Source of the DNA: Selenomonadaceae bacterium
GTDB lineage: Bacteria > Bacillota > Clostridia > Oscillospirales > CAG-272
Length of the DNA: 64,000 nt
NCBI GenBank assembly: GCA_963598415.1
Contig: CAVBUH010000030.1
Coordinates: 38,850 to 102,849 of the forward strand
Reading direction: 5' to 3'
In this document: piece after piece, positions 1-64,000 of the stretch
How positions within the stretch are numbered: the first letter of the stretch is position 1
Layout of the letters: every line of letters starts with the position of its first letter
Notes under the pieces: model-generated
The model's database searches: none
What the model was told of the DNA's origin: nothing
The model's input: the letters and a program-made list of their open reading frames with translations, nothing else
Program-made: the position numbers and the translations under genes

Positions 1-338
1 TTGCCGCCGTGTTTGTCGATGCACTTGCAAGAGCAAAGAACGGAGGAGGACCGACTCTTATAGAGTGCAAAACCTACAGATGGCTCGGACACTGGACAGG
101 AGATCCCCAGCCTTACCGTACTAAGGAAGAAATCGAGGAATGGAAAAAGAAGTGCCCGATCAAATATACAAGAGAGCTTCTTGAGAGTATGGGAACGAGC
201 GCAGAGGAGCTTGACGGGCTTGAGGCAAAGGCGCAGGCGCTTATCGATGAAGCGGAGGAATTTGCGCTTAACAGTCCGGAGCCGGATCCCGCGCATGTTC
301 TTGATGATGTTTTTTACGATGGAGGTGATGCGATATGA
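1..338 (+). CDS. 2-oxoacid (pyruvate/acetoin-type) dehydrogenase E1 alpha subunit, C-terminal fragment; 5' end outside window
   Basis: Frame is open to the window edge. ...IECKTYRWLGHWTGDPQPYRTKEE... resembles TPP-dependent E1 alpha C-termini. Stop overlaps the next start (ATGA at 335-338). Confidence 0.8.
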   Translation, partial: AAVFVDALARAKNGGGPTLIECKTYRWLGHWTGDPQPYRTKEEIEEWKKKCPIKYTRELLESMGTSAEELDGLEAKAQALIDEAEEFALNSPEPDPAHVLDDVFYDGGDAI

Positions 339-1318
339 TTAAGAGCTATGCTCAGGCAATAAAGGATGTTACCGCAGAGGAAATGCGCAGAGACGAGCGG
401 GTATTTGTCATGGGAGAGGACGTTGAAGTTCTCGGCGGAATTTTCGGATGTACAAGAGGTCTTGCCGACGAATTCGGCGCCGACAGAGTAAGAAACACGC
501 CTATTTCCGAGGCGGGCTTTATAGGAGCCGGACTCGGAGCCGCTTGCTGCGGAATGAGACCGATTGCGGAACTCATGTATATGGATTTTGCGATGGTTGC
601 TCTTGATCAGATTGTAAATCAGGTAGCAAAGACGAGGTATGTTTTCGGTGGAAAAGCGAAAATACCGCTTGTTATCAGAGGCCAGCAGGGCGTCGGACGC
701 GGCAATGCGGCAACGCATTCGCAGAGTGTTGAGGCTTTGTTTATGCATTTTCCCGGACTTAAGGTGGTTATGCCGTCAACTCCCGCAGATGCCGCCGGTC
801 TTCTCAGAACCGCAATCAGAGATGATAATCCGGTTATCTTTATAGAGCATAAGGCGCTTTATGTCAACAAAGGCGAGGTCCCGGACGATAAAGATTATAT
901 GATTCCCTTCGGGAAAGCAAAAATAGTCAGAGAGGGAACCGACGCTACCGTCGTAGCAACTCACACATATGTTCAAAAAGCGGTTGATATGGCAGAAAAG
1001 CTTTGGAAAGAGGAAGGAATCTCCGTTGAGGTTATCGATCCCCGCACTCTCGTTCCTTTCGATAAGGATACCGTTATCAATTCCGTAAAGAAAACGGGGC
1101 GTGCTGTCGTTGTACACGAGGCTCACCGTGTCTGCGGAATAGGCGCTGAAATTGCTTCCGTTATTCAGGAGGAGGCATTTATGTATCTCGACGCTCCGGT
1201 AATAAGACTCGGAGCAAAGCAATGTCCGCTACCCTTTAATCTCGGACTTGAAAATGCAGTGGTTCCTCAGCCTCAGGATATATATGATGCAGTTAAAAAA
1301 ACGCTTTATCTGAAGTAA
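335..1318 (+). CDS. 2-oxoacid dehydrogenase E1 beta subunit
   Basis: 327 aa with a transketolase-like layout (GEDVEVLGGIFGCTRGL, RVRNTPISEAGF, C-terminal domain). Start is coupled to E1 alpha by ATGA. Confidence 0.9.
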   Translation: MIKSYAQAIKDVTAEEMRRDERVFVMGEDVEVLGGIFGCTRGLADEFGADRVRNTPISEAGFIGAGLGAACCGMRPIAELMYMDFAMVALDQIVNQVAKTRYVFGGKAKIPLVIRGQQGVGRGNAATHSQSVEALFMHFPGLKVVMPSTPADAAGLLRTAIRDDNPVIFIEHKALYVNKGEVPDDKDYMIPFGKAKIVREGTDATVVATHTYVQKAVDMAEKLWKEEGISVEVIDPRTLVPFDKDTVINSVKKTGRAVVVHEAHRVCGIGAEIASVIQEEAFMYLDAPVIRLGAKQCPLPFNLGLENAVVPQPQDIYDAVKKTLYLK

Positions 1319-1337
1319 TACGAAAGGAATACACGAT

Positions 1338-2600
1338 ATGGCAAACATTGTGATAATGCCCAAGCAGGGGCTTCAGATGACCGAGGGGCTGATAACCAAA
1401 TGGCTGAAGAAGGTCGGCGATGAGGTAAAAGAAGGAGAGCCGCTTTTTGAGATGGAGACCGACAAGCTTACCATCACGATTGATTCCTCCTTCAGCGGAA
1501 CGCTGCTGAAAATTATTCGCGATGAGGGCGAGGAGGTTCCGATAACAGAGCCTATTGCCGTAATCGGTGAACCGGGGGAGGATATCAGCGGGGCTGTTGC
1601 CGGTCAAGCGATCCCCGAGGCAACTGCTTCTGACACGCAGACTGCTCAGAATTCCGCTCCCGCAGTTCCCTCCGATGTAAATGTGGTGATAATGCCCAAG
1701 CAGGGGCTTCAGATGACCGAGGGACTGATAACCAAGTGGCTGAAGAAGGTCGGAGATGAGGTAAAGGAAGGCGAACCGCTTTTTGAGATGGAAACCGACA
1801 AGCTCACCATCACGATTGATTCCTCCTTCAGCGGGACGCTGCTGAAAATTATTCGCGACGAGGGCGAGGAGGTTCCGATAACGGAACCGATCGCGCTTAT
1901 CGGAAAGCCGGGCGACGATGTCAGTGGAATTGCTTTTGAAGCTGCCTCTAAACCGGAAGCATCGGCTGCCTTGACGCCGGAGCCGGTTCATGTTGCAGAA
2001 AAACCTGCAGCATTGCCGAAGACGGCACCTCTTCCGGTCGTTTCCCCAAAATCTTCAAATTCAAACGGGCGTGTTTTTATTACACCGCGGGCAAAAATGC
2101 GCTGCGCAGAGCGGGGAATAACCGATTATTCCAAGATTCCCGGGAGCGGTGGAGACGGACTTATTATCGAAAGAGACGTTCTTGCCTATAAGGAAACGAA
2201 GCAGACCGCGTCTGAGAGAATTGTCAGCCGCATAACGATAAGAGCCAATATCGGAGCCGCAGAGCGCTATGTAAAATCTGCCGCAGAAAGCGGTCTTGAG
2301 TTCAGTATGGATAAGCTGATCAAAAAGGCTGCTGTATCCGCCGCGAAACGTTATGAAACGTTTGACGGAATTGAGATCAAGACTCTCTGCGACACCGAGG
2401 CAGAGGAATATTTCCCTGCACTCTCACCGAACAGCGATATTTTGCTTTCGGCGGGAGGAATCTACACGGAGGGAGACCGCAGAGTGACGGTGCTTTCCAT
2501 TGGGTTTGATCAGGAAAAGACAGAGGCGGTTTCTGTCGCTGATTATCTCTCCCATTTGAAAAATTTGCTCGAAAATCCTCTGCTTATGATGGCGATATGA
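1338..2600 (+). CDS. E2-like dihydrolipoamide acyltransferase with two lipoyl domains, a PSBD and a shortened, His-less C-terminal domain
   Basis: Two EMETDKLTITI lipoyl-lysine motifs (K43, K155), an A/P-rich linker and a PSBD-like GRVFITPRAKMRCAERGI. The C-terminus reads LSIGFDQEKTEA...ENPLLMM where canonical E2 has DHRxxDG. Confidence 0.8.
   Translation: MANIVIMPKQGLQMTEGLITKWLKKVGDEVKEGEPLFEMETDKLTITIDSSFSGTLLKIIRDEGEEVPITEPIAVIGEPGEDISGAVAGQAIPEATASDTQTAQNSAPAVPSDVNVVIMPKQGLQMTEGLITKWLKKVGDEVKEGEPLFEMETDKLTITIDSSFSGTLLKIIRDEGEEVPITEPIALIGKPGDDVSGIAFEAASKPEASAALTPEPVHVAEKPAALPKTAPLPVVSPKSSNSNGRVFITPRAKMRCAERGITDYSKIPGSGGDGLIIERDVLAYKETKQTASERIVSRITIRANIGAAERYVKSAAESGLEFSMDKLIKKAAVSAAKRYETFDGIEIKTLCDTEAEEYFPALSPNSDILLSAGGIYTEGDRRVTVLSIGFDQEKTEAVSVADYLSHLKNLLENPLLMMAI
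1350..1575 (+). repeat. Tandem in-frame duplication, copy 1 (lipoyl domain coding)
   Basis: About 226 nt, ~90% identical by eye to 1686-1911. The offset is exactly 336 nt (112 codons). Confidence 0.9.
1686..1911 (+). repeat. Tandem in-frame duplication, copy 2 (lipoyl domain coding)
   Basis: Same as 1350-1575. Most differences are third-position or conservative. Confidence 0.9.
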
Positions 2601-3850
2601 AAAAAGAGCTTAAATACGGGAAAGGCACCGTAACGGTAGAGCTTGACGAAAAGAATTTGCTTGCAGAGCTGCTGCCTAACGAGGTTGCGGCAGATCTTAC
2701 CGGTGTTGAAGAGGTACGGCGTTCTCTGTCCGAACCGATAGGAACAGACGGACTGTCGAAATTGGCGGTTGGAAAACATAACGTGGTGATTGTCACAAGC
2801 GATATTACACGACCTGTTCCGAGCTATAAAATCATTCCGTCAATTCTTGACGAACTACAAAAAGCCGGCGTTAAGGACGATGATATTACGGTGGTCTTTG
2901 CCCTCGGCAGTCATCGTGGACACACCGAGGAGGAAAAGAGACATCTTGTAGGAGATGCCGTTTATGATCGTGTCAAGTGCATTGACGCCGACGCTTCCGA
3001 CTGTGTACGGGTAGGCGTGACAAAAGCCGGCACTCCCGTTGATATCTTCCGCAAGGTTGCAGAGGCGGATTTTAAGATTTGCGTCGGAAATATTGAGTTT
3101 CATTACTTTGCCGGTTACAGCGGAGGCGCAAAGGCTATTATGCCGGGGGTTTCCACGAGGGAGGCGATTCAGTGCAACCATCGGATGATGGTAAGACACG
3201 AGGCATGCGCGGGACGGCTTGACGGAAATCCTATACGCGAGGATATAGAAGAATCCGGAAAACTTCTCGGAATTGATTATATCGTAAACGTGGTTCTTGA
3301 TGCTCATAAGGAAATTATTAAATGTGTATCGGGAGATTCCGTAAAAGCTCACAGAGAGGGCTGCGCGTTTCTTGATACGCTTTACAAATGCAGAATACCG
3401 GAGAAGGCGGATATTGTTCTTGTCTCGGCAGGCGGATTCCCCAAGGATATGAATATGTATCAGGCGCAAAAGGCGCTTGATAATGCAAAACATGCGGTCA
3501 GAGCCGGCGGAACCGTTATCTGGATTGCCGAGTGTACCGAGGGAATGGGAGAAAAACATTTTGAGGAATGGATGACGGGACATAAAAAGAGCAGCGATAT
3601 GATAGATCATCTTCACCGCGATTTTGTTCTCGGCGGTCACAAAGCCGCTGCTATTGCTCTGGTGCTTGAGAAAGCAAAAATTGTGCTTGTGAGCAATTAC
3701 AGCGACGATTTTGTGCGGGCTGTTCATCTTACACCTGCTAAGAGTGCGCAGGAAGCCCTTGATCAGGCGTTTGCTGAGTATGGAAAAGAGGCAAAGGTGA
3801 TTATTATGCCGCTTGGAGGTTCCACGCTTCCTTCTGTATCAGAAATGTGA
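2597..3850 (+). CDS. larA: LarA-family nickel-pincer-dependent 2-hydroxyacid racemase/epimerase homolog
   Basis: 417 aa with an N-terminal DUF2088-like region and the block GSHRGHT...IEFHYFAGYSGGAKAIMPG...QCNH, recalled as typical of LarA. ATGA overlap with the E2 stop (2597-2600). Confidence 0.8.
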   Translation: MKKELKYGKGTVTVELDEKNLLAELLPNEVAADLTGVEEVRRSLSEPIGTDGLSKLAVGKHNVVIVTSDITRPVPSYKIIPSILDELQKAGVKDDDITVVFALGSHRGHTEEEKRHLVGDAVYDRVKCIDADASDCVRVGVTKAGTPVDIFRKVAEADFKICVGNIEFHYFAGYSGGAKAIMPGVSTREAIQCNHRMMVRHEACAGRLDGNPIREDIEESGKLLGIDYIVNVVLDAHKEIIKCVSGDSVKAHREGCAFLDTLYKCRIPEKADIVLVSAGGFPKDMNMYQAQKALDNAKHAVRAGGTVIWIAECTEGMGEKHFEEWMTGHKKSSDMIDHLHRDFVLGGHKAAAIALVLEKAKIVLVSNYSDDFVRAVHLTPAKSAQEALDQAFAEYGKEAKVIIMPLGGSTLPSVSEM

Positions 3851-4074
3851 GAACAGACAAATGTAACCTCTGAGAAATACGAGCTTTTATCCTAAGGAAT
3901 CTCTGATTAAATCTGCATAACCGATTTAATCAGGGATTCCCTAAAGATGAGAACGGCTTTTGGGTTTTTTCATAAGGATACTGCATTCGTAGGGCGTGGC
4001 TTGCTCCCACTGTAAAACAAATTTTGGAAGAGAAATTCCTCTTCCGATTTTGGACTGAATCGTGTTGATAAAAA

Positions 4075-4214
4075 GGGGCTGTCTCAAATTGCATTTTTGA
4101 GAGAGAAACGTATACAAAAGTAAAAAAATCAAGGGCATTTTTTTAATGACCTTGATTTTTTTGCTTGGATTTCACATGACGTTCATAATTGTTAGTGCGG
4201 TGAGACAGCCGCCC
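4075..4214 (+). repeat. Repeat family E copy 1 (terminator-carrying module, 10-bp terminal inverted repeat GGCTGTCTCA/TGAGACAGCC)
   Basis: Aligns with 13613-13750. Contains hairpin TCTCAAA/TTTGAGA, then a terminator-like hairpin, then the conserved TTTCACATGACGTTCA..TTGTTA block. Confidence 0.7.
4128..4162 (+). terminator. Rho-independent terminator downstream of the E1/E2/larA operon (inside repeat E1)
   Basis: Stem ATCAAGG/CCTTGAT followed by a T7 run, with an A-run on the 5' side (could act in both directions). Confidence 0.6.
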
Positions 4215-4576
4215 AAAAGATGGATAGGCGCTCTATTTGAGGAGCTTCGGTTTAATTCAGAAAAAAAGAAGGTTTGGGGATATGCTTGCTAAGCCACGGA
4301 GCCATGTCTTTTGCCCGACACGGCTTATCTATAAGGTGAATTTACATTAATAAAGCAACAGGCAAGGCAAACGGAATTAATTAATCTGGCTTTTGGAAGA
4401 GCAGATAAAACGTTCTCCCCGCTCCTTCAAGAACTCGCTGAATCATATAGTTTATTCCCATATAATATCCAACAGATCTTTAAAAATTGCCGAGATTTTC
4501 ATTACCCATATGAGAAGTTTTGGGAGCATAAAAGATGATTCTTTGCCGTTTAGAAAGCAAGAATCGTCTGATTTTT

Positions 4577-5458
4577 TTATAATTTTTTTGTTTTCCGATA
4601 TTCACCCGGCGTCGTTCCGGTTATATTTTTAAAGGCGCGGTTCAGTTCGCGTTTGTCATGATATCCAATTCTATCGCTAATTTCCTCTACCGAAAGCGAA
4701 GAATCCTCCAAAAGCTCGATTACTTTTTGAACCCGCACATTCTGTACATAGGTTGAAAAAGGAACACCGAAATTCTTTTTAAAGGCGCGGCTGAAATATG
4801 CCGGTGAATAGAAATATTTTCTTGCTATTTCATTCATAGAAATCTGATTGCTGCAATTTTTCTCTATGTAGTCGATTATCCCCGGAATAATGTCACGTAT
4901 ATCGTTCATTACCATATCGTTGCTGCTTGATTCAATATTCCTTATTATCATATAGAATAGAATATTTAAATAGCTCGATACAATCTCAGCATAATTGGTG
5001 CCCCTGTTGAGAATTTCGTCGCACATTGCATTTACAATGCCGTCTGCAGCGATAAGGTCGTTTCCCTTGAACCGGATAAGAGGGGTGCGCGGAATTTCTT
5101 CGGACGAAGTCTGTTCGCTGTTATAGAGATAATAGGCGAAGATATCGATAGCGGTGTGGCTGGAATAAAGGTTATCGGATATAAAATCCGGAAGGAGCAC
5201 CATATCCGCGAAAAGGACGCCTGTTTCTGATTTGTGGTAGTGAGTCTGGTCGGTATCAATAAGAAGAAGATCTCCCTTCGCTACCTTGTATTCCTTATCG
5301 TCAATATAATGCGTGGCGGCACCGCTTATGATATAGATAAGCTCAAGAAAGTTATGTTTATGTACCGTGCTTTCGCCCATGAAAGTGTTTCGGTATGCCG
5401 TGAATTTCATACCGTTTTCAAGAAAGTCTTTATATTCGTAAGTGATCTCGCTTTCCAA
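4577..5458 (-). CDS. AraC-family transcriptional regulator with N-terminal cupin domain
   Basis: C-terminal HTH_18-like region (ISMNEIARKYFYSPAYFSRAFKKNFG...GYHDKRELNRAFK). The ORF is open to 5560, but that part overlaps the rpsT terminator. A TTG at 5458 follows GGAGGAG by 9 nt and is the likelier start. Confidence 0.8.
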   Translation of the reverse strand: MESEITYEYKDFLENGMKFTAYRNTFMGESTVHKHNFLELIYIISGAATHYIDDKEYKVAKGDLLLIDTDQTHYHKSETGVLFADMVLLPDFISDNLYSSHTAIDIFAYYLYNSEQTSSEEIPRTPLIRFKGNDLIAADGIVNAMCDEILNRGTNYAEIVSSYLNILFYMIIRNIESSSNDMVMNDIRDIIPGIIDYIEKNCSNQISMNEIARKYFYSPAYFSRAFKKNFGVPFSTYVQNVRVQKVIELLEDSSLSVEEISDRIGYHDKRELNRAFKNITGTTPGEYRKTKKL

Positions 5459-5532
5459 ACCGTATGTCTCCTCCGAAAAGTAACTGCATTTTATTTTAAT
5501 ATATAATGAAAGAAAAGTCAAGAGACAGAATA

Positions 5533-5565
5533 AAAAACGCGGGGCTGCCGCAAAAAGCAACCCCG
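5533..5565 (-). terminator. rpsT terminator
   Basis: On the minus strand, stem GGGGTTGC/GCAGCCCC is followed by GCGTTTTTTATT, 14 nt after the rpsT stop. Confidence 0.7.
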
Positions 5566-5578
5566 ATTTATAAGGCGG

Positions 5579-5842
5579 TTAAGCCATATGATTGAGAGCA
5601 AGCGTATACTGACTCTTTTTTCTTGCAGCATTATTCTTATGAATAATACCCTTGGAAACAGCGGTATCAAGCTTTTTAACAGCAACTGCATAAGCTTTTG
5701 CGGCGTTTTCCTTATCTCCGGCAGCGACTGCGGCTTCGTACTTCTTCATTGCGGTTTTGAGAGCTGTCTTGACCATCTTATTCTGAAGTGTCTTTGCTTC
5801 GCAGACCTTGACGCGCTTTTTGGCAGACTTGATATTCGGCAA
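5579..5842 (-). CDS. rpsT: 30S ribosomal protein S20
   Basis: PNIKSAKKRVKV... is a typical S20 N-terminus. I chose the TTG start at 5842, 8 nt after GGGAGG. The ORF-track GTG at 5851 abuts the RBS. Confidence 0.9.
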   Translation of the reverse strand: MPNIKSAKKRVKVCEAKTLQNKMVKTALKTAMKKYEAAVAAGDKENAAKAYAVAVKKLDTAVSKGIIHKNNAARKKSQYTLALNHMA

Positions 5843-5973
5843 TCCGTTCACCTCCCGACGCTATATTGACATTCTGCATTTCAGTGATTAATCATACCAC
5901 ATATTATAAAAAATTTCAATAGTTTTTACGGAATTTTTAATTGTTAAATATTTGTAAACATTCAAAGACGCGA

Positions 5974-6002
5974 TTGACAGAAAAAGAAAAATATGATAAA
6001 AT
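5974..6002 (+). promoter_or_regulatory. SigA-type promoter upstream of rpoB (TTGACA-17-TAAAAT with TGn extended -10)
   Basis: TTGACA at 5974-5979, 17-nt spacer ending in TGA, TAAAAT at 5997-6002. It sits about 300 nt upstream of the rpoB start. Confidence 0.6.
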
Positions 6003-6068
6003 CTATACTTGCATAGTTATCCTTGCTGATAGCTTGTGTTGCCCCGCAAAGGGCAGTGATGTAAATCA

Positions 6069-6113
6069 AAAAGTCGGCTGAAGCCTTATGCCAAGCCGAA
6101 AAATGACTTTTTT
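6069..6113 (+). promoter_or_regulatory. Attenuator/terminator-like hairpin in the rpoB leader
   Basis: Outer stem AAAAGTC/GACTTTT and inner stem TCGGCT/AGCCGA, followed by a T6 run. Confidence 0.35.
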
Positions 6114-6301
6114 GAATCATACCGGTGTCTGTAGATTTCACGGCACGGGATGGCCTTTCTCGGTCTTGCACCGCAGCTTATAATTCGACTGTAACCAGCA
6201 TGTCGTAGGGGTAGCGGTGACGGAGGAGAAAAGCTTTTCTGCGCCGGCGTTTTCTGCTTATACAGGTATGATTTATTAATTTGAATGGAGTGATTACTGT
6301 A

Positions 6302-9300
6302 ATGGTCAAGCCCCATAAGCTCGGCAAAAATGTCAGAATGAGCTTTGCTAAGATTGATGAAGCTCTCGAAATGCCGAACCTCATTGAGGTGCAGAAGAAA
6401 TCTTATAACTGGTTTCTGAAAGAAGGACTCATGGAGGTTCTTCGCGATGTCTCCCCTATAACCGACTACTCCGGAAATCTCAGTATAGAGTTTGTGGATT
6501 TTTCCATTGATCCTACGCCGAAATATCCGGTGGAAGAGTGCAAGGAACGAGACGTCAATTATTCCGCGCCGCTTCGTGTAAAAATGCGTCTTTACAATAA
6601 GACGACCGGAGAACTTCTCGAGCGTGACATTTTCATGGGAGATTTTCCGCTTATGACCGATAACGGAACCTTCGTTATAAACGGTGCGGAACGAGTTATC
6701 GTTTCTCAGATTGTACGTTCTCCGGGAATTTATTATACCTCGGAAATGGATAAGTCGGGCAAGAAAATCTATGCTTCAACGGTGATTCCCTATCGCGGCG
6801 CTTGGCTTGAATATGAGACAGACGCAAACGATATATTCTATGTAAGAATAGATAAAAACAGGAAAATACCGGTTTCTGTGCTTATAAGGGCACTTGGCAT
6901 TGAAACCGATGCCGAGATTGTCAGCTTTTTCGGAGACGATTCGAAAATAACCGCAACGCTTGAACACGATATCTGTCAGGTCGAAGCGGATAAAAACGGT
7001 ACAACAGCCGGGGATGAAGCGCTTAAAGAGATATATAAGAAGCTTCGTCCCGGAGAGCCTCCGCTTGTCGAATCAGCGCAGCTGCTTATAAATAATCTCT
7101 TTTTTGACCCTAAGAGATATGATTTAAGCGGTGTCGGCAGATATAAGTTCGATAAGAAGCTCGCTCTCGGAAAGCGTATTGTCGGATTTGCGCTCGCTCG
7201 CCCCGTTGTGAGTCCCCTTACAGGGGAGTTCCTTTGTGACGCGGGAGAGGAGATTACCGCCGAGCTTGCGGAGCTTATTGAGCGGAGCGGTGTAAATGAC
7301 CTTTATCTCCGCCTTGATGCTGAGCGGGAGATAAAGGTGTTCTCAAACGGAACGATTTATCCCGAATATATTCTCGGATACAACCTTAAGGACTGCGGAA
7401 TTAATGAAAAGGTTAAGATTTCGGTTCTGCTTGAAATTCAGGAACAGTGCGGAGAGGATGCCGAAGCGATAAAGGCGGAGGCGAAGCGCCGCATAGCGGA
7501 ACTTGTGCCTAAACATATTACAAAGGACGATATCTTCTCGTCTATCAATTATCTGATTTGCCTGTCTCATGGAATCGGTACCACCGATGATATTGACCAT
7601 CTCGGAAACCGGCGTCTGCGCTCTGTCGGAGAGCTCCTCCAGAATCAGTTCCGTATAGGCTTCTCCCGTATGGATAAGATCGTTAAGGAGAGAATGAATA
7701 TTCAGGACAACGAGACGCTTACTCCCGAGGGACTTATCAATATTCGCCCGGTTGTTACCGCTATCCGCGTGTTTTTCGGATCCTCTCCTCTTTCACAGTT
7801 TATGGATCAGAACAATCCTCTTGCCGAGCTTACGCATAAGCGCCGCCTTTCGGCTCTCGGACCGGGAGGTTTGTCCCGCGACCGCGCTTCCTTTGAGGTT
7901 CGTGATGTTCACTATACTCACTACGGAAGAATGTGCCCGATTGAAACTCCCGAAGGACCGAACATCGGTCTTATCTCCTATCTTGCAACTTATGCCCGGA
8001 TCAGCGATTATGGCTTTATTGAGGCTCCTTACCGCCGCATCGACAAGGAAACGGGAGTTGTGACCGGTGACATTGAGTATATGACCGCCGATGTGGAGGA
8101 TAATTATATAATAGCTCAGGCGAACGAGCCGCTTGACGAGAACAATCGGTTTGTGAACAAGAAGGTTACCGCACGTCAGCGTGCTGAGATTATTGAAGTT
8201 GACAACAGCGTTCCCGACTATATGGACGTTTCGCCAAAGATGGTGGTTTCCGTTGCGACAGCTATGATTCCGTTCCTTGAGAATGACGATAACTCCCGCG
8301 CGCTTATGGGCTCGAACATGCAGAAGCAGGCGGTTCCGCTTCTTGTCTGCGATTCACCTATTGTCGGAACCGGTATGGAATATAAAGCTGCGGTCGATTC
8401 CGGCGTTGTGGTGTGCGCCAAGGAATCCGGTACCGTTGAGCGTGTTTCCGCGGACGAGATTGTCGTTCGTACGGATGACGGCAAAAAGAACGTCTATCAT
8501 CTGATCAAATTCAAGCGTTCTAACCAGAGCACCTGTATTAATCAGCGTCCTATCGTTGATCAGGGTGAATACGTTGAAAAGGGTCAGGTTATTGCTGACG
8601 GTCCCGCTACCTCAAACGGGGAAATTGCTCTCGGCAAAAATGCTCTTATCGGGTTTATGACATGGGAGGGATATAACTACGAGGACGCCGTTCTTTTGAA
8701 CGAGAACCTTGTAAGAAACGATGTTTATACTTCCCTCCATATTGAAGAGTATTCCCATGAAGCAAGAGATACCAAGCTCGGACCGGAGGAGATCACAAGA
8801 GAGATTCCCAATGTCGGAGACGACGCTCTTAAAGATCTTTCGGCGGACGGTATTATCCGTAAGGGTACCGAGGTTCGCGCCGGCGATATTCTTGTCGGAA
8901 AGGTAACGCCCAAGGGAGAAACTGAACTTACCGCGGAGGAGAGACTTCTCCGTGCGATCTTCGGCGAAAAGGCAAGAGAAGTAAGAGATACATCTCTGCG
9001 TGTTCCACACGGTGAAAGCGGTATTGTTGTCGATGTCCGCGTATTTTCCAGAGAGAACGGCGACGAGCTTCCTCCCGGTGTCAACAAGGTTGTCCGCGTA
9101 TATATCGCTCAAAAGAGAAAGATATCCGTCGGAGACAAGATGGCGGGACGTCACGGAAATAAAGGTGTTGTTTCCCGTATTCTTCCGCCGGAGGATATGC
9201 CTTTTATGGCGGACGGAACTCCTCTTGATATCGTTTTGAACCCGATGGGTGTTCCTTCGCGAATGAATATCGGACAGGTTCTTGAGGTTCATCTGGGGAT

Positions 9301-10033
9301 TGCCGCAAAACGTCTCGGATGGAAGGTTATGACGCCTGTTTTTGATGGGGCAAAGGAACAGGATATCACCGAATGCCTGAAAATGGCGGGTATGAGCGAA
9401 ACCGGTAAAATGACGCTTTATGACGGCAGAACCGGGGAACCCTTTGATAATCCCGTAACGGTCGGTATCATGTACTATCTCAAGCTTCATCATCTGGTTG
9501 ACGATAAGATACATGCACGTTCGACCGGTCCTTATTCTCTTGTTACCCAGCAGCCTCTCGGCGGTAAAGCACAATTCGGAGGTCAGCGCTTCGGAGAGAT
9601 GGAGGTTTGGGCTTTGGAGGCCTACGGCGCGGCATATACGCTTCAGGAGATTCTGACTGTTAAATCGGATGATGTTACCGGACGTGTCAAGACCTATGAG
9701 GCTATTGTCAAAGGACAGAATATCCCGACGCCGGGTGTGCCGGAGGCATTTAAGGTACTTGTCAAGGAGCTTCAGTCACTCTGCCTTGATATAAGAGTTC
9801 TTGACCGCGACGGAAACGAAATAGAGTTGTCTTCGATAGGTGATGACGAGCTTGACGCTCCTGCGTTTATCTCTGCCGATGATGTAGGGGAAACGGTGGA
9901 ATCGGATGATACTTTTGATTCAATGACAGAAGAAAATCCCGATGATTTTGATGATGATTCGGAATTCTTTGATGATATTTCTGAAGACGATGTTTTCGAC
10001 GATTTTTCCGGCGAAGATGATATAGATATTTAA
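6302..10033 (+). CDS. rpoB: DNA-directed RNA polymerase beta subunit
   Basis: 1243 aa with clear RpoB motifs ([12 protein letters not shown], ...[20 protein letters not shown]). ATG 6302 gives [18 protein letters not shown]. The acidic D/E-rich C-terminal tail is unusual. Confidence 0.98.
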
Positions 10034-10049
10034 GATAGGAGATAATGCT

Positions 10050-13000
10050 TTGGAACATAATGTGTTTGATTCAATTAAAATCGGACTTGCGTCTCCTGAA
10101 ATGATAAGAAGCTGGTCTCACGGCGAAGTAAAAAAACCCGAGACCATCAATTACCGTACCCTCAAAGCTGAGCGCGACGGTCTGTTCTGCGAGAAAATTT
10201 TCGGTCCGACCAAGGACTGGGAATGTCTTTGCGGAAAATATAAGCGTGTACGCTATAAGGGGAAGGTCTGCGAAAAGTGCGGAGTCGAGGTCACAACCAA
10301 AAAGGTTCGCCGTGAAAGAATGGGACATATTGAGCTTGCCGCTCCCGTTTCCCATATCTGGTATTTCCGCGCGATTCCGTCAAAAATGGGATTGCTTCTT
10401 GATATTTCTCCCAGGCTTCTTGAAAAGGTGCTGTATTTTGCACAGTATATCGTGATTGATCCCGGTACAACGCCTCTTTCCAAATATCAGATTCTTTCCG
10501 AGCGTGAATACCGTGAAATGTACGAGCGCTATGAGAAGGATTTTAAGGTCGGAATGGGAGCAGAGGCGGTAAAGGAGCTTCTTGCCGAAATCGATATTGA
10601 GGAGCTTTCACGCCAACTGAAAGAAGAACTCAGCAATGCAAGCGGTCAGAAAAAGCTTCGCATCATAAAGCGTCTTGATGTAGTTGAGGCGTTCCGCCGC
10701 TCGGGAAATAAGCCCGAATGGATGATTCTTGATGTAATTCCGGTAATTCCGCCGGAAATCAGACCTATGGTACAGCTTGACGGCGGACGTTTTGCTTCCT
10801 CCGATTTAAACGATCTGTACAGAAGGGTTATAAACAGAAATAACCGCCTGCGCCGCTTGCTTGAGCTTCAGGCTCCCGAAATCATTATACGAAACGAAAA
10901 ACGTATGCTTCAGGAAGCGGTTGATGCTCTTATTGATAACGGACGCCGTGGAAAACCGGTGACCGGACCTTCAAACCGTCCTCTGAAATCTCTCTCGGAG
11001 ATGCTCAGAGGTAAGCAGGGGCGTTTCCGTCAGAATCTTCTCGGTAAACGAGTCGATTATTCGGGACGTTCGGTTATTGTCGTCGGACCTGAACTGAAAA
11101 TATATCAGTGTGGTCTGCCGAAGGAAATGGCTCTCGAACTCTTTAAACCCTTTGTTATGAAGCGTCTTGTGGAAACGCAGAAGGCTTCCAATATTAAAGA
11201 TGCAAAGAAGAAGGTCGATAAGGTTGACGCCTGCGTATGGGACGCTCTTGAAAATGTGATCAAAGAGCATCCTGTCCTTCTCAACCGTGCGCCTACCCTT
11301 CACCGTCTTTCGATTCAGGCATTTGAACCGGTTCTTGTTGAGGGACGCGCCATCAAGCTCCATCCGCTTGTCTGTACCGCATTCAATGCCGATTTTGACG
11401 GCGACCAGATGCCGGTTCACGTTCCGCTTTCTGCGGAGGCACAGGCTGAGGCACGCTTCCTTATGCTTTCGGCAAATAACCTTCTTAAGCCTATGGACGG
11501 TAAAGCCGTCACCGTTCCTTCTCAGGATATGGTGCTTGGTTCCTACTATCTTACTATTGATAAGGCGGGAGAGCCCGGCGAGGGACATGTTTTCCGTGAT
11601 TTCAACGAGGCGATGATGGCTTATGCCAATGGCGTTCTCGGACTTCACGCTCCGATAAGAATCAGAGTCAGCCGTGAAATAGACGGTGAAATTCATACCG
11701 GTATTATCAATGCTACTCTCGGACGTCTTATCTTCAATGAGCACATTCCTCAGGACCTCGGTTTTGTTGATAGAAGCGATCCTTCCAAGCTGCTTGATCT
11801 GGAGATTGATATGACCTGCGGCAAGAAGCAGCTCGGTCAGATTATCAACCTTTGTATCGAAAAGCACGGTTTCTCGGTTGCGGCACAGGTGCTTGATAAT
11901 ATTAAGTCGATGGGCTACAAATATTCGACGAAGGCTGCCATTTCCATTTCTATTTCCGACGTTACGATTCCTGATGAGAAATATTCTTACATTGCTGAGG
12001 CGGAAAAGAAGGTTGACGCCATTCATAAACATTTTCTTCGCGGTCAGCTTACCGAAGAGGAACGCTATAACAACGTAATAAAGATATGGGAACAGACGAC
12101 AAAGGATATAGTTGCCGCACTTCAGAATAAATTTGATAGGTACAATCCTATTAAGATGATGTCGGATTCCGGCGCCCGCGGTAATATGACGCAGATGCGT
12201 CAGCTTGCCGGTATGCGCGGACTTATGTTTGCGACAAACGGACGTACGATGGAAATCCCGATCAAGTCAAACTTCCGCGAAGGACTTAAGATACTTGAGT
12301 ATTTCATTGCGGCGCGCGGTGCGCGTAAATCGCTTTCCGATACCGCTCTTAAGACTGCAGACTCCGGATATCTTACCCGCCGTCTTGTTGATGTTTCTCA
12401 GGATGTTATTGTAAGAGAAAGCGACTGCGGAACTCAGAAGGGTATGTGGGTTTCCGCGATCACAGACGGAAAAGATGTTATCGAGCCGCTGAAAGACCGT
12501 CTTGTTGGGCGTTTTACGATGGAGGACGTTGTAAATCCCGAAACGCACGAGGTGCTTGTTCCTGCCGACACCATGATCTCAGAAAAGATGGCGTCTGTAA
12601 TTGTAAATGCCGGTATTACTCAGGTATATATCCGTTCTGTTCTTGAATGTAAGGCAAGACACGGTATCTGTGCTAAATGCTACGGAGCCGACCTTGCCAA
12701 CGGCAGACCGGTCAATGTCGGAGAGGCTGTCGGTATTATTGCCGCTCAGTCAATCGGAGAGCCGGGTACACAGCTTACGATGCGTACCTTCCATACGGGC
12801 GGCGTTGCAGGCTCCAATATTACACAGGGTCTTCCCCGTGTCGAAGAACTCTTTGAGGCAAGACGCCCCAAGAAAACGGCAGTTATTTCGGAAATGGCCG
12901 GTATTGTCAGCTTCGGCGAAATGAAGAAGATGAAAACAATTAACATCACAAATGATGATACCAGTGAAACCGTTTCCTATCAGATTGCTTTCGGAACAAG

Positions 13001-13595
13001 AACGCTTGTTTCTGAGGGACAGCCGGTTGCTTCGGGACAGCCGCTTACCGAAGGGGATATGGCTCCCGCCGATATACTCCGTATAAGCGGACTTGACGCG
13101 GTATATGACTATATTCTTCGCGAGGTACAGAGGGTTTACCGTATGCAGTCGATAGACGTTAATGATAAGCATATTGAGGTTATCGCACGTCAGATGACAA
13201 GAAAAGTAAGAGTAGAGGAGCCGGGAGACACCGATATTCTTACCGGAGCAACAATTGATGTCGGAGACTTTGAAGAGGAGAACGAAAAGCTTCAGGTGCG
13301 TATTGATGCGGGAGAGAGAGATCTCCGTCTCGCAACGTCACAGCCAGTGCTTCTCGGTATTACCAAAGCGTCCATTCAGACGAATTCCTTCCTGTCAGCC
13401 GCCTCCTTCCAGGAGACAACAAAGGTTCTTACTGAGGCTGCAATCAAAGGTAAGGTTGACCATCTTCTCGGACTTAAAGAGAATGTTCTTATCGGTAAGC
13501 TTATTCCTGCCGGAACCGGTATGGAGCGCTATCGCAGTGTTGAGATTGAAAAAATTGAGCCTGTTGAGGAAGCAGGCGAGGCTGAAGCTGAATAA
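10050..13595 (+). CDS. rpoC: DNA-directed RNA polymerase beta' subunit
   Basis: 1181 aa with NADFDGDQM, the zinc motif [23 protein letters not shown] and the trigger-loop region. TTG start lies 8 nt after AGGAG. Confidence 0.98.
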
Positions 13596-13612
13596 TAGTG
13601 ACCAAATAAAAC

Positions 13613-13750
13613 GGGCTGTGTCAAATTGAGATTTTTGACCTTAACCTGATACAAAAGAAACAAAAGCCAAGATCAATCGATTGAATTTGACCTTGGCTTT
13701 TGTGATGTTTGCACATGGCGTTCAAAGTTTGTTAATGCTATGAAGCAGCC
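13613..13750 (+). repeat. Repeat family E copy 2
   Basis: Begins 18 nt after the rpoC stop and aligns with 4075-4214. Hairpin 1 is GTCAAA/TTTGAC, with one stem pair changed C:G to G:C relative to copy 1. Confidence 0.7.
13661..13702 (+). terminator. rpoC terminator-like hairpin (inside repeat E2)
   Basis: Stem CAAAAGCCAAG/CTTGGCTTTTG (11 bp) followed by a short T-run. Confidence 0.55.
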
Positions 13751-14125
13751 TCATTATGATAAAGAGAAGCTCGACGAAGGAGGGCTTCTCTCGAAGTCTA
13801 TGAGCCGGGCGAGTGATTCCGCATAGGGTTTTGCTGTTGAATAAAAATGTTATGTACGCTATAAAGAAAAATGAAAATTTGCGCGTTATGTTGCCTGAAG
13901 CTGCCATAATGTCCTAAGAAGTATATGCCGCGGTGAGAATATGATGAAATAAATTTGCCGTTTTTGCGATTATAGAGGGATGTTTCACTTGCCTTAAAAG
14001 GAGTTTCGTTCTGCCGATACTATGCTCATACAGGACGGGAAAATGGTAATAGCGGCATTCTTCTTCAAATCCGAAAGACTGCCGAAAAATCAATCAAACG
14101 GCTGTCATTTACTGAATAAAATCTC

Positions 14126-14154
14126 TTGCAATAGTATCCGATATGTGTTAAAAT
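14126..14154 (+). promoter_or_regulatory. Putative hprK promoter (TTGCAA-17-TAAAAT, TGn extended -10)
   Basis: TTGCAA at 14126-14131 and TAAAAT at 14149-14154, preceded by TGT. It lies 36 nt upstream of the ATG. Confidence 0.5.
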
Positions 14155-14189
14155 ATTAGGAGAGAATAAAACCGAAAGGAAATCGGATA

Positions 14190-15119
14190 ATGGAATCCAA
14201 AACAACGTATTCGGTGTCGCTCGGAAGCGTTATCGATGAATTTCAACTGGAAGAAGTAAACACGGCTGTCGACAGGGAACGCGCGGTGCAGAGAAGTGAA
14301 GTAAACCGTCCGGGGCTTGTTCTGGCGGGATTTTTCGGGTACTTTGAGCCGGGAAGAATACAGATTATCGGCTTGAGTGAAAATGACTATATCAATCACC
14401 TTGATGAGGACAGACAGCGCGAGATATTTAATAAATTCTTTTCGCTGAACCCCGTTGCCGTGGTTTTTTCCACCTCTCTGCCGGTTAATAAAATCATTAT
14501 AGAGGCGGCAAATAAATACGGAATTCCCCTTCTTCGTACTGCTGCTAAGACGTCGGAATTTATGGCGGCTCTTATTGCGTCGTTGAGCGTAAGTCTTGCT
14601 CCTCGTATTACAAGACACGGCGTTCTTGTCGAGGTTTACGGAGAGGGTATTCTCATTCTCGGAGACAGCGGGGTAGGAAAGAGCGAGACGGCTATTGAGC
14701 TTGTAAAACGTGGACATCGGCTTATTGCAGACGACGCTGTGGAAATAAAGAAAGTTTCTGCAAAATCTCTTGTCGGTTCTGCTCCCGCTCTGATCCGGCA
14801 TTATGTTGAGCTTCGCGGAATCGGAATTGTCGATGTAAAACGTATTTTCGGTATGGGCGCCGTAAAAGATACCGAAAAAATTGATATGATAATTAACCTT
14901 GAGCAGTGGGTTCAGGGAAAAATGTATGATCGCTTCGGATTGGAATCGGAATATACCGACATCATGGGAATAAAAATTCCCACGACCGTAATCCCTGTCC
15001 GTCCCGGACGAAATCTTGCGGTTATACTTGAAATTGCGGCTATGAACAACCGTCAGAAAAAGATGGGTTATGATACGGCAAAAGAATTTAACGAAAGACT
15101 TATGAATATGACGATGTGA
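14190..15119 (+). CDS. hprK: HPr kinase/phosphorylase
   Basis: 309 aa with GVLVEVYGEGILILGDSGVGKSETAIELVKRGHRLIADDAVEI (P-loop and signature). Confidence 0.95.
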   Translation: MESKTTYSVSLGSVIDEFQLEEVNTAVDRERAVQRSEVNRPGLVLAGFFGYFEPGRIQIIGLSENDYINHLDEDRQREIFNKFFSLNPVAVVFSTSLPVNKIIIEAANKYGIPLLRTAAKTSEFMAALIASLSVSLAPRITRHGVLVEVYGEGILILGDSGVGKSETAIELVKRGHRLIADDAVEIKKVSAKSLVGSAPALIRHYVELRGIGIVDVKRIFGMGAVKDTEKIDMIINLEQWVQGKMYDRFGLESEYTDIMGIKIPTTVIPVRPGRNLAVILEIAAMNNRQKKMGYDTAKEFNERLMNMTM

Positions 15120-15443
15120 AAGAATTTGCTGTGAGTACAGATGCCCGAAATGGTACAGACATGTTCTGCCAATGCCCCGGCTTTCGAATTCTTGTCAATG
15201 TAGATAACATTGCATTTGAGCAGCAGGAGTCAATGATGTCGGTAATTCTGTAATATCTCCCACGAATCCCTGTTTATATCCTGAAATGGTTACATTTTCA
15301 ACGTTGCCGTTATAGAGTGAGAATACTCTGCCTACTATCGTTCCGACAGGGTCATTCGGCCGGTTTCGCTTGTGCCGATGTTACCGTCGTCAGTGTGGGA
15401 TTCATCATGATGCCTGTTTCCTTATAAGAGAAGGACTGACCGA

Positions 15444-15474
15444 AAAGACCGTCGTTTTATGCGGCGGTCTTTTG
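15444..15474. terminator. Bidirectional terminator hairpin between hprK and the helicase gene
   Basis: Stem AAGACCGTCG/CGGCGGTCTT (one G:U) with T-runs on both strands. It lies about 20 nt past the helicase stop. Confidence 0.6.
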
Positions 15475-15495
15475 TTATGATTATTCTTCTTTAAT

Positions 15496-17808
15496 TTATA
15501 TCTCTTCTGCCAATTCTCCGAGACGTTTTATCACTTCATCGGTGCGGAGGCGGTCGGCCATATAAGCGTCTCGGAGAAGCTCTGCCGGTATATAATCGTC
15601 GTACTTTTCAAAAACGGGACATTCGGAAGCCGAAACAAGCGTATTTTTATCTATACCTTCGAGCATAACTTTTTCATTCAGGTAAGAGATAAGCTCCGAA
15701 CTGTTCCCGCGTTCCATTTTGAAGGTCATGAAATAGCATCCTTCGTATTCCATGGCGCTGATTTTAAAACGCATGCCGTTTCTGACGATAAACTTTCTGA
15801 GAGTGCGGAAGGAGCGTGTGCCGAGCCACGGAAAAAGACACCAGGTATAGCCGCCGAGATGAACGAGAGAATTTTTCAGCATTCCGGTATTTCTTGCTAC
15901 ACGCCGCGCCACTTCGAGCCGTGTTTTTGCATTTTTCTTGAGATAGGGATATTCGGTATTTTCTTCGAGAACCTGTTTCATCCTCTCAAGGATTCGGGTG
16001 TGTATTTCGCCGTAATCGCCGGGCCACGATATTTCCATTTTTCCCTTCACTTCCTTGACGTAGATGAGCTTTCTTGCAATATCAAGCTCCTCTACCTCCC
16101 AGACACGTCCTGCAAGAGCAAATCTGTCTCCCGCCGGAGGGGGCGTTGTTATGGTTCCGATCTCATCGGAGCCGCACCGGACCGTATAGTCCTCACTGTC
16201 CTTGAAAACCGCATAGAACTTAAAGCTGTTTATAAGACGTTCACCCTTTAATCCTATGATAAGCCCTTTTTCTTCGGTCATTTCGATAAAGTCGTTTTTC
16301 AGCATGGAGATCAATAAGGTTTTGTACTGCTCAGGGGAGACCTCGGCAAAGGGAGGAAGAGACAGTACCCGTTCGGCAAGTCTTTTTGCTGTCAACTCTC
16401 CCGATGAAGCCAAGGTGCTGAGGGTTTGCTGAAAAAGAAGGCTGAAGGGAAGCTTTTTAATATTGGGAGGTTCTATGAAACGTTCCTCAAGATAAAGCTG
16501 AACGATGGCAATAGCTCTGAGCAGTCCCCATGGCATAAGCTGAGGGAGAGGAGTGTTCGGCAGAGGATTTTCTTCACGAAAAACCATCATCATTTCCGGC
16601 GGGGTTCCCCGTCTTCCCGATCTGCCGAGGCGCTGAAGCAAACTGGATACGGTAGTCGGGGCGTCAAGCTGGATGATTCGCTCCAGTCTTCCGATATCAA
16701 TACCAAGCTCCAGCGTAACGGTCGCACAGGTCACGGTTCGGATATCCTCGTTCTTGAGCTTCATTTCCGCTTCTTCCCTTATCGATGCCGATAAGTTTCC
16801 GTGATGTATCTGAAAAATATCGGGCTCTCCCCTCCTATCGGCAATTTGACGGAGCGTTGCGGTAAGATATTCAGTTTCCTCCCTTGAGTTGGAGAAAACA
16901 AGACATTTTTTATCTGCGGTGCAGTCGTAAATATACTCAAACCCGGGATCAAGCGGAATGTCCGCTGTCTTATCCTGCGGAGTCTCGGATAACTGCTCTT
17001 TGAGGGGGGATAGATTTTCGTCTGCATCGCCTTCTTCAGCGTGTAAGTCGGGTATGGCTCCGGTAAGATATCGGTTTGCGCTTCCCGTTTGGTCAGGAGA
17101 ATCGCTCTGAATATAGAAGTGTTCCATTCCGAGTTTCCATGAGGTACGGCTTTCCTTCATTCCGATGACCGAAACCTTTCGTTTCGATCCCGAACCGAGC
17201 CATCTTGCGGCTATTTCTGTATTTCCGATTGTAGCAGAAAGGCCGATTCTGACGGGATCATGTCCGATAAGCCGAGAAATACGGCAAAGCTGACAGATGA
17301 TTTGATTTCCCCGGTCTGTTCCCGTCAAAGTATGAATCTCATCGAGAATGATGTAGCGAAGATCCCCGAACAGGCGAACAATATCGTTGCTTCGGTTCAT
17401 AAGCATACTTTCAAGTGATTCAGGAGTTATCTGAAGTATGCCGCAAGGATTTTTCAGCGCCTTATTCTTATGTGACATGGCAATATCGCCGTGCCAGTGA
17501 AATACCGGCAGACCGCTTAAGTCAAGTATTTCGTCGAGCCGTGCAAATTGATCGTTTATAAGACTCTTAAGGGGGGCAATATACAATGCTCCGAAAGACG
17601 CGGATGGGTTTTCCCACAGCTTGGAGATGACAGGAAAAAAAGCAGCCTCTGTTTTTCCCGACGCGGTAGAGGAGGTAAGAAGAAGGTTGTTATCGGTTTC
17701 AAAAAGTACCTCTGCCGCTTTTACCTGGACTTCCCGCAGCGTTTCCCATCCGCTTCGGTAGATGTAATCCTGTATAAAGGGAGAGAATTTTTCAAATACA
17801 CGGCTCAT
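15496..17808 (-). CDS. Lhr-like DEAD/DEAH-box ATP-dependent helicase
   Basis: 770 aa with Walker A TASGKTEAAF, DEIH, SAT and LQRLGRSGRRG motifs, plus a long C-terminal extension like Lhr-core proteins. Confidence 0.85.
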   Translation of the reverse strand: MSRVFEKFSPFIQDYIYRSGWETLREVQVKAAEVLFETDNNLLLTSSTASGKTEAAFFPVISKLWENPSASFGALYIAPLKSLINDQFARLDEILDLSGLPVFHWHGDIAMSHKNKALKNPCGILQITPESLESMLMNRSNDIVRLFGDLRYIILDEIHTLTGTDRGNQIICQLCRISRLIGHDPVRIGLSATIGNTEIAARWLGSGSKRKVSVIGMKESRTSWKLGMEHFYIQSDSPDQTGSANRYLTGAIPDLHAEEGDADENLSPLKEQLSETPQDKTADIPLDPGFEYIYDCTADKKCLVFSNSREETEYLTATLRQIADRRGEPDIFQIHHGNLSASIREEAEMKLKNEDIRTVTCATVTLELGIDIGRLERIIQLDAPTTVSSLLQRLGRSGRRGTPPEMMMVFREENPLPNTPLPQLMPWGLLRAIAIVQLYLEERFIEPPNIKKLPFSLLFQQTLSTLASSGELTAKRLAERVLSLPPFAEVSPEQYKTLLISMLKNDFIEMTEEKGLIIGLKGERLINSFKFYAVFKDSEDYTVRCGSDEIGTITTPPPAGDRFALAGRVWEVEELDIARKLIYVKEVKGKMEISWPGDYGEIHTRILERMKQVLEENTEYPYLKKNAKTRLEVARRVARNTGMLKNSLVHLGGYTWCLFPWLGTRSFRTLRKFIVRNGMRFKISAMEYEGCYFMTFKMERGNSSELISYLNEKVMLEGIDKNTLVSASECPVFEKYDDYIPAELLRDAYMADRLRTDEVIKRLGELAEEI

Positions 17809-17835
17809 AGGGAATACCTCTTTTTATTTATACTG

Positions 17836-17978
17836 ATAGCCAATTGCAAAACTGCGTTTTACAGATGAGAACCGTGCGACGGGGAGATGCGCGCTTATCG
17901 ACGCTTCCCTCGGCGCCCGGACTCACTTTGCTCGTCTTAAAGGTGCTTTTTCGCAGATAAAGCCGTCGAAAAAACAGA
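17836..17978 (-). repeat. Repeat family F copy 1
   Basis: Its reverse complement aligns with 36231-36384. Shared ends are TCTGTTTTTTC... and ...TTTTRCAATTGGCTRT. About 70% identity by eye. Confidence 0.55.
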
Positions 17979-18453
17979 GTTTATTATATTTTACAATCGG
18001 TTAATTTATACTGACTTAATTTTACCGAAAAAGTGTAAGGCTATACCGATGGCTCCGGCGGTGTAGATGCGCAGTCCTGTTTTCCGTTAAACGATATCAA
18101 TTGGGGAGGCAGAGCGGTTCCTCAGCCACCGAAATTTGTGAAATGTGGCGCGAAACAGACAAGCAGATATGCCGTCAGGGTGTAAGCCGTGAACCCGGCG
18201 GTATTGCCGTAATGCGAACGGTGCTTTTGCGGTTTCTGCTTGCACCTGACAGATTTTGTGAGACTGTCTCTTTGTTGAGGAGTTTATGATTTTTTTCGCG
18301 CAGCGAATCGGTAGGCTCTTTTATGTCATTCGTTATCAAGTTTTTACGGCGGCTCTTCTTTTTTGTGAATTTTGGCTTGGGCTGATATACCGTTTTTCCC
18401 CGATTGCTGCGCGCGGAATGCTTCGGAGATTCTTTCAATTGTTTATAGGAATG

Positions 18454-18519
18454 CCTGCTGAACAATCGAAAAACGCCATAAATAAGCCAATTCTTTGTGT
18501 TTTTCGGTTGTTCAGCAGG
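18454..18519. repeat. Repeat family X copy 1 (long hairpin)
   Basis: CCTGCTGAACAATCGAAAAACGC pairs with GTGTTTTTCGGTTGTTCAGCAGG. The loop is the reverse complement of the loop at 21178-21248. Confidence 0.65.
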
Positions 18520-18687
18520 CTGTTGCGTTAAGCAACAAGCCCGGCATTTTCCCGACCGGGAAAATGCCGAATCGGGTGTTTTTGACTGTATTTTCTTTGG
18601 ATTATTATGAATTTAAAGAGTCAAAATTGCGGATTTCATCCGCAAAAACCGACTTCGTGGGCTGTCGCACGTTAGTGCGACAGCCCC
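18518..18687 (+). repeat. Repeat family A copy 1 (about 170 nt, four stacked hairpins)
   Basis: More than 90% identical by eye to 29026-29196. Hairpins include GGCTGTTGC/GCAACAAGCC, GGCATTTTCCC/GGGAAAATGCC, TTGCGGAT/ATCCGCAA and GTCGCAC/GTGCGAC. Confidence 0.85.
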
Positions 18688-18790
18688 CTTACAGAATGAG
18701 TGAAGGAAGGTAGGCGCAATCAATGGGAGATGAACCCAAAACAGACAGTTTTTGGGCGTCACAGAATGAACAACTTGCTCGTTCTGTGCT
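18688..18790 (-). repeat. Repeat family B copy 1
   Basis: Its reverse complement aligns with 21031-21146 (AGCACAGAACGARCAAGTTGTT...CCCATTGATTRCGCCTACCTT). Confidence 0.65.
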
Positions 18791-18823
18791 AATAACGAAC
18801 ATATCGGCGGTTATTAGCAGACA

Positions 18824-19870
18824 TTAAATTAAAGCAAAGAGATTTACATCCCATGCCGGAACAGAGGGGAATTTTCTGATAAAGAGACGGTAAGCAGGAT
18901 TTATCTCATGAATTTTCAGAGGAAGCTCAAAGATATCGGCGCTTTTATGATAGAGTGCGATTTGAAGCTCAGGCGAATGTGTTTTGATACTTCCGATACA
19001 GCCGTCGATTGCTTCACGCTCAGCCCCCTCCGCGTCGATTTTAATGAAATCCGGGACTCGTCCGTCCAAGAAGGAATCAGCGGGAGCTGCGAAAACCTCG
19101 GTTGTTTTTTTACCGTCCGTCTTTCTTACCGCGCGACCTCCGCCTTTGCTGAAAAGCAAAATTTCACGTTTATTCCATGCGGCGGCAAGATGCGGTTCGA
19201 CTTTTCCGGAGAAGACGGTGCTGAGAGAAAGCTTTGTGAAATTTTTGGAATCGGGTTCAAGCGCGATGATTTTCTTAATGTTCGGCGCATAGCTTATAAG
19301 CGCGGACGCGGTATCTCCCGTGTACGCTCCTATGTCAAGGGTATATAGATAGGAAGCGGGATGAAGAAGCCCCGTCATAACGGCGTCAAGATCGGTAATA
19401 TGTTCGGCAAGGTATTCTATCTTTCCGCTGAGCCGGTAATGGATTACCGCGTCATAAACTGCGCGCGACTCATCGTCGGCAAGCAGTTTTCTTGCCGCAT
19501 CGATATTGCTTTTATGCATCTCATAGAATTTGCCGTCGAAAAGCTTGTTTCCCACGACCGGAACGTCCGGAGCATATAGCTCGTGCTTGCTTGCAAGAGC
19601 GAAAAATCTGTTTATTACCTCCGGCAAATCAGAGCCGAAGGCAAGAAGAATGATCATATCATTCCCGTATTTTTTCAAAATATCGGAGTAGGAAATTACC
19701 TTTTTTCCGTGAAAAGTGCGATTCCTAATAAAGCCGTCGCTTGCAAATATATCTTTTACCTCTATTCCGAGGCTGTCGAGCACGTCGAATATTTTATCAG
19801 CGCCGTTTCCTGTACCGTACATGACGATCGGACGGTCGGCAGACCTCAGATACTGCCATATATCGTTCAT
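18824..19870 (-). CDS. FkbM-family SAM-dependent methyltransferase
   Basis: 348 aa with TLDIGAYTGDTA, ALEPDSKNF and FIKIDAEGAE blocks, recalled as typical of Methyltransf_21/FkbM. Confidence 0.75.
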   Translation of the reverse strand: MNDIWQYLRSADRPIVMYGTGNGADKIFDVLDSLGIEVKDIFASDGFIRNRTFHGKKVISYSDILKKYGNDMIILLAFGSDLPEVINRFFALASKHELYAPDVPVVGNKLFDGKFYEMHKSNIDAARKLLADDESRAVYDAVIHYRLSGKIEYLAEHITDLDAVMTGLLHPASYLYTLDIGAYTGDTASALISYAPNIKKIIALEPDSKNFTKLSLSTVFSGKVEPHLAAAWNKREILLFSKGGGRAVRKTDGKKTTEVFAAPADSFLDGRVPDFIKIDAEGAEREAIDGCIGSIKTHSPELQIALYHKSADIFELPLKIHEINPAYRLFIRKFPSVPAWDVNLFALI

Positions 19871-20697
19871 GTGCTTTTCCCTCCGCGGACGATCAGCCCG
19901 ACAAAATTGTTATACAGTATGTCCTGTCTGACTGCGTCGGAAAAATCAAGCCGCAGAAATTCGGCAAGGGATATCCCCGGTGTTATTGCCGGATAATCGC
20001 TTCCGAACATCACCTTCTCAACACCGCATTTTTCAATGAGATATTTTCCCCTTTCGGGTGTCATATCCCAAAGGGTGCTGGAGCAGTCGTATATGACGTT
20101 ATCATATTTTCCCATTAATACCTGCTCTGCTTTCTCCCATTCGCGGTATCCGCCGAGATGGGCGGCAATAACAGTAAGCTTTGGAAAAGCGGAGGCAATT
20201 CTTGCTACTCTGTCGGGCGAGGAGTAATTAATCTGAGTTCTCGCGTCTCCGACATGGAGCCAAAGAGACATGCCGAGTTTCTCCATAATTTCATAAAGGG
20301 AAAACATACGGTCACTGTCCGCATTTTCTCCCTGAAGATCGGGATGCAGCTTTATTCCCGTCAGTCCGAGCCTGAGACAGCTTTCAAGTCCATTTTGAAA
20401 ATCGGGATAATCCTGATGCATACATCCGAAAGCATATGCTTCAAATCCGTCTTTTCTTGCCGCGTTTGCCTGTGCTGCCGCCGCTTCGTTGATCTTATCG
20501 ACATTTCGGGCAGAGGTAGCTACCGGAAGCAGGAGAAAGCCGGAAATACCGGCTTTTCTTTCGCATTCTTCAAGATCGCGGAAGGTACCGCTTTCGGAAA
20601 CTTTGAAATTATAAAATTTTCCGAGATTTTCTGCCGCCTTTCCGGCAATAGCGTCGGGATATGTATGCGTGTGCGTATCAATTATTTTGTACATCAA
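19867..20697 (-). CDS. Amidohydrolase-family metal-dependent hydrolase (TIM barrel)
   Basis: 276 aa with N-terminal IDTHTHTYP metal-binding motif. 4-nt overlap with the methyltransferase start. Confidence 0.7.
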   Translation of the reverse strand: MMYKIIDTHTHTYPDAIAGKAAENLGKFYNFKVSESGTFRDLEECERKAGISGFLLLPVATSARNVDKINEAAAAQANAARKDGFEAYAFGCMHQDYPDFQNGLESCLRLGLTGIKLHPDLQGENADSDRMFSLYEIMEKLGMSLWLHVGDARTQINYSSPDRVARIASAFPKLTVIAAHLGGYREWEKAEQVLMGKYDNVIYDCSSTLWDMTPERGKYLIEKCGVEKVMFGSDYPAITPGISLAEFLRLDFSDAVRQDILYNNFVGLIVRGGKST

Positions 20698-20849
20698 AGT
20701 TTACCTTTCAGGGGGAGTAAATACTCCTGATCATTATATCACAGCAGCGCGCCGTTGTCAAATATAACAAAGGGGGATTCTCAGAATGTTTTTCAGGCAA
20801 TTTGTATTGTATTTTATTCTGGAATGTGATAAAATAATGTCTGTTGAAT

Positions 20850-21029
20850 GGGGCTGTCGCTCTAACGTGCGACTGCCCCACGAAATCGGGTTTTGCGGAT
20901 GAAATCCGCAATTTTGACCATTTAAATTCATAATAATCCAAAAAAAATACAGTCAAAAACACCCGATTCGGCATTTCCCCGGTCGGGAAACCGGGAAAAT
21001 GCCGGGCTTGTTGCTTAACGCAACAGCCC
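20850..21029 (-). repeat. Repeat family A copy 2 (inverted relative to copy 1)
   Basis: Reverse complement of the family A consensus, with a ~10-nt insertion in the GGCATTTTCCC hairpin. Confidence 0.85.
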
Positions 21030-21030
21030 G

Positions 21031-21146
21031 AGCACAGAACGAACAAGTTGTTCCTTCTGTGCCGCCAAAACAGGTTGTTTGGCTCTCGGTTCCCATTGAT
21101 TACCGCCTACCTTACAGAATAAGTGTGGTTCACCCATTCTGTAAGG
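21031..21146 (+). repeat. Repeat family B copy 2
   Basis: Starts with hairpin GCACAGAA/TTCTGTGC and ends with hairpin CCTTACAGAAT/ATTCTGTAAGG. Confidence 0.65.
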
Positions 21147-21177
21147 GCAAGGGTTTTACGCAGAAATGCGTAAAATT

Positions 21178-21248
21178 CCTGCCCATGAAAACCAGCCGAA
21201 AAAAACAAAGAATTGGCTTATTATGGTGTTTTTCGGCTGTTCAGCAGG
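21178..21248. repeat. Repeat family X copy 2
   Basis: ...CAAAGAATTGGCTTATTATGGTGTTTTTCGGCTGTTCAGCAGG. It is inverted relative to 18454-18519. Confidence 0.6.
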
Positions 21249-21259
21249 CATGAAATAAA

Positions 21260-21419
21260 GGGTACCTTTAAAAAATTACTGCACAAATCCGGCTCAATTT
21301 TTTTCGTCATTCGTCACAAAAATCCTTGACAGATGGATATGCTGTCTGCGAAATTTTTGTTTTGACTGACGAATAAATCTCTTCGCCGTCTATGTACATT
21401 GAATTATTAGAGGTCCCCC
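21260..21419 (+). repeat. Repeat family D copy 1 (about 150-160 nt, terminal inverted repeat GGGYAYCTYTAAAAAA)
   Basis: Aligns with 25161-25310 and 25467-25617. The core is shared: CGTCATTCGTCACAAAAATCYTTGACAGRATGGATAYGCTGTCTGC. Confidence 0.8.
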
Positions 21420-21590
21420 AAAAAATAAAGGCGATACCGCAATGAGTTTCCGCAGGCTGCGGTTAACCTATTGCTAAGAGAATTTGTGAAAAGCGGCGGA
21501 ATGTGCAGGAAAACACACGTTATGAATGGTAACGGTGCTGCCGAAACGTAATGCGGATTGCCGAATGCCAAGAAAGGACGCTTTACTATA

Positions 21591-22814
21591 ATGGAAAGAA
21601 GCTTTCCCAAAGCATATATAACCGAAAAAGGAGAGCGAGCTCTTCGCGGAGGGCATCCGTGGGTGTTTGCCGACGAGGTTACTTCCATCGAGGGAGAATA
21701 TATTAACGGAGATCTTATTGATATTAGGTCAAAAAAGGACAGATATCTTGGTACCGGCTTTATAAACGGCAATTCAAAAATCAGGATACGACTTGTTTCC
21801 CGCAATGCGAACGACAGATTCGATGAGAAATTTTGGGAGCGTAGAATCAGGTATGCCGTCGACTACCGTATGACGGTAATGCCCGGTGAGGATTTCAAAT
21901 GCTGCCGTCTTATCTTTGGGGAGGCGGACTGCTTTCCCGGACTTACGGTTGACAGATTCAATGATGTTCTGTCTGTACAAATTCTTTCTCTCGGAATGGA
22001 GCGTTTGAAGGATATCATTCTTCCGGCAACGGTTCGTTATCTCCGCGGACTCGGAGAGAAGATCAGCGCGGTTTATGAGCGCAATGATGTGAAGCTCAGA
22101 GAGCTTGAGGGAATGAATTGCTGCACCGGCTTTTACTGGAAAGACGAGCTTTCCGAAGCCGACGGCAATACTGTAATTTGCGAGAACGGGATCCGATATC
22201 ATGTTGACTATGTAAACGGACAGAAAACGGGATTTTTTCTCGATCAGAAATATAACCGTGCCGCTGCAGCGAAAATAGCGAAGGGGAAGCGCGTGTTGGA
22301 TTGCTTTACTCATACCGGTGCGTTCGCACTGAATGCGGTTATGGGTGGAGCGGCTCACGTGACCGCAGTGGATGTCTCAAACGAAGCGATCGCTATGGCG
22401 AAGAAAAATGCGGCTCTTAACGGGTTAAGCGATAATATGTCGTTTGTCTGTGCGGATGTTTTTGATTTACTTACCGAAATGGCTGTTTCAGGAAATTGTA
22501 ATTATGACTATATCATTCTCGATCCTCCCGCGTTTACTAAAAGCAGAGATACCGTAAAAGACGCTGTTCGCGGATATAAGGAGATTAATATGAAGGCGAT
22601 GAAGCTGCTCCCGCGCGGAGGCTATCTGGCTACCTGTTCCTGTTCTCATTTTATGACGGAGAGCCTTTTTAAAACCATGCTTCATAATGCCGCCGCCGAT
22701 GCCGGCGTCTCTCTCCGTCAGATAGAGGCAAGGCAGCAATCTCCCGATCACCCGATTCTTTGGAATGTGCCTGAAACCGAATATCTTAAATTCTTTATTT
22801 TTCAGGTGATTTGA
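21591..22814 (+). CDS. RlmI-like class I SAM-dependent rRNA (cytosine-C5) methyltransferase (PUA + MTase)
   Basis: GERALRGGHPWVFADE N-terminus, then VLDCFTHTGAFAL...ILDPPAF. ATG 21591 is preferred over the ORF-track start at 21558. Confidence 0.8.
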   Translation: MERSFPKAYITEKGERALRGGHPWVFADEVTSIEGEYINGDLIDIRSKKDRYLGTGFINGNSKIRIRLVSRNANDRFDEKFWERRIRYAVDYRMTVMPGEDFKCCRLIFGEADCFPGLTVDRFNDVLSVQILSLGMERLKDIILPATVRYLRGLGEKISAVYERNDVKLRELEGMNCCTGFYWKDELSEADGNTVICENGIRYHVDYVNGQKTGFFLDQKYNRAAAAKIAKGKRVLDCFTHTGAFALNAVMGGAAHVTAVDVSNEAIAMAKKNAALNGLSDNMSFVCADVFDLLTEMAVSGNCNYDYIILDPPAFTKSRDTVKDAVRGYKEINMKAMKLLPRGGYLATCSCSHFMTESLFKTMLHNAAADAGVSLRQIEARQQSPDHPILWNVPETEYLKFFIFQVI

Positions 22815-22968
22815 AAAATCAGGGAACCGCATCTCTCTTTTAAACTTTTAAAGGATTTTCGCATAAAATCCTTATTTACATAAGCCGTTAAATAATACAA
22901 AAAAGGAAAGCCATGCTCGGAGATATTTTCAGTGGTACCTCCCGGAATGGTATGGCAAGGGAAAATCA

Positions 22969-23427
22969 ATGCACAAAATTACCAGCTTTACAGTTAACCA
23001 TGATTATATAACGCCGGGGATATACATTTCAAGAGTTGACGGCGATATTATTACCTATGATCTGAGGACAAGAAAGCCTAACGCAGGCGATTATATGGAT
23101 AATATTTCCATGCACTCTGTGGAACATATGGCGGCAACTTTTTTAAGAAACTCCGAAATATCCGAAAAGATCATCTATTTCGGCCCGATGGGCTGCCGTA
23201 CCGGTTTTTATTTGCTTGTGCGCGGTGAAAAGCCGGAAAAGGTGCTTTCGGTGCTGAAAAAAGCGCTTTCCGATATTTTGTCCTACGAGGGAGAGGTTTT
23301 CGGTGCAAGCAGAACGGAGTGCGGAAATTATAAAGAGCTTGACCTTGCAAGCGCAAAAAAGGAATGCGAGAGATATCTTGCCGTTCTGAACGGAAAGGAG
23401 AACGATTTTAAATATGCGGAAGCTTGA
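22969..23427 (+). CDS. luxS: S-ribosylhomocysteine lyase
   Basis: 152 aa with HSVEHMAATFLRN (HxxEH) and GPMGCRTGFYLLVRG. Confidence 0.95.
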   Translation: MHKITSFTVNHDYITPGIYISRVDGDIITYDLRTRKPNAGDYMDNISMHSVEHMAATFLRNSEISEKIIYFGPMGCRTGFYLLVRGEKPEKVLSVLKKALSDILSYEGEVFGASRTECGNYKELDLASAKKECERYLAVLNGKENDFKYAEA

Positions 23428-24118
23428 TTTTACGGTCGGTGTTATTGCCGCTATGAAAATGGAGGCGGAGGATATCATTTCCGCTATGACGGATATAACC
23501 GAGAGGGAAATAAGCGGCATACGTTTTTGTACGGGAAAGCTTTACGGAATAAACTGCGTTACTGCCGTATGCGGAATCGGGAAGGTGTTTGCCGCCGTTT
23601 GCGCGCAGACCATGATACTGGAATATGCCCCTGACCTTATCATCAATACGGGAGTTGCGGGAACGCTTACCGAGAAGCTGTCAATAGGCGATATCATTAT
23701 CGCGGACAAGCTGGTTCAGCATGATATGGACACTTCGGCTCTCGGGGATCCTGTCGGTATGATTTCCGGAATCAATTTAGTCTATCTTCCCTGCAGCGGG
23801 GAATACTCCGAGCTTCTTATGACGGCAGCAGAAGACCTTGACCGGGTAAAACGATTGAGAGGGACGATTGCCTCCGGGGATCGGTTTATGTGCGACAGCA
23901 CGGAAAAAAAGCGCGTGTCGTCACTTTTCGGAGCGGCGGCATGTGAGATGGAGGGGGCTTCCATCGCTCAGGTTTGCTATATAAACAATCTTCCGTGTTG
24001 TGTAATGAGGGCTATTTCCGACGGAGGCGACGAGTCGGCTTCGGTTGACTATCCTGCTTTTGCCAAGGCGGCGGAAAAAAGCGCCTCAGTTATCAAGCGC
24101 TTTTTCTTACTTCTCTGA
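23414..24118 (+). CDS. mtnN: 5'-methylthioadenosine/S-adenosylhomocysteine nucleosidase
   Basis: 234 aa with VGVIAAMKMEAE, CGIGKV and CEMEGASIAQV. Overlaps luxS by 14 nt. Confidence 0.92.
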   Translation: MRKLDFTVGVIAAMKMEAEDIISAMTDITEREISGIRFCTGKLYGINCVTAVCGIGKVFAAVCAQTMILEYAPDLIINTGVAGTLTEKLSIGDIIIADKLVQHDMDTSALGDPVGMISGINLVYLPCSGEYSELLMTAAEDLDRVKRLRGTIASGDRFMCDSTEKKRVSSLFGAAACEMEGASIAQVCYINNLPCCVMRAISDGGDESASVDYPAFAKAAEKSASVIKRFFLLL

Positions 24119-24973
24119 TACAAGAAAAAGACAAAGCTCGCATTGATCAGAAGTGATACCGATAGTAATGCTCAGAAGGTCATCATTGAAATAAAGTATT
24201 TGTGCTCCGTTTTCATATTCTGAATCGGAGAGAGTCATCTCTGGATATCCGTTTTCGGAAAGAAAGGCTTCCGCGGCACTCAGGATATCGCTTTCCTTTG
24301 CGATGTGGGCGGTATCGGTTTTTCGGTTGATGAGTGCTTTTATCAATCGACCGGATTCCGAGCTGTATTCGGCATACGACTGTGCGGTGCGAAAGCCGAA
24401 GATCATTCCTTTTCCTGCTCGGTAAGAGTATTCTTTGAGCTTTGACTTTTCTCCGAGAAGCGCGGATGCCGCTTTTTTAAAGTCGTCTTTTCCGTTGTCG
24501 TTGGGTTCTGTCGGCATGACTACGGTTGGGAGAACGTCTCCGCTTTCTTCGGGGTATGAAGGTATACCAAGTCCTGATGCCCTCCATCCTGACATATATG
24601 AGGAGCTTCTTGACTGCGAGAGAAATCGCAGCAGCTCGGAGCAATAGCTTCCGGCACGTTCTGCCGCTTTATTATCGTTTTTTGAGACATAAATATCAGA
24701 GCAGAATGCTGCTGCTGAGCTTTCCTCCTCGGCAGAGAGAGGCAGGTTTGAAAAGCAGAAGGCGATTTGCGAGGATAGTGACGAATCGGATGTCCTGTAA
24801 TATTCGCTGAGCACTGATACAAGCGACTCATAGGACCGGGAGAATATTCCGTTTTTGTATTCAGCATATTCTTTTTCGCATAAATAATATTTGACGGCGA
24901 ATACTCCGATAACAAGCAGAAGAATACCGGATATGCTTATTTCGAGAAAGATTCTGAAGCCTTGCTTTTTCAT
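24107..24973 (-). CDS. Hypothetical membrane-anchored protein (N-terminal TM helix)
   Basis: 288-aa ORF with one N-terminal hydrophobic helix (ISISGILLLVIGVFAV) and a Ser-rich region. I recognise no motif. Confidence 0.55.
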   Translation of the reverse strand: MKKQGFRIFLEISISGILLLVIGVFAVKYYLCEKEYAEYKNGIFSRSYESLVSVLSEYYRTSDSSLSSQIAFCFSNLPLSAEEESSAAAFCSDIYVSKNDNKAAERAGSYCSELLRFLSQSRSSSYMSGWRASGLGIPSYPEESGDVLPTVVMPTEPNDNGKDDFKKAASALLGEKSKLKEYSYRAGKGMIFGFRTAQSYAEYSSESGRLIKALINRKTDTAHIAKESDILSAAEAFLSENGYPEMTLSDSEYENGAQILYFNDDLLSITIGITSDQCELCLFLVSEK

Positions 24974-25160
24974 TTTACCGTAGGGCGTGCACGCCCGCTC
25001 CTTTCTTGATAAAAAGGTTGAAAATACGCTTTACAAGATGATTTTTTTCTGATATAATTTAGTATAAAGTGATGTTATGTTATTTTAGGAAGCACTGCCG
25101 GGTTGACGGCTTGCGCCTTAACGGGCATATCTGCCTGTCCGTTTCCCGTTATACCTCAGA

Positions 25161-25310
25161 GCGCCTCTAAAAAATCACTGCCCAAAATCGGCTCGAGTTG
25201 TTTTCCGTCATTCGTCACAAAAATCTTTGACAGGATGGATACGCTGTCTGCAGAATTTTGGTTTTGACCGACGACTGCCGTCTGTGAACATTGATTTTTT
25301 AGGGATACCC
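25161..25310 (+). repeat. Repeat family D copy 2
   Basis: GCGCCTCTAAAAAATCACTG...CATTGATTTTTTAGGGATACCC. It directly abuts a half copy of family C. Confidence 0.8.
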
Positions 25311-25417
25311 TTCACAAATTTCGTTGGGAGAGAAGTCGTTCCTGTCTCTTCAATTGGTATTGTATGACGAAAAATAGGACTGCGCGTTTCTGCCGTAGGA
25401 ATTATGCGATATTACTT
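25309..25417 (-). repeat. Repeat family C, half copy (C5)
   Basis: CTTCACAAATTTCGTTGGGAG...GACGAAAAATAGG...TGCGATATTAC aligns with the second half of 38246-38425. Confidence 0.6.
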
Positions 25418-25466
25418 TACTTTTATTCTGTGCATTTTTTAATAAAATAAACGGTTATAATATCAA

Positions 25467-25617
25467 GGGCACCTCTAAAACATCACTGTCCAAAAGCGGC
25501 TCGAACTGTTTTCCGTTATTCGTTACCAAAATCCTTGACAGATGGATACGCTGTCTGCGGAATTTTGGTTTTGACTGGCGACTGCTGCCTATGAATATTG
25601 AATTTTTTGAGATGCCC
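25467..25617 (+). repeat. Repeat family D copy 3
   Basis: GGGCACCTCTAAAACATCACTG...ATTGAATTTTTTGAGATGCCC. Confidence 0.8.
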
Positions 25618-25967
25618 TTAAGGAATCACTGAATCAATCGTCAACGGATCTTTTCGGCAGATTTTATTGACTGCATCGTAAAAAAACTTGAAATATGAAC
25701 CATATCCTGTGTTTTTTGCCTTTCCGTTCAAAAAATCATCTCTACTCGGCTGTCCTCCGGCTTCATGCCGCAGGAAGTCAGGGATAGTATTCAGAAAGCT
25801 GCATAGCCGATTGGTTTAGCGATTCCGTAAAGACAGGATGGTTTGTTTCCGTATCAATAGCTTCCTGTTTCGTTTTCTGTATTTGGAGGAATCTGAATCA
25901 GATACCGGGGCTCGGAAAAATTTTGTAGAAAGGACAGCCTTTGTTAAGCAAAGGTTAGTTATTTGTT

Positions 25968-26291
25968 ATGAAGCTTATTCTTGCTATCGTCAATAATGAT
26001 GACGCTCATTTTGTGAATTCAAGCCTGAGTAAATCCGGTTTTTTGGTTACAAAGATATCTTCCACCGGAGGATTTCTTATGAACGGTAATTCTACCTTCC
26101 TCATGGGAGTGAATAACGAAGATGTTGACAAGGCGATTGATATTATAAAAAACAATTCCAAGAAGAGAGTGCAGAACGTACCGCTTGATATGAATTATAA
26201 TGGAACGGGCTGTGCCCAGCCTGCCGGAACCGTTACTGTCGGCGGAGCTACGGTATTTGTTCTGAATGTGGAAGATTGCAGGCATCTGTAA
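25968..26291 (+). CDS. darA: PII-like cyclic-di-AMP receptor (YaaQ/DarA, DUF970)
   Basis: 107 aa. MKLILAIVNNDD...VTKISSTGGFLMNGNSTFLMGV...GGATVFVL closely parallels B. subtilis YaaQ as I recall it. The conserved neighbourhood with holB supports the call. Confidence 0.85.
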   Translation: MKLILAIVNNDDAHFVNSSLSKSGFLVTKISSTGGFLMNGNSTFLMGVNNEDVDKAIDIIKNNSKKRVQNVPLDMNYNGTGCAQPAGTVTVGGATVFVLNVEDCRHL

Positions 26292-27319
26292 TGACAAATT
26301 TCAGCGCATATGACGCAGTTTTCGGAAACGAAGCGCTGAAAAAAGCCTTCTCCGGGTTTACCGAAAAATCGGCTTTTCCCAATTCAGTCATTATAAGCGG
26401 GAGAAGAGGAAGCGGAAAGCTGACTTTCGCCCGTCTTGAGGCGATGTCTGTTTCCTGCCGGAATGAGAAAAAGCCTTGTCTTGAATGCGAATCATGCCGA
26501 AAGATCGCTGCTGATATTTCACCGGATGTTATATTGGTTTCGGCACAGAAGGACAGAAAAACGATCGGGATTGAGGCTGTGAGAAATATACGGGAATCCG
26601 CCTATATTGCCCCTAATGATTTAAGTTCAAAGTTTTATATTATTAAAGACGCCGATACCATGACAGTGCAGGCGCAGAATGCCCTGCTTAAGCTGTTTGA
26701 AGAACCTCCTGCGAATGTTTATTTTATACTTCTTTGTTCATCTGCGACGGGACTTCTTCCCACTGTTCGTTCCAGAGCGCCGGAGCTTCGCACAGAGCTT
26801 TTCGGAGATGAAAACATGAGAGAGCTTTTAATCACTCACAGTAGCAAGGCTAAAGAGCTTTATGCTTCGGACCGCGACGGCTTTGAGAAAGTTCTTCGTT
26901 TGGCGGGAGGGAGCTACGGCGAGGCTCTCAGATTGATCGGTGTATCAGATAAAAAAATGTTTGCGTTTTTTTCCTCAGTAGTTCGTGTGATTGATGCGCT
27001 TTCACGGGGAAACCGAGACGATTTTTTGTTAGCGATATTAGAGGAAGCATATACCAGAGACAATTTGGTCAGACTTTTTGAACTCATGCTTGCAGCGGTA
27101 CGCGATATGACGGCGGCAAAAAAACTGAGAGGCGAATTTGAGCTTATGTTCTATTCTGATATTTCCTCAGCGCGGTTTGCTTCAGCGCCTTTTACCCTGA
27201 AAGGACTTCTGGACCTTTGTTCGGTGCTTCAGGAAGCGCAGGCACAGGTTTCGGATATTAATGTCAATGTTCAGACAGCGGCGTTGGTTTTTGCCGACAA
27301 GCTGTGGAATGTAAAATGA
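26291..27319 (+). CDS. holB: DNA polymerase III delta' subunit
   Basis: GRRGSGKLT P-loop-like motif, Zn module CLECESCRKI and LLKLFEEPP. The ATG overlaps the darA stop (TAATG). The ORF-track TTG at 26276 is an alternative start. Confidence 0.85.
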   Translation: MTNFSAYDAVFGNEALKKAFSGFTEKSAFPNSVIISGRRGSGKLTFARLEAMSVSCRNEKKPCLECESCRKIAADISPDVILVSAQKDRKTIGIEAVRNIRESAYIAPNDLSSKFYIIKDADTMTVQAQNALLKLFEEPPANVYFILLCSSATGLLPTVRSRAPELRTELFGDENMRELLITHSSKAKELYASDRDGFEKVLRLAGGSYGEALRLIGVSDKKMFAFFSSVVRVIDALSRGNRDDFLLAILEEAYTRDNLVRLFELMLAAVRDMTAAKKLRGEFELMFYSDISSARFASAPFTLKGLLDLCSVLQEAQAQVSDINVNVQTAALVFADKLWNVK

Positions 27320-27505
27320 CAATGACAGGAGGTGCCTTTCAAAATGAAGGGATGCTGCTGTCAATCGGAGGGACAGCTTTTCATCGGTTTCAATGCTGCA
27401 TTGAATGAAAAGGCAATCCTGAATTAATAGTAAGTTATGGACAGCAAGACCGCGTCCTTCCGGCATGACGCGGCGATACCGATGCCGGAGAAACGGATAT
27501 AAATA

Positions 27506-28669
27506 ATGGAAACAGAAAACAGTAAAATAAAAAAGGTTCCTGCCGAGCCGGAAAGTCGGAAATCGGAGGGGAACGCAAAAAAGCAAAAGCAGCGTCAAAT
27601 CGGACAGCGCCGAAAGCAGCAGAAGCCGCGCCGTCAGCAGAACGGAGAAACGGTGGTTTTTTCCGATGGGAGTTCTGAAACGATTGAACAAGAGAACACC
27701 GTAAAGAAAAAACAACCGGTCGCGGAGAGTCCGGCGTCTCAACGGAAGCCTGTCGAACCTCCGACTGAAACACAGGAGAAAAAAGAATATGAGGTAATCG
27801 GTGTAAGATTTAAACAGAATGGTAAGGTGTATTACTTCGATCCTGCCGGAATGATTTTGGAGAGAGATGCACACGTTATTGTTGATACGGCACGCGGTAT
27901 TGAATACGGAATCGTCTCAATGGCAAATCGTTTTGTTTCTGCTGAAGAAGTCGTACTCCCTCTTAGAAAGGCGATAAGATCGGCGACGGAAGAAGACGAA
28001 AGAAAGCACGAAAGAAATCTTGAACGGGAAACCGAAGCATATAATCTCTGCCTTTCAAAAATTGAAGAACACCGTTTGGATATGAAGCTTGTCGATGTGG
28101 AATATACCTTTGACAATACAAAGCTGCTTTTTTATTTCACTGCCGAGGGGCGCGTCGACTTCAGAGAGCTTGTTAAGGATCTTGCATCGGTATTTAGAAC
28201 CAGAATAGAGCTTCGTCAGATCGGTATCAGAGACGAAGCGAAGCTTATGGGAGGTCTTGGCGTCTGCGGTCGTCCTTTCTGCTGTGCCAGCTTTTTGTCT
28301 GATTTTGTTCAGGTTTCCATAAAAATGGCAAAGGAACAAAATCTTTCGCTCAATTCTTCAAAGATTTCCGGTGCATGCGGTAGACTGATGTGCTGTCTAC
28401 GCTACGAATACGACGCTTATACAGAGGAAATTGCCAAGACACCTAAGGTTGATACGATTGTCGATACGCCCGATGGGGAGGGCATAGTAGTCGAAGTAAG
28501 CCCTCTTGCCGGGCTTTGTAAGGTGTCACTTACAAAAAATCCCGCCTCGGTACAGCTCTATCACCGTGATGATTTGAAAATTAAGGGATATGCTAAAGGG
28601 AGACGCAAGGGAGACAGCTTTGTTCCCGCCGATTCTGCCGATGAGCTCAAAAAACTCGAAGAAAATTGA
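27506..28669 (+). CDS. ricT: PSP1-domain protein (RicT/YaaT-like) with a basic N-terminal extension
   Basis: VIGVRFKQNGKVYYFDP...CGRPFCCASFL...CGRLMCCLRYE is typical of YaaT/PSP1. About 105 aa of K/R/Q-rich sequence precede the domain. Confidence 0.85.
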   Translation: METENSKIKKVPAEPESRKSEGNAKKQKQRQIGQRRKQQKPRRQQNGETVVFSDGSSETIEQENTVKKKQPVAESPASQRKPVEPPTETQEKKEYEVIGVRFKQNGKVYYFDPAGMILERDAHVIVDTARGIEYGIVSMANRFVSAEEVVLPLRKAIRSATEEDERKHERNLERETEAYNLCLSKIEEHRLDMKLVDVEYTFDNTKLLFYFTAEGRVDFRELVKDLASVFRTRIELRQIGIRDEAKLMGGLGVCGRPFCCASFLSDFVQVSIKMAKEQNLSLNSSKISGACGRLMCCLRYEYDAYTEEIAKTPKVDTIVDTPDGEGIVVEVSPLAGLCKVSLTKNPASVQLYHRDDLKIKGYAKGRRKGDSFVPADSADELKKLEEN

Positions 28670-28697
28670 TAAATTAAAGGTATTTTTTCAAAACCCG

Positions 28698-28726
28698 TTG
28701 ATTTATCAAGGAATTTATGCTATAAT
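28698..28726 (+). promoter_or_regulatory. Putative promoter of the ferredoxin gene (TTGATT-17-TATAAT, TGn)
   Basis: TTGATT at 28698-28703 and TATAAT at 28721-28726, preceded by TGC. Confidence 0.55.
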
Positions 28727-28762
28727 GCGATATAGAAATTGTGAAAGGATTGGTTAACTGCA

Positions 28763-28933
28763 ATGGCATATAAAATCAGTGACGAATGTATCGCTTGCGG
28801 TGCATGTGCGGATGAATGTCCTGTAAGCTGCATTGCCGAGAAAGACGGCAAGTATGTTATCAATGCGGACGATTGCATTGAATGCGGCTCTTGTGCTTCC
28901 GTATGTCCTGTCGGAGCACCTGCTCAGGAATAA
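28763..28933 (+). CDS. 2x[4Fe-4S] clostridial-type ferredoxin (56 aa; below the ORF-track size cut-off)
   Basis: My own translation is MAYKISDECIACGACADECPVSCIAEKDGKYVINADDCIECGSCASVCPVGAPAQE. It has two CxxCxxCxxxCP motifs. Confidence 0.9.
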   Translation: MAYKISDECIACGACADECPVSCIAEKDGKYVINADDCIECGSCASVCPVGAPAQE

Positions 28934-28945
28934 TAAAAAAGAAAT

Positions 28946-28990
28946 AAACCCGAAGGTTGCTTCTATGGTCGCCTTCGGGTTTATTTTATT
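28946..28990 (+). terminator. Ferredoxin terminator
   Basis: Stem AAACCCGAAGG/CCTTCGGGTTT followed by a T-rich run. Confidence 0.75.
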
Positions 28991-29025
28991 TAATTAATAT
29001 TTACGGAATAAGTCAAAAAAGCACG

Positions 29026-29196
29026 GGCTGTTACGTTAAGCAACAAGCCCGGCATTTTCCCGACTGGGAAAATGCCGAATCGGGTGTTTTTGACTGTATT
29101 TTCTTTGGATTATTATGAATTTAAATGGTCAAAATTGCGGATTTCATCCGCAAAACCCGACTTCGTGGGGCAGTCGCACTAACGTGCGACAGCCCC
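29026..29196 (+). repeat. Repeat family A copy 3
   Basis: See 18518-18687. The terminal hairpin loop is TAAC here and GTTA in copy 1, so the palindrome centre is flipped. Confidence 0.85.
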
Positions 29197-29232
29197 TTCA
29201 GAGCATTTTTGATTTGTCTAAGTGCAAGGTTT

Positions 29233-29355
29233 TTAAGGCAATACCGCCGGATGCACAGCAAACGCCTTTAGCGCATATTCCTGCGTCTTTTCCATCATAC
29301 TTCACAAATTTCGTCGGCGGAGGAGTCGCGCTCCTGCCTCCTAAATTGGTATTAT
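29233..29355 (-). repeat. Repeat family C copy 1 (truncated)
   Basis: Starts with TTAAGGCAATACCGCC and aligns with the reverse complement of 35884-36051 for about 110 nt. Confidence 0.7.
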
Positions 29356-29640
29356 GGTGTTTTGCAGAATACAGGTAAGACCTTATCATAAATCCGGGTT
29401 AAGCTGACTCTTAAAATATACGGTAGAAGGGGTTTCGCATTTCTCATTCCTCGGAAGAAAACCGGGCAGGCGTTTTTAGTTCGGCAAAATTCTTATTATC
29501 AGTATAACTTTTATGATTACGCCTCTTATACGTTAATCGGATTTTCCGGCACAGCCGGCTGAGGAAAGAGCTTTACATCGGATGCGGTATAGGTTTAATG
29601 CTTATTTTTGTTTCTATGATGCGGAATTGTTTCAACAGAA

Positions 29641-29676
29641 AAATAAAAACCGGGCAAGCGCAAGACCCGTTGCCCG
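29641..29676 (-). terminator. acpP terminator
   Basis: On the minus strand, stem CGGGCAA/TTGCCCG is followed by GTTTTTATTTTT. Confidence 0.7.
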
Positions 29677-29722
29677 TATACCGGATAAATTATATTGTAT
29701 TAAAACTCCGGTTAAACTCTAA

Positions 29723-29947
29723 TTACATATTGCTTTCCACATATTCAACGATGTCGCTGACTGTTACGAGTTCCTCGATATCCTCGTCGGGAATGGTAAT
29801 ACCGAAGCTTTCCTCCATTGCCATAAGCATTTCAACAACATCGAGAGAGTCTGCTCCGAGATCCTCCATAATTTTAGTGTGTTCGTCGATGATATCGGTA
29901 TCGATCTGAAGCTGACGCGCAATAATTTCAACAACCTTGTCGTACAT
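29723..29947 (-). CDS. acpP: Acyl carrier protein
   Basis: MYDKVVEIIARQL...DLGADSLDVVEMLMAMEE contains the DSLD phosphopantetheine site. ATG 29947 is preferred over the upstream TTG at 29971. Confidence 0.9.
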   Translation of the reverse strand: MYDKVVEIIARQLQIDTDIIDEHTKIMEDLGADSLDVVEMLMAMEESFGITIPDEDIEELVTVSDIVEYVESNM

Positions 29948-30044
29948 AGTATTTTTTGATTCTTCCGGCAAACGCCGTTCAACCTTTCCCCTGCGACCGT
30001 CTTCCTGACGGCAGGCAATATTTTTTCTTAAATAAACATATAAG

Positions 30045-30072
30045 ATTATATCATATAAAATAAAAAATGCAA
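30045..30072 (-). promoter_or_regulatory. Putative acpP promoter (TTGCAT-16-TATAAT, TGn)
   Basis: The minus strand reads TTGCATTTTTTATTTTATATGATATAAT. Confidence 0.5.
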
Positions 30073-30473
30073 GGGCTTTTTATCTGAAAATAAAATTTTT
30101 TGTTCTTTTTCCTCGTTTGCTTGAAAAATTCGGAGACAGGGATTATTTCCTTTTAAACACGAGAGCTTATGCCAGAGTATAGTAGCTTTATTCTCGGCCG
30201 CCGCTGCATTTGATAGAGATAACCCCTATAGTTTATGATCTTGAGGGAGGAATATTGGAGTAGGACGAGATAGGAATCAACTATATTAATGTCTGCATAA
30301 TAACAAAAAACGGATCCCCCTATTTCAAGAAAGATCTGTTTTTTTGTAATTATTTTAGGATTTTCCTCGTTAATAAGCTTACAACCAGGAAAGAGAGTAT
30401 TCATTGAAACCTTCAGTTCTAAAATGAACCCGACGTGTTGTTTTGAGAAAGCAGATTAGTATCGCTGAATACA

Positions 30474-31496
30474 TTATCCCTGCGATGTAATGCTGTTTAT
30501 GATTTCAGGGATCACATCGGCGTTTTGTTCCGTTGCGGAGGGCCATCCCAAAACGGCAACCCATAAAAGTCTGTTTGAGGGAGCATCGAACTCTATCATG
30601 TATAGATCATATACAAATTTTGAAGTGCCGTAATCTCCCGTATAGGATATGGAATAAATAGTTTTCCCGTTTAGTTTTTCGGTCTGCATTTCATCTTTTA
30701 CAGCAACGTTTTTCTGTGCTTCAAGGAGTAAGCTGTTCTGTTCTTCAAAAAGCTCTTCAGCAGTTGAGGAAATGTCTGATTTTAAATATCCGTAGATATA
30801 GCAGCCGATGCTTTCGTCTTTGGCGTTTGCCTGATAATCAAATTGACTGCTTACTTCTGTCCATTCTTCGGGGATGCTCAGACGGATTCCTATGCTTGGA
30901 ACGGAGATGTCTTTCATCTTTACGGAATCTGTATTCTCGTTCCCCTTTGCGGCTTCTGCCGTCATGCTCTCTGCCATAGAGCGGATCAGCGTGCCATATG
31001 TATTATAATCTCCGGAATTCATGGAAACACAGATATAAGCAAAGCTATCCGAGCTGTCAAATTCAATTATGGCAACATAGTACTCAAAGGTATTTCCGTC
31101 CTTGTCTGCTTGATAAACCGCAGAACAAATGTTTTTACCGTTGAGATTATCTGTTTTCTCGGCAACCGTTACCTTTACATTGTCTCTTTTTGAAAAGAGA
31201 TCGTTTTTTTGATTTTCGAAAATATCTCTTACTGTAGTGCCGTTGCTCAAATTGGCTTTTGAAAATCCGAAAATTCCAAAGTATAATGATTTATTTTTGT
31301 TTGTAAGCTGCAGATCAAAGGACGAGTCGTTTTCTTCAAAATTGTTCGGAGCGGAAATTTTAATACCGTATTCCTCCACTTCGAAGGTTTGAGTAAGCTC
31401 TGCATTGTCATAGACAGCCTTTTCAAAATTACAGGAGAAAAAACCAAAAGAACAGAAGAGTAAAATTGTGAGAAAAAAACTGATAAAACGTTTCAT
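30474..31496 (-). CDS. Secreted/lipoprotein-like hypothetical protein with internal two-domain duplication
   Basis: Signal-like N-terminus (FFLTILLFCSFGFFSC). Two ~150-aa halves share the pattern ...EKxxxLNGKxIxSxxY...FxYxxxxIEFD... Confidence 0.65.
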   Translation of the reverse strand: MKRFISFFLTILLFCSFGFFSCNFEKAVYDNAELTQTFEVEEYGIKISAPNNFEENDSSFDLQLTNKNKSLYFGIFGFSKANLSNGTTVRDIFENQKNDLFSKRDNVKVTVAEKTDNLNGKNICSAVYQADKDGNTFEYYVAIIEFDSSDSFAYICVSMNSGDYNTYGTLIRSMAESMTAEAAKGNENTDSVKMKDISVPSIGIRLSIPEEWTEVSSQFDYQANAKDESIGCYIYGYLKSDISSTAEELFEEQNSLLLEAQKNVAVKDEMQTEKLNGKTIYSISYTGDYGTSKFVYDLYMIEFDAPSNRLLWVAVLGWPSATEQNADVIPEIINSITSQG

Positions 31497-31619
31497 TTAC
31501 GGGATTTTCCTTTTCAAAAAATAGTTTCTTTATTATAACGTTAATCGCAAAATAAGTCAAGAATATGCTGTCATAAATCAGTTGTGCATATCAACGAATT
31601 TTTCTGCTACTGAATTTTG

Positions 31620-31652
31620 AAAAACCGCCGCAGGAGTTGATATCTGCGGCGG
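31620..31652 (-). terminator. glnS terminator
   Basis: On the minus strand, stem CCGCCGCAG/CTGCGGCGG is followed by TTTTTCAAAATT. Confidence 0.7.
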
Positions 31653-31667
31653 CTGTCGGGATTCTGA

Positions 31668-33335
31668 TTATTGCGGTTTATAGCTGTCCTTTAAAGTAAC
31701 GGTTCTTATGAAGGTGTTGGGATGTTTGGAATCGGGAGTGAAATAACCCGTACGGACAAATTGGAAGCGTTCTCCCGGCTTTGCATCGGCAAGAGAGCGT
31801 TCAATCTTACAGTTCTCAAGCTTCTTTACAGAATCTTTATTTAAATAATCGTCGTAGGTTTTATCTTCGGGAATCTCTCCTGTGTTGGCTATTGTAAAAA
31901 GCTTGTCATAAAGCATTACCGTTGCCGATTCGGAGTATTCTGCCGAAAGCCAGTGAATCGTTCCTTTGATTTTTCTGCCGTCAGCGGGATTGCTATTTCT
32001 TGTCTCAATATCCGCCGTACAGCGAAGCTCGGTTATATCTCCCTGACTGTCTCTGACGATTTCGTTCAGCTTTATAATATACGCTCCCATAAGCCGGACT
32101 TCTCCGCCGGGCTTTAAACGGAAGAATTTGGGAGGAGGAACCTCGGCAAAATCCTCTCTGTCGATATAAAGCTCTCTTGTAAAGGGAAGCTCTCTTGTTC
32201 CGGCATTTTCATCGTTGGGATTGTTGCTGACGCTGAAGTATTCGGTTTTGTCCTCGGGATAATTTGTAATCACGACTTTTAAAGGATCAAGCACCGCAAT
32301 ACGGCGCTGCGCGGTCATATTAAGCTCGTCTCTGATACAGTGGTCAAGCAGTTCGATATCGACAATGCTGTATGCCTTTGCAACGCCTGCGCGTCTTACA
32401 AATTCAAAGATGGAGGAAGGAGTGAAGCCGCGGCGGCGCAAGCCGCAGATCGTAGGCATACGCGGATCATCCCACCCGTCCACCAGCTTCTCCTCAACAA
32501 GCTTACGGAGATAACGCTTGCTCATTACGGTATAAGTAACGTTAAGACGGGCAAATTCTCTTTGCTTGGGCTTAGGAGAAAACGAGCCGATATTATCAAC
32601 AACCCACTCATAAAGCGGACGATGGTTTTCAAATTCTATTGAGCACAGAGAATAAGTAATTCCCTCCAGCGCGTCCTGAATCGGATGGGCAAAGTCATAA
32701 AGAGGATAGATACACCACTTATCTCCCTGACGGTGGTGAGCGGTATGAACAATACGGTAGATCGCAGGGTCGCGGAGATTGATATTAGGAGACGCCATGT
32801 CGATCTTGGCGCGGAGAGTGCGGCTTCCGTCGGGAAACTCTCCGTTTTTCATTCGTTCAAAGAGGTCAAGATTTTCTTCAACGCTGCGGTCGCGGTAGGG
32901 GCTGTTTCTTCCTGGTTCGGTAAGAGTGCCTCTGTATTCTCTCATCTCGTCGGCGGAGAGATCGCAAACATAGGCTTTGCCGTCCTTGATCAGCTTTACG
33001 GCATATTCATAGCATTTGTCGAAATAGTCCGAGCCGTAATACACACCTCCGTCTGGGATCGCACCCAGCCAGATGAGATCGCTGTATATCGAATCTACAT
33101 ACTCGGTATCCTCCTTGGCGGGATTGGTATCGTCATAGCGGAGGTTAAACTTTCCTCCGTATTTTTTTGCGGTGGAATAGTTAATATAGATCGCTTTTGC
33201 CGATCCGATATGAAGATATCCGTTAGGCTCCGGAGGAAAGCGCGTGTGGACGGTGGTATTATATCCGGATGCAAGGTCGGCGTCAATGATTTCGTGAATA
33301 AAGTTATTATCGGTTTTGAAATTGTTTTCTTCCAT
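31668..33335 (-). CDS. glnS: Glutamine--tRNA ligase
   Basis: FPPEPNGYLHIGSAKAI (HIGH) and VMSKR (KMSKS). ATG 33335 gives MEENNF.... The ORF-track start at 33353 is an alternative. Confidence 0.93.
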   Translation of the reverse strand: MEENNFKTDNNFIHEIIDADLASGYNTTVHTRFPPEPNGYLHIGSAKAIYINYSTAKKYGGKFNLRYDDTNPAKEDTEYVDSIYSDLIWLGAIPDGGVYYGSDYFDKCYEYAVKLIKDGKAYVCDLSADEMREYRGTLTEPGRNSPYRDRSVEENLDLFERMKNGEFPDGSRTLRAKIDMASPNINLRDPAIYRIVHTAHHRQGDKWCIYPLYDFAHPIQDALEGITYSLCSIEFENHRPLYEWVVDNIGSFSPKPKQREFARLNVTYTVMSKRYLRKLVEEKLVDGWDDPRMPTICGLRRRGFTPSSIFEFVRRAGVAKAYSIVDIELLDHCIRDELNMTAQRRIAVLDPLKVVITNYPEDKTEYFSVSNNPNDENAGTRELPFTRELYIDREDFAEVPPPKFFRLKPGGEVRLMGAYIIKLNEIVRDSQGDITELRCTADIETRNSNPADGRKIKGTIHWLSAEYSESATVMLYDKLFTIANTGEIPEDKTYDDYLNKDSVKKLENCKIERSLADAKPGERFQFVRTGYFTPDSKHPNTFIRTVTLKDSYKPQ

Positions 33336-33378
33336 GGCGAAGGTTCCTTTCATGTGTGCATTGGGGGGACGCGTTTCT

Positions 33379-35058
33379 TTACATCATCGCTTTCATTCTT
33401 TCGACGGTACGTTCCTTGCCGAGAATATGCATGACGGTATACAAATCGGGGGAATTCATCTTTCCTGTGACGGCAATCCGGATAAACATAGAGACGTCGG
33501 CTACGCTTCCCTTGAAGGCGGAGGGATCTGCCTTATACTCTTTCATATCGGCGGCAAAGCCGAGCGAGGCGGAGATTTCCTTTATTTTATTAAACCAGGT
33601 GTTCATATCATCGTTTTCATCATAGGAGGAAAGAAATCCGCTGAGAACGGCAGAGATATCGTCCTTTGAGAAGACTTCGGGGTAGGCGTCGAGGATTTCA
33701 AAGTATTTGTCGTAGAAGAAGCCCATATAAGGCTTGGCGTCGGTCCAGACGGTAAGGTCCTTTCTCGGCTTTTTTCCGCCTCTTCCGATGGAGAGTATCG
33801 ACTTTGCGTAATCGGGATCAGCGGTCAGTACGGCGGAAAATTCGGGATCAAATTCCTCTGCCCAAACGGTTAGACCGCTATAAACCTGTTCTGCTGTCAT
33901 ACGGGAAAGAACATTTTTTGATACATCATTGAGCTTGTTGAAGTCAAACAGACAGCCTGATACTGACATTTTTTTGATATTGAACGGGAAATCGGTATAG
34001 CACTTTTCGGGGTTCTGCATATGCCATTCCTCGTAGTTGGAGTTGAGCAGCGTCATAACATACTCGCAGACTGCTTCCGGACTGTAGCCCATACGGGTAT
34101 AATCGTCCATGTTGGCGCCCATATCGCGCTTGGAGAGCTTCTTTTTATTGCCACTTTCGTCAAGGCGCATAATCTGCGCGATATGCATATATTTCGGAAG
34201 CTTAAAGCCGAGATAGCGGAAAAGCTGAACATGCTTCGGCAGGCTGGGAAGCCACTCTTCTCCTCTTATAACGTGAGTTGTCCCCATGAGGTGATCGTCA
34301 ACCGCGTGCGCGAAATGGTAGGTCGGAATCCCGTCCGATTTGAGAAGTACGAAATCCTCGTCGTTTTCAGGAAATTCAAGCGTGCCTCTTATCAGATCCC
34401 CGACTTTTACGGTGCGTTTTCCATCTCCGTCGGAAAGGATTCTGAGAACGAAAGGATCGCCCTTTTGGAGATGCATTTTGACTTCCTCAATAGTAAAATT
34501 ACGCAGGGCAAGCATTTTTTCCTTTTGCTCCGCAGCGGCTTCTTCGGTCCAAACCTTATTTTTGACCTCGGTCTTTTTATCAATGGCGTTCAGTTCCTCA
34601 AGCTCAGCGTCGGTAGTGAATACGGGATATGCCTTTCCCTCCGCGACAAGCTTTTTTGCGTATACATGGTAGATGGGACCGCGTTCACTCTGCTTGTAAG
34701 GACCGTATGTCCCGTTATCCGTGATTTTCCCGTCATCCCCGATTGAAGCCCCCTCATCGAATTTTATTCCGTAACGGGCAAGCGTGCGGATAAGAGCCTC
34801 TGCAGCGCCGGGAATCTCACGCTTTGCGTCGGTATCTTCAATGCGGAGGTAAAATACGCCGCCGGACTGATGTGCGAGTCGTTCTCCCGTCATGGAGGGG
34901 AAAAGTCCTCCGAAGTGGACAAATCCCGTAGGGCTTGGAGCAAAACGTGTAACCTTTGCCCCCTCCGGCAGCTTTCTTGCCGGATAGCGTTTTTCAAGAT
35001 CATCGGCAGTCTCCTTTGCGTTCGGAAAGAGCAGCTCAGCCAGATAATGATAATCCAT
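33379..35058 (-). CDS. gltX: Glutamate--tRNA ligase (long form)
   Basis: RFAPSPTGFVHFGG, ...KLSKRD and YLRIEDTD. 559 aa. Confidence 0.9.
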   Translation of the reverse strand: MDYHYLAELLFPNAKETADDLEKRYPARKLPEGAKVTRFAPSPTGFVHFGGLFPSMTGERLAHQSGGVFYLRIEDTDAKREIPGAAEALIRTLARYGIKFDEGASIGDDGKITDNGTYGPYKQSERGPIYHVYAKKLVAEGKAYPVFTTDAELEELNAIDKKTEVKNKVWTEEAAAEQKEKMLALRNFTIEEVKMHLQKGDPFVLRILSDGDGKRTVKVGDLIRGTLEFPENDEDFVLLKSDGIPTYHFAHAVDDHLMGTTHVIRGEEWLPSLPKHVQLFRYLGFKLPKYMHIAQIMRLDESGNKKKLSKRDMGANMDDYTRMGYSPEAVCEYVMTLLNSNYEEWHMQNPEKCYTDFPFNIKKMSVSGCLFDFNKLNDVSKNVLSRMTAEQVYSGLTVWAEEFDPEFSAVLTADPDYAKSILSIGRGGKKPRKDLTVWTDAKPYMGFFYDKYFEILDAYPEVFSKDDISAVLSGFLSSYDENDDMNTWFNKIKEISASLGFAADMKEYKADPSAFKGSVADVSMFIRIAVTGKMNSPDLYTVMHILGKERTVERMKAMM

Positions 35059-35079
35059 TTTAAAATCTCGTCCTTTCGG

Positions 35080-35700
35080 TTATTGTAAATACAGGTTGTT
35101 TTCTTTTTCGTATTGCAGATGCGTTGACGCTCCGTGACCGGGAAGTACACGGTAATCGAAATCAAGCGCTTTCAGCTTTTCAAGTGAACTCATCAGCACG
35201 CTGTAATCTCCTCCTGGAAAATCATATCTTCCGATACTTTCTCTAAAAAGGGTATCGCCGCTGATTATGGTGTCCTCTGAAATAAGGCATATTGATCCCG
35301 GTGTATGTCCCGGTGTGTGCATAACTTTGAGGGAGCAGGAGCCGAAGGTCACGGTGTCTCCGTCAGAAAGCAGAATTTCAGCCGGCTTGGGCGGCTTGTC
35401 CTCTCCGGAAAAGCGAAGCATCAAATTCTTTTCGGGATCGCATAATAGGTCGGTGTCATCGCGGTGTATCAAAAGGGGGGCGCCGGTGAGTTCTCTCATA
35501 CTTTCCAGCGCGAGAATATGGTCAAAATGAGCGTGTGTCAGAAGAATTTTTACTATTTTCAGATTCTTGGATACGATAGCGTCTTTCAGTTTTTCAAAAT
35601 CTCCGCCGGGATCGATAACGAGAGCTTCTCGGCTGTTCTCATCGACAGTGAAATAACAGTTGGTTCCCATTGCTCCGACCGTGTATTTATATATTTTCAA
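35080..35700 (-). CDS. MBL-fold metallo-hydrolase (glyoxalase II-like)
   Basis: 206 aa with LLTHAHFDH and HTPGHTPGS motifs. Confidence 0.85.
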   Translation of the reverse strand: MKIYKYTVGAMGTNCYFTVDENSREALVIDPGGDFEKLKDAIVSKNLKIVKILLTHAHFDHILALESMRELTGAPLLIHRDDTDLLCDPEKNLMLRFSGEDKPPKPAEILLSDGDTVTFGSCSLKVMHTPGHTPGSICLISEDTIISGDTLFRESIGRYDFPGGDYSVLMSSLEKLKALDFDYRVLPGHGASTHLQYEKENNLYLQ

Positions 35701-35751
35701 GCTGTGTTTCCTCCCGCGTTCAGATTATTATTTGTGATAAGGTATTGTAAT

Positions 35752-35780
35752 ATTATATCATAAAAATTTTGAATTGTCTA
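35752..35780 (-). promoter_or_regulatory. Putative promoter of the MBL-gltX-glnS unit (TAGACA-17-TATAAT, TGn)
   Basis: The minus strand reads TAGACAATTCAAAATTTTTATGATATAAT. Confidence 0.5.
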
Positions 35781-35846
35781 TACAAAATATGAGGTAAACG
35801 CGGAAATGGTAACACAGATTAATGGTTGTCAATCGGCAATATCAAC

Positions 35847-35875
35847 TTGACAAGAAAAGTAACACAGGGTATAAT
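35847..35875 (+). promoter_or_regulatory. Perfect consensus SigA promoter (TTGACA-17-TATAAT) with no adjacent ORF
   Basis: TTGACA at 35847-35852 and TATAAT at 35870-35875. It points into repeat C2 and about 1.08 kb of ORF-free sequence before rarA. Confidence 0.6.
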
Positions 35876-35883
35876 TATTAAAA

Positions 35884-36051
35884 TTAAGGCAATACCGCAC
35901 AATGATTGTTGTGTAGCTGCGCCGCCGGATTGTTCATCAGACAATCCCGATTGAGGAGGAAAGAGTGACTCCTCTGCCGATGAAATCTGTGAAGTATAAC
36001 GGAATAGATGAAAGCAAAGGCGTTAGCCGTGCCCTACGCGGTATTGCCTTA
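35884..36051 (+). repeat. Repeat family C copy 2 (full length, 15-bp terminal inverted repeat TTAAGGCRATACCGC)
   Basis: TTAAGGCAATACCGCACAATGATTG...CGCGGTATTGCCTTA. About 85-90% identical by eye to 41522-41687. Confidence 0.85.
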
Positions 36052-36230
36052 TCTTTTGAGTTGGTTCCTTTATACTAAGAGGGAAAGCTTCAGGTTATCT
36101 GAGCGAGGGAGAAGGAACAGAGTCTTGCCGTGCCTTTGCATGTAAAGGATAATAAGTGAAAAACGCTGACGGTCTCCTTCCTTTTGAGAATGAAACAGCC
36201 GATTGTAAAAGTTAACGATTTATAATCAAA

Positions 36231-36384
36231 TCTGTTTTTTCAATGGCTTTGCCGACGAAAAACGGGCAAAGCGAGTCCGCGCATCGAGGGGGGCAAAGTT
36301 CCTTGATTTTTGTCGCAGGAGATAAACGTGCGTATTTCCGCCGCACAGCTCTCAATTGTAAAATGTGGTTTTACAATTGGCTGT
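36231..36384 (+). repeat. Repeat family F copy 2
   Basis: See 17836-17978. Contains a perfect 11-bp hairpin CAATTGTAAAA/TTTTACAATTG. Confidence 0.55.
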
Positions 36385-36953
36385 CTGAGGATAAAAGGGA
36401 AAGATGCCCTTGGGAAAATCTGAAAAGGGAAACGCAGGGAAAACGATGAACGTCCAAATCCATTTTTATCTCAAATGAATTTTGTAGAAAAGTTATTTTT
36501 TACTGCCGGCGATTATTTTTCGTTGTAAACCAATTGATGACGGCTATACCGAAAGGGGAAAGAGAAATTCTCAAGCCTTGACCGTTTTGCGGCAGCTTCT
36601 CTAAAATCCGGTGTGATTTTCTGATATGCAAAATTGCCGAATTTTGTTTCTTTCAAGCTTTTCCCGTAAGCATTTCTTGTGTGGGAGAAACTGCGGAATG
36701 AGATTCTCTAAAACCTATTATAAAACTGATAAAAGGGATTTTTTAACTACTGTATTTTTTGAAAAATAACGGATATTTTTCTGATAGGGAGAAATAGGGC
36801 GAAAGGTATATTGAGCTTGTATGAAAGCACCGCTGTTTTATGTCCAAATATCTCCCCAAAAAAGGAAAATGCCTCGTTGTTGTTTCCTTCGGAAATACAG
36901 AAACATTTCATTACTGTTTATGCCGCCGCTTGGGCGGCGGAATGGAGATTAAA

Positions 36954-38186
36954 ATGACAAATATGCCGACAGCAGAGATGATAAGACCAAGAAGCTTTGA
37001 CGATATGGTAGGGCAAACGCATCTTTTCGGCAAAAACGGTACTCTGCGAAAAATATGTGAACAAAATTATTTTCCGAATATGATATTCTACGGTCCGCCC
37101 GGAACCGGAAAAACTACAGCGGCAGGAATTATTGCCGCAGGTTCCGGTATGACTTTACGAAAACTGAATGCGACTACCGCTTCGCTTTCCGATATCAAAG
37201 AAGTGGCTGCGGAAACGTCAACGCTGATCGGAAACGGCGGAATTCTGCTGTATCTTGATGAGATACAGTATTTCAATAAAAAGCAGCAGCAGTCTCTCCT
37301 TGAATATATTGAGGACGGAAGAATCACGCTCATTGCTTCGACAACGGAAAATCCGTATCTTTATGTATACAATGCCATTATTTCACGTTCCGCAGTGTTC
37401 GAATTTAAGCCGGTTGAAGCGGAGGAAATGATACCCGCTTTGAAGCGTGCGCTTCAACTTATGAATTCAAATACCGGCAGAAGCAAGAGCGCTGAAGATG
37501 AAGTTCTGCTCCATATTGCAGGCTGTGCCGCAGGGGACGTAAGGAGAGCGGTAAATCTTCTCGAAAACGCCTATTTTTCTTCCGGAAAAGAGCTTACCAA
37601 AGAGACGGTAAACGGCTTTATTCCATCTGTTATCGGAAACTTTGATAAAAGCGGGACAGTGCATTATGACTTGCTATCGGCGCTCCAGAAGTCGATAAGA
37701 GGCTCTGATCCCGACGCCGCAGCTTTCTATCTTGCCAGGATACTGGAGGGAGGGGACTTGATCGGCGCCTGCCGCAGGCTTCAGGTAATCGCCTGCGAGG
37801 ATATCGGACTTGCCTATCCCGCGGCGGCTCAAATTGTGCTCTCCTGCGTTCAGATGGCGAATAATCTTGGTCTTCCTGAGGCGCGAATTCCTTTATCGGA
37901 GGCAGCCGTGCTGCTTGCTACCGCTCCCAAATCAAACAGCGCCTATCTTGCTTATGCTGCAGCAGCGGAGGATGTTGCCGCCGGACGGGGACAGACTATA
38001 CCTCCCTATATGCGCCCATCGAATCAATACGAGGGATACCAATATCCCCATGATTATGAAAATCATTATGTACCTCAGCAATATCTTCCCGACGATATTA
38101 AAGACAAAAAATATTATTTCTACGGAGAAAACAAGACGGAACAAGCAGCAAAGGTATATTGGGATAAAATAAAAAATAAAAAATAG
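36954..38186 (+). CDS. rarA: Replication-associated recombination protein A (AAA ATPase)
   Basis: MIRPRSFDDMVGQ...FYGPPGTGKTT...LYLDEIQYFNK plus a MgsA C-terminal domain. ATG 36954 follows GGAG by 6 nt. The ORF-track start at 36840 is unlikely. Confidence 0.9.
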   Translation: MTNMPTAEMIRPRSFDDMVGQTHLFGKNGTLRKICEQNYFPNMIFYGPPGTGKTTAAGIIAAGSGMTLRKLNATTASLSDIKEVAAETSTLIGNGGILLYLDEIQYFNKKQQQSLLEYIEDGRITLIASTTENPYLYVYNAIISRSAVFEFKPVEAEEMIPALKRALQLMNSNTGRSKSAEDEVLLHIAGCAAGDVRRAVNLLENAYFSSGKELTKETVNGFIPSVIGNFDKSGTVHYDLLSALQKSIRGSDPDAAAFYLARILEGGDLIGACRRLQVIACEDIGLAYPAAAQIVLSCVQMANNLGLPEARIPLSEAAVLLATAPKSNSAYLAYAAAAEDVAAGRGQTIPPYMRPSNQYEGYQYPHDYENHYVPQQYLPDDIKDKKYYFYGENKTEQAAKVYWDKIKNKK

Positions 38187-38245
38187 GGATATCATGGAAC
38201 AAATCTCTTTGCTCAGCGTCTAAATTGATAAAATTCTTCAGTTTG

Positions 38246-38425
38246 TAAGGCGATACCGCCGGGTGCACAGCTAACGTCTTTATTGCACATTTGCTTGCAT
38301 CTTTTCCGTCAACCTTCACCAATTTCGTCGGTAGGGGACTCGGCTCTTGTCTCCTTAATTTGTATTGTCTGACGAAAAATTCGGCGGCGCAGCTGCACAA
38401 CAATCCTTGTGCGGTATTGCCTTAA
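38246..38425 (-). repeat. Repeat family C copy 3
   Basis: TAAGGCGATACCGCCGGG...GTGCGGTATTGCCTTAA. It ends 11 nt before the RBS of the 38448 gene. Confidence 0.8.
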
Positions 38426-38447
38426 ATTCAATCAAAGGAGTATCGTT

Positions 38448-39182
38448 ATGAAAGGAAAACAACGCTGCAGAATTCTGAAGGAAATCCGAAAAGAGATAGC
38501 CAAAAGCAATGACATCGAATACGTAGTTTCCGAATGTAAGCATCAGGGAGATTGCGCAGGGACCTGCCCGAAGTGCGAGGCAGAAGTGCGGTATCTCGAA
38601 AAAGAGCTTGAAAAACGGCAGAGGGCTGGAAAAGCGATCGTATTTGCCGGAATAACCGCCGCAACCGTTACCGCGTCGGTCGGATGCTTGGACCGCAGTA
38701 TAGGAGCAGAACAAGGTGATTTGGCTCTTGACTCGCAAACGCTCTATACCGAGATTAGTGATGGACTGCTTTTGCCTCCGGATTCCGAATCCACAAATGT
38801 TATCGATTCAATAGAACTACCTATGGGACAAATTCCGGTTTCCGAATCCACAAGTGTTATCGATTCAATGGAGGAACTTATGGGAGAGCCGGTCTTATAT
38901 AGGAAAAGAGTTGACAACATTTCCGCCTGCCAACCGGATCAAAGTGAAAAAAAAGAGATGCCTGAGCTTTCCCAGCTTCTTGATATGGATGAAGCACAGA
39001 TTTTGAACTCTCTTGCCGGCTTTAAGAAAAGCGACGTATTATCTGCTTGGGGAGACAGTATTGCCGATACCTATCTTGAAAACGGCAATCGGTTTCTGCT
39101 TACTGAAGAATATATTGAATATACTATTGATGTCTACTATAATGCCAATGGAGATATCGATATCCTGGAAATAATATTCTGA
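38448..39182 (+). CDS. Hypothetical single-pass membrane protein with N-terminal Cx5Cx3Cx2C motif
   Basis: AAAGGAG RBS, then MKGKQRCRILKEIRKEIAKSN...ECKHQGDCAGTCPKCEAE and TM AIVFAGITAATVTASVG. There is an internal repeat ESTNVIDSIELPMGQ / ESTSVIDSMEELMGE. Confidence 0.6.
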   Translation: MKGKQRCRILKEIRKEIAKSNDIEYVVSECKHQGDCAGTCPKCEAEVRYLEKELEKRQRAGKAIVFAGITAATVTASVGCLDRSIGAEQGDLALDSQTLYTEISDGLLLPPDSESTNVIDSIELPMGQIPVSESTSVIDSMEELMGEPVLYRKRVDNISACQPDQSEKKEMPELSQLLDMDEAQILNSLAGFKKSDVLSAWGDSIADTYLENGNRFLLTEEYIEYTIDVYYNANGDIDILEIIF

Positions 39183-39823
39183 TGAATATAAAAGCTCCTT
39201 TTTTTGCCGTTTCCCGACACCGTATCGAAACGGACGGGAAAGGCGTGACTACGCTTGTCGGATTTCACGGATGCCCTTTGCGGTGCAAATACTGTCTTAA
39301 TCCCGAAAGTACAAGCGAAAAAACACCGGTTTTTTGTTTGACTCCGGAAGAATTGTATCAGAAGGTCAAGATTGATCAGCTTTATTTTCTCGCAAGCGGA
39401 GGGGGAGTGACCTTTGGTGGGGGAGAACCTCTTCTGTACACCGATTTCCTGAAAAAGTTCAGAGAACTGTGCGGGAGAGATTGGCGTCTCTGTGCCGAAA
39501 CCTCGCTTGCCGTTCCCGAAGAAAATCTGAGGCTTGCGGCGGACATTTTCGATAGCTTTTTCATTGACTGTAAGGATACCAATCCCGATATTTATTTTCG
39601 ATATACGGGAAAAAGCAACGAGGGAATGCTGAAAAACCTTTCTCTCCTTGCTTCTCTTGTTCCAAAGGAGCGGATCACCGTCCGTTTGCCGCTGATTCCG
39701 GGTTTCAACTCCGATAGAGACAGAGAAAAAAGCGAAACACTTCTGCGTTCACTTGGGATAATTCATTTTGACCGATTTACTTACCGCATATCGGAACAGA
39801 AAAAACAATCGATAAGTCTGTAA
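39182..39823 (+). CDS. Small radical SAM protein (activating-enzyme-like)
   Basis: 213 aa with GFHGCPLRCKYCLNPE (CxxxCxxC) and GGVTFGGGEPLL. The start overlaps the upstream stop (TGATG). Confidence 0.8.
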   Translation: MNIKAPFFAVSRHRIETDGKGVTTLVGFHGCPLRCKYCLNPESTSEKTPVFCLTPEELYQKVKIDQLYFLASGGGVTFGGGEPLLYTDFLKKFRELCGRDWRLCAETSLAVPEENLRLAADIFDSFFIDCKDTNPDIYFRYTGKSNEGMLKNLSLLASLVPKERITVRLPLIPGFNSDRDREKSETLLRSLGIIHFDRFTYRISEQKKQSISL

Positions 39824-39877
39824 TACAAAAAGCAAGAGCTTCTTCGCACAACTGCAGCTCTTGCTTTTTTCGTTTTT

Positions 39878-40306
39878 TCAGAGAAGGCCCCGCTTTTTGC
39901 AATCTCCGCACACACCGTAAAAAACGGTTTTAGAGCTGTCCACAGAAAAGCCATGTTCTTCCTGCATATGCTCCGCTATACGGCTCAGTTCCTCACATTC
40001 GACATGAATCAGCTTACCGCAGCCTACGCATTTGAGATGAAAATGCTCGCGGCAGCTTTTCTCATATTCGGTGCCGACAAGCTGATAACAGGCGGCGGTC
40101 GTTCCGTCGATAACATATTTTCGCAGATTTCCCGTTTCAGCCAGATGGTCTATCATACGGTAAACCGTTGCCTGACCTATCGCATTCCCGCGACTATTCA
40201 AGCGTGCCACAATGTCAGAGGCGGTAAAATGCTCCCCGCCAAGCTCCAAAATACAGTTTAGTATTTCCTGCCGTTGCTTTGTCTTATATATCTGTTTTTC
40301 ACTCAT
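39878..40306 (-). CDS. Fur-family metalloregulator
   Basis: 142 aa with KQRQEILNCI...ATVYRMIDHL...HFHLKCVGCGKL...GVCGDCKK (two CxxC pairs). Confidence 0.85.
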   Translation of the reverse strand: MSEKQIYKTKQRQEILNCILELGGEHFTASDIVARLNSRGNAIGQATVYRMIDHLAETGNLRKYVIDGTTAACYQLVGTEYEKSCREHFHLKCVGCGKLIHVECEELSRIAEHMQEEHGFSVDSSKTVFYGVCGDCKKRGLL

Positions 40307-41493
40307 TTTTTTACTTCACTGTTCTTTTTGTTTTTTCTGTTCCCAAGCCATATTGCTATGCACAGAGAGACTGCGGCAATTACGGCGATTGATGTCATTA
40401 TAATACCGATTCTCTGGGTAGACTTTGCGGAATCGGATACTTCAGGCTCAACGAAAGCTTCCCTTTCGGCGATTTCGCTCTCGGAGCGTTTCGACTCGTT
40501 TGAGTATGATGGTCCATCGGCAGCCGTGTCTTCAGTGATTATGATATGTGTTGAAGAGCTGAAATCAGCTGCTGAAGTTTCTATACCTACGGAAGTTTCA
40601 TCGGGTAATGTATGATTCGATTCGGTTACATTTTCAGGTGTGACAGGTACCGTGGTTTGAGTGTCTTCCTCTGTACCGGATGAGGCTTGTTTTTCTGTTG
40701 TAACCGCAGGAAGTGTAGTATTCTGTTTTGTTTCAAACGATGTTGTTTCGGCGGCATCTGATCCTGCCGATACTTCGCAGTCAGTTGTTTCAGTCATTGC
40801 CTCGGTTGCTTTTGTCGGCGGTTCCGTTAATTCGACCGTTTCAGGCTTTTCCGGTACTAAGGCTTTTCCGATATAAGCGAGCAGAGCAGAGGCGATGGCG
40901 TCGGCAATCAAATCAAATTCTGCGTCAAGCTTAGCGTTCTCCGCTTCGTTGTTGATAAATCCAAGCTCTATTAATATGGCAGGCATTGCCGTTTCTCTAA
41001 GCACCGCAAAATTTGCCTGCTTGACTCCTCTGTTATAAAAGCCCAGTGAAACAAGCGAATTTTGTACAGCCGTTGCAATTTTTGCCGCCGGAGAAGCTGG
41101 GGAAAGACTCGAATGATAATATACCTCCACGCCGTTTCCGACAGTCGATGCCGAATTGCGATGGAAACTCACAAAATATTCCGCCCCGACAGCATTGGCA
41201 TATTGAGCACGCTCGCTCAGACTTACTGCTGAATCATCGGCGCGCGTAAAAAGCACCTTTTCTCCCGACCTTTGAAGCCGCCGGGCGACCGCAATTGCAA
41301 TATTGAGATTGTCTGTTTTTTCAAGTCTTCCCTGATAAGTTGCTCCCGGACTTGTGCCGCCGTGACCGGGATCAAAAACCCAATAATGTGCCTGTGCCTT
41401 TACCATCCCGTTCCGAAAGGGTAAAATAGCAAATATCGCAGTGAGCACTGCAGCAAGAGAAACAAGCCGAAGTGCCGAAGACGTTTTTTTCAT
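40303..41493 (-). CDS. N-acetylmuramoyl-L-alanine amidase (Amidase_3) with T/E/S-rich linker and C-terminal TM anchor
   Basis: Signal peptide, then DPGHGG...FVSFHRNS...AILIELGFINN. C-terminal hydrophobic helix IGIIMTSIAVIAAVSLCIAIWL. 4-nt overlap with the fur-family start. Confidence 0.85.
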   Translation of the reverse strand: MKKTSSALRLVSLAAVLTAIFAILPFRNGMVKAQAHYWVFDPGHGGTSPGATYQGRLEKTDNLNIAIAVARRLQRSGEKVLFTRADDSAVSLSERAQYANAVGAEYFVSFHRNSASTVGNGVEVYYHSSLSPASPAAKIATAVQNSLVSLGFYNRGVKQANFAVLRETAMPAILIELGFINNEAENAKLDAEFDLIADAIASALLAYIGKALVPEKPETVELTEPPTKATEAMTETTDCEVSAGSDAAETTSFETKQNTTLPAVTTEKQASSGTEEDTQTTVPVTPENVTESNHTLPDETSVGIETSAADFSSSTHIIITEDTAADGPSYSNESKRSESEIAEREAFVEPEVSDSAKSTQRIGIIMTSIAVIAAVSLCIAIWLGNRKNKKNSEVKK

Positions 41494-41521
41494 ACTGGTT
41501 TTCCCTTAAGATAATTTTTCG

Positions 41522-41687
41522 TTAAGGCGATACCGCACAATGATTGCTGCGCAGATGCGCCGCCGGATTTTTCGTCAGACGATGCAAATTGAGGAGACAA
41601 GAGCGGCTCCTCTGTCGACGAAATTGGTGAAGTATGACGGAATAGAGGCAAGCATATGCGTTAGCCGTGCACCCGGTATTGCCTTAA
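41522..41687 (+). repeat. Repeat family C copy 4
   Basis: TTAAGGCGATACCGCACAATGATTGC...CCCGGTATTGCCTTAA. Its right terminal repeat contains the stop codon (41684-41686) of the RNA methyltransferase gene. Confidence 0.85.
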
Positions 41688-42979
41688 ATGCTGAAATCGG
41701 TTACACATTCAACAGCGCTGGTTCCCGGAAACATATCGACAGGCGTTACCGGCGACATCTTATATCCGGCATTGACAAGCAGGGTGGCGTCTCGCGCAAG
41801 CGTTGACGGCTCGCAGGACACATATACAAGCTGCTTCGGTTTTTGTATACAAAGTCTGTCGATGAGTTCTTTTGACATTCCTTTTCTCGGAGGATCTATC
41901 ATAATACAGTCGAAGCCGTCAAGGGGTGAATGGAGTGCGTCTGCACAAATAAACTCTGCGTTTTTAATACCGTTTATCAGAGCATTCCGTCTTGCATTTT
42001 CGACAGCGGCAGGGATGATTTCCACTCCCGTCACAGAGAGTTCCGGATACGCTTTGGCAAAAGAAATGCCTATTGTTCCCGCCCCGCAATAGAGATCCGC
42101 TATTTTTTTCGGAGAAGCTGCTGCCGCCCTCTGTATAGCTTCATTATAGAGAAGCTCAGCCGCTCCTCTGTTCACCTGATAAAATGAAAGGCTCGATATA
42201 CCGAACCGACAGCCGCAGAGGATATCTTCGATAAGATCTTCTCCGTAAAGCACTCTGAGCTTTTTTCCGAGTATCACGTTCGTATTGTCGGGGTTAATAT
42301 TCAGAATGACACTTTTTATATCGGGGAAGCGTAAAACAACCTCGTCGGTAAACGTCCTTTCTTTCGGAAGGGAGTCCCTTTCCGACACAAGGCAAAGCAT
42401 GATATCCCCTGTCATCTGTCCTCGGCGGAGATAGATATGTCTGATTTTCGCTCCGCTTTTTCTGATATACTGTGATACAAACGCCGCAATCGGTTCAAAA
42501 CACGGATCGGAAAGCAGACAGGTATCGCTCTTAATGATATCGTGTGTATGTCTTGCGTAATAACCGTAGCTTCCGTCAGAGGAGACGGGATACTGCACCT
42601 TGTTGCGATAACCGCAGATTTTTCCGTCGGTAAGCACGCCGTTAATTTTCGCGTCCAAGCGGTTTTTTCTGAAAGCTGACAATACAAAGTTTCGTTTAAG
42701 TTCAAGCTCATATTCTCGCTTTATATTCCGAAAGGCGCACCCGCCACATCTTCCCGATACATCGCAGGCGCTTTTTACGCGGTACGGTGAAGAAAAGATA
42801 ATTTTCTCAAGTCTTCCTACAGCGTAATCCTTTGCGATTTTGATGAGTTTTATTTCAAGACGATCCCCTGTCACGCCTCCGTCTGTAAAGATTGCCATAC
42901 CGTTCTCATGCGAAATACCGTAACCGAAATTGTTCATGTCGGTTACGTCGACGGTGAGGAGTTGATTTTTTTTTAGCAT
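41684..42979 (-). CDS. RumA/RlmD-family 23S rRNA (uracil-C5)-methyltransferase (TRAM + [4Fe-4S] + MTase)
   Basis: TRAM-like N-terminus, CDVSGRCGGCAF cluster motif, DLYCGAGTIG and DPPRKG. An alternative TTG start lies at 42991. Confidence 0.85.
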   Translation of the reverse strand: MLKKNQLLTVDVTDMNNFGYGISHENGMAIFTDGGVTGDRLEIKLIKIAKDYAVGRLEKIIFSSPYRVKSACDVSGRCGGCAFRNIKREYELELKRNFVLSAFRKNRLDAKINGVLTDGKICGYRNKVQYPVSSDGSYGYYARHTHDIIKSDTCLLSDPCFEPIAAFVSQYIRKSGAKIRHIYLRRGQMTGDIMLCLVSERDSLPKERTFTDEVVLRFPDIKSVILNINPDNTNVILGKKLRVLYGEDLIEDILCGCRFGISSLSFYQVNRGAAELLYNEAIQRAAAASPKKIADLYCGAGTIGISFAKAYPELSVTGVEIIPAAVENARRNALINGIKNAEFICADALHSPLDGFDCIMIDPPRKGMSKELIDRLCIQKPKQLVYVSCEPSTLARDATLLVNAGYKMSPVTPVDMFPGTSAVECVTDFSI

Positions 42980-43002
42980 AAATATACCCAACTAACTGTT
43001 TG

Positions 43003-44547
43003 TTACCAATATTTTCTGTCAAGCGAGCGGAGCTGTATCGCCTCCGCGATATGATTTACCTGAATGGTTTCGCTCTTGTCAAGATCGGCAATCGTTCTTG
43101 ACAAGCGGAGTATTCTGTCATATCCTCTGCCGGAAAGTCCCATTTTATCGAAGGCGTTTCTGAGCAGTCTTTCTGCATCGGAGGACAGAGAACAGTATTT
43201 TCTGATCTGCCTTGAGCTCAGCGAAGCATTTGAAAAAATCTTTTCTCCGTTTTCTGCATACCGATTAACCGCAAGTCTTCTTGCTTCGACAACACGCTTC
43301 CTGATATCTGCCGAGGATTCCGAAGGGCGGGTGCCGGACAGTTCTTCATAGGATAAAGGCGGTACCTCAATCTGGATATCGATCCTGTCGAGGAGTGGTC
43401 CGCTTATCCGCTGTAGGTATTCCCGGATATCTTTTTTACGACAGGTACACTGTCTTGTTGGGTGACCGAAATATCCGCACCGGCAGGGATTCATCGCGCA
43501 CACAAGCATAAAAGAACTGGGGAAGGTTACCCGTCCGGTCGCTCTTGTTATCGTGATAGAATGATCCTCAAGAGGCTGACGAAGCACCTCGGTAGACGGT
43601 TTTGAAAATTCCGGAAGCTCGTCAAGAAATAATACCCCGTTGTGTGCAAGTGAAATTTCTCCCGGTATTGGAACAGTGCCTCCACCGGCAAGTGCTACGG
43701 GAGAAAGTGTATGATGGGGAGCCCGAAACGGTCTTGCGGTAAGCAGAGAAACCCCGTCGGGGAGAATTCCCGCTACGGAATGAAGCTTGGTTGTTCCGAT
43801 TGCCTCCTCAAAGCTGAGAGGCGGCAAAATGGACGGAAGCCGCTTGGCAAGCATGCTTTTTCCGGTTCCCGGAGAACCGATCATCAGCACATTATGCCCT
43901 CCCGCCGCAGCAATCTCAAGCGCTCTTTTGGCCTTATCCTGTCCTTTTACATCGGCAAAATCAAGTTCAAAGCTGTTTATTCCGTTCTCAAAAATACCCA
44001 TATCGAATATGGTCGGAGACATGAGCACCTCTCCTCTGAGATGTGCAATAAGTTCTTTCACATTATGTACTCCGTAAATCTCGGCGCCGTCTGTGACAGA
44101 TGCTTCACCTGCATTTTCGGCAGGAACAAATATTTTTTTCTTTCCTGCATCTCTTGCCGCCAAGCACATACAAAGCGCTCCTCGAACTCCCCTCACCTCA
44201 CCGGACAGCGAAAGCTCCCCGATAAAGCAGGTAGATGAAACATCCTCCGGTAGACGGAGTGCTCCGCAGCTTCCGAGTATTCCTATTAAAAGGGCAAGGT
44301 CATAGGCAGATCCCTGTTTCTTTTTGTCGGCAGGCGCCATGTTTACGGTTATATCCGCCTCGGGAAATTCAAAGCCGCTGTTTTCAACAGCCGCTTTGAT
44401 TCTCTCTCTCGCCTCTCTTACCGCCGCGTCGGGAAGCCCGACCACTTCGAATTTAGCAAGTCTGTTGGCACAGTTGCATTCGACTGTGACTGAAAATCCG
44501 TCTATTCCGTTTAATCCCGCCGAGTACACGGTTTGAAGCATAGTCAA
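43003..44547 (-). CDS. comM: YifB/ComM-family Mg-chelatase-like AAA ATPase
   Basis: 514 aa with a Lon-like N-domain, [11 protein letters not shown] and [11 protein letters not shown]. Confidence 0.9.
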
Positions 44548-44785
44548 TTCCTCCGTTGAAATTTTTGAGCAGTCAGAAGAAATATTTCTGCCCTGTTGTC
44601 TTTTTTATGAGAAAAGAGTATATTTTAAGAGTATAGGCAAAATAGAGTTAGAATTTTGCCTATACCTTATTTAGGGTACTTTTTGAAAAATCACCCTGAA
44701 AAACCGTAAAACTCTAAAAAGGTTCTTAAGAGTGAATCTCTCTAAGCAGGGCGGAACCCCGCATAATACCTTGTTATCAGTCTGT

Positions 44786-44963
44786 GGGCTATCGCACTAA
44801 CGTGCGACTGCTCCACGAAGTCGGGTTTTGCGGATGAAATCCGCAATTTTGACCATTTAAGTTCATAATAATCCAAAGAAAATACAGTCAAAAACACCCG
44901 ATTCGGCATTTTCCCGGTCGGGAAACTGTGAAAATGCCGGGCTTGTTGCTTAACGCAACAGCC
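44786..44963 (-). repeat. Repeat family A copy 4
   Basis: Reverse complement of the family A consensus, with an insertion in the GGCATTTTCCC hairpin similar to copy 2. Confidence 0.8.
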
Positions 44964-45066
44964 GGTTGTTTTTTTTGTTTGTTTCTTGAAAAGAAACAGG
45001 GTGTGAGCCAGAGCTCAATAAACCATAAGTCTCAATAACAGAGAAAGTAAAATTCTATCGTTTTCT

Positions 45067-46041
45067 CTATTTTACATTAAACACATTTAATTCACTGTAT
45101 AGCGTTTTATATTTTACCGTAATTTCGGAAGCTTTCTTGTCAAGCATCTCATTGAAAATCCTCGCACAGTAAGAGGTTCTGAAATCCTCGAAATGATCAT
45201 CGACATATTCGTTATCAATCGGTAAACGCTGAATGACATAATAAGCATAACCCATGTCGATTACTTCGGAAATCTCGTTTTCTTCAAGCTCAAGTACGAC
45301 GTCCTCAATTTCTTCGGCTATGCTGCCAAGTGTGAAATAGTAACCGTTCTCCAGCTTTTCCTCCATGGTATCATCTTCGCCGTATTCCGATATAAGCTCC
45401 TTAAAGTCATTGCCTGATGCGGCAAGCGCCCGTATCTTTTGGGAGAGGGCAAGGTTTTCGGATTTATCATCGTTTTCATCATTGGATATCATAATATATC
45501 TGATGTTTCTGAAATTAACCGGAATATCGGTAAGGATAATATCATCTCCGCACTTAATAATTCCGGATGCTTCACTTGTTACATAATTGTACAAATTGTC
45601 CCAGATTATGGTGATTTTCTGCACATATCTGAGGGAATACTCTGTGAGATAAGAAACGGCGAGGGATTCTTTAAATTTATCCTCTCCTCCAAGCTGTTCC
45701 TTGGAGTTTTTAATATAATCATCGATATATTTTTTTTCATCTTTAGTAAGCCGTATGTCGTATTCCTCCGCGAGCTCTGTAATGGCTTTGTTGCGAAGCA
45801 AAGTTTCCATCACAGAATCTGTAAGTTCAAGCTGACCGGTATAATTATTTTCCCAATAATTATCGTCCTGACCGTATGCTAAGTCATCACGGGTGTTGAG
45901 AAAGATATATTTATAATAGTCGTAATAAATTTTCTCTCCGTCAAGAGTGAGCACTACTCGGCTGTCCTCCGGCTTCACGCCGCAGGAGGTCAGGGATAGT
46001 ATTAACAGGAAAACGAGGAAAAGAACAAAAAATTTTTTCAT
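45067..46041 (-). CDS. PrsA/SurA-like lipoprotein (degenerate parvulin PPIase domain)
   Basis: Lipobox LSLTSC. C-terminal half IRYIMISNDE...GNDFKELISEYGED...GYYFTLG...GYAYYVIQRL resembles parvulin-type foldases. Confidence 0.65.
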   Translation of the reverse strand: MKKFFVLFLVFLLILSLTSCGVKPEDSRVVLTLDGEKIYYDYYKYIFLNTRDDLAYGQDDNYWENNYTGQLELTDSVMETLLRNKAITELAEEYDIRLTKDEKKYIDDYIKNSKEQLGGEDKFKESLAVSYLTEYSLRYVQKITIIWDNLYNYVTSEASGIIKCGDDIILTDIPVNFRNIRYIMISNDENDDKSENLALSQKIRALAASGNDFKELISEYGEDDTMEEKLENGYYFTLGSIAEEIEDVVLELEENEISEVIDMGYAYYVIQRLPIDNEYVDDHFEDFRTSYCARIFNEMLDKKASEITVKYKTLYSELNVFNVK

Positions 46042-46136
46042 AATGCTGCTGCCTTTATATATTTTATCGGAGCGAAGTCTAAGTTTTCCGTTTTTTCAAG
46101 AAGCCGCCGCGTTTTCCTGCGGCGGCTTCTTAGAAA

Positions 46137-47663
46137 TCAGTTTTTATCGTCGGAATTGATCGGGAGACCGTTTATCATACGGTCGGTATCCCGGAGAAGC
46201 TTTTCTACATTGTCCCGAAGGACATAGAATTCGCCTTTTCCGTTTATTGTATAGAAACAACGCCTTGTAGAGTAAGTGTAGAACTTGTATTCAAGGGTTT
46301 CCCCGCTGTCAAGTTCAATTATCATTTCAGCAAGAGGAGTCATAGCGTCGGTATCCGTTGTATCGGAATAATCCTGAAGCCGTATTCCGAGCATAACCTT
46401 ATAAAGCTGACGGAAATTTTTAACACTGTCGGCGTCATACGGTTTTGCGCCTCCGTTTTGCTTGATGATAATCGTTTCACCTTCTCCCTCAAGGGTAAAG
46501 TAAGCGTCGACATCAAGCTTATCCTCGCCGTTGTCTATTTTACCCTTAATGGTAATTTTGCTTACATCATTGATATTTTCTCCGAAAAGAGGAGGATCAA
46601 CGAATTTGAGAAGTCCCCAATTGATAAACGCGGCATTTGAAATGTTAATCTTGGCAACAAGATTATAAATAAGGGAATATGCGTACATATCTCCATTTTC
46701 GTCCTGTTTGCTGAAAGAAATATAGGTGTCGATATCGTCGCATTTATAATGTATAAGATAATACGGATTTTCAATATCAATGCCGTATTTTTCTTTCAGC
46801 ATATCGGCGTCGAGTTCATCCACTTCGCTTCCGCAGGCAACCGTTTCCCCGCCTGAAAAGCTGCCGAATACTTCAAGCAGAGCACTGTAGGTTGACAGAT
46901 TCGGAGAGTATCCGGAAGGGTATTTCATGTCATATGACATAGTTCCGTCCTCTTTTCCGCTTTCCTCTGCGGAAAGAGTATCAATCCAAATGAACATTTC
47001 ACCGTCTTTTATGATTTGGAAATCGTCAACCTTTGTCATATTAGCGGTAGATATCGGATAACCGAGGCTCGGCGTAATAAGCGTCCTTACATCGGCAAGA
47101 AGCGTTGAGGAAAGACTGGTATCCAGTACATATACGGCTTTTCGCCCCTCATACATACAATAATATCCGCCGCCCGTGGGTATGAGATCTCCGATATATA
47201 CTTTATGGGTGGTACCATCCATCTGTGTGAGAAGATACCAGGCGGGAGAGTCACTCTCTCCGAGCCCGTAAACAGAAAGGTCTTCGTTCATATCATCGAG
47301 GCGTTTCATGGAGAGAGTATATCCAGAGCTTACAACAAGAGAAGAAAGCATTTCCAGACTGTAGGGCGCCCCTTCCATACCTTTGATATAGAAGTTGTCA
47401 TTGTCTCCGTTATAGCCTCTGTAAAAGGTATAGGTGCCGTGCTCATTATGCACTTCGATGCTGAGGATATCTGCCTTTTGCGCATGAGGAAACATAAGAA
47501 TGCGGTTATTGGAACCGAGCACCTCTCCTTCAAGCAGCACAGGCGGTTCGTCCTCGGTTTCTTCAGTAACAAGCAGGGGTTTAACAAAAACCAAAAAAGC
47601 AATCAAAAGTAACACAAATGCCGCCGCGCAAATGATTATGGTGCGTGTTTGCTTTTTTATCAT
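46137..47663 (-). CDS. DUF4340-like membrane-anchored protein of the GldG-type ABC cluster
   Basis: 508 aa with an N-terminal TM. 4-nt overlap with the upstream GldG-like gene. The family call rests on recalled neighbourhood. Confidence 0.6.
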   Translation of the reverse strand: MIKKQTRTIIICAAAFVLLLIAFLVFVKPLLVTEETEDEPPVLLEGEVLGSNNRILMFPHAQKADILSIEVHNEHGTYTFYRGYNGDNDNFYIKGMEGAPYSLEMLSSLVVSSGYTLSMKRLDDMNEDLSVYGLGESDSPAWYLLTQMDGTTHKVYIGDLIPTGGGYYCMYEGRKAVYVLDTSLSSTLLADVRTLITPSLGYPISTANMTKVDDFQIIKDGEMFIWIDTLSAEESGKEDGTMSYDMKYPSGYSPNLSTYSALLEVFGSFSGGETVACGSEVDELDADMLKEKYGIDIENPYYLIHYKCDDIDTYISFSKQDENGDMYAYSLIYNLVAKINISNAAFINWGLLKFVDPPLFGENINDVSKITIKGKIDNGEDKLDVDAYFTLEGEGETIIIKQNGGAKPYDADSVKNFRQLYKVMLGIRLQDYSDTTDTDAMTPLAEMIIELDSGETLEYKFYTYSTRRCFYTINGKGEFYVLRDNVEKLLRDTDRMINGLPINSDDKN

Positions 47664-49228
47664 AAATAACGTCTCCTTGTATAGACGACGATTCCTGCCG
47701 CAAATACCACAACTGCCGGTACTACCGTATAGAGAATGGTCAAGCGGTTTGCCTGCGCAGTAGTAATATCAAGCGCTTCATCCTCAAACACCTTAAAATC
47801 AAGGTCAAGAGGAACCGTTTTTCTTCCGAAGCTCTTCATTGCGTTGAAAATAATATCTCGGTTTGCATAACTGCGGCCTCCGATGTACTTATCCTCAGCG
47901 AACGATGAGGTGCCCGCCGCAAGCACATAGGAATAATGAGGCTCATTATCGATATATCTTGAGTCGACGGTGATCGTCATAAGATTATAAATGCCCTTTG
48001 TCCATTCTGCCGCGTCGGAACCGTAGCTTCCGACAGGGGTTGCTTCCGCTGTTTTTTCAGAGGAGGTTTGGAGTATTGTAGAAATATACCTTACACTGCT
48101 GCCATAGGTTGCGGAATACTGTCCGTCAGTTCCCATGCTGTAGGTGTAATCGATCGGCATTGCGTTATTAAGAACAGCCTTTGGTACTGATTCAAGCTCT
48201 CTCAAAGTATTGGTCAGAGAGGCACCGGTTCCCTCGGTCGTATATTCGGCAACCAATTCGAGTCCATTTACATCAAGCGCATTATCAAAATCCCTTACCA
48301 TGGAACGGTTGAAGGAGATTCCCCATTCTCCGAGGAGCGTATCCAACTCAGGAAGCTCTCCCGCAGTCGGATCCATGAACACCATAAGTCCGCCGAAGCC
48401 GTCAAGAAAATCATCGATCTTCTTTATTTCATTTACGGTGTCGTTTGCGCCCATATAATCATATTTCGGGCAATTTATGACCAAAACCTTCGCCGCGTCA
48501 TCAATGTTTTCTTTTGAAAGATCGATTGTTCTTACATCATAGCCGGCATCTTCAAAAAGCGTCCACATGACGGGGGTGGCAGATGAGGTGGGAACGCTTT
48601 CGCCGTGCCCGGTGACAAAATAGGCAATAGGGCTGTCTCCGGCAAGCTGAAGTATTCCGGCAGTTATCTTATATTCACCGTTAAAAGCAAAAACGTTGCC
48701 AGAATCGGAATCGAAGGTATAGAAAGAATCTATTGTATAAATTTTCGATTGCTTTTTTTCCTCATTGGGATTGGTGAGATCGTTTTTGACGATATATACG
48801 CTTGTTGTTTTCGGTTTTGAAACAGAAGTAGCAAGATATTGATTGACTGCTTCGGGATGGTTGATTATATCAACATATTCCACGTCGACAAAATCGAATT
48901 CCTCCGCATATTGCTTTGCAAGATTATGCACAAGCTTGGTTTCATATACGCTGTCAAGCTGATCGGCGTATTGACAGAACACGATGGATATACCGAATTC
49001 CTTTGTGCCGCGATAATCGTCAAGCAAATCAACGGACTGCTGCGTAATGCCGTAGATTTGTTCTTTTGTCATATCCGCATACCACATGAATTTGGAGGCA
49101 AGCGAGGAAAACACAACGTTAATGATAACGATCAGTGCAATGACAGCGGCGGTAAGACCTACTGCAAAAGCGCCGAATTTAAGTCTGCGGTGTTTTTTGA
49201 TTTTATCTGCATAAATATTATTGTTCAT
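47660..49228 (-). CDS. GldG-like auxiliary component of ABC-type transport system
   Basis: 522 aa with N- and C-terminal TM helices and a large extracytoplasmic domain. It follows the ABC-2 permease. Confidence 0.65.
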   Translation of the reverse strand: MNNNIYADKIKKHRRLKFGAFAVGLTAAVIALIVIINVVFSSLASKFMWYADMTKEQIYGITQQSVDLLDDYRGTKEFGISIVFCQYADQLDSVYETKLVHNLAKQYAEEFDFVDVEYVDIINHPEAVNQYLATSVSKPKTTSVYIVKNDLTNPNEEKKQSKIYTIDSFYTFDSDSGNVFAFNGEYKITAGILQLAGDSPIAYFVTGHGESVPTSSATPVMWTLFEDAGYDVRTIDLSKENIDDAAKVLVINCPKYDYMGANDTVNEIKKIDDFLDGFGGLMVFMDPTAGELPELDTLLGEWGISFNRSMVRDFDNALDVNGLELVAEYTTEGTGASLTNTLRELESVPKAVLNNAMPIDYTYSMGTDGQYSATYGSSVRYISTILQTSSEKTAEATPVGSYGSDAAEWTKGIYNLMTITVDSRYIDNEPHYSYVLAAGTSSFAEDKYIGGRSYANRDIIFNAMKSFGRKTVPLDLDFKVFEDEALDITTAQANRLTILYTVVPAVVVFAAGIVVYTRRRYL

Positions 49229-49256
49229 TTTTTACCGTTCCTTTCAGACAGAATTG

Positions 49257-49991
49257 TCACGCCCAGCGGCGCTTTTCATAAACGCGCACCGTAAGGAACA
49301 AAAACACAAAACTAATCGAGAAATAGTACAGGATCGCGTTGAAATCAAATACTCCGTATGTGAAGTTAGCAAAACGGCTGTATATGGAAAGCCAACTCAG
49401 CACCTCGCGTACCGGCGCAAAGGGAATATAGGAGTTAAGCATTCCGACGACAAGAAATAATGCCATAACGGCAATCGTTCCGATCGCGGAGATGATCTGG
49501 TTCTCGGTCATTGCGGAGATGAATATACCGACAGCAACAAACGCCGCTCCGATCAGGAGCACTGCAATTACAGAGCCGATAAGAATGGCGCCGTTATATT
49601 CGCTCGCTGTTCCCGCGTAGTTCTTCGGACCATATTCAAAGAGTGCGGTAAAGTTAATGCAGCCAATGAGAAAGGTTCCCGCGAAAACCGTATAGGCGGC
49701 AAGAAATTTGCCGATTACCATACCACCGAGGCTGACGGGGGAGGTCATAAGAAGCTGTTCCGTTTTAAGCTTTTTTTCCTCGCTGAAGGTTTTCATGGTA
49801 AGCAGAGGGATAAGGATAATAAGCGCGAAAATCATGGTGGTGAAATAGGAGCGTATACTGCTGCCGTCCCCCTCCTGAAGGGTAAACATCGAAAACACTC
49901 CGCCGTTTACCGCGAGAAATATCGCCATATACACATAACCGACCGGAGTTGTAAAGTACGAACACAGGTCTCGCTTGAAAATTGCAAACAT
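49257..49991 (-). CDS. ABC-2 family transporter permease
   Basis: 244 aa with about 6 hydrophobic helices. MFAIFKRDLCSYFTTPVGYVYMAIF is a typical N-terminus. Confidence 0.8.
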   Translation of the reverse strand: MFAIFKRDLCSYFTTPVGYVYMAIFLAVNGGVFSMFTLQEGDGSSIRSYFTTMIFALIILIPLLTMKTFSEEKKLKTEQLLMTSPVSLGGMVIGKFLAAYTVFAGTFLIGCINFTALFEYGPKNYAGTASEYNGAILIGSVIAVLLIGAAFVAVGIFISAMTENQIISAIGTIAVMALFLVVGMLNSYIPFAPVREVLSWLSIYSRFANFTYGVFDFNAILYYFSISFVFLFLTVRVYEKRRWA

Positions 49992-50017
49992 ATTGTGCCT
50001 TCCTTAACTTAAATATT

Positions 50018-51001
50018 TCAATTCGCTGCGCGTCTTATATCAACGCGCTTTTTTTTCTGTTTTATCTCGGGACTTTTCTCGGTCAGTGAGATGAATACCT
50101 CTTCAAGATTGGCGCCCGACGCTTCCGCTCCGATGAGCGGCCAATTATTTCTGGCAAGCAGATTGAAAAGCGGTTTGCGGATATCGATGCCGTTGTCGCT
50201 TTCAATAACATAGCTGGTGCTGTCCATATCAAGATTTCCGATGGATTCGGCGGAAAGTACTCCGGGAAGGGATTTGATGCCGGAAAGGACCTCTTTTGTA
50301 GGTCCGCATATTTTTACGCTGAGGCGGCGGTTGCCCTCTACAGCAGCGGCAATTTCTTCGGTTCGGCGATCGGCGGCGATTTTTCCTTTGTTAATGATAA
50401 TAACGCGGTCACAGACAGCCTGAACCTCTGAAAGAATATGGGTGCTCAGAATTACGGTATGATCAAGACCAAGCGTTCTTATAAGGTTTCTTATTTCAAC
50501 GACCTGACGCGGATCAAGTCCAACTGTCGGCTCATCCAGAATAATAACCTTGGGGTTGCCGACAAGAGCCTGTCCGATTCCGACTCTCTGGCGGTAACCC
50601 TTTGAGAGATTGCCGATGAGACGGTTCTTTACATCGGTAAGCTTTACAACCTCAATAATCTCCGCGATATGCTTTTTTTTGTTAAGCGTGCAGCCCTTCA
50701 GTTCGTATACAAAATTCAGATACTCCGTCACCGTCATATCAAGATAAAGCGGCGGCTGTTCAGGCAAATATCCGATATTCTTTTTTGCTTCGTTCGGATA
50801 ATCAAGTATGTCAAGCCCATCTACCTCCACTTTACCGTCGGTAAAGGAAAGAAATCCGGTAAGTATATTCATCGTTGTCGATTTCCCAGCTCCGTTCGGT
50901 CCTAAAAATCCAACGATTTCTCCTTTATTTACCTGAAAGCTGATTCCGTTTAGCGCATACTTTGTTCCGTAGCGCTTTGTCAGGTTTTCAATTTTAATCA
51001 T
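50018..51001 (-). CDS. ABC transporter ATP-binding protein
   Basis: GPNGAGKSTT Walker A, LSKGYRQRV signature and ILDEPTVGLD Walker B. Confidence 0.92.
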   Translation of the reverse strand: MIKIENLTKRYGTKYALNGISFQVNKGEIVGFLGPNGAGKSTTMNILTGFLSFTDGKVEVDGLDILDYPNEAKKNIGYLPEQPPLYLDMTVTEYLNFVYELKGCTLNKKKHIAEIIEVVKLTDVKNRLIGNLSKGYRQRVGIGQALVGNPKVIILDEPTVGLDPRQVVEIRNLIRTLGLDHTVILSTHILSEVQAVCDRVIIINKGKIAADRRTEEIAAAVEGNRRLSVKICGPTKEVLSGIKSLPGVLSAESIGNLDMDSTSYVIESDNGIDIRKPLFNLLARNNWPLIGAEASGANLEEVFISLTEKSPEIKQKKKRVDIRRAAN

Positions 51002-51229
51002 TCGTTTCTCCCCCGGTAAGGCTATCGCTCCATATTAGCGACAGTAATTCAATACTAAGTATATCACTCAAATATAAATAAATCTTGAACAACGATTCAA
51101 TAATACGGTTTTAAGACTTTTTTTCACAAAAAAATCAGCTAATCTTCACATAATCGGTGGAAATCAACTGTTTTAATTTTATTTAAATCATATTTAACTT
51201 TATGGATCGTATTTTTATCTTGACAAACC

Positions 51230-51258
51230 GCCACTTGTGTTGTATAATAATACCCGTT
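51230..51258 (+). promoter_or_regulatory. Perfect consensus promoter (TTGACA-17-TATAAT) upstream of the tRNA locus
   Basis: TTGACA at 51230-51235 and TATAAT at 51253-51258. Confidence 0.6.
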
Positions 51259-51384
51259 GATAGAAAGTTAGCTTTGAGTGTTAGTTTTTCAACTGCACCA
51301 TAACCAAATGGAAAGCATATTTATTAAAAACATGTTCTGTTGTATGACAGAAGTCGCAGCAAACATTAAATTTTCATATAATAC

Positions 51385-51452
51385 GAGGGTTATCGAAGCG
51401 GTCTATGAGGTGGTCTTGAAAACCCGTACGTAAGAGTCCCTTTTGTACCCTC
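51385..51452 (+). pseudogene. tRNA-Ser-derived fragment (5' two-thirds, no T-arm)
   Basis: GAGGGTTATCGAAGCGGTCTATGAGGTGGTCTTGAAAACCCG parallels the 5' acceptor, D and anticodon arms of the tRNA at 51564. No TTCGAAT T-loop is present. The ends GAGGGT/ACCCTC pair. It is followed by hairpin AAATCCTT/AAGGATTT. Confidence 0.55.
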
Positions 51453-51563
51453 AAAAATCCTTGTATGATAAGGATTTTCAGCACTTTCCAAAATACAAAA
51501 ATTTTATAGTTCTCTCGCGAAATTCTCTCGGAATTCCAAAGCATTTCGCTAAAGATATCCTAC

Positions 51564-51652
51564 GGAGGGATATCGAAGTGGTCATAACGAGGCGGTCTTG
51601 AAAACCGTTTGGGAGCAATCCCACAAGGGTTCGAATCCCTTTCCCTCCGCCA
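51564..51652 (+). tRNA. tRNA-Ser (anticodon UGA), CCA encoded
   Basis: Acceptor GGAGGGA/TCCCTCC, anticodon loop CTTGAAA, long variable arm TGGGA/TCCCA, T-arm AAGGG-TTCGAAT-CCCTT, discriminator G and CCA. Confidence 0.9.
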
Positions 51653-51697
51653 TAACAAAAGCAGGACGCCGTGAGGTGTTCTGCTTTTTGTCGTCAC

Positions 51698-51803
51698 GGA
51701 AAAGAGGGGATTCGAACGGGTTGGAAGTGAATGAGTGCCGGTGGCACTCAGAGCCAACCCTGACCGAGCCCGCAGGCGAGAATGAATCCCTTTTCCTCCG
51801 CCA
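51698..51803. repeat. About 106-nt imperfect palindromic element bounded by inverted copies of the tRNA-Ser 3' end; the right arm (51784-51803) is a 19/20 direct repeat of 51633-51652
   Basis: GGAAAAGAGGGGATTCGAAC...GAATCCCTTTTCCTCCGCCA. Internal perfect stems are GGGTTGG/CCAACCC and GAGTGCC/GGCACTC. Confidence 0.7.
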
Positions 51804-51971
51804 TTTTTAACAACAAACAGCACTTGATTTTGGTGATAATCGCTAAAAATTGGGTGCTTTTTGTTATGTTCGGCACGTGAAAATCCGTTTTTTGTACGAA
51901 CCGATTTTGCCCCTTGGAGAGAACTTTTATGTCTCGCCGAAATACCGAAAGCCTTGTAATATAAGGCTTTT

Positions 51972-52133
51972 TCACCTCTCCCAAGGGTTCTCGATTGTCA
52001 TGTTTTCGGGCACTTTTACCGCTTTTTCCATCACTTTTGCGGCATTTTCCTTACTGCTCCAATCCAAATGTGTGTAAATATTGAGGGTTACGCTGACGGT
52101 AGAATGCCCCCAATAGTCCTGCACTTCCTTTCG
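51972..52133 (-). pseudogene. Tyrosine recombinase (phage integrase family) C-terminal remnant
   Basis: Stop-to-stop frame RKEVQDYWGHSTVSVTLNIYTHLDWSS... matches the LGHxxxxxTxxxYxH catalytic-Tyr region. No N-terminal or core part is present, and the upstream 60 nt have 4 in-frame stops. Confidence 0.7.
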
Positions 52134-52193
52134 TTACACTCCAAGACAACGTTTTCACGTTCTCTTTCACCCCGTGTAAAAATGGACGCCCAA

Positions 52194-53225
52194 TCAGCTA
52201 TCTGTGACGGTAAGTGACGGTTGTGTCGATATTTCTTCCGTAGGATTTTTCTCGTCATTTGCGTCACCATCGTCATGCGGCAAGAGCGTCAGCTCCAGCC
52301 ACCGACCGTTGCCCGTTCGTCCCGATTCGTAGCGAATGCCGACGAACTTCAGATAGTCGTATGCCTCGGAGGAGAGACTTTTCGTCAGCACGTTGGGCTT
52401 GACGTTCTCCACACCCATAAGGGCAAGAAGCTCACTCGCCGTTCCGCGAAAGTGTCCGTGCTCCTTGATATACTCGCAGGTCTTGTAGACGATAGGGCTG
52501 AACCTTCGATAGCAGCTTGAGCTGCGGTCCTCGTTCCCGTTGACCGTTTCCCAAATGCAATCCTCGAAGGAGAGGCAAACGCCAACGTTTTGTACGTCGC
52601 GCCCCGTCCACAGAAGATCTGCGCGATCAGAACTGCGGTCAAACTTCTTGAGGAGTAGCGCCGTGTCAGCGGCACCCATCAATCCCGTTGAACCCGAGAT
52701 CTGATTGAAGGGATCGTCCTTGTCTTGTGTCTTGCGAAGGTGGTGCACAAGCACGATAGCGATACCAAGATGATCTGCTAACCTTTTCAGCGCACCGATA
52801 TCCTGATAGTCCTTGCCATAGACCGAGCTGTTTGCTTTTAGGTCGGATGAACTGCAAATCTTTTGCAGCGTGTCAATCACCACGAGCTTTGTTTCGGGGT
52901 ACTCTGTTTTGTGTAGAACGAGCTGCTCCTCAAGTGCGCCGCCAAGCGTTCCTGCTTGCACGGCAAAGCGCAATCGGTCAGGGCATTCCTCTGTGATTTT
53001 GGAAACGCGCTCCTTCACTCGCGCAAAGGTATCCTCAAGAGCGAGGTAGAGCACGTCGCAAGGTTGCGTGTTAAAGCCCATAAAACGCACGCCCAACGCT
53101 ACACAAATGCACAGTTGAAGTACGAACCATGACTTGCCGATTTTAGGCTGACCGCAAAGAAGCGTTAAACCTTCGGGGAGCAATTCTGCCACGATGAAAT
53201 TTTTCGGAGCATAGGGCGTTGCCAT
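52194..53225 (-). CDS. RepA/AAA_25-like RecA-fold ATPase (mobile-element replication/primase-associated type)
   Basis: 343 aa with Walker A CGQPKIGKSW, LVVIDTLQ and LVHHLRK blocks, typical of RepA-like helicase-loader ATPases of integrative elements. Confidence 0.7.
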   Translation of the reverse strand: MATPYAPKNFIVAELLPEGLTLLCGQPKIGKSWFVLQLCICVALGVRFMGFNTQPCDVLYLALEDTFARVKERVSKITEECPDRLRFAVQAGTLGGALEEQLVLHKTEYPETKLVVIDTLQKICSSSDLKANSSVYGKDYQDIGALKRLADHLGIAIVLVHHLRKTQDKDDPFNQISGSTGLMGAADTALLLKKFDRSSDRADLLWTGRDVQNVGVCLSFEDCIWETVNGNEDRSSSCYRRFSPIVYKTCEYIKEHGHFRGTASELLALMGVENVKPNVLTKSLSSEAYDYLKFVGIRYESGRTGNGRWLELTLLPHDDGDANDEKNPTEEISTQPSLTVTDS

Positions 53226-53335
53226 CAGCTCCTCTGTGTCGATGGTATCAAGCTTGTTAGGAGATAGGGATTATAAAGGTTATAATCCATTTTGCATCAT
53301 TCCTTTCTTACCTCTCACTTCCTTTCTGTTTGGAA

Positions 53336-53554
53336 TTACGATGCATCAGCGTCACACAGCATATAGCGAATGACGTTGATTTTGGGAATCCTGAAACGGT
53401 TTCCCACGATTACGCCGTGGATCTGCGGATGCTTTGCAAGTTCAAGTGCCGCTTTGCGCCCGATGCCCAGCATTTTTTGCAGATCACAAATGCCGACGAT
53501 GTCGGGATAATCCGCGAACATCATCTTCTCGTAAACAGTTGTCTTTTCTGTCAT
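53336..53554 (-). CDS. Excisionase/MerR-type HTH (HTH_17) small DNA-binding protein
   Basis: AAAGGAG RBS before ATG 53554. ...IVGICDLQKMLGIGRKAALELAKHPQIHGVIVGNRFRIPKINVIRYM. The ORF-track start at 53671 is unlikely. Confidence 0.7.
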   Translation of the reverse strand: MTEKTTVYEKMMFADYPDIVGICDLQKMLGIGRKAALELAKHPQIHGVIVGNRFRIPKINVIRYMLCDADAS

Positions 53555-53750
53555 ACACGATTCTCCTTTCTTTACAGTATGTAAAGAAGGCGTAACCGCT
53601 TCGCGGGTGCGCGTCTCACCATTTCGAGCATGACTCCCGCACCTCTCCCGTCGCATCGCAGGCGCGGACAAGGTCTATGTCAGCGAACTGCGGATTTCGA
53701 GAATGAAACTTGTCCGCAGTATATATAAACACCGCTTTCGCGAATGTTTT

Positions 53751-53875
53751 CAAAAATAAAAAGGGCGAGCATCAGAATAAGACAGAGGATACCTCTGTAA
53801 TAAAATCTGATACTCACCCTTGTCTCTCGATTTCACAGCCGGGAGGATGGCTCACTTTCGATTGTTATTGTATGC
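53751..53875. repeat. Direct repeat R, copy 1 (flanks the barnase/barstar cassette)
   Basis: About 125 nt, ~90% identical by eye to 54847-54973 (GGCGAGCATCAGAATAAGACAGAGG...CTCACCCTTGTCTCTCGATTTCACAGCC...GGATGGCTCAC). Confidence 0.85.
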
Positions 53876-54185
53876 TTATACGGGTGTTACCGCTGACAAT
53901 TTCAATTTGAATGTCATCGCAAAACATATCGTTATTATAATGCTTGAAGCGTTTCAATATTTCAATCATCTTGTTTGCGGAATCTCCGAATTTTCTTTCG
54001 ATGATTTCAAGACCTATGATTACGATGTGTATCGGTTCTCCATACATATCCGTAAGACAATCCCAAAAAGCCGACCAATTACAACCGTAATAATCAGGAA
54101 ATTTCAAGGACTTTTGAATGGTTTTATGCATCTCTAAAAAATATTTAGTATTTCTAAAATCGATTATATATTTATTTGAAATCAT
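53865..54185 (-). CDS. Barstar-family ribonuclease inhibitor (immunity protein)
   Basis: 106 aa. FPDYYGCNWSAFWDCLTD parallels barstar LPEYYGENLDALWDCLTG. Confidence 0.9.
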   Translation of the reverse strand: MISNKYIIDFRNTKYFLEMHKTIQKSLKFPDYYGCNWSAFWDCLTDMYGEPIHIVIIGLEIIERKFGDSANKMIEILKRFKHYNNDMFCDDIQIEIVSGNTRISIQ

Positions 54186-54195
54186 TATGCTCTCC

Positions 54196-54768
54196 TTATT
54201 GTGTTATTTCATAAAAAGTTTGATAATGATCGTATGTAACAAATATCAAACCATCATTTGAGTATAGTACTCTTTCGCGATTGCGTTTACCGCCATCATA
54301 ATTAATATCAGCCTCGTACCATGTTCTTCCGGGGAATGTAGGCAGTTTTAGATCATAGTTAGCATATGGATCACCACCGATCATTTTGCCTGGCAAAACA
54401 TCGTCTAATTGTTTGTGCTTCTTCTTCCATCCGGCAGCATATGCCTCAGCTTTGGTGACATAATAATTTGGCAAGCGACCTAAAAAATATAATTGCGCAT
54501 CGGCTCCATTATATCCTATATTTGTAGCGGTTCCCGCCGTTTTAGTTCGCATCGAAACATAGACGCATTTGCAATTGGGGTGTGCCTCAACTTCTTCTTT
54601 GTTATCCAAAATAGAAATGTCAACAATTTTTCCATGCTGTTCTATACAGAATTTGCAGGTATATATAGTTAATTGCGACATCCAATTTGCCCATTTGGTG
54701 CTATGCCCATATAAATCTCGGTTCTGAAGAAGATTATTTAATAAATTTTCTATTATATTTTCTGACAT
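54196..54768 (-). CDS. Barnase-family secreted-type ribonuclease toxin fused to a short MuF-like (CxxC...HPNCKC) N-terminal module
   Basis: C-terminal GRTWYEADINYDGGKRNRERVLYSNDGLIFVTYDHYQTF matches barnase GRTWREADINY...DHYQTF (Glu, Arg and His retained). The N-terminus CKFCIEQHGKIV...AHPNCKC resembles the end of the phage Mu F/SPP1 gp7 domain. Confidence 0.88.
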   Translation of the reverse strand: MSENIIENLLNNLLQNRDLYGHSTKWANWMSQLTIYTCKFCIEQHGKIVDISILDNKEEVEAHPNCKCVYVSMRTKTAGTATNIGYNGADAQLYFLGRLPNYYVTKAEAYAAGWKKKHKQLDDVLPGKMIGGDPYANYDLKLPTFPGRTWYEADINYDGGKRNRERVLYSNDGLIFVTYDHYQTFYEITQ

Positions 54769-54780
54769 TTTTACTCCTTA

Positions 54781-54809
54781 ATTATATTGTGTTTTTTATT
54801 TTTTGTCAA
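54781..54809 (-). promoter_or_regulatory. Perfect consensus promoter (TTGACA-17-TATAAT) directly upstream of the barnase gene
   Basis: The minus strand reads TTGACAAAAAATAAAAAACACAATATAATTAAGGAGTAAAAATG. The -10 ends only 12 nt before the ATG. Confidence 0.6.
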
Positions 54810-54846
54810 CTACAAGACATTACTTTCGTTAAGCACCACTCCTTCC

Positions 54847-54973
54847 CAAAAAACAAAAATGGCGAGCATCAGAATAAGACAGAGGTTGCTTCTGTAATAA
54901 AATCTGATACTCACCCTTGTCTCTCGATTTCACAGCCGAGAGGATGGCTCACTTTTCATTGTTATTATTATAC
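54847..54973. repeat. Direct repeat R, copy 2
   Basis: See 53751-53875. Confidence 0.85.
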
Positions 54974-54976
54974 TGA

Positions 54977-55216
54977 TTAAATAATCGGCACCGCCACGTA
55001 TCCTGCGGCGACCTTTGGCTTCTCAATCACCACAAGCATTTTCTTGCAGCGAGGGCAAAGATATGTAGGACCTTCGTATCCCGGTTCAGCTATGCGCGCG
55101 GTTACGTTGCGATTTTCGCGCGGATTGCTGCTATAGAGAATGGTGCAACCACATTCGGGGTTAGCGCACTTTGCAATCGGGATCTTATCTTGTGTAGCCT
55201 TACGCAATAGAATCAC
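54977..55216 (-). CDS. Small zinc-ribbon protein (CxxC...CxxC), hypothetical
   Basis: CANPECGC...CPRCKK. It is translationally coupled to the LexA-like gene. The alternative TTG start at 55207 is better spaced from GAGGTG. Confidence 0.5.
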   Translation of the reverse strand: MILLRKATQDKIPIAKCANPECGCTILYSSNPRENRNVTARIAEPGYEGPTYLCPRCKKMLVVIEKPKVAAGYVAVPII

Positions 55217-55217
55217 C

Positions 55218-55832
55218 TCACTTAATGTCCTTGATTACCTTCAGGGCAATACCTTGTATCTCAATCTTGCTCGGTTTTATCTCGCGGCGTTCTTTGGGAT
55301 AGTTCTTGTTCTCTGCAAGCAGCCAGGGACGCCCGTTTTCGCGCTTCATGAAGCGTTTGAGCGTGGTGCCCTCGTCCGTGAGCACGGCAACCACTTGCCC
55401 GTCATAAGCCTCCTGCGCGCGTTTAATGAGGACTAGATCACCGTCATCAATGCCAATGTTGATCATTGAATCACCCGACGTGCGAAGCAAATAGCACTCG
55501 CCGTCCAGCCACTCTTCCGGAATGGCAACGTAGCCTCGTATCTCCTGTCGGTTGTCCTCGGGAGAGCCGCAGACAATCGAACCAACGATGGGAACGCGGC
55601 GGAAGGCGGTCTTCATCGACTCTTGCCCTTTAACGGAAAGTGTATCCTTACCGTTGTATTTGACAATGCCACGGTCGCGCAGGGTGGTCAGATAGCGATA
55701 TCCAACCGAATTGCTCATCTCCATGTACTCAAGGATGTCCTTGAATTTGGGCGACTCGCCGTTGTTCTCCCGTATGTAGCGGTGAATGAACTCCGCCATT
55801 TGATTCAGTTTTTCTTCATTCATCCGCTTCAT
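55218..55832 (-). CDS. LexA/CI-like repressor (winged HTH + S24 peptidase)
   Basis: 204 aa with a cleavage-site-like VCG, catalytic GDSM (Ser) and LKRF (Lys), and an N-terminal LexA_DNA_bind-like region. Confidence 0.85.
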   Translation of the reverse strand: MKRMNEEKLNQMAEFIHRYIRENNGESPKFKDILEYMEMSNSVGYRYLTTLRDRGIVKYNGKDTLSVKGQESMKTAFRRVPIVGSIVCGSPEDNRQEIRGYVAIPEEWLDGECYLLRTSGDSMINIGIDDGDLVLIKRAQEAYDGQVVAVLTDEGTTLKRFMKRENGRPWLLAENKNYPKERREIKPSKIEIQGIALKVIKDIK

Positions 55833-55886
55833 AAACGCCCCGCAAATTTCAATCGAGAATAAAAGAACTATAACTTCTTTTATAAG

Positions 55887-55915
55887 AGTATACCATACGA
55901 GTCGGATTTTGTCAA
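55887..55915 (-). promoter_or_regulatory. Putative promoter of the LexA-like gene (TTGACA-17-TATACT, TGn)
   Basis: The minus strand reads TTGACAAAATCCGACTCGTATGGTATACT. An imperfect palindrome AGAAGTTATAGTTCT lies between the -10 and the ATG. Confidence 0.55.
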
Positions 55916-55936
55916 TAGGTTTTTTGCAAAAAAATA

Positions 55937-56068
55937 CGAGGTTGTCCTTTTGGGAACAACCTCGCGGGAATTATTATGCTTTCTTCGTGCCAAATTGGCA
56001 CGAAGTGGTCCGGTTGATTTTCAACCAGACCAACTTACAAATCAAAGGCTCATTTTGAGCCTTTGATT
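55937..56068. other. Array of four different back-to-back hairpins
   Basis: H1 55937-55964 (9+2 bp), H2 55983-56005 (9 bp perfect), H3 56006-56032 (11/12 bp), H4 56040-56068 (13 bp perfect, then TTTT on the plus strand). Confidence 0.8.
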
Positions 56069-56114
56069 TTAAGTGGGCTAATTTCGCCCGATGGTTTTAT
56101 TACAAATCCTTCAA

Positions 56115-56167
56115 ATATTTCGTGTTTTCTTCGCTTTTTGGCAATTTTCACACTAAAAAGTGAAAAT
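56115..56167. repeat. Short direct repeat Q (weak match to 59241-59297)
   Basis: ATATTTCGTGTTTTCTTCGCTTTTTG...TTTTCACACTAAAAAGTGAAAA versus ACATTTCGTGTTTCTTTCGTCTTTTG...TTTCGACACAAAGGGTGAAAAA. About 70-75% identity by eye. Confidence 0.4.
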
Positions 56168-56175
56168 TCACTTTC

Positions 56176-57384
56176 TCAAGTGGGTGTCGCCTCTGACAAA
56201 CTGAAATATACATTTTCGTTGTCAAAAAGCAATTCTACGGGCTCATTGTAAATCTTGTTCACCGCATTGATGTTATCAACAAACGGGCGAACGCAAGCAC
56301 AATGTTCGTGCGCAAAAAGTTCCATGGTATTTTCTGTGCGCTTTTCGCTATAATTTTGAACCTTATCACCGGCTTCAATAAGATTTTCGTCTACTTGACC
56401 ATCGCTTATTTTCGGAATTTTAGCAATTGTTTTCCCAAGTACTCTATTCAAGCTTGCGACACCTTTTAAGGTATAGGCTTCGATGGATGTTTTTGAATCA
56501 CCTTCTATCCTCTGATAGCATTTTTCATGCAAATCGTGATACTGACCTGCGTACAGTTGAATTTTGCTTGTTACGGCATTCAAATATCCGGCATCAAAAT
56601 TTTCAAGTAGCATTACTTCAAGGAAGGATGAGAAGGAGAAGATATACATTGCAAGCTCGTAATCCTTGAATTCGTACTGAACTTTTTGTATCTTGGATTT
56701 TACATCTCGGTCACTATGCAACAATCCTTTCTTAGTAACCTTCTTTTCAATTTGCTCGCGGCAGAAAATTATGCTTTGCTCCGCATCGCGCTTTATTTCT
56801 TGAACTTGAATATGCTTATTGTTTTTGTATTTTTTGTTGTCCCAATTGTACTTGTATTCGTCAAGTATTTCCTGCAGAACAGCGATATTGCCTTTCAACA
56901 TAGCTTTCTCTTTCAATTGTAAAAACTCGATAATATCCTTTTGCGCTTCTTCAATTTGGTCGAGTTTTTTTGTGATGGTTGATATAGCTATCGCCATCAG
57001 CATAATAGCCGGGTTAATTTGAGCAACCGTTCCGGCGGCTCCTTGAACCGCCTCAAAACGCGCTCTTTGCGTAATCGTTCCGCTTGCATCTACAACGTTT
57101 CCAAGCAAACCGCCATCTTTGGCAATTTGCAGACTTTCTCCCAACCGTAAACCATTTGGAATCCGCATACTGTATAACTGTTGTCCTACTCCTGAGTTTT
57201 GAACGCCGTTAAAAACATTCTTCAGCGCAGGTGCAATCGAAGCAAAAGTTGCTCCCATTGCAGATAGTTGACCAAGAGGAATCTTGGTATATTCTTGTGT
57301 AGCAACTTCATCTTGAATAACGGGGTAACACTCAATTTCCGTCATCGCACGAACTATTGCGTTTTTCTTTGTTATTTCATCCAT
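56176..57384 (-). CDS. Hypothetical protein (402 aa), no recognised domain
   Basis: AGGAGG sits 9 nt before ATG 57384. Gly/Ala-rich N-terminal third, one hydrophobic helix INPAIMLMAIAISTI, then a K/E/Q-rich helical region. Confidence 0.6.
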   Translation of the reverse strand: MDEITKKNAIVRAMTEIECYPVIQDEVATQEYTKIPLGQLSAMGATFASIAPALKNVFNGVQNSGVGQQLYSMRIPNGLRLGESLQIAKDGGLLGNVVDASGTITQRARFEAVQGAAGTVAQINPAIMLMAIAISTITKKLDQIEEAQKDIIEFLQLKEKAMLKGNIAVLQEILDEYKYNWDNKKYKNNKHIQVQEIKRDAEQSIIFCREQIEKKVTKKGLLHSDRDVKSKIQKVQYEFKDYELAMYIFSFSSFLEVMLLENFDAGYLNAVTSKIQLYAGQYHDLHEKCYQRIEGDSKTSIEAYTLKGVASLNRVLGKTIAKIPKISDGQVDENLIEAGDKVQNYSEKRTENTMELFAHEHCACVRPFVDNINAVNKIYNEPVELLFDNENVYFSLSEATPT

Positions 57385-57452
57385 AGTTGATGACCTCCTC
57401 ATTGTTTTTCACAATAGGTCTTGTAAATTTTGCGAATAAACTTCGAGGGCTT

Positions 57453-59180
57453 TTACAAGCTCTTCAAATATTCAGTGGCGTTCACATACTGAACCCCATC
57501 CACGTCCTTTGTTTCTCCGCTGTAAATTACGTATTTGCCCGTGATTTTGCCAAATCTCTTTTCGGTAATCTCGTTCAATTCTTCCATACGCAAGAATCTT
57601 GCCTGTTGCTCTACGATTTTGTCGCTGTGCTTTACTTCATAAATGCGGCAGGTGTTTGTGTCTTTATCATAGATCACCATGTCATACTCGCCGCGAACGT
57701 CAAACTTGAATTTGAACACCTCTTGGCTACGAGGAGCGGCTTTGGATGTCTCAAGCAACACAATATCCTCAAGCATTCTGCCTTTTACATCGTCAAGAAT
57801 CTTCGTTGCGATATATTCTTTATCAAGCTCCGATACCGATTTGAAATATTCGTCCTGCTTCAGAGAATAAACAAGCGCTTTGGCTATGGAATAGCGCATA
57901 CCGGGCTGGAAGAATACGGTGTGTTCGGACTGTCCGCGCGTCTCATGGCGTTCGATACAATTTACAATCAAATCAAGCATAAAGAGATATTTTTTCACCT
58001 TCTCAATATGCTCCTGCGTGATTTCCACCGTGGTCTCGCGTCTTTCCTTCACTTCGATCAATACCTTCAGGCGGTCAACAATTGCTTTGGTATCTATGTC
58101 ATAGAGAATGTGCGCTCTCTCTGCAGGTGCTTCTTTCAAAAGAAGCTGTCTCGACGAACCAAGGTCATGGGATTTGAATTCTTCTTGCACCACGCTCAAA
58201 AGGAATTGGTGGTTCATGCTTTCAACGATTCGGTTGATGACATTGGTCAACTCACCCTTGTCGTAAAGCTCGCGCAACTGATTGAAATACTCGCCGTAGC
58301 TGTCGTTTTTCAGCGTGTGCTGAATATTACGGCTGATTGCGGTATCAATGTATTTTCTCGTGCTCTCATCGTCGCGGAAGGAAACGTCATCGAAAGCGGA
58401 ATCAGGGTCATCAAAACTCATATTCTCCATCTTGAGCGTTCCGCCGTATTCAATATAACTATCCACAGAATCAATACCAAGCAATCGCGAATATTCCCGG
58501 AAAGGAATAAAGGACGTGTGGATCGTTATGCTTCTGTCATACAGCTCGTCTCGGTTTGCCATAGCAAAGCCGAGGGAGTCCGTACCCGAAACGACGATTT
58601 TCATACCCATCATGGCGTATATATCGGAGAGAACCGCCGCCGTATTGATGAAATCCTCCATCAAGGTGATTTCGTCTATGAACACATACTTGTATCCGTT
58701 CTTGCTCAAAACATCAAGGTCCTTTGTCAGCATAGACATATTGTCGGTGGTCTTGATCTTGATATAAGCGGTATGCTCCACGGGAAGAGAACTAATCATT
58801 TGGAATAGTAGGGTGGTCTTACCAGTCCTACGTAAGCCGTAAAGAATACAAATTTTTCCGCCAATATCTCTCTTTATAAATTCTTGCAAGAGGTCATAGC
58901 AATCTCTCTTTTGATATTTGGCGACACCGCGCACAAGTGCTTGTATACTTTCACCGGTGACAACATTGGTGTGAAACCCGCCAATGCTCAAAACGGTAGC
59001 AGATGTGGGCACTTTCTGTCCATAAGCCTCAACCTTTTGGTAGATAGCATTGTATTTTGCGGTTTTTATTTTGCGTTCATCATTTTCGTAATTCTGATAA
59101 TTCCTCACGGACATACCAAGATAATCAGCACATTCGATTTGGCTGAGTCCCTTGGATATTCTTAGTTGTTTCAAAGTCAT
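57453..59180 (-). CDS. XRE-HTH + P-loop ATPase (AAA_14-like) + C-terminal DUF4143/PD-(D/E)xK-like domain protein
   Basis: LKQLRISKGLSQIECADYLGMS HTH, GLRRTGKTT Walker A, VFIDEI Walker B and C-terminal GEYDMVIY...CRIYEVKH. GAGGTG RBS precedes ATG 59180. Confidence 0.75.
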   Translation of the reverse strand: MTLKQLRISKGLSQIECADYLGMSVRNYQNYENDERKIKTAKYNAIYQKVEAYGQKVPTSATVLSIGGFHTNVVTGESIQALVRGVAKYQKRDCYDLLQEFIKRDIGGKICILYGLRRTGKTTLLFQMISSLPVEHTAYIKIKTTDNMSMLTKDLDVLSKNGYKYVFIDEITLMEDFINTAAVLSDIYAMMGMKIVVSGTDSLGFAMANRDELYDRSITIHTSFIPFREYSRLLGIDSVDSYIEYGGTLKMENMSFDDPDSAFDDVSFRDDESTRKYIDTAISRNIQHTLKNDSYGEYFNQLRELYDKGELTNVINRIVESMNHQFLLSVVQEEFKSHDLGSSRQLLLKEAPAERAHILYDIDTKAIVDRLKVLIEVKERRETTVEITQEHIEKVKKYLFMLDLIVNCIERHETRGQSEHTVFFQPGMRYSIAKALVYSLKQDEYFKSVSELDKEYIATKILDDVKGRMLEDIVLLETSKAAPRSQEVFKFKFDVRGEYDMVIYDKDTNTCRIYEVKHSDKIVEQQARFLRMEELNEITEKRFGKITGKYVIYSGETKDVDGVQYVNATEYLKSL

Positions 59181-59198
59181 TATCATCACCTCAATGTT

Positions 59199-59227
59199 AG
59201 TATATCACAATTCTGCGCAAAAATCAA
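59199..59227 (-). promoter_or_regulatory. Putative promoter of the two-gene cassette (TTGATT-17-TATACT, TGn)
   Basis: The minus strand reads TTGATTTTTGCGCAGAATTGTGATATACT. Confidence 0.5.
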
Positions 59228-59240
59228 CAGGATTGCGTAA

Positions 59241-59297
59241 ACATTTCGTGTTTCTTTCGTCTTTTGTTCATGCGTTTCGACACAAAGGGTGAAAAAG
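59241..59297. repeat. Short direct repeat P (weak match to 56115-56167)
   Basis: See 56115-56167. Confidence 0.4.
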
Positions 59298-59813
59298 AGT
59301 GTGCTCATGTGATAAAAGTGCCGCTTGCGGCAAAAATATTAGATGGACTTATAGCAACAGAAAAGGATGGGCCGTGAGAACCATCCCTCTAACTTATTCA
59401 GTTTCGCTTTTGTTTGTTTTTCGTCACCTCAAAGCTTACTTACAATCCTTGTACAACTTCATTGTCAAGTTGTTTCTTTCGTTCTTTCCAATCAGGCATA
59501 TACAAATGTTACCTGCTATTTTTACGCATTACTTCATTCCTCCTGATTTTATTGCAAATATTCCTCTTTACTCTATTCCAATGATACGTCTGTAATATAG
59601 GAAAGGACTATTCCAAAAACAAGTAATTTACGCCATCTAAACTTTAAGGTGATAGTGAAATGAATCACTATCACCCTAATTCATAGGTTATTTATCTTTT
59701 TGTTTGCTACGGCGCTCATGATAACTGAACTTCCTCTGACAAGGAGATGTGCGCCTCTAAAAAATTTATTACAAATGTGTTTTTTATTTGTGACTTTTTC
59801 TATACATAATCAA

Positions 59814-59844
59814 GGGCTACCGTTTGAATATCAAACGGTAGCCC
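59814..59844 (-). terminator. Hairpin downstream of the 321-aa surface protein gene
   Basis: Perfect 14-bp stem GGGCTACCGTTTGA/TCAAACGGTAGCCC with a 3-nt loop. The flanking T-run is weak. Confidence 0.5.
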
Positions 59845-59852
59845 CGACACAA

Positions 59853-60818
59853 TTATTCGCCCTTGTAATAATTGATTGTAAAATCGATGGTTCCGGTGTA
59901 TTTTCCGGGGTTAGCGGCATCGTCGGTAACTGTTACAGTACCGTCGAGAGTATCTCCGGATTTTGTGAGATTGCCGGTTTCTAAGGCGTTGGTGAATGCA
60001 AGCTCATTGCTTCCGCTTACAAGCTTGCCGCTTTCGCTGGCGGTAACGGTAACATAAGCATTTTCGTCAAGAATGAAGTTCTTAGCAGTAACAGTATAGG
60101 AGCCTGTTTTAGTAGTAGCATCTACGGTGATGGTGGCAGGAATTTCAACCTCGTAACCTCCGGTAACGGTATATTCGACATTTGCGCTCTGTTTCTTACT
60201 TTCGGTTGCTTCAACGATCTTTTGGGCAGAATTCCAATCGATTGTCAGTTTTGCAGTATGTTTGGTTGCAACGCCGGGAGTGTTGGAAGAACCGGTGCCT
60301 GAACCATCGCCAAGCTGACAACCCATTACATTGCTGTCAAGATAGAGCCACATTGTGTACTCACTTACCGCAGTATCAACGGGAAGAGTGATAGAAGTGA
60401 TATAATTGACCTGACCACTTGCATTAGCAACGGTGTCGGTACTGATGGTGTAAGCTACGCCTTCTTTAGAAACAGCACTGTTCACATAAACACCGGGAGC
60501 TTCGTCTGTTCCAATAAAAGCAGTGCAAGCAACGCCATAAATGGAAAGTCCTGAAGTTGTTCCGAGATTAATGGTCGCTTTAGCGTTTCCGTCTTCTGCG
60601 ATTTCAACGGTAGTTCCGGTCATAAGACCGTAGCCGTCAGAAAATTCAACGCCGCCCATAGCGTTTACATAGCAGGAAAGTGTTGCGTCCACATTGTAAT
60701 TACCTGCTTCGGTGGGTGTTGCCGTGAAAACTGTTACGGCAGTCATTGACATCATCACAGCCAATGCAAGAACCCAGCTCAGAATTTTCCCCATAGGGGA
60801 ACTTTTTATTTTGTACAT
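59853..60818 (-). CDS. Secreted/cell-surface protein, possibly NEAT-like ligand-binding domain (tentative)
   Basis: Signal peptide (ILSWVLALAVMMSMTAVTVFT), Thr/Val-rich beta-type sequence, adjacent to an iron/heme-type ABC importer. The NEAT resemblance is only pattern-level. Confidence 0.45.
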   Translation of the reverse strand: MYKIKSSPMGKILSWVLALAVMMSMTAVTVFTATPTEAGNYNVDATLSCYVNAMGGVEFSDGYGLMTGTTVEIAEDGNAKATINLGTTSGLSIYGVACTAFIGTDEAPGVYVNSAVSKEGVAYTISTDTVANASGQVNYITSITLPVDTAVSEYTMWLYLDSNVMGCQLGDGSGTGSSNTPGVATKHTAKLTIDWNSAQKIVEATESKKQSANVEYTVTGGYEVEIPATITVDATTKTGSYTVTAKNFILDENAYVTVTASESGKLVSGSNELAFTNALETGNLTKSGDTLDGTVTVTDDAANPGKYTGTIDFTINYYKGE

Positions 60819-60891
60819 TTTATGTACTCCTTTCTCGGCGTTTTACGCCATTAAAATTTTATTCTCAAGGCGTAACGCCCTTTGAGACAGT

Positions 60892-61374
60892 TTAGTTAAC
60901 GACCAATTGAAACGGCACATCAGCGCCGTTCATCGGTGAGTTATCCGCAATAGAGTAGGTATCGTAATGCAAGGTTGCATCATAAGTTCCGTGTTCCATA
61001 GCCCGTTTCAGTTCGACTTCGTACAAGACTTGACCCGGTTTTATGTATTTCGATTTATAAATCACTTCACCCGTATCATTTAAGATAACGCTGACTACGA
61101 AATAACAGGTGTTTGATTCGGGATTGTAAAAACGAGTGCTTGCTTTTGTTTTACCCGCATCTATTGTCCATGTATCAAATCCGGGAATTGATATTTTTTT
61201 AGACAGCGTTACCTGCGGATTAAAAGCCTGATCATTCTCGAATTGAACGTCGGGATTCAAAAAATATTTGTATCCTACGAATAAAAACAGCAGTAAACAC
61301 AAGACTGCGGTAATGCCGGCAACGACCATCGTATATCCGACTGTTTTTCTTTTGTTCACTTTGTTCTCACGCAT
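60892..61374 (-). CDS. Hypothetical single-pass membrane protein
   Basis: ATG 61374 gives MRENKVNKRK plus TM MVVAGITAVLCLLLFLFVGY. 8-nt overlap with the ATPase gene end. Confidence 0.55.
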   Translation of the reverse strand: MRENKVNKRKTVGYTMVVAGITAVLCLLLFLFVGYKYFLNPDVQFENDQAFNPQVTLSKKISIPGFDTWTIDAGKTKASTRFYNPESNTCYFVVSVILNDTGEVIYKSKYIKPGQVLYEVELKRAMEHGTYDATLHYDTYSIADNSPMNGADVPFQLVVN

Positions 61375-62179
61375 ACAATTCTCCTTTACGGCTGAATACA
61401 CAATGCTGTCTGCCGTTTGCTGTAGTTATAATATCGGAAGAAACCGAAAACGCTTCGTTTAATACATCTTTCGTAACGGACTGCCGAACCGTTCCCTGCG
61501 AAATGATTTTACCTTCTTTCATGATTACAGCTTCGTTACAAAACTCCAATGCCAAATTGATATCATGTAGCACCATAATGACAGTGATACCCTTTTTACG
61601 GTTTAAATTACGTACCAAATGCATTATTTCAAGCTGATAATGAATATCAAGATAGGTTGTTATTTCATCGAGTAATAATATCTTCGTATCCTGTGCTAAT
61701 GCCATTGCCAGCCAGACCCTTTGAAGCTGTCCGCCCGAAAGGGAAGATATTGTACGCTCAGCAAGATGTTTCGTTTCCGTATCTAATAGTGCCTGATCTA
61801 CAGCCGCGTCATCTTCGGCGTTATTTTTCCCGAATAATGTTTTATACGGTGTTCTTCCGGCTTCCACAAGCTTTCTTACCGTAATATCCGACGGAGCAGT
61901 ATTGCTTTGATGAACAACCGCAACTTTTTTGGCAAGAACATTTCGTTTATAATCGTTTATGCTTTTCCCATCCAAAAGAATAACTCCGCTGTCAGCATTC
62001 ATAATTCCTGCGATTAAATTTAACAGGGTTGATTTGCCGCAGCCGTTTGCACCAATCAGTGCAGTGATCTTTCCCTTGGAAAATGAAGTATTGACATTTT
62101 GCAATATAGGACTTTTCTTATCATAGGAAAAGGAAAGGTTTTGTACCGACAAATATTCATTACTTACCATAGATCGCAC
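61367..62179 (-). CDS. Iron-siderophore/heme/cobalamin-type ABC transporter ATP-binding protein (FecE/FhuC-like)
   Basis: GANGCGKSTLL Walker A, LSGGQLQRV and LLLDEITTYLD. Confidence 0.9.
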   Translation of the reverse strand: MRSMVSNEYLSVQNLSFSYDKKSPILQNVNTSFSKGKITALIGANGCGKSTLLNLIAGIMNADSGVILLDGKSINDYKRNVLAKKVAVVHQSNTAPSDITVRKLVEAGRTPYKTLFGKNNAEDDAAVDQALLDTETKHLAERTISSLSGGQLQRVWLAMALAQDTKILLLDEITTYLDIHYQLEIMHLVRNLNRKKGITVIMVLHDINLALEFCNEAVIMKEGKIISQGTVRQSVTKDVLNEAFSVSSDIITTANGRQHCVFSRKGELYA

Positions 62180-63164
62180 CGCTCCTTTTCAAAAGGATTA
62201 TAAGCATCGGACCACCTATGAACGCCATAATAATTGACGCGCTGATTTCATAAGGATATGCGATCATTCTGCCAAAGGTATCGGCAAACAAAAATACAAG
62301 TGCTCCGAGAAGTGCGCTAAACGGCAGCAATCTCTTATGTTCGCTTCCCACAAGTAACCTTGCAATATGCGGAACGATGAGACCGAGAAAACTGACCGCA
62401 CCAATAATAGCTGTGAATACCGATGCCATTAAAACTGACACAACAGACACGATAAGCCTTGTTTTGTTAACGCTGATACCAAGGCTCATAACGGTTTTAT
62501 CGGAAAACGAAAGTAGATTACAGCGGTTTGCAAGCAACATACAGGCAATGAATGAAATAATCGCATATATCAGAAGAATGTGTACATCTTCCCAATCCTT
62601 TAGAGAAATATTTGCATTGATGATACTTGCCGCGCCCGTATAAGTCGAACCGGTAAGTGCGTTAAAGGCTTGATACAGACCTGTAAAAAACGTATCAATT
62701 GCGATACCTGTCAAAATCAGTCTTGCCGGGCTGATTTCCTTGCTCCAAGCAAGAAAATAAACAGCAGCAAACGCAATTATACCGCCGGCAAAAGAGAAGA
62801 TAGGTGTCAGTGCCGCAAAAGAAGGAAATAATGAAGACACAATCACTGCCGCAAACGCAGAACCTGACGTAACGCCAATAATTCCGGGATCTGCGAGAGG
62901 ATTGCGCATGACCGCCTGCATTAAAACGCCCGACATTGCCATTATAGCGCCGCCTAATATTGCTACGATGATTCTTGGAAAACGAAGCTGCAAAATGATC
63001 GCCACGGTTTCATCGTATTCCAGAAACAATCCTCTGAAAAGCTGTGATACGGTAGTATGAAGTCCACCTGTATTTATTGCCCAAAAGAAGCAAAGCAAAA
63101 GAAGAAATGCAGTTATTAAAAATAGGATTATGGTTTTTGTCGATATTTTTTTCACTTTACTCAC
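62160..63164 (-). CDS. FecCD-family ABC transporter permease
   Basis: 334 aa, highly hydrophobic (about 9-10 helices), typical FecCD/BtuC layout. It overlaps both neighbours. Confidence 0.88.
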   Translation of the reverse strand: MSKVKKISTKTIILFLITAFLLLLCFFWAINTGGLHTTVSQLFRGLFLEYDETVAIILQLRFPRIIVAILGGAIMAMSGVLMQAVMRNPLADPGIIGVTSGSAFAAVIVSSLFPSFAALTPIFSFAGGIIAFAAVYFLAWSKEISPARLILTGIAIDTFFTGLYQAFNALTGSTYTGAASIINANISLKDWEDVHILLIYAIISFIACMLLANRCNLLSFSDKTVMSLGISVNKTRLIVSVVSVLMASVFTAIIGAVSFLGLIVPHIARLLVGSEHKRLLPFSALLGALVFLFADTFGRMIAYPYEISASIIMAFIGGPMLIILLKRSGAIYGK

Positions 63165-64000
63165 CGCTCAGTATCGGTTTGAGGTAATCGAGGGATTCAG
63201 TCCACGATAGTGTTGCGCTCATACCGAAATATTTGCTTGGAAGATAGGTGATGTTTCCGTTTTTTATAGCATCAAAATAACACCAAGAAACATCTTCCTT
63301 AAATTCTTTCTCCATAAAGGAGAAAGCCTCTGCTTCGGCGTAGTGGGCAAATACCATAATCCGGTTCGGATTTCTGCTTACAATATCTTCGGGATTGATA
63401 TTGACAAATCCGTTTTCATCGCCTTTGTAATCTGAACCGTAAACATTATTACCGCCGGCCAATTTAACAAGATTTCCTACATAGGAGTTTTCGGTGGCCA
63501 CGAGATAAAATCCGTCGGGGAATGCCATTAAGAGCAAAACATTTTCTCCTCCTGTTACAGCCGTTTTGTACGACTTCATATAGCTTGCATATTCTTCATT
63601 CAAAGCCTTTGCACGGTCTTCGCAATTCAGCAGTTCGCCAAGAGAGGTAATCGCCTTATACATTCCTTCTACGCTGGAAAGATCCAGAAAAGCAGAGGTG
63701 ATGCCTGCCGTTTTGTAACTTTCCGCAAGGCTTGCTTCTAAAGTTTGGGGCGATAGAACCAAATCGGGATTCAGTTTTTTTATGATTTCAAGGTCGGGAT
63801 TCATAGGAGCGCCAACTGTCGGAAGCTCTTTATATTCCTCAGGAAGTTTTCCGGAGGTTTCCGGCACTCCGATTACGTTTTTATATCCAAGTTCGTGTAA
63901 TATCTCGCAGATTGCTACCGAAGTTGAAACAATCGTCATTTCATCTGAATTGCTTTTTGGAGGCGCATTATGAGGGGACGAAGCACATCCACCGAAAACA
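63157..64000 (-). CDS. ABC transporter substrate-binding lipoprotein (periplasmic binding protein family), N-terminus beyond window
   Basis: The frame stays open past the ORF-track ATG at 63939 to the window edge (...VFGGCASSPHNAPPKSNSDEMTIV...), showing lipobox FGGC. NPDLVLSPQ is typical of the family. Confidence 0.8.
   Translation of the reverse strand, partial: VFGGCASSPHNAPPKSNSDEMTIVSTSVAICEILHELGYKNVIGVPETSGKLPEEYKELPTVGAPMNPDLEIIKKLNPDLVLSPQTLEASLAESYKTAGITSAFLDLSSVEGMYKAITSLGELLNCEDRAKALNEEYASYMKSYKTAVTGGENVLLLMAFPDGFYLVATENSYVGNLVKLAGGNNVYGSDYKGDENGFVNINPEDIVSRNPNRIMVFAHYAEAEAFSFMEKEFKEDVSWCYFDAIKNGNITYLPSKYFGMSATLSWTESLDYLKPILSGE

Follow-up and report, generated by a model that had tools for sequence, protein, structure and literature searches.

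In Firmicutes, tandem and remnant structures of IMEs are frequent, and tRNASer is a known integration site (PMC12084326). Moreover, 'MOBP7' IMEs and their remnants have been catalogued in Faecalibacterium (PMC12084326). We compared these and other described systems with a locus in a window of 64,000 nucleotides, which is the whole stretch of DNA that was analysed. We conclude with a probability of about 85% that positions 51784 to ~59386 of the window are an immobilised remnant of a tRNA-Ser-targeting IME of uncultured gut Clostridia. The locus is a genomic island of the ordinary kind, and it is well documented here.

Intact elements have 78-88% nucleotide identity to the island backbone; for window segments 53822-52131, 55219-54980 and 56072-55220, L101 and L103-L108 show 78-87% and the relative L102 shows 87-95%. 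The gene next to the tRNA in intact family members is that of a tyrosine integrase (399 aa). It is followed by a 217-aa gene and, in some elements, by a 110-aa gene, then by the genes for a PF03432 relaxase, a NikA-like accessory protein, an AAA_25 ATPase and a 72-aa Xis/AlpA-like HTH protein, and by the R terminator and cargo slot 1. Between cargo slots 1 and 2 is the gene for a Zn-ribbon protein. Slot 2 borders on the gene for a LexA/CI-type S24 repressor with its invariant promoter and palindrome, and an array of five hairpins separates this gene from cargo slot 3, beyond which extends a long distal region of cargo with defence systems. The distal end is a partial copy of tRNA-Ser. tRNA-Ser(cga) is located beside the integrase in L104, and the distal end of L125 is joined to the 3' half and terminator of tRNA-Ser(TGA). 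The family targets tRNA-Ser genes of uncultured gut Clostridia. As in Firmicutes IMEs, the tyrosine integrase of these relatives is at the 3' end of a tRNA, a small accessory protein precedes the PF03432 relaxase, T4SS genes are absent and the cargo is of the defence or toxin type; this likeness holds at the level of PF03432. In contrast to 'MOBP7' IMEs, the accessory protein is NikA-like and not an annotated MobC. Furthermore, the LexA-type S24 repressor, its Zn-ribbon partner and the conserved five-hairpin array distinguish the family from the Firmicutes IMEs compared. In a non-exhaustive literature check, we met no published description of these features.

The sequence-only reading had called the island PICI/IME-like. 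Because the intact relatives possess a relaxase, a NikA-like protein and a tyrosine integrase, the family is an IME family and the IME part of this label is retained. The PICI part would mean that the island is the remnant of a PICI or another phage satellite, whose repressor is lifted by a helper phage and which is packaged in helper capsids. PICIs and phage satellites are likewise small tRNA-associated islands with an integrase, a Xis-like HTH protein, a replication-type ATPase and a CI-like repressor. On the island, the AAA_25 ATPase matches PHROG primase/helicase families, the repressor matches phrog_4, and the N-terminus of the barnase-domain protein described below has a weak MuF-like (phage head morphogenesis) match (E 4e-4). 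However, the relaxase and NikA-like relaxosome protein of the intact relatives are a signature of conjugative mobilisation. Profile searches found no terS, capsid-size or interference genes, and the relatives encode no packaging functions. Gene orientation also differs from that of PICIs, the repressor being co-directional with the rest of the element and not divergent, and searches of IMG/VR and GenBank phages gave no relative of either the barnase or the repressor. The PICI reading is already largely refuted, and we give it hardly any weight.

Measured against Firmicutes IMEs, the window copy is without integrase, relaxase and one att; it therefore counts as the remnant of an IME rather than as an IME. 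The last ~50 codons of the tyrosine integrase are left at 51972-52130 (minus strand), without a start codon and with the catalytic-Tyr motif NIYTH, and the part at 51972-52124 has 82% amino acid identity to the last 49 residues of the 399-aa integrases. In the alignment to intact elements, homology switches at 52130/52131: window position 52131 corresponds to position 11179 of L101, and window position 52130 to position 15768. About 4.6 kb is thus missing relative to these elements, namely the NikA-like gene, the relaxase gene, two small genes and the integrase gene except for its last ~50 codons, and the alignment shows that this segment was removed in a single deletion. Because these genes are deleted and there is no distal att, the window copy cannot excise or be mobilised. 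The loss of mobility that had been proposed earlier can thus be assigned to one mapped junction and a missing att.

The association with tRNA-Ser was also confirmed. An intact tRNA-Ser(TGA) gene, the integration target, was called at 51564-51652 (plus strand) and adjoins the island, and an att-like 21-mer is repeated there. Copy 1 (51633-51653) is formed by the last 20 nt of the tRNA gene, and copy 2 (51784-51804, plus strand) matches it at 20/21 positions. A repeat search placed both copies, 151 nt apart, at the left end of the island. The position of copy 2 is exactly that of the junction between the tRNA 3' end and the integrase-proximal end in the sister strain L008. The 131-nt spacer between the copies (51653-51783) includes the hairpin of the tRNA terminator as well as, in inverted orientation, a tRNA 3' fragment (51686-51717); by analogy with the tandem model (PMC12084326), it may be the leftover of a second, tandemly integrated element. 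A degenerate tRNA-Ser 5' half that stops at the anticodon loop, CTTGAAAACC (51385-51425, plus strand), is shared with L008 and is probably an old att scar. The 3' half of the full tRNA-Ser(TGA) is like the host-type half of L125 and unlike the element-type half of L008 and L104, and the island edge adjoins a 21-nt tRNA fragment 131 nt downstream of the full tRNA. Therefore, the integration history is more complex than a simple attL.

Two att-like copies at the left end would fit a still-mobile CIME, which a related IME or ICE in tandem would excise and transfer via flanking att sites. Such elements are known in Firmicutes (PMC12084326), and in L008 the same tRNA is occupied by a related element whose integrase ORF (at least 265 aa) stays open up to the end of the contig. 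In addition, related IMEs possess a putative oriT upstream of the accessory gene (PMC12084326), and ~63 nt of the corresponding AAA_25/NikA-like intergenic region is kept in the window. However, most of this would-be oriT region has been lost, every conspecific contig carries the island in fixed, unvarying form, and no att copy is present to the right of the cargo, so that no site pair brackets the island. We consider a mobile CIME improbable and an immobilised remnant the better description.

Essentially the same island was found in 17/17 conspecific contig pieces. Therefore, its acquisition is deduced from relatives and was not observed. The flanks in L008 are 97.5% identical, whereas its tRNA has a different 3' half and its occupant is different; in other genomes, the backbone genes are located beside other tRNA-Ser genes. 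We found no empty tRNA-Ser site, and the nearest species-representative genomes are at most 72% identical in the flanking ABC protein and are non-syntenic. According to the sequence-only reading, the same gene order in all relatives, together with backbone-like composition, would speak against an acquired island. The order is indeed common to every conspecific contig found, but L008 holds another occupant, other tRNA-Ser sites are used and the GC content is mosaic. An acquired island with promoter-bearing units and toxin/defence-type cargo is backed by the homologous intact elements.

All supported ORFs from 51972 to 59189 are on the minus strand, as had been noticed, but this orientation is not an island marker because the host genes to the left (47660-51001) and to the right (59853-63939) share it. 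The AAA_25 (RepA/DnaB-like) ATPase gene of the IME-family backbone is intact (52194-53225, minus strand; AAA_25 E 3.7e-28). The 72-aa Xis/AlpA-like HTH protein (53336-53554, minus strand) has a weak HTH_17 match (E 0.005) and is 94-100% identical within the family. The repressor gene (55218-55832, minus strand) is followed by the backbone gene for a 79-aa Zn-ribbon-like protein with two CxxC pairs (54977-55216, minus strand), for which a family profile search gave no match. The repressor is a LexA/CI-type S24 protein of 204 aa, which matches TIGR00498 with an E value of 1.2e-30, slightly below the cut-off of that profile, and is 92-96% identical to the copies in IME relatives. It possesses the GDSM serine, the LIKR lysine and a putative Cys-Gly cleavage site. 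Its promoter, TTGACA-17-TATACT (55887-55915, minus strand), is invariant in the family, and a perfect palindrome, ATAAAAGAA-N7-TTCTTTTAT (55859-55883), just downstream of the -10 hexamer is a candidate operator. SXT/R391 ICEs (SetR) and other elements governed by CI/LexA-like S24 proteins likewise combine an autoproteolytic S24 repressor, which has a promoter and a palindrome of its own, with neighbouring variable hotspots of defence cargo. However, SXT/R391 ICEs are large, self-transmissible elements of Gammaproteobacteria, and this likeness is one of organisation. In intact elements, the repressor would silence the excision, replication and mobilisation genes until RecA-stimulated self-cleavage, and the repressor of the remnant probably still autoregulates via the palindrome at its own promoter. 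This regulatory role and SOS control of the family repressor are inferred, as is a defence function of the cargo.

The sequence-only reading had described two direct repeats, R and P/Q, as bracketing two units. R1 (53752-53869, minus strand), the native backbone copy upstream of the 72-aa HTH gene, is a long-hairpin intrinsic terminator with a U tail and begins at the barstar stop codon; R2 (54849-54966, minus strand) ends the LexA-like/Zn-ribbon operon. The repeat exists, and its size is 118 nt with 93% identity instead of 125 nt with about 90%. The R-flanked cassette (53865-54812, minus strand) has its own promoter (54781-54809) and encodes a 190-aa barnase-domain protein (54196-54768, minus strand; PDB 1rnb E 5e-30) and, directly after it, barstar (53865-54185, minus strand; E 3e-16). 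The closest known counterpart is barnase-barstar of Bacillus amyloliquefaciens, an RNase with its inhibitor, and the homology to barnase covers the C-terminal 100 residues including the equivalents of the catalytic residues K27, E73, R83, R87 and H102. In contrast to that system, the window protein has an extra N-terminal region of ~85 residues with a CxxC...CxC motif, and the pair is carried as a promoter-bearing two-gene unit. The 190-aa architecture represents a large family (1639 homologues). The two proteins may serve as toxin and immunity partner or as an addiction module.

Neither L102 nor L124, each with a single R, carries the cassette, and in L101 and L103-L108 its slot contains DUF3990 (PDC-M42A, 2.4e-46) and HTH_3. 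The promoter-barnase-barstar unit was found in three further genomic contexts, in which homology extends from the -35 hexamer to the barstar stop and the promoter TTGACA-17-TATAAT is conserved. Its clean presence or absence against L102 and L124, and its occurrence in four contexts, might suggest an active integron-like system in which R, perhaps also P/Q, is the site of a site- or structure-specific recombinase that moves promoter-bearing cassettes. R folds as a long imperfect hairpin (z = -5.2 and -3.4), always starts directly after the stop codon of the preceding gene, whichever gene this is, and an R-like hairpin precedes the cassette also in L122 and L123. However, there is no integron-type integrase, the cassette brings its own promoter, and the cassettes of L114-L121 have no flanking R, their homology ending at the -35 hexamer and the stop codon. 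Two R copies occur only in the window lineage among seven elements, the position and U tail of R fit a plain intrinsic terminator, and the duplication needs no special enzyme, since a single crossover of the Campbell type, or recombination of elements whose cargo lies on opposite sides of R, accounts for it. We regard such a cassette system as quite unlikely. Comparison with relatives showed that R and P/Q are duplicated but are conserved landmarks of the family backbone and not cassette-borne ends. As a remnant of an IME, the island would have acquired these repeats as recombination scars between related elements, R and P/Q becoming duplicated where cargo was spliced in at conserved landmarks.

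The five-hairpin array (55936-56090, minus strand) is conserved in seven elements with compensatory changes at 7/48 pairs, and it closes with a terminator hairpin that has a U tail. Upstream of the array is P (56113-56180, minus strand), an ACACGAA-rich stretch that is joined to what is left of a second HTH-ATPase gene, namely its final 8 codons (TKYLKDL*, 56100-56124, minus strand). P and Q (59239-59308, minus strand) share ~70 nt with ~70% identity, a revision of the ~55 nt and 70-75% given before. The 402-aa protein (56176-57384, minus strand) fills the cargo slot upstream of the repressor module, where L101 has PDC-S31; its gene is absent from L102, and a family profile search gave no match. 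The HTH_3 and AAA_14 ATPase (57453-59189, minus strand) probably starts at 59180 (575 aa) and shares 96% identity with its counterpart in L102. Its match to the PADLOC candidate PDC-S01 is the sole PADLOC match on the island and covers only part of the profile. The distal cargo of relatives includes GajA (2e-157) with GajB (4e-91), that is Gabija, and a DrmB-like protein (DISARM-like). Barnase/barstar, the 402-aa protein and the HTH-ATPase are occupants of cargo slots that are empty or otherwise filled in relatives. The latter two stand where relatives have defence genes and therefore probably serve in defence or in competition between elements. Transcription of each cargo unit would start at the unit's own promoter and would end at the R hairpins and the terminator of the hairpin array.

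Of the three near-consensus promoters proposed earlier, 54809-54781 (12/12 consensus match) and 55915-55887 (11/12 with TG) hold, whereas the promoter-like 59227-59199 reaches 9/12 with TG, a score often obtained with shuffled sequence. AT-richness, which had been judged by eye, was borne out for the cassette: the GC content of 53870-54848 is 0.346, lower than in any of the 202 1-kb windows of the backbone (mean 0.453, sd 0.033). However, the AAA_25 and LexA-like genes (0.526 and 0.517) exceed the backbone mean and the whole island has 0.437; therefore, the island is mosaic and not uniformly AT-rich. The remnant beside the tRNA gene measures 7.7 kb. The promoter-like sequence of the HTH-ATPase gene, Q and two hairpins (59199-59386, minus strand) form the last stretch with homology to a relative (L102). 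Beyond it, the right end (59387-59852; GC 0.34) is undefined, as had been stated: it has no homologue among the relatives compared, and a renewed search to the right of the island found no att copy, including the family-type 55-nt tRNA half known from L125. A 'family D end' at 59751-59765 was not upheld, the only related sequence being a 15-mer with one mismatch at 25160. This undefined segment contains a palindrome with 15-bp arms (59644-59679) and the terminator of the host 321-aa gene (59814-59844).

We located elements related to the island through homologues of its AAA_25 ATPase, of which 4312 were obtained at E ≤ 1e-20 (contigs L101-L105), and through homologues of its 402-aa protein (L106-L108). 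The island backbone is collinear with these contigs and with a further related contig, L124, at 78-95% nucleotide identity. The gene order common to L101-L108 begins with an S24 repressor, a Zn-ribbon protein, an R-like terminator, a 72-aa HTH protein and the AAA_25 ATPase. It continues with a NikA-like protein, a PF03432 relaxase, a 110-aa gene (in some), a 217-aa gene on the opposite strand (in L101-L105) and a 399-aa tyrosine integrase, which in L104 is followed by tRNA-Ser(cga). The repressor (204 aa) is 95-96% identical in L101-L108 and the 72-aa HTH protein 94-100%. This gene set, with its relaxase, NikA-like protein and integrase, is that of an integrative mobilizable element (IME). No T4SS genes were found in the window or at the relatives' loci. 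For gut Firmicutes, PMC12084326 describes IMEs along with remnants and tandem arrays of them, and tRNASer as a target. Our comparison sketches a widespread tRNA-Ser IME family of gut Clostridia, whose fixed cargo slots carry Gabija, DISARM-like, McrBC, PDC-candidate and barnase/barstar genes.

The homology between the window and its relatives is interrupted at a single junction. In BLAST alignments, window position 52131 lies opposite L101 11179 and position 52130 opposite L101 15768. The homology jumps from the sequence that follows AAA_25 to the 3′ end of the integrase gene, at a short AGGAA microhomology. The missing sequence of about 4.6 kb holds the NikA-like gene, the relaxase gene, two small genes and the integrase gene minus its last approximately 50 codons. 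These last codons remain at 51972-52130 without a start codon (50 codons at 51972-52124), whereas the integrases of the relatives are intact at 399 aa. No relaxase was found in the window; the PF03432 relaxase and NikA-like genes of the relatives fall within the deleted 4.6 kb. A functional IME has its own integrase, a relaxase and/or oriT but no full conjugation apparatus, and flanking att repeats; the window element lacks the integrase, the relaxase and the flanking repeats. A single deletion took the integrase and transfer genes, and the repressor module and cargo are intact in every strain sampled. From the backbone collinearity, the lost recombination and mobilisation genes and the mapped junction, we judge the window element to be most probably an IME remnant. 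The sequence-only reading had described a PICI/IME-like element that lost mobility and kept toxin- or defence-type cargo; this is supported overall, with the PICI part corrected. If the island were a PICI or another phage satellite, packaging or capsid-redirection genes would be expected, and PHROG and Pfam searches revealed none. Furthermore, searches of IMG/VR and the GenBank phages brought up no relatives of the barnase or the repressor. Because nothing in the island is phage-like and neither of these two proteins has relatives in those collections, we reject the PICI alternative.

Profile and family searches, together with PADLOC, PHROG and PDB matches, bore out the earlier gene list. Rightwards from the tRNA, the integrase tail is followed by the AAA_25 ATPase (E 3.7e-28), the 72-aa protein (a weak HTH_17 match), barstar (PF01337, E 3e-16), a protein of 190 aa with barnase as its C-terminal 100 residues, a 79-aa protein bearing two CxxC pairs, the S24/LexA-like repressor, the 402-aa protein and an HTH_3 plus AAA_14 ATPase. 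The last of these partially matches the PADLOC candidate PDC-S01 (E 1.8e-14), with protein residues 91-273 covering only positions 9-210 of the 412-position profile. All supported ORFs to the right of the tRNA, up to 59189, are on the minus strand. Because the host genes on either flank are also on the minus strand, strand alone is no island marker. Three near-consensus promoters had been proposed. A promoter scan recovered those at 54809-54781 (12/12) and 55915-55887 (11/12, with TG), whereas the third, at 59227-59199, scores 9/12 with TG, a score common in shuffled sequence. The AT-richness that had been judged by eye holds for the barnase/barstar cassette, whose GC content (0.346) is under that of every one of the 202 1-kb windows of the backbone (mean, 0.453), but not for the AAA_25 and repressor genes (0.52-0.53). 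Whole-island GC content is 0.437, and the composition is a mosaic.

The only tRNA gene called by ARAGORN and Rfam is tRNA-Ser(TGA) at 51564-51652. Rfam at E ≤ 1 across 50900-60900 returned this tRNA only, without a match to the R repeat or the hairpins described below. The att-like repeat was confirmed: the last 20 nt of the tRNA recur at 51784-51804 with 20/21 positions identical. Both 21-nt copies sit at the left end of the island. The fragment at 51784-51804, which is in direct orientation, borders the integrase-proximal end and has the same join as the tRNA 3′ end in the sister-strain contig L008; the complete tRNA and its terminator lie 131 nt upstream of it. An inverted tRNA 3′ fragment is present at 51686-51717. 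In addition, the 5′ half of the tRNA recurs in degenerate form at 51385-51425, 180 nt upstream of the tRNA gene. The end of this copy, at the anticodon loop, coincides with the start of the attR-type tRNA fragment in L125, a contig that shows the distal end of a related element. Three tRNA-Ser-derived fragments around an intact gene and this shared end point suggest repeated integrations with crossover in the anticodon loop. In the simplest reading, the left end would consist of att scars from repeated integrations at a hotspot, and one of these may have placed a second element in tandem, which would afterwards have been deleted to 131 nt. A minus-strand tRNA at 51690-51804 was also considered and rejected, since its T stem is unable to pair and it is absent from the ARAGORN and Rfam calls. 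Upstream, a plus-strand 12/12 sigma-70-type promoter is located at 51220-51248, at a distance of 315 nt from the tRNA-Ser gene and 135 nt from the 5′-half pseudo-copy, both of which follow it. It presumably serves tRNA-Ser.

At the distal end of the element in L125, the cargo is joined to the 3′ half of tRNA-Ser(TGA), from the anticodon loop to CCA, and a terminator follows. No such 55-nt tRNA half is present at the right end of the island. As had been noted previously, there is no att copy on the right: when three versions of tRNA-Ser were locally aligned to 59150-60000, only chance matches were obtained. The last position homologous to any relative is 59386. Because the homology stops there, the right border lies within 59387-59800 and is destroyed. 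The proposed solo family D end proved to be a 15-nt match only, with nothing further. The stretch between the island and the next host gene is AT-rich and contains a palindrome with 15-bp arms (TTAAGGTGATAGTGA / TCACTATCACCCTAA) at 59644-59679. This host gene (59853-60818) encodes 321 aa with an N-terminal hydrophobic segment and adjoins an iron-type ABC transporter operon. Its product has no match in Pfam, NCBIfam, PHROGs or PADLOC; a fragment of a paralogue, 41% identical, is encoded in another contig, L126.

The island was found in seventeen human-gut metagenome contig pieces and one NCBI assembly, at an identity of at least 99.6% and with all ORFs intact. Apparent defects in the repressor gene of two conspecific contigs (L005 and L013) are runs of N in scaffolds, not mutations. 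In L008 the flanks are 97.5% identical to those of the window, and the tRNA has an element-type 3′ half, after which a related integrase ORF stays open to the contig end. Thus, L008 carries a different occupant, and the site is variable within the species complex. The T arm and acceptor strand of the L008 tRNA match those of tRNA-Ser(cga) beside the intact element in L104. This match indicates that the 3′ portion of the tRNA comes from the element. Compared with the window, the tRNA-Ser(TGA) within L008 1-1049 differs in the variable arm, the T arm and the 3′ strand of the acceptor. An empty tRNA-Ser site was sought through the flanking ABC ATPase in representative genomes, where only relatives at ≤ 72% amino acid identity were obtained, with neither tRNA-Ser nor synteny; even the nearest of these genomes are too distant for the comparison. 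An exact-protein look-up of both flanks returned the island-bearing contigs and L008 only, and no empty site.

Comparison of the relatives shows that cargo varies at fixed slots. L102, the closest backbone (87-95%), and the similar L124 lack barnase/barstar and have one R each; the 402-aa gene, too, is missing from L102. The barnase slot is occupied in L101 and L103-L108 by a DUF3990 gene (PDC-M42A, 2.4e-46) together with an HTH_3 gene. A second slot, located between the repressor and Zn-ribbon genes, has a radical-SAM gene or a gene for 150 aa. Upstream of the repressor, the occupant is PDC-S31 in L101, a 220-aa gene in L103, and the 402-aa gene in L106-L108 and the window. The distal cargo of the relatives is Gabija (GajA, 2e-157; GajB, 4e-91), McrBC, or DrmB-like, DndB-like and helicase genes.

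The direct repeat R, which had been put at 125 nt and about 90% identity, is present at 53752-53869 and 54849-54966, with a size of 118 nt and an identity of 93%. Each relative has a single R, which begins directly after the preceding stop codon, upstream of the 72-aa HTH gene. On the transcribed strand, R folds as a long hairpin that ends in a U tail (z = -5.2 and -3.4 for the two copies), and the apical stem covaries. R is a backbone terminator. The downstream flank of the first copy is of the L102 type, and the linker downstream of the second resembles that of L122 and L123, two contigs in which the barnase/barstar cassette has another genomic context. Thus, the R duplication is probably a splicing scar. 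It may have arisen by a Campbell-type single crossover or by recombination between elements carrying cargo on opposite sides of R. The weaker repeat P/Q (56113-56180 and 59239-59308) was also confirmed, at about 70 nt and about 70% identity. P/Q is a landmark of the family, an ACACGAA-rich stretch that L101 and L103 likewise have upstream of their hairpin arrays. Several ACACGAA/GACGAAG-like repeats, spaced at approximately 10-12 nt, are visible in it (also L101 5741-5786 and L102 1991-2036; 4-5 repeats in L101/L103), and they look like iterons. Of a second HTH-ATPase gene, now lost from the window, the final eight codons persist, joined to P (TKYLKDL* compared with TEYLKSL*). This fusion points to a probable microhomology deletion of a paralogous HTH-ATPase unit.

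That the barnase/barstar unit (about 53865-54812) is a promoter-bearing cassette, as had been proposed, is confirmed by its homology boundaries in three other contexts (L114-L117, L118-L121 and L122/L123). In all three, the homology to the window spans the -35 hexamer to the barstar stop codon, with TTGACA-17-TATAAT conserved along with the ribosome-binding site, and the flanks are unrelated. The cassette is not an integron gene cassette: it carries a 12/12 promoter of its own, no integron integrase is present, and its other copies do not have R at their ends. The barnase domain (PF00545, E 2e-11) matches PDB 1rnb (E 5e-30), with the equivalents of K27, E73, R83, R87 and H102 aligned, and the barstar gene begins 11 nt downstream of the barnase gene. 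A barnase fold with its catalytic residues and an adjacent barstar are what is expected of a toxin-inhibitor pair, and we predict that the two proteins act as one. The 190-aa architecture has 1639 homologues, nearly all of about 190 aa. A 5′-truncated MuF polymorphic toxin was therefore rejected, the 190-aa form being the norm; there were also no phage matches.

The repressor gene (55218-55832) encodes an S24 domain (PF00717, E 5.9e-25). TIGR00498 matches residues 10-203 at E 1.2e-30, and because the score (106.6 bits) is slightly under the cut-off (110.95), the protein is not a LexA equivalog. GDSM, LIKR and a Cys-Gly site are readable in the translation; therefore, the protein is predicted to be an autoproteolytic S24 repressor of the LexA/CI type, and its control may be of the SOS type. 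A perfect palindrome, ATAAAAGAA-N7-TTCTTTTAT, at 55859-55883 closely follows the -10 element of the repressor promoter. This palindrome occurs once in the window, where no second operator copy was found, and the promoter and palindrome are invariant across the family. We regard this palindrome as a candidate autoregulatory operator. Upstream of the promoter, five consecutive hairpins (55936-56090) are kept in seven elements, with compensatory changes in 7/48 pairs. This array has no Rfam match. The hairpins may be stacked terminators insulating the regulatory module from the cargo, or they may act as a single-strand origin after transfer. A sixth hairpin is located beside the array at 56140-56170.

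In L122 (1578-3514) and L123 (959-2895), the cassette comes after a 44%-identical S24 repressor, a CxxC protein of 73 aa and an R-like hairpin terminator; the surrounding genes are ordinary metabolic ones, and the neighbourhood has no further IME gene. The same association of repressor, Zn-ribbon protein, R and cassette as in the window thus exists outside any recognisable IME. This locus represents either a remnant that has decayed further or four genes that work together as a module. A defence role of the cargo would be consistent with the occupants of the slots. It is conceivable, although we consider it improbable, that the remnant is a domesticated defence island, in which the repressor, Zn-ribbon protein, R terminator and cassette would form a damage- or phage-triggered suicide/immunity unit and the 402-aa protein would be a new factor, encoded by a single gene, for anti-phage defence or inter-element competition. 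The region is a fully mapped case of a mobilizable island turned into a fixed chromosomal locus of apparent defence/toxin type. It leaves current concepts unchanged; its value is as a well-resolved example and in a cargo-slot architecture worth mining. New defence genes could usefully be sought in these slots, the 402-aa protein being one candidate.

The 402-aa protein has 431 homologues, none of them annotated. It has no match in Pfam, NCBIfam, PHROGs or PADLOC, or in the PDB by sequence. Its homologues have no fixed neighbour: some lie in IME cargo slots, some stand alone with housekeeping genes on either side, and others adjoin helicase, sigma-like and Dcm-MutH-Vsr genes. This genomic position suggests a possible part in defence or inter-element competition. 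In the AlphaFold model (pLDDT 70), a small beta domain at the N terminus precedes a long helical bundle. Against PDB folds nothing significant was obtained; the best matches (E 0.019) were generic helical bundles, and weak ClyA/AhlC-like matches were non-significant. In BFVD, the model has a single significant match, an uncharacterised metagenomic siphovirus protein (E 2.9e-15).

Follow-up and report, generated by a model that had tools for sequence, protein, structure and literature searches.

How does a toxin gene with its antidote come to lie between two copies of one repeat, inside a mobile element? The question arises in a 64,000-nt stretch of DNA from a gut Clostridia genome, which over its whole length is called the window below. 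An original prediction, made from the letters alone, had described there a barnase/barstar cassette with a MuF-type N-terminus and its own consensus promoter, and had proposed that the cassette was inserted or exchanged by recombination at its flanking repeats, here called R. The cassette region is toxin-immunity cargo of a decayed integrative mobilizable element (IME) adjoining tRNA-Ser.

The toxin, its immunity protein and their promoter

The toxin gene (54196..54768, minus strand) encodes a 190-aa protein in which an N-terminal MuF-related Cys/His module is fused to a complete barnase domain. Pfam matched this domain as PF00545 (Ribonuclease) over aa 99-188 (E 2e-11, 44.7 bits against a cut-off of 24), and in a PDB search the family profile of the toxin aligned aa 86-188 with residues 7-109 of barnase 1a2p (E 3e-37). 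Residues E152, R162, R166 and H181, held in the contexts WYEAD, KRNRER and DHYQTF, aligned with barnase Glu73, Arg83, Arg87 and His102 and were invariant in 39 toxin homologues. Judged by these residues, the barnase domain is predicted to be catalytically intact. The AlphaFold2 model of the toxin had a pLDDT of 89.8. No hydrophobic N-terminal stretch was visible in the toxin sequence, and the toxin is a predicted cytoplasmic protein.

The barstar immunity gene (53865..54185, minus strand) starts 11 nt after the toxin stop and has its own AAGGAG ribosome-binding site. Its product matched PF01337 in Pfam (E 3e-16, 59.6 bits against a cut-off of 23.4) and barstar in the PDB (E 4e-8), and its alignment to 1b2u retained YYGxNxxAxWDCLT, including the barnase-binding WDCLT helix. 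The pairing of barnase with barstar was the same in all contexts examined, and from what is known of the two families the downstream barstar would neutralise the toxin. The GC content of the cassette was 31-36%, compared with ~50% in its flanks. The pair resembles that of Bacillus amyloliquefaciens in its full-length barnase, the E/R/R/H residues and a barstar with the WDCLT helix, here encoded immediately downstream. It differs in that the toxin lacks a signal peptide and carries an extra ~90-aa Cys/His N-module, in that a single operon, led by a consensus promoter fused to the Shine-Dalgarno sequence, carries both genes, and in being mobile-element cargo in gut Clostridia.

The N-terminal module (aa ~20-90; C38, C41, H45, H63, C66 and C68) is probably zinc-binding, as predicted from its Cys/His-rich composition. 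For toxin residues 1-95 no Pfam family was reported, even at E 10, and a direct match to PF04233 was not obtained. A profile of the N-domain retrieved 184 clusters, including more distant proteins that join this domain to barnase and carry 'PPxHPNCRC'; 20 of 34 more distant N-domain members individually matched PF04233 (best E 1.4e-11). The N-domain also matched PHROG head-morphogenesis families at E 1.4e-4 to 0.02, and its tblastn matches lay only in MuF-like minor capsid genes. A structural search of BFVD with the toxin model gave no match at E <0.1, and its weak local matches of ~50 aa were mostly to minor capsid or head-morphogenesis proteins; a PDB search with the N-domain profile gave only a chance match to L43 (E 3.4). 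Taken through these more distant, intermediate family members, the sequence comparisons indicate that the N-domain (~90 aa) is homologous to phage Mu F (PF04233).

The pair could on this account be read as the remnant of a phage-borne MuF polymorphic toxin, packaged into capsids via the MuF module and injected, rather than as a resident toxin-immunity or addiction module. Homology of the N-domain to the MuF core speaks for such a reading, and the literature on MuF polymorphic toxins of temperate phages (Jamet et al. 2017, PMC5576092; Zhang et al. 2012, PMC3482391) documents fusions of MuF to a toxin with a small immunity gene behind them and includes RNase toxins paired with barstar-type immunity. 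A few relatives were also found in prophages (L166, L168). We nevertheless regard the reading as unlikely. The window protein shares with those toxins a MuF-related module, a C-terminal toxin domain and a small immunity gene behind it, but at 190 aa it holds only the ~70-aa CxxC...HPNCxC core of an incomplete MuF domain. Its gene lies outside any head-morphogenesis or packaging module: neither in the window nor in most contexts did a portal, terminase or head module lie close to the toxin gene, whose neighbours were IME or chromosomal genes. Only 4 relatives occurred among 2.9 million viral contigs, and these stood not in the MuF position but moron-like, following a holin gene or in between genes for the tail.

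The toxin family comprised 1,639 matches, nearly all of ~190 aa, and consists of conserved stand-alone proteins of this length, mostly outside phages. A truncated MuF toxin was rejected as an explanation, since more than 1,600 homologues have the same ~190-aa layout. These 190-aa mini-MuF-barnase proteins form a large undescribed family.

The toxin gene is preceded by a sigma-70-type promoter, TTGACA-17-TATAAT (54781..54809, minus strand), with 12/12 consensus matches. Its -10 hexamer ends 12 nt before the toxin ATG, and a Shine-Dalgarno sequence conserved among contexts, T-AAGGAG-TAAAA (54769..54780, minus strand), fills the space between the two. As many as 9 independent contexts kept this geometry, a -10 hexamer abutting AAGGAG-N5-6-ATG. 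Upstream of the -35 hexamer, the cassette leader (54810..54848, minus strand) contains the motif GGAGTGGTGCTTAACGAAAGTA, which was kept in the window and in L026, L028, L068 and L069. By their predicted start, transcripts from the cassette promoter would lack most of the Shine-Dalgarno sequence. Because the -10 hexamer abuts the toxin ribosome-binding site, poor translation of barnase from promoter-initiated mRNA is predicted; on such a nearly leaderless mRNA barstar would be translated well, leaving immunity in excess. The conserved overlap of promoter and ribosome site could thus set the toxin-to-antidote ratio. The barnase/barstar identity in the original prediction is therefore borne out by the Pfam and PDB matches and the invariant catalytic residues, and its promoter, including the distance to the ATG, was confirmed. 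Its MuF N-terminus holds as homology through intermediates, but not as a direct Pfam match of the window protein.

Repeat R and the host element

The element reads on the minus strand. Its first operon opens with a LexA/CI-like repressor (55218..55832), which combines an N-terminal HTH with Peptidase_S24 (PF00717, E 5.9e-25), and continues with a 79-aa Zn-ribbon-like protein (CxxC...CxxC; 54977..55216) that matched no Pfam or PHROG family and whose stop lies ~10 nt before the upstream copy of R, with which the operon ends. The first backbone gene 3' of R encodes a 72-aa excisionase-type HTH protein (53336..53554) with a weak HTH_17 hit; the identical protein was present in 540 collection blocks, always ~300 nt 3' of R. 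It is followed by an AAA_25 (RepA-like) ATPase (52194..53225; PF13481, E 3.7e-28). Beyond the AAA_25 gene, relatives carry a NikA-like protein, a relaxase and an integrase, none of which the window element has. The element end (51564..52124) contains tRNA-Ser (51564-51652, plus strand), a second copy of the tRNA 3' end (51784-51803) and the 50-aa C-terminal remnant of a tyrosine integrase (51972-52124, minus strand). The other att copy of the element was not found within the window.

Between these two groups of genes lie the repeats. The upstream copy, R2 (54849..54971, minus strand), contains the invariant core CCATCCTC (54947-54940), a P1 hairpin (54921-54942), a terminator hairpin (54861-54916) and a U-run (54849-54860). 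The downstream copy, R1 (53752..53874, minus strand), has its P1 hairpin at 53824-53845, its terminator hairpin at 53764-53819 and its U-run at 53752-53763; it starts in the AATAA that holds the barstar stop codon and runs on into the element backbone. The direct repeats 53752-53869 and 54849-54966 are 118 nt long, ungapped and 93% identical, or ~123 nt including the shared 5' AATAA; the flanking repeats of the original prediction are thus real, although the 125-127 nt given for them were slightly long. R occurred in exactly 2 copies in the window and in none of 100 shuffles.

Several observations support R as a terminator. The folding energy was -46.6 kcal/mol for R1 (z -6.3) and -40.5 for R2 (z -3.8). 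In the hairpin alignment 93.6% of cells paired, with double changes in 11 pairs, compared with 37-52% in slid controls; G.U cells on the gene strand numbered 101, compared with 22 A.C cells, and nearly all 32 R alleles fold on the transcribed strand and end in a U-run. As in an intrinsic terminator, the hairpin with its U-run follows the stop of the 79-aa ORF at R2 and that of barstar at R1. The imperfect hairpin that had been noted in R is present, followed on the minus strand by a U-run, and the suggestion that R is a shared 3'-UTR or terminator agrees with the fold z-scores and the covariation. R was always 3' of the S24 gene and Zn-ribbon ORF and 5' of the HTH72/AAA_25 genes. Across 30 species the S24 repressor stood 5' of R even at 32-38% S24 identity, and in nearly all loci R was preceded, at a distance of 4-70 nt, by the end of a homologue of the Zn-ribbon protein or of an analogous CxxC protein. 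We conclude from these sequence comparisons that R is, by prediction, the native 3' UTR and intrinsic terminator of the S24/Zn-ribbon operon of the element, not a cassette end.

Like intrinsic terminators and leader or attenuator RNAs, R has a GC-rich hairpin with compensatory changes and a U-run, with a conserved structured segment before it and the next operon after it. Unlike ordinary ones, it has an invariant 35-nt core. This core and the hairpins recurred in 30 Clostridia species, and the core (CCAUCCUCCCG...GUGAA...CGGGAG.CAAGGGU) stayed invariant while the neighbouring repressor dropped to 32% identity. Scans of Rfam 15 at gathering and permissive thresholds found no family for R and gave only tRNA-Ser and chance hits within R; DNA searches of phage GenBank and IMG/VR returned no matches for R or the region. 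R is thus a deeply conserved structured terminator element absent from Rfam, marking a regulatory boundary of a mobilizable-element family.

Other roles for R were considered. A 45-aa ORF over the R hairpin (53680-53817) was rejected as coding, since other R alleles preserve neither its start codon nor its frame. Anti-terminator pairing between GUGAGCCAUC and the terminator's 3' arm looks plausible for the main type of allele and is inconsistently supported in other alleles. R resembles the nick regions of RP4 and R1162. A role as an oriT is nevertheless doubtful: some alleles lack the upstream AAGTGAG, the core has no inverted repeat on its 5' side on that strand, and the G.U bias and U-run fit an RNA on the gene strand. 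A broader role may be envisaged tentatively, and we hold it to be doubtful: R would be an undescribed cis-regulatory RNA, made up of a conserved hairpin and a conditional terminator, which in a widespread family of Clostridia mobile elements gates read-through from the repressor/Zn-ribbon operon into the excision-replication-mobilisation genes, possibly with antitermination by the neighbouring Zn-ribbon protein; mini-MuF-barnase cassettes would exploit such terminator-proximal slots and might load RNase into co-resident phage capsids.

Repeats and cargo in related loci

Flanking direct repeats of 20-264 nt were present in 12 of the 39 distinct cassette contexts, with no repeat in the other 27; the inverted-repeat and cross-locus controls each gave 1/39. 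The bracketing sequences were unrelated between contexts and included R, rubredoxin, holin, a GGGtGRT gene and tRNA 3' ends, the last as fragments bracketing the cassettes in L131 and L110. The upstream copy is the intact 3' end of a gene, and the downstream copy is 5'-truncated; in 7 contexts it starts 1-36 nt beyond the barstar stop. No junction motif was shared across 9 contexts, and the illegitimate junction showed microhomology, AATAA in the window and CTGA in L168.

Repeat copies were 76-93% identical in most contexts and 97.5-100% identical in some (L168, L032). In coding repeats, the differences between copies at codon positions 1/2/3 numbered 9/13/51 (p 2e-10), a test that covers coding repeats elsewhere, R being non-coding. 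Because the coding copies differ mainly at third positions, they represent donor and recipient alleles and not target-site duplications. R1 and R2 would by analogy with these coding contexts also be diverged alleles.

Checks proposed with the original prediction came out in its favour. Empty sites with one R and no cassette were found in L004 and L006, and a single R stood with other cargo in L009, L011 and L015, the cargo types across relatives being a PDDEXK nuclease and an AAA_15/21 ATPase; in L058 and L042 an orphan barstar lay beside a single R. This other cargo lies within the operon, 5' of the lone R, and not between two copies of R. Backbone alleles with a single R were 90.6-91.2% identical to R1, compared with 87.3-88.3% to R2, and the 3' part of R1 together with its downstream flank matched the single-R backbone alleles L006, L009 and L011. 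R2 adjoins the cassette leader in the window, and alignments of L026, L028 and L069 likewise pass without a break from R2 into the cassette; these three loci lack the downstream R or carry another allele of it. The unit formed by S24, the small ORF, R, promoter, barnase and barstar was also seen, at ~72% identity, in L026 and L028.

Origin of the cassette arrangement

The likely course of events is that MuF-related barnase/barstar cargo was imported by one-sided homologous recombination with an illegitimate join at the barstar stop, R being the native terminator. The cassette would have come with the donor allele of R, now R2; homologous recombination would have been anchored in the S24/Zn-ribbon/R region, and the illegitimate join at the AATAA microhomology would have brought the barstar stop to the start of the recipient R, now R1. 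For the window lineage, neither a donor contig with R2 and without R1 at high identity nor a true pre-insertion allele was recovered; therefore we infer the direction of the event, insertion as opposed to ancestral state, from comparison. Integration of a circular intermediate of R plus cassette in one crossover may also have led to the same arrangement; a site-specific circular intermediate is disfavoured by the codon-position test and the absence of junction motifs.

Exchange by recombination at R, as originally proposed, accordingly stands, but R serves as a homology stretch and not as a dedicated recombination site, unrelated sequences bracketing the cassettes elsewhere. That R might be an attC-like or att-like site, with the cassette of integron type or mobilised by an integrase, is suggested by its long imperfect hairpins, as in attC sites, by the varied cargo that relatives carry at the position flanked by the Zn-ribbon ORF and HTH72, and by the tRNA 3'-end fragments around the cassettes of L131 and L110, a classic att signature. 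Such a site is highly improbable all the same. The cassette has no conserved core sites at its junctions and no recombinase in or beside it, and the integrase of the element is down to its 50-aa remnant. The varied cargo lies upstream of a single R and not between R copies, the bracketing sequences have no common junction motif, the third-position differences point to allelic divergence and not to exchange at a short core, and the fold and U-run lie on the transcribed strand in nearly all alleles. The repeats could alternatively be a target-site duplication made by a non-autonomous cassette inserting at a terminator, in a transposition-like or target-primed manner. The bracketing in 12/39 contexts, the sharp right boundary at the barstar stop, the variable left boundary and repeat length (20 to 264 nt) and the nearly identical repeats of L168 and L032 fit this scheme, which we still judge extremely improbable: copies in most contexts share only 76-93% identity, 51 of the 73 coding differences (70%) fall at third positions, which is unexpected if one copy had been a pseudogene since duplication, terminal inverted repeats (at the 1/39 control level) and conserved ends are lacking, the left end being variable, and most contexts (27/39) have no repeat at all.

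Without any horizontal import, an ancestral cassette lying downstream of R could have been enclosed when the terminator region duplicated locally in tandem, perhaps through replication slippage at the hairpin. The age of the S24-to-barstar unit, seen in its presence at ~72% identity in L026 and L028, would allow the cassette to be ancestral. This origin is very unlikely, given that the cassette GC is far below that of the backbone, that 7% of positions differ between R1 and R2 against ~100% identity between strains in the surrounding 3.9 kb, that R1 groups with the backbone alleles and R2 with the cassette leader, and that the same bracket with diverged alleles occurs at unrelated loci.

Import by one-sided homologous recombination is a recognisable kind of toxin-module shuffling, not a new mechanism. 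Kirchberger et al. (2017, PMC5361080) had already proposed homology-facilitated illegitimate recombination for the effector-immunity modules of T6SS, and in Rhs/CDI orphan modules and T6SS arrays, as here, the incoming module brings a diverged upstream copy, the recipient copy is pushed downstream, and the direct repeats can recombine. The traits of such a displacement product were all seen: an intact upstream copy contiguous with the module, a 5'-truncated downstream copy, allelic divergence (in the coding contexts) and microhomology at the junction. In contrast to those systems, the anchor lies outside the toxin gene and can be the 3' end or terminator of any upstream gene, the toxin gene stands by itself behind a promoter of its own, and the window retains no old immunity gene. 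The displacement logic of Rhs, CDI and T6SS loci would thereby extend to free-standing cassettes: a toxin-immunity module would spread among gut Clostridia without its own recombinase, riding on a diverged allele of an upstream gene end, and the paired alleles left behind would form a datable scar.

Once both copies are in place, recombination between R1 and R2 could delete the cassette, and the copies could also exchange gene-conversion patches. At all 5' variable sites the single R of L004 equals the R2 of L001 type, and at all 3' sites it equals R1, making it an exact R2/R1 chimera; this indicates that the empty site of L004 is a secondary deletion, in which the cassette would have been lost by repeat recombination. 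L013 and L007 were ~100% identical over 3.9 kb except at R1 (91-93%), a difference that may be a gene-conversion patch between R copies. An extra gene-conversion step is likewise needed for L080, where the two copies of the repeat are almost the same in their non-coding part and ~80% identical in their coding part.

The barnase and barstar genes

All genes between 52 and 59 kb of the window lie on the minus strand. The toxin ORF (54196-54768, minus) encodes 190 aa, of which residues 99-188 match Pfam Ribonuclease (barnase; E 2e-11), and with a profile of 39 homologues residues 86-188 aligned with nearly complete mature barnase (E 3e-37). In this profile, E152, R162, R166, and H181, the counterparts of barnase E73, R83, R87, and H102, were invariant across the toxin family, and an AlphaFold2 model built from the family alignment was confident (pLDDT 89.8). 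The barstar ORF (53865-54185, minus) starts 11 nt after the toxin stop, matches PF01337 (E 3e-16) and barstar in the PDB (E 4e-8), and keeps the WDCLT helix. As judged from sequence comparison, these results show which toxin and which immunity protein the pair encodes, and both had been proposed in the original prediction. The GC content of the cassette is 31-36%, versus ~50% in the flanks. The pair probably represents a resident toxin-immunity, addiction or competition module. In the related contig L028 (1312-2030), one barnase gene is followed by two tandem barstar genes, whose 52-nt perfect repeat at the 3' ends and 127-nt repeat at 75% identity indicate a duplication of the immunity gene.

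The perfect TTGACA-17-TATAAT promoter noticed earlier was found at 54809..54781 (minus), with 12/12 consensus positions. Since the -10 hexamer ends 12 nt before the toxin ATG, the AAGGAG ribosome-binding site lies between the -10 and the start codon, and this promoter/SD geometry is kept in nine contexts. Such a promoter would yield a near-leaderless toxin mRNA and thereby barstar in excess. Within 54810-54848 (minus), some 25 nt before the -35 hexamer, the cassette leader carries the motif GGAGTGATGCYTAnnGAAAGTA, which is kept in four related cassettes (L026, L028, L068, and L069). L068 and L070 have an additional promoter-like site (GGGGTTGACA/GGGGTTTACA-17-GATATAAT) ~130 nt upstream.

The N-terminal module and its relation to MuF

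Toxin residues 1-95 had no Pfam match, even at E 10. In PHROGs, the N-terminal residues matched head-morphogenesis and minor-head families (best E 1.4e-4), and in tblastn against GenBank phages every weak match fell within a MuF-like minor capsid or head-morphogenesis gene. Searching 1.8 billion representatives with an N-domain profile gave 184 clusters, nearly all of them short N-domain+barnase proteins; the remoter ones carry the canonical TCxxC...PPxHPNCRC signature, and 20 of 34 individually matched PF04233 Phage_Mu_F (best E 1.4e-11). The PHROGs and tblastn matches, together with these intermediate sequences, support homology of the Pfam-invisible domain to the MuF core, and the proposed MuF relationship of the N-terminus was thus upheld. 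A structural search with the toxin model was not significant, its weak local matches being mostly MuF-like proteins.

The module is not a broken MuF remnant, as it is shared by the 1,639 homologues of the toxin, almost all of which are 185-197 aa long. C38, C41, H45, H63, C66, and C68 are invariant among the homologues; this Cys/His module is presumably zinc-binding and might contact phage head components. Most of the family lies outside phages, as chromosomal or mobile-element cargo. As MuF polymorphic toxins are defined (PMC5576092), the protein is not one of them but a variant on that theme. IMG/VR contained only four relatives, which look like morons and sit either behind a holin gene or between genes for tail proteins. 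In one prophage (L168, 3635-4800), a distant cassette relative sits exactly between the holin stop codon and the holin terminator, and 80 nt of the holin 3' end are duplicated there; in another (L166, 3899-4821), such a relative has the tape-measure and major-tail genes as its neighbours.

The repeat R as a native 3' UTR and terminator

The direct repeats reported around the cassette were confirmed with small coordinate changes: R1 (53752-53869) and R2 (54849-54966), both minus, are 118 nt long, 93% identical, and the sole two copies in the window. As a structured element, R spans 53752-53874 and 54849-54971. R2 directly follows the stop of a 79-aa Zn-ribbon ORF and R1 that of barstar. Both fold as a long hairpin with a U-run behind it (R1, -46.6 kcal/mol, z -6.3; R2, -40.5 kcal/mol, z -3.8). 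A degenerate R-core pattern occurred once per genome in 30 species-level genomes, all Clostridia gut MAGs, always just downstream of an S24 repressor (LexA/CI-like) and the small Zn-ribbon ORF and upstream of an excisionase-type HTH and/or AAA_25 (RepA-like ATPase) gene, an order kept even at 32-38% S24 identity. The 32 distinct alleles share an invariant 35-nt core, CCATCCTCYCG...GTGAA...CGRGAG.CAAGGGT. Across P1, a hairpin of 7 bp, and the basal 14 bp of the terminator stem, pairing was 93.6% (slid controls 37-52%), with two-sided changes in 11 pairs, and G.U exceeded A.C pairs on the gene strand (101 vs 22), so that the fold belongs to the transcript. R matched no family in Rfam 15.

From the post-stop position, hairpin and U-run, conserved context, covariation, and strand bias, we conclude that R is the native conserved 3' UTR and terminator of the element, lying where the regulatory operon gives way to the excision, replication, and mobilisation genes. 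Sequence and predicted folding identify it as a terminator on the gene strand. The strict conservation of the core suggests a role beyond termination, possibly regulated read-through, and R is a candidate for a regulated terminator in this family of mobile elements. A hydrophobic ORF of 45 aa that starts with GTG (53680-53817, minus), overlapping the R1 terminator hairpin, is probably no gene, as its start and frame are not kept in other R alleles. In L069 (1124-1280), the R allele has an insertion of ~85 nt between the P1 and terminator hairpins, and downstream the cassette is flanked by a fragment of a DDE_Tnp_1_6 transposase.

Recombination at R and the origin of the bracketed cassette

We compared the slot from the Zn-ribbon ORF to the gene for the 72-aa excisionase-type HTH protein (HTH72) in contigs with identical backbone proteins. 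The slot was either empty with a single R, as in L004 (99% identity) and L006 (88%), or had a single R with other cargo upstream (PDDEXK_13/REase-ARP nuclease, AAA_15/21 ATPase, or orphan barstar), or contained R-barnase-barstar-R as in the window. Relatives with one R and no cassette were therefore found, as was other cargo, but the latter upstream of a single R and not between R copies. The Zn-ribbon-to-R interval is a cargo hotspot (nuclease, ATPase, and orphan barstar without barnase in L009/L012, L011/L015, and L058/L042), and in L050 a Y-family (UmuC/DinB-like) polymerase gene immediately follows R.

The R-leader-promoter-barnase-barstar unit is conserved at ~72% in L026, L028, and L029, which have no second R, and at ~76% in L069, which has a different R allele downstream. 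As in these four, the 3' end of R2 continues into the cassette leader; the 3' end and flank of R1 belong to the backbone. In the single R of L004, all 5' variable sites are those of the L001-type R2 and all 3' variable sites those of R1, the exact product of an R2xR1 crossover by which the cassette was lost. The near-identical strains L007 and L013 differ almost solely in R1 (91-93%) and R2 (97%): over 3.9 kb their identity is ~100%, apart from a patch of ~200 nt at R1 (L013 4700-4900) and a few R2 sites. These differences indicate gene-conversion patches with a foreign R allele, and the alleles as a whole show recombination activity at R.

To survey bracketing elsewhere, we collected homologues of the cassette in metagenomes, genomes, and viral contigs, and compared the 800 nt before barnase with the 700 nt after barstar. 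Flanking direct repeats (20-264 nt, 76-100% identity) were present in 12 of 39 distinct contexts, versus 1/39 for both the inverted-repeat and cross-locus controls. The repeats were mutually unrelated, among them the 3' end of rubredoxin with terminator, the ends of a GGGtGRT gene and a holin gene, and 3' fragments of tRNAs. Bracketing is thus not special to R: of the two roles originally proposed for it, that of a shared 3' UTR/terminator stood, and that of the recombination site is refined to a stretch of homology. The upstream copy is an intact gene end and the downstream copy 5'-truncated, often starting a few nt from the barstar stop; the junctions share no common motif, only microhomology (AATAA in the window, CTGA in L168). 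Among repeats overlapping a real coding 3' end, differences at codon positions 1/2/3 numbered 9/13/51 (p 2e-10). This third-position excess was decisive against target-site duplications; the copies are functional alleles that had diverged in different lineages before they were brought together, and the codon pattern thus shows the allelic nature of these repeats, which are analogous to R.

Such a pattern is the signature of homologous recombination on one side and illegitimate joining on the other. R2 probably arrived with the cassette in the window lineage, and R1 would be the recipient copy. This mechanism, homology-facilitated illegitimate recombination, had already been proposed to explain how toxin-immunity modules of T6SS, Rhs, and CDI are displaced (PMC5361080). 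A possible alternative route, single-crossover integration of a circular intermediate of R plus cassette, would lead to the same product. With single-R relatives, the R2xR1 chimera, and allelic repeats elsewhere, the idea of insertion or exchange by recombination (module swapping) proved essentially right. The kinds of component are all known (barnase-barstar, toxin fusion of MuF type, intrinsic terminator, displacement of toxin modules by one-ended recombination). What is new is modest: a free-standing family of 190-aa mini-MuF-barnase proteins, a promoter fused to the ribosome-binding site, R as an uncatalogued conserved RNA structure, and arbitrary upstream gene ends as recombination anchors.

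In relatives, AAA_25 is followed by a NikA-like gene, a relaxase, and a tyrosine integrase, which identifies an integrative mobilizable element. The window copy is decayed, without the NikA-like gene, relaxase, and full integrase; a 50-aa C-terminal integrase remnant (51972-52124) persists, and tRNA-Ser(TGA) lies within 51564-52124 with a second copy of its 3' 20 nt (51784-51803, 1 mismatch). Upstream of the repressor, a minus-strand pair (56176-57402 and 57453-59189), a 408-aa protein without Pfam or PHROG family adjoining a 578-aa HTH_3 + AAA_14 ATPase, is conserved along with the element in relatives, perhaps as additional cargo or as a defence system.
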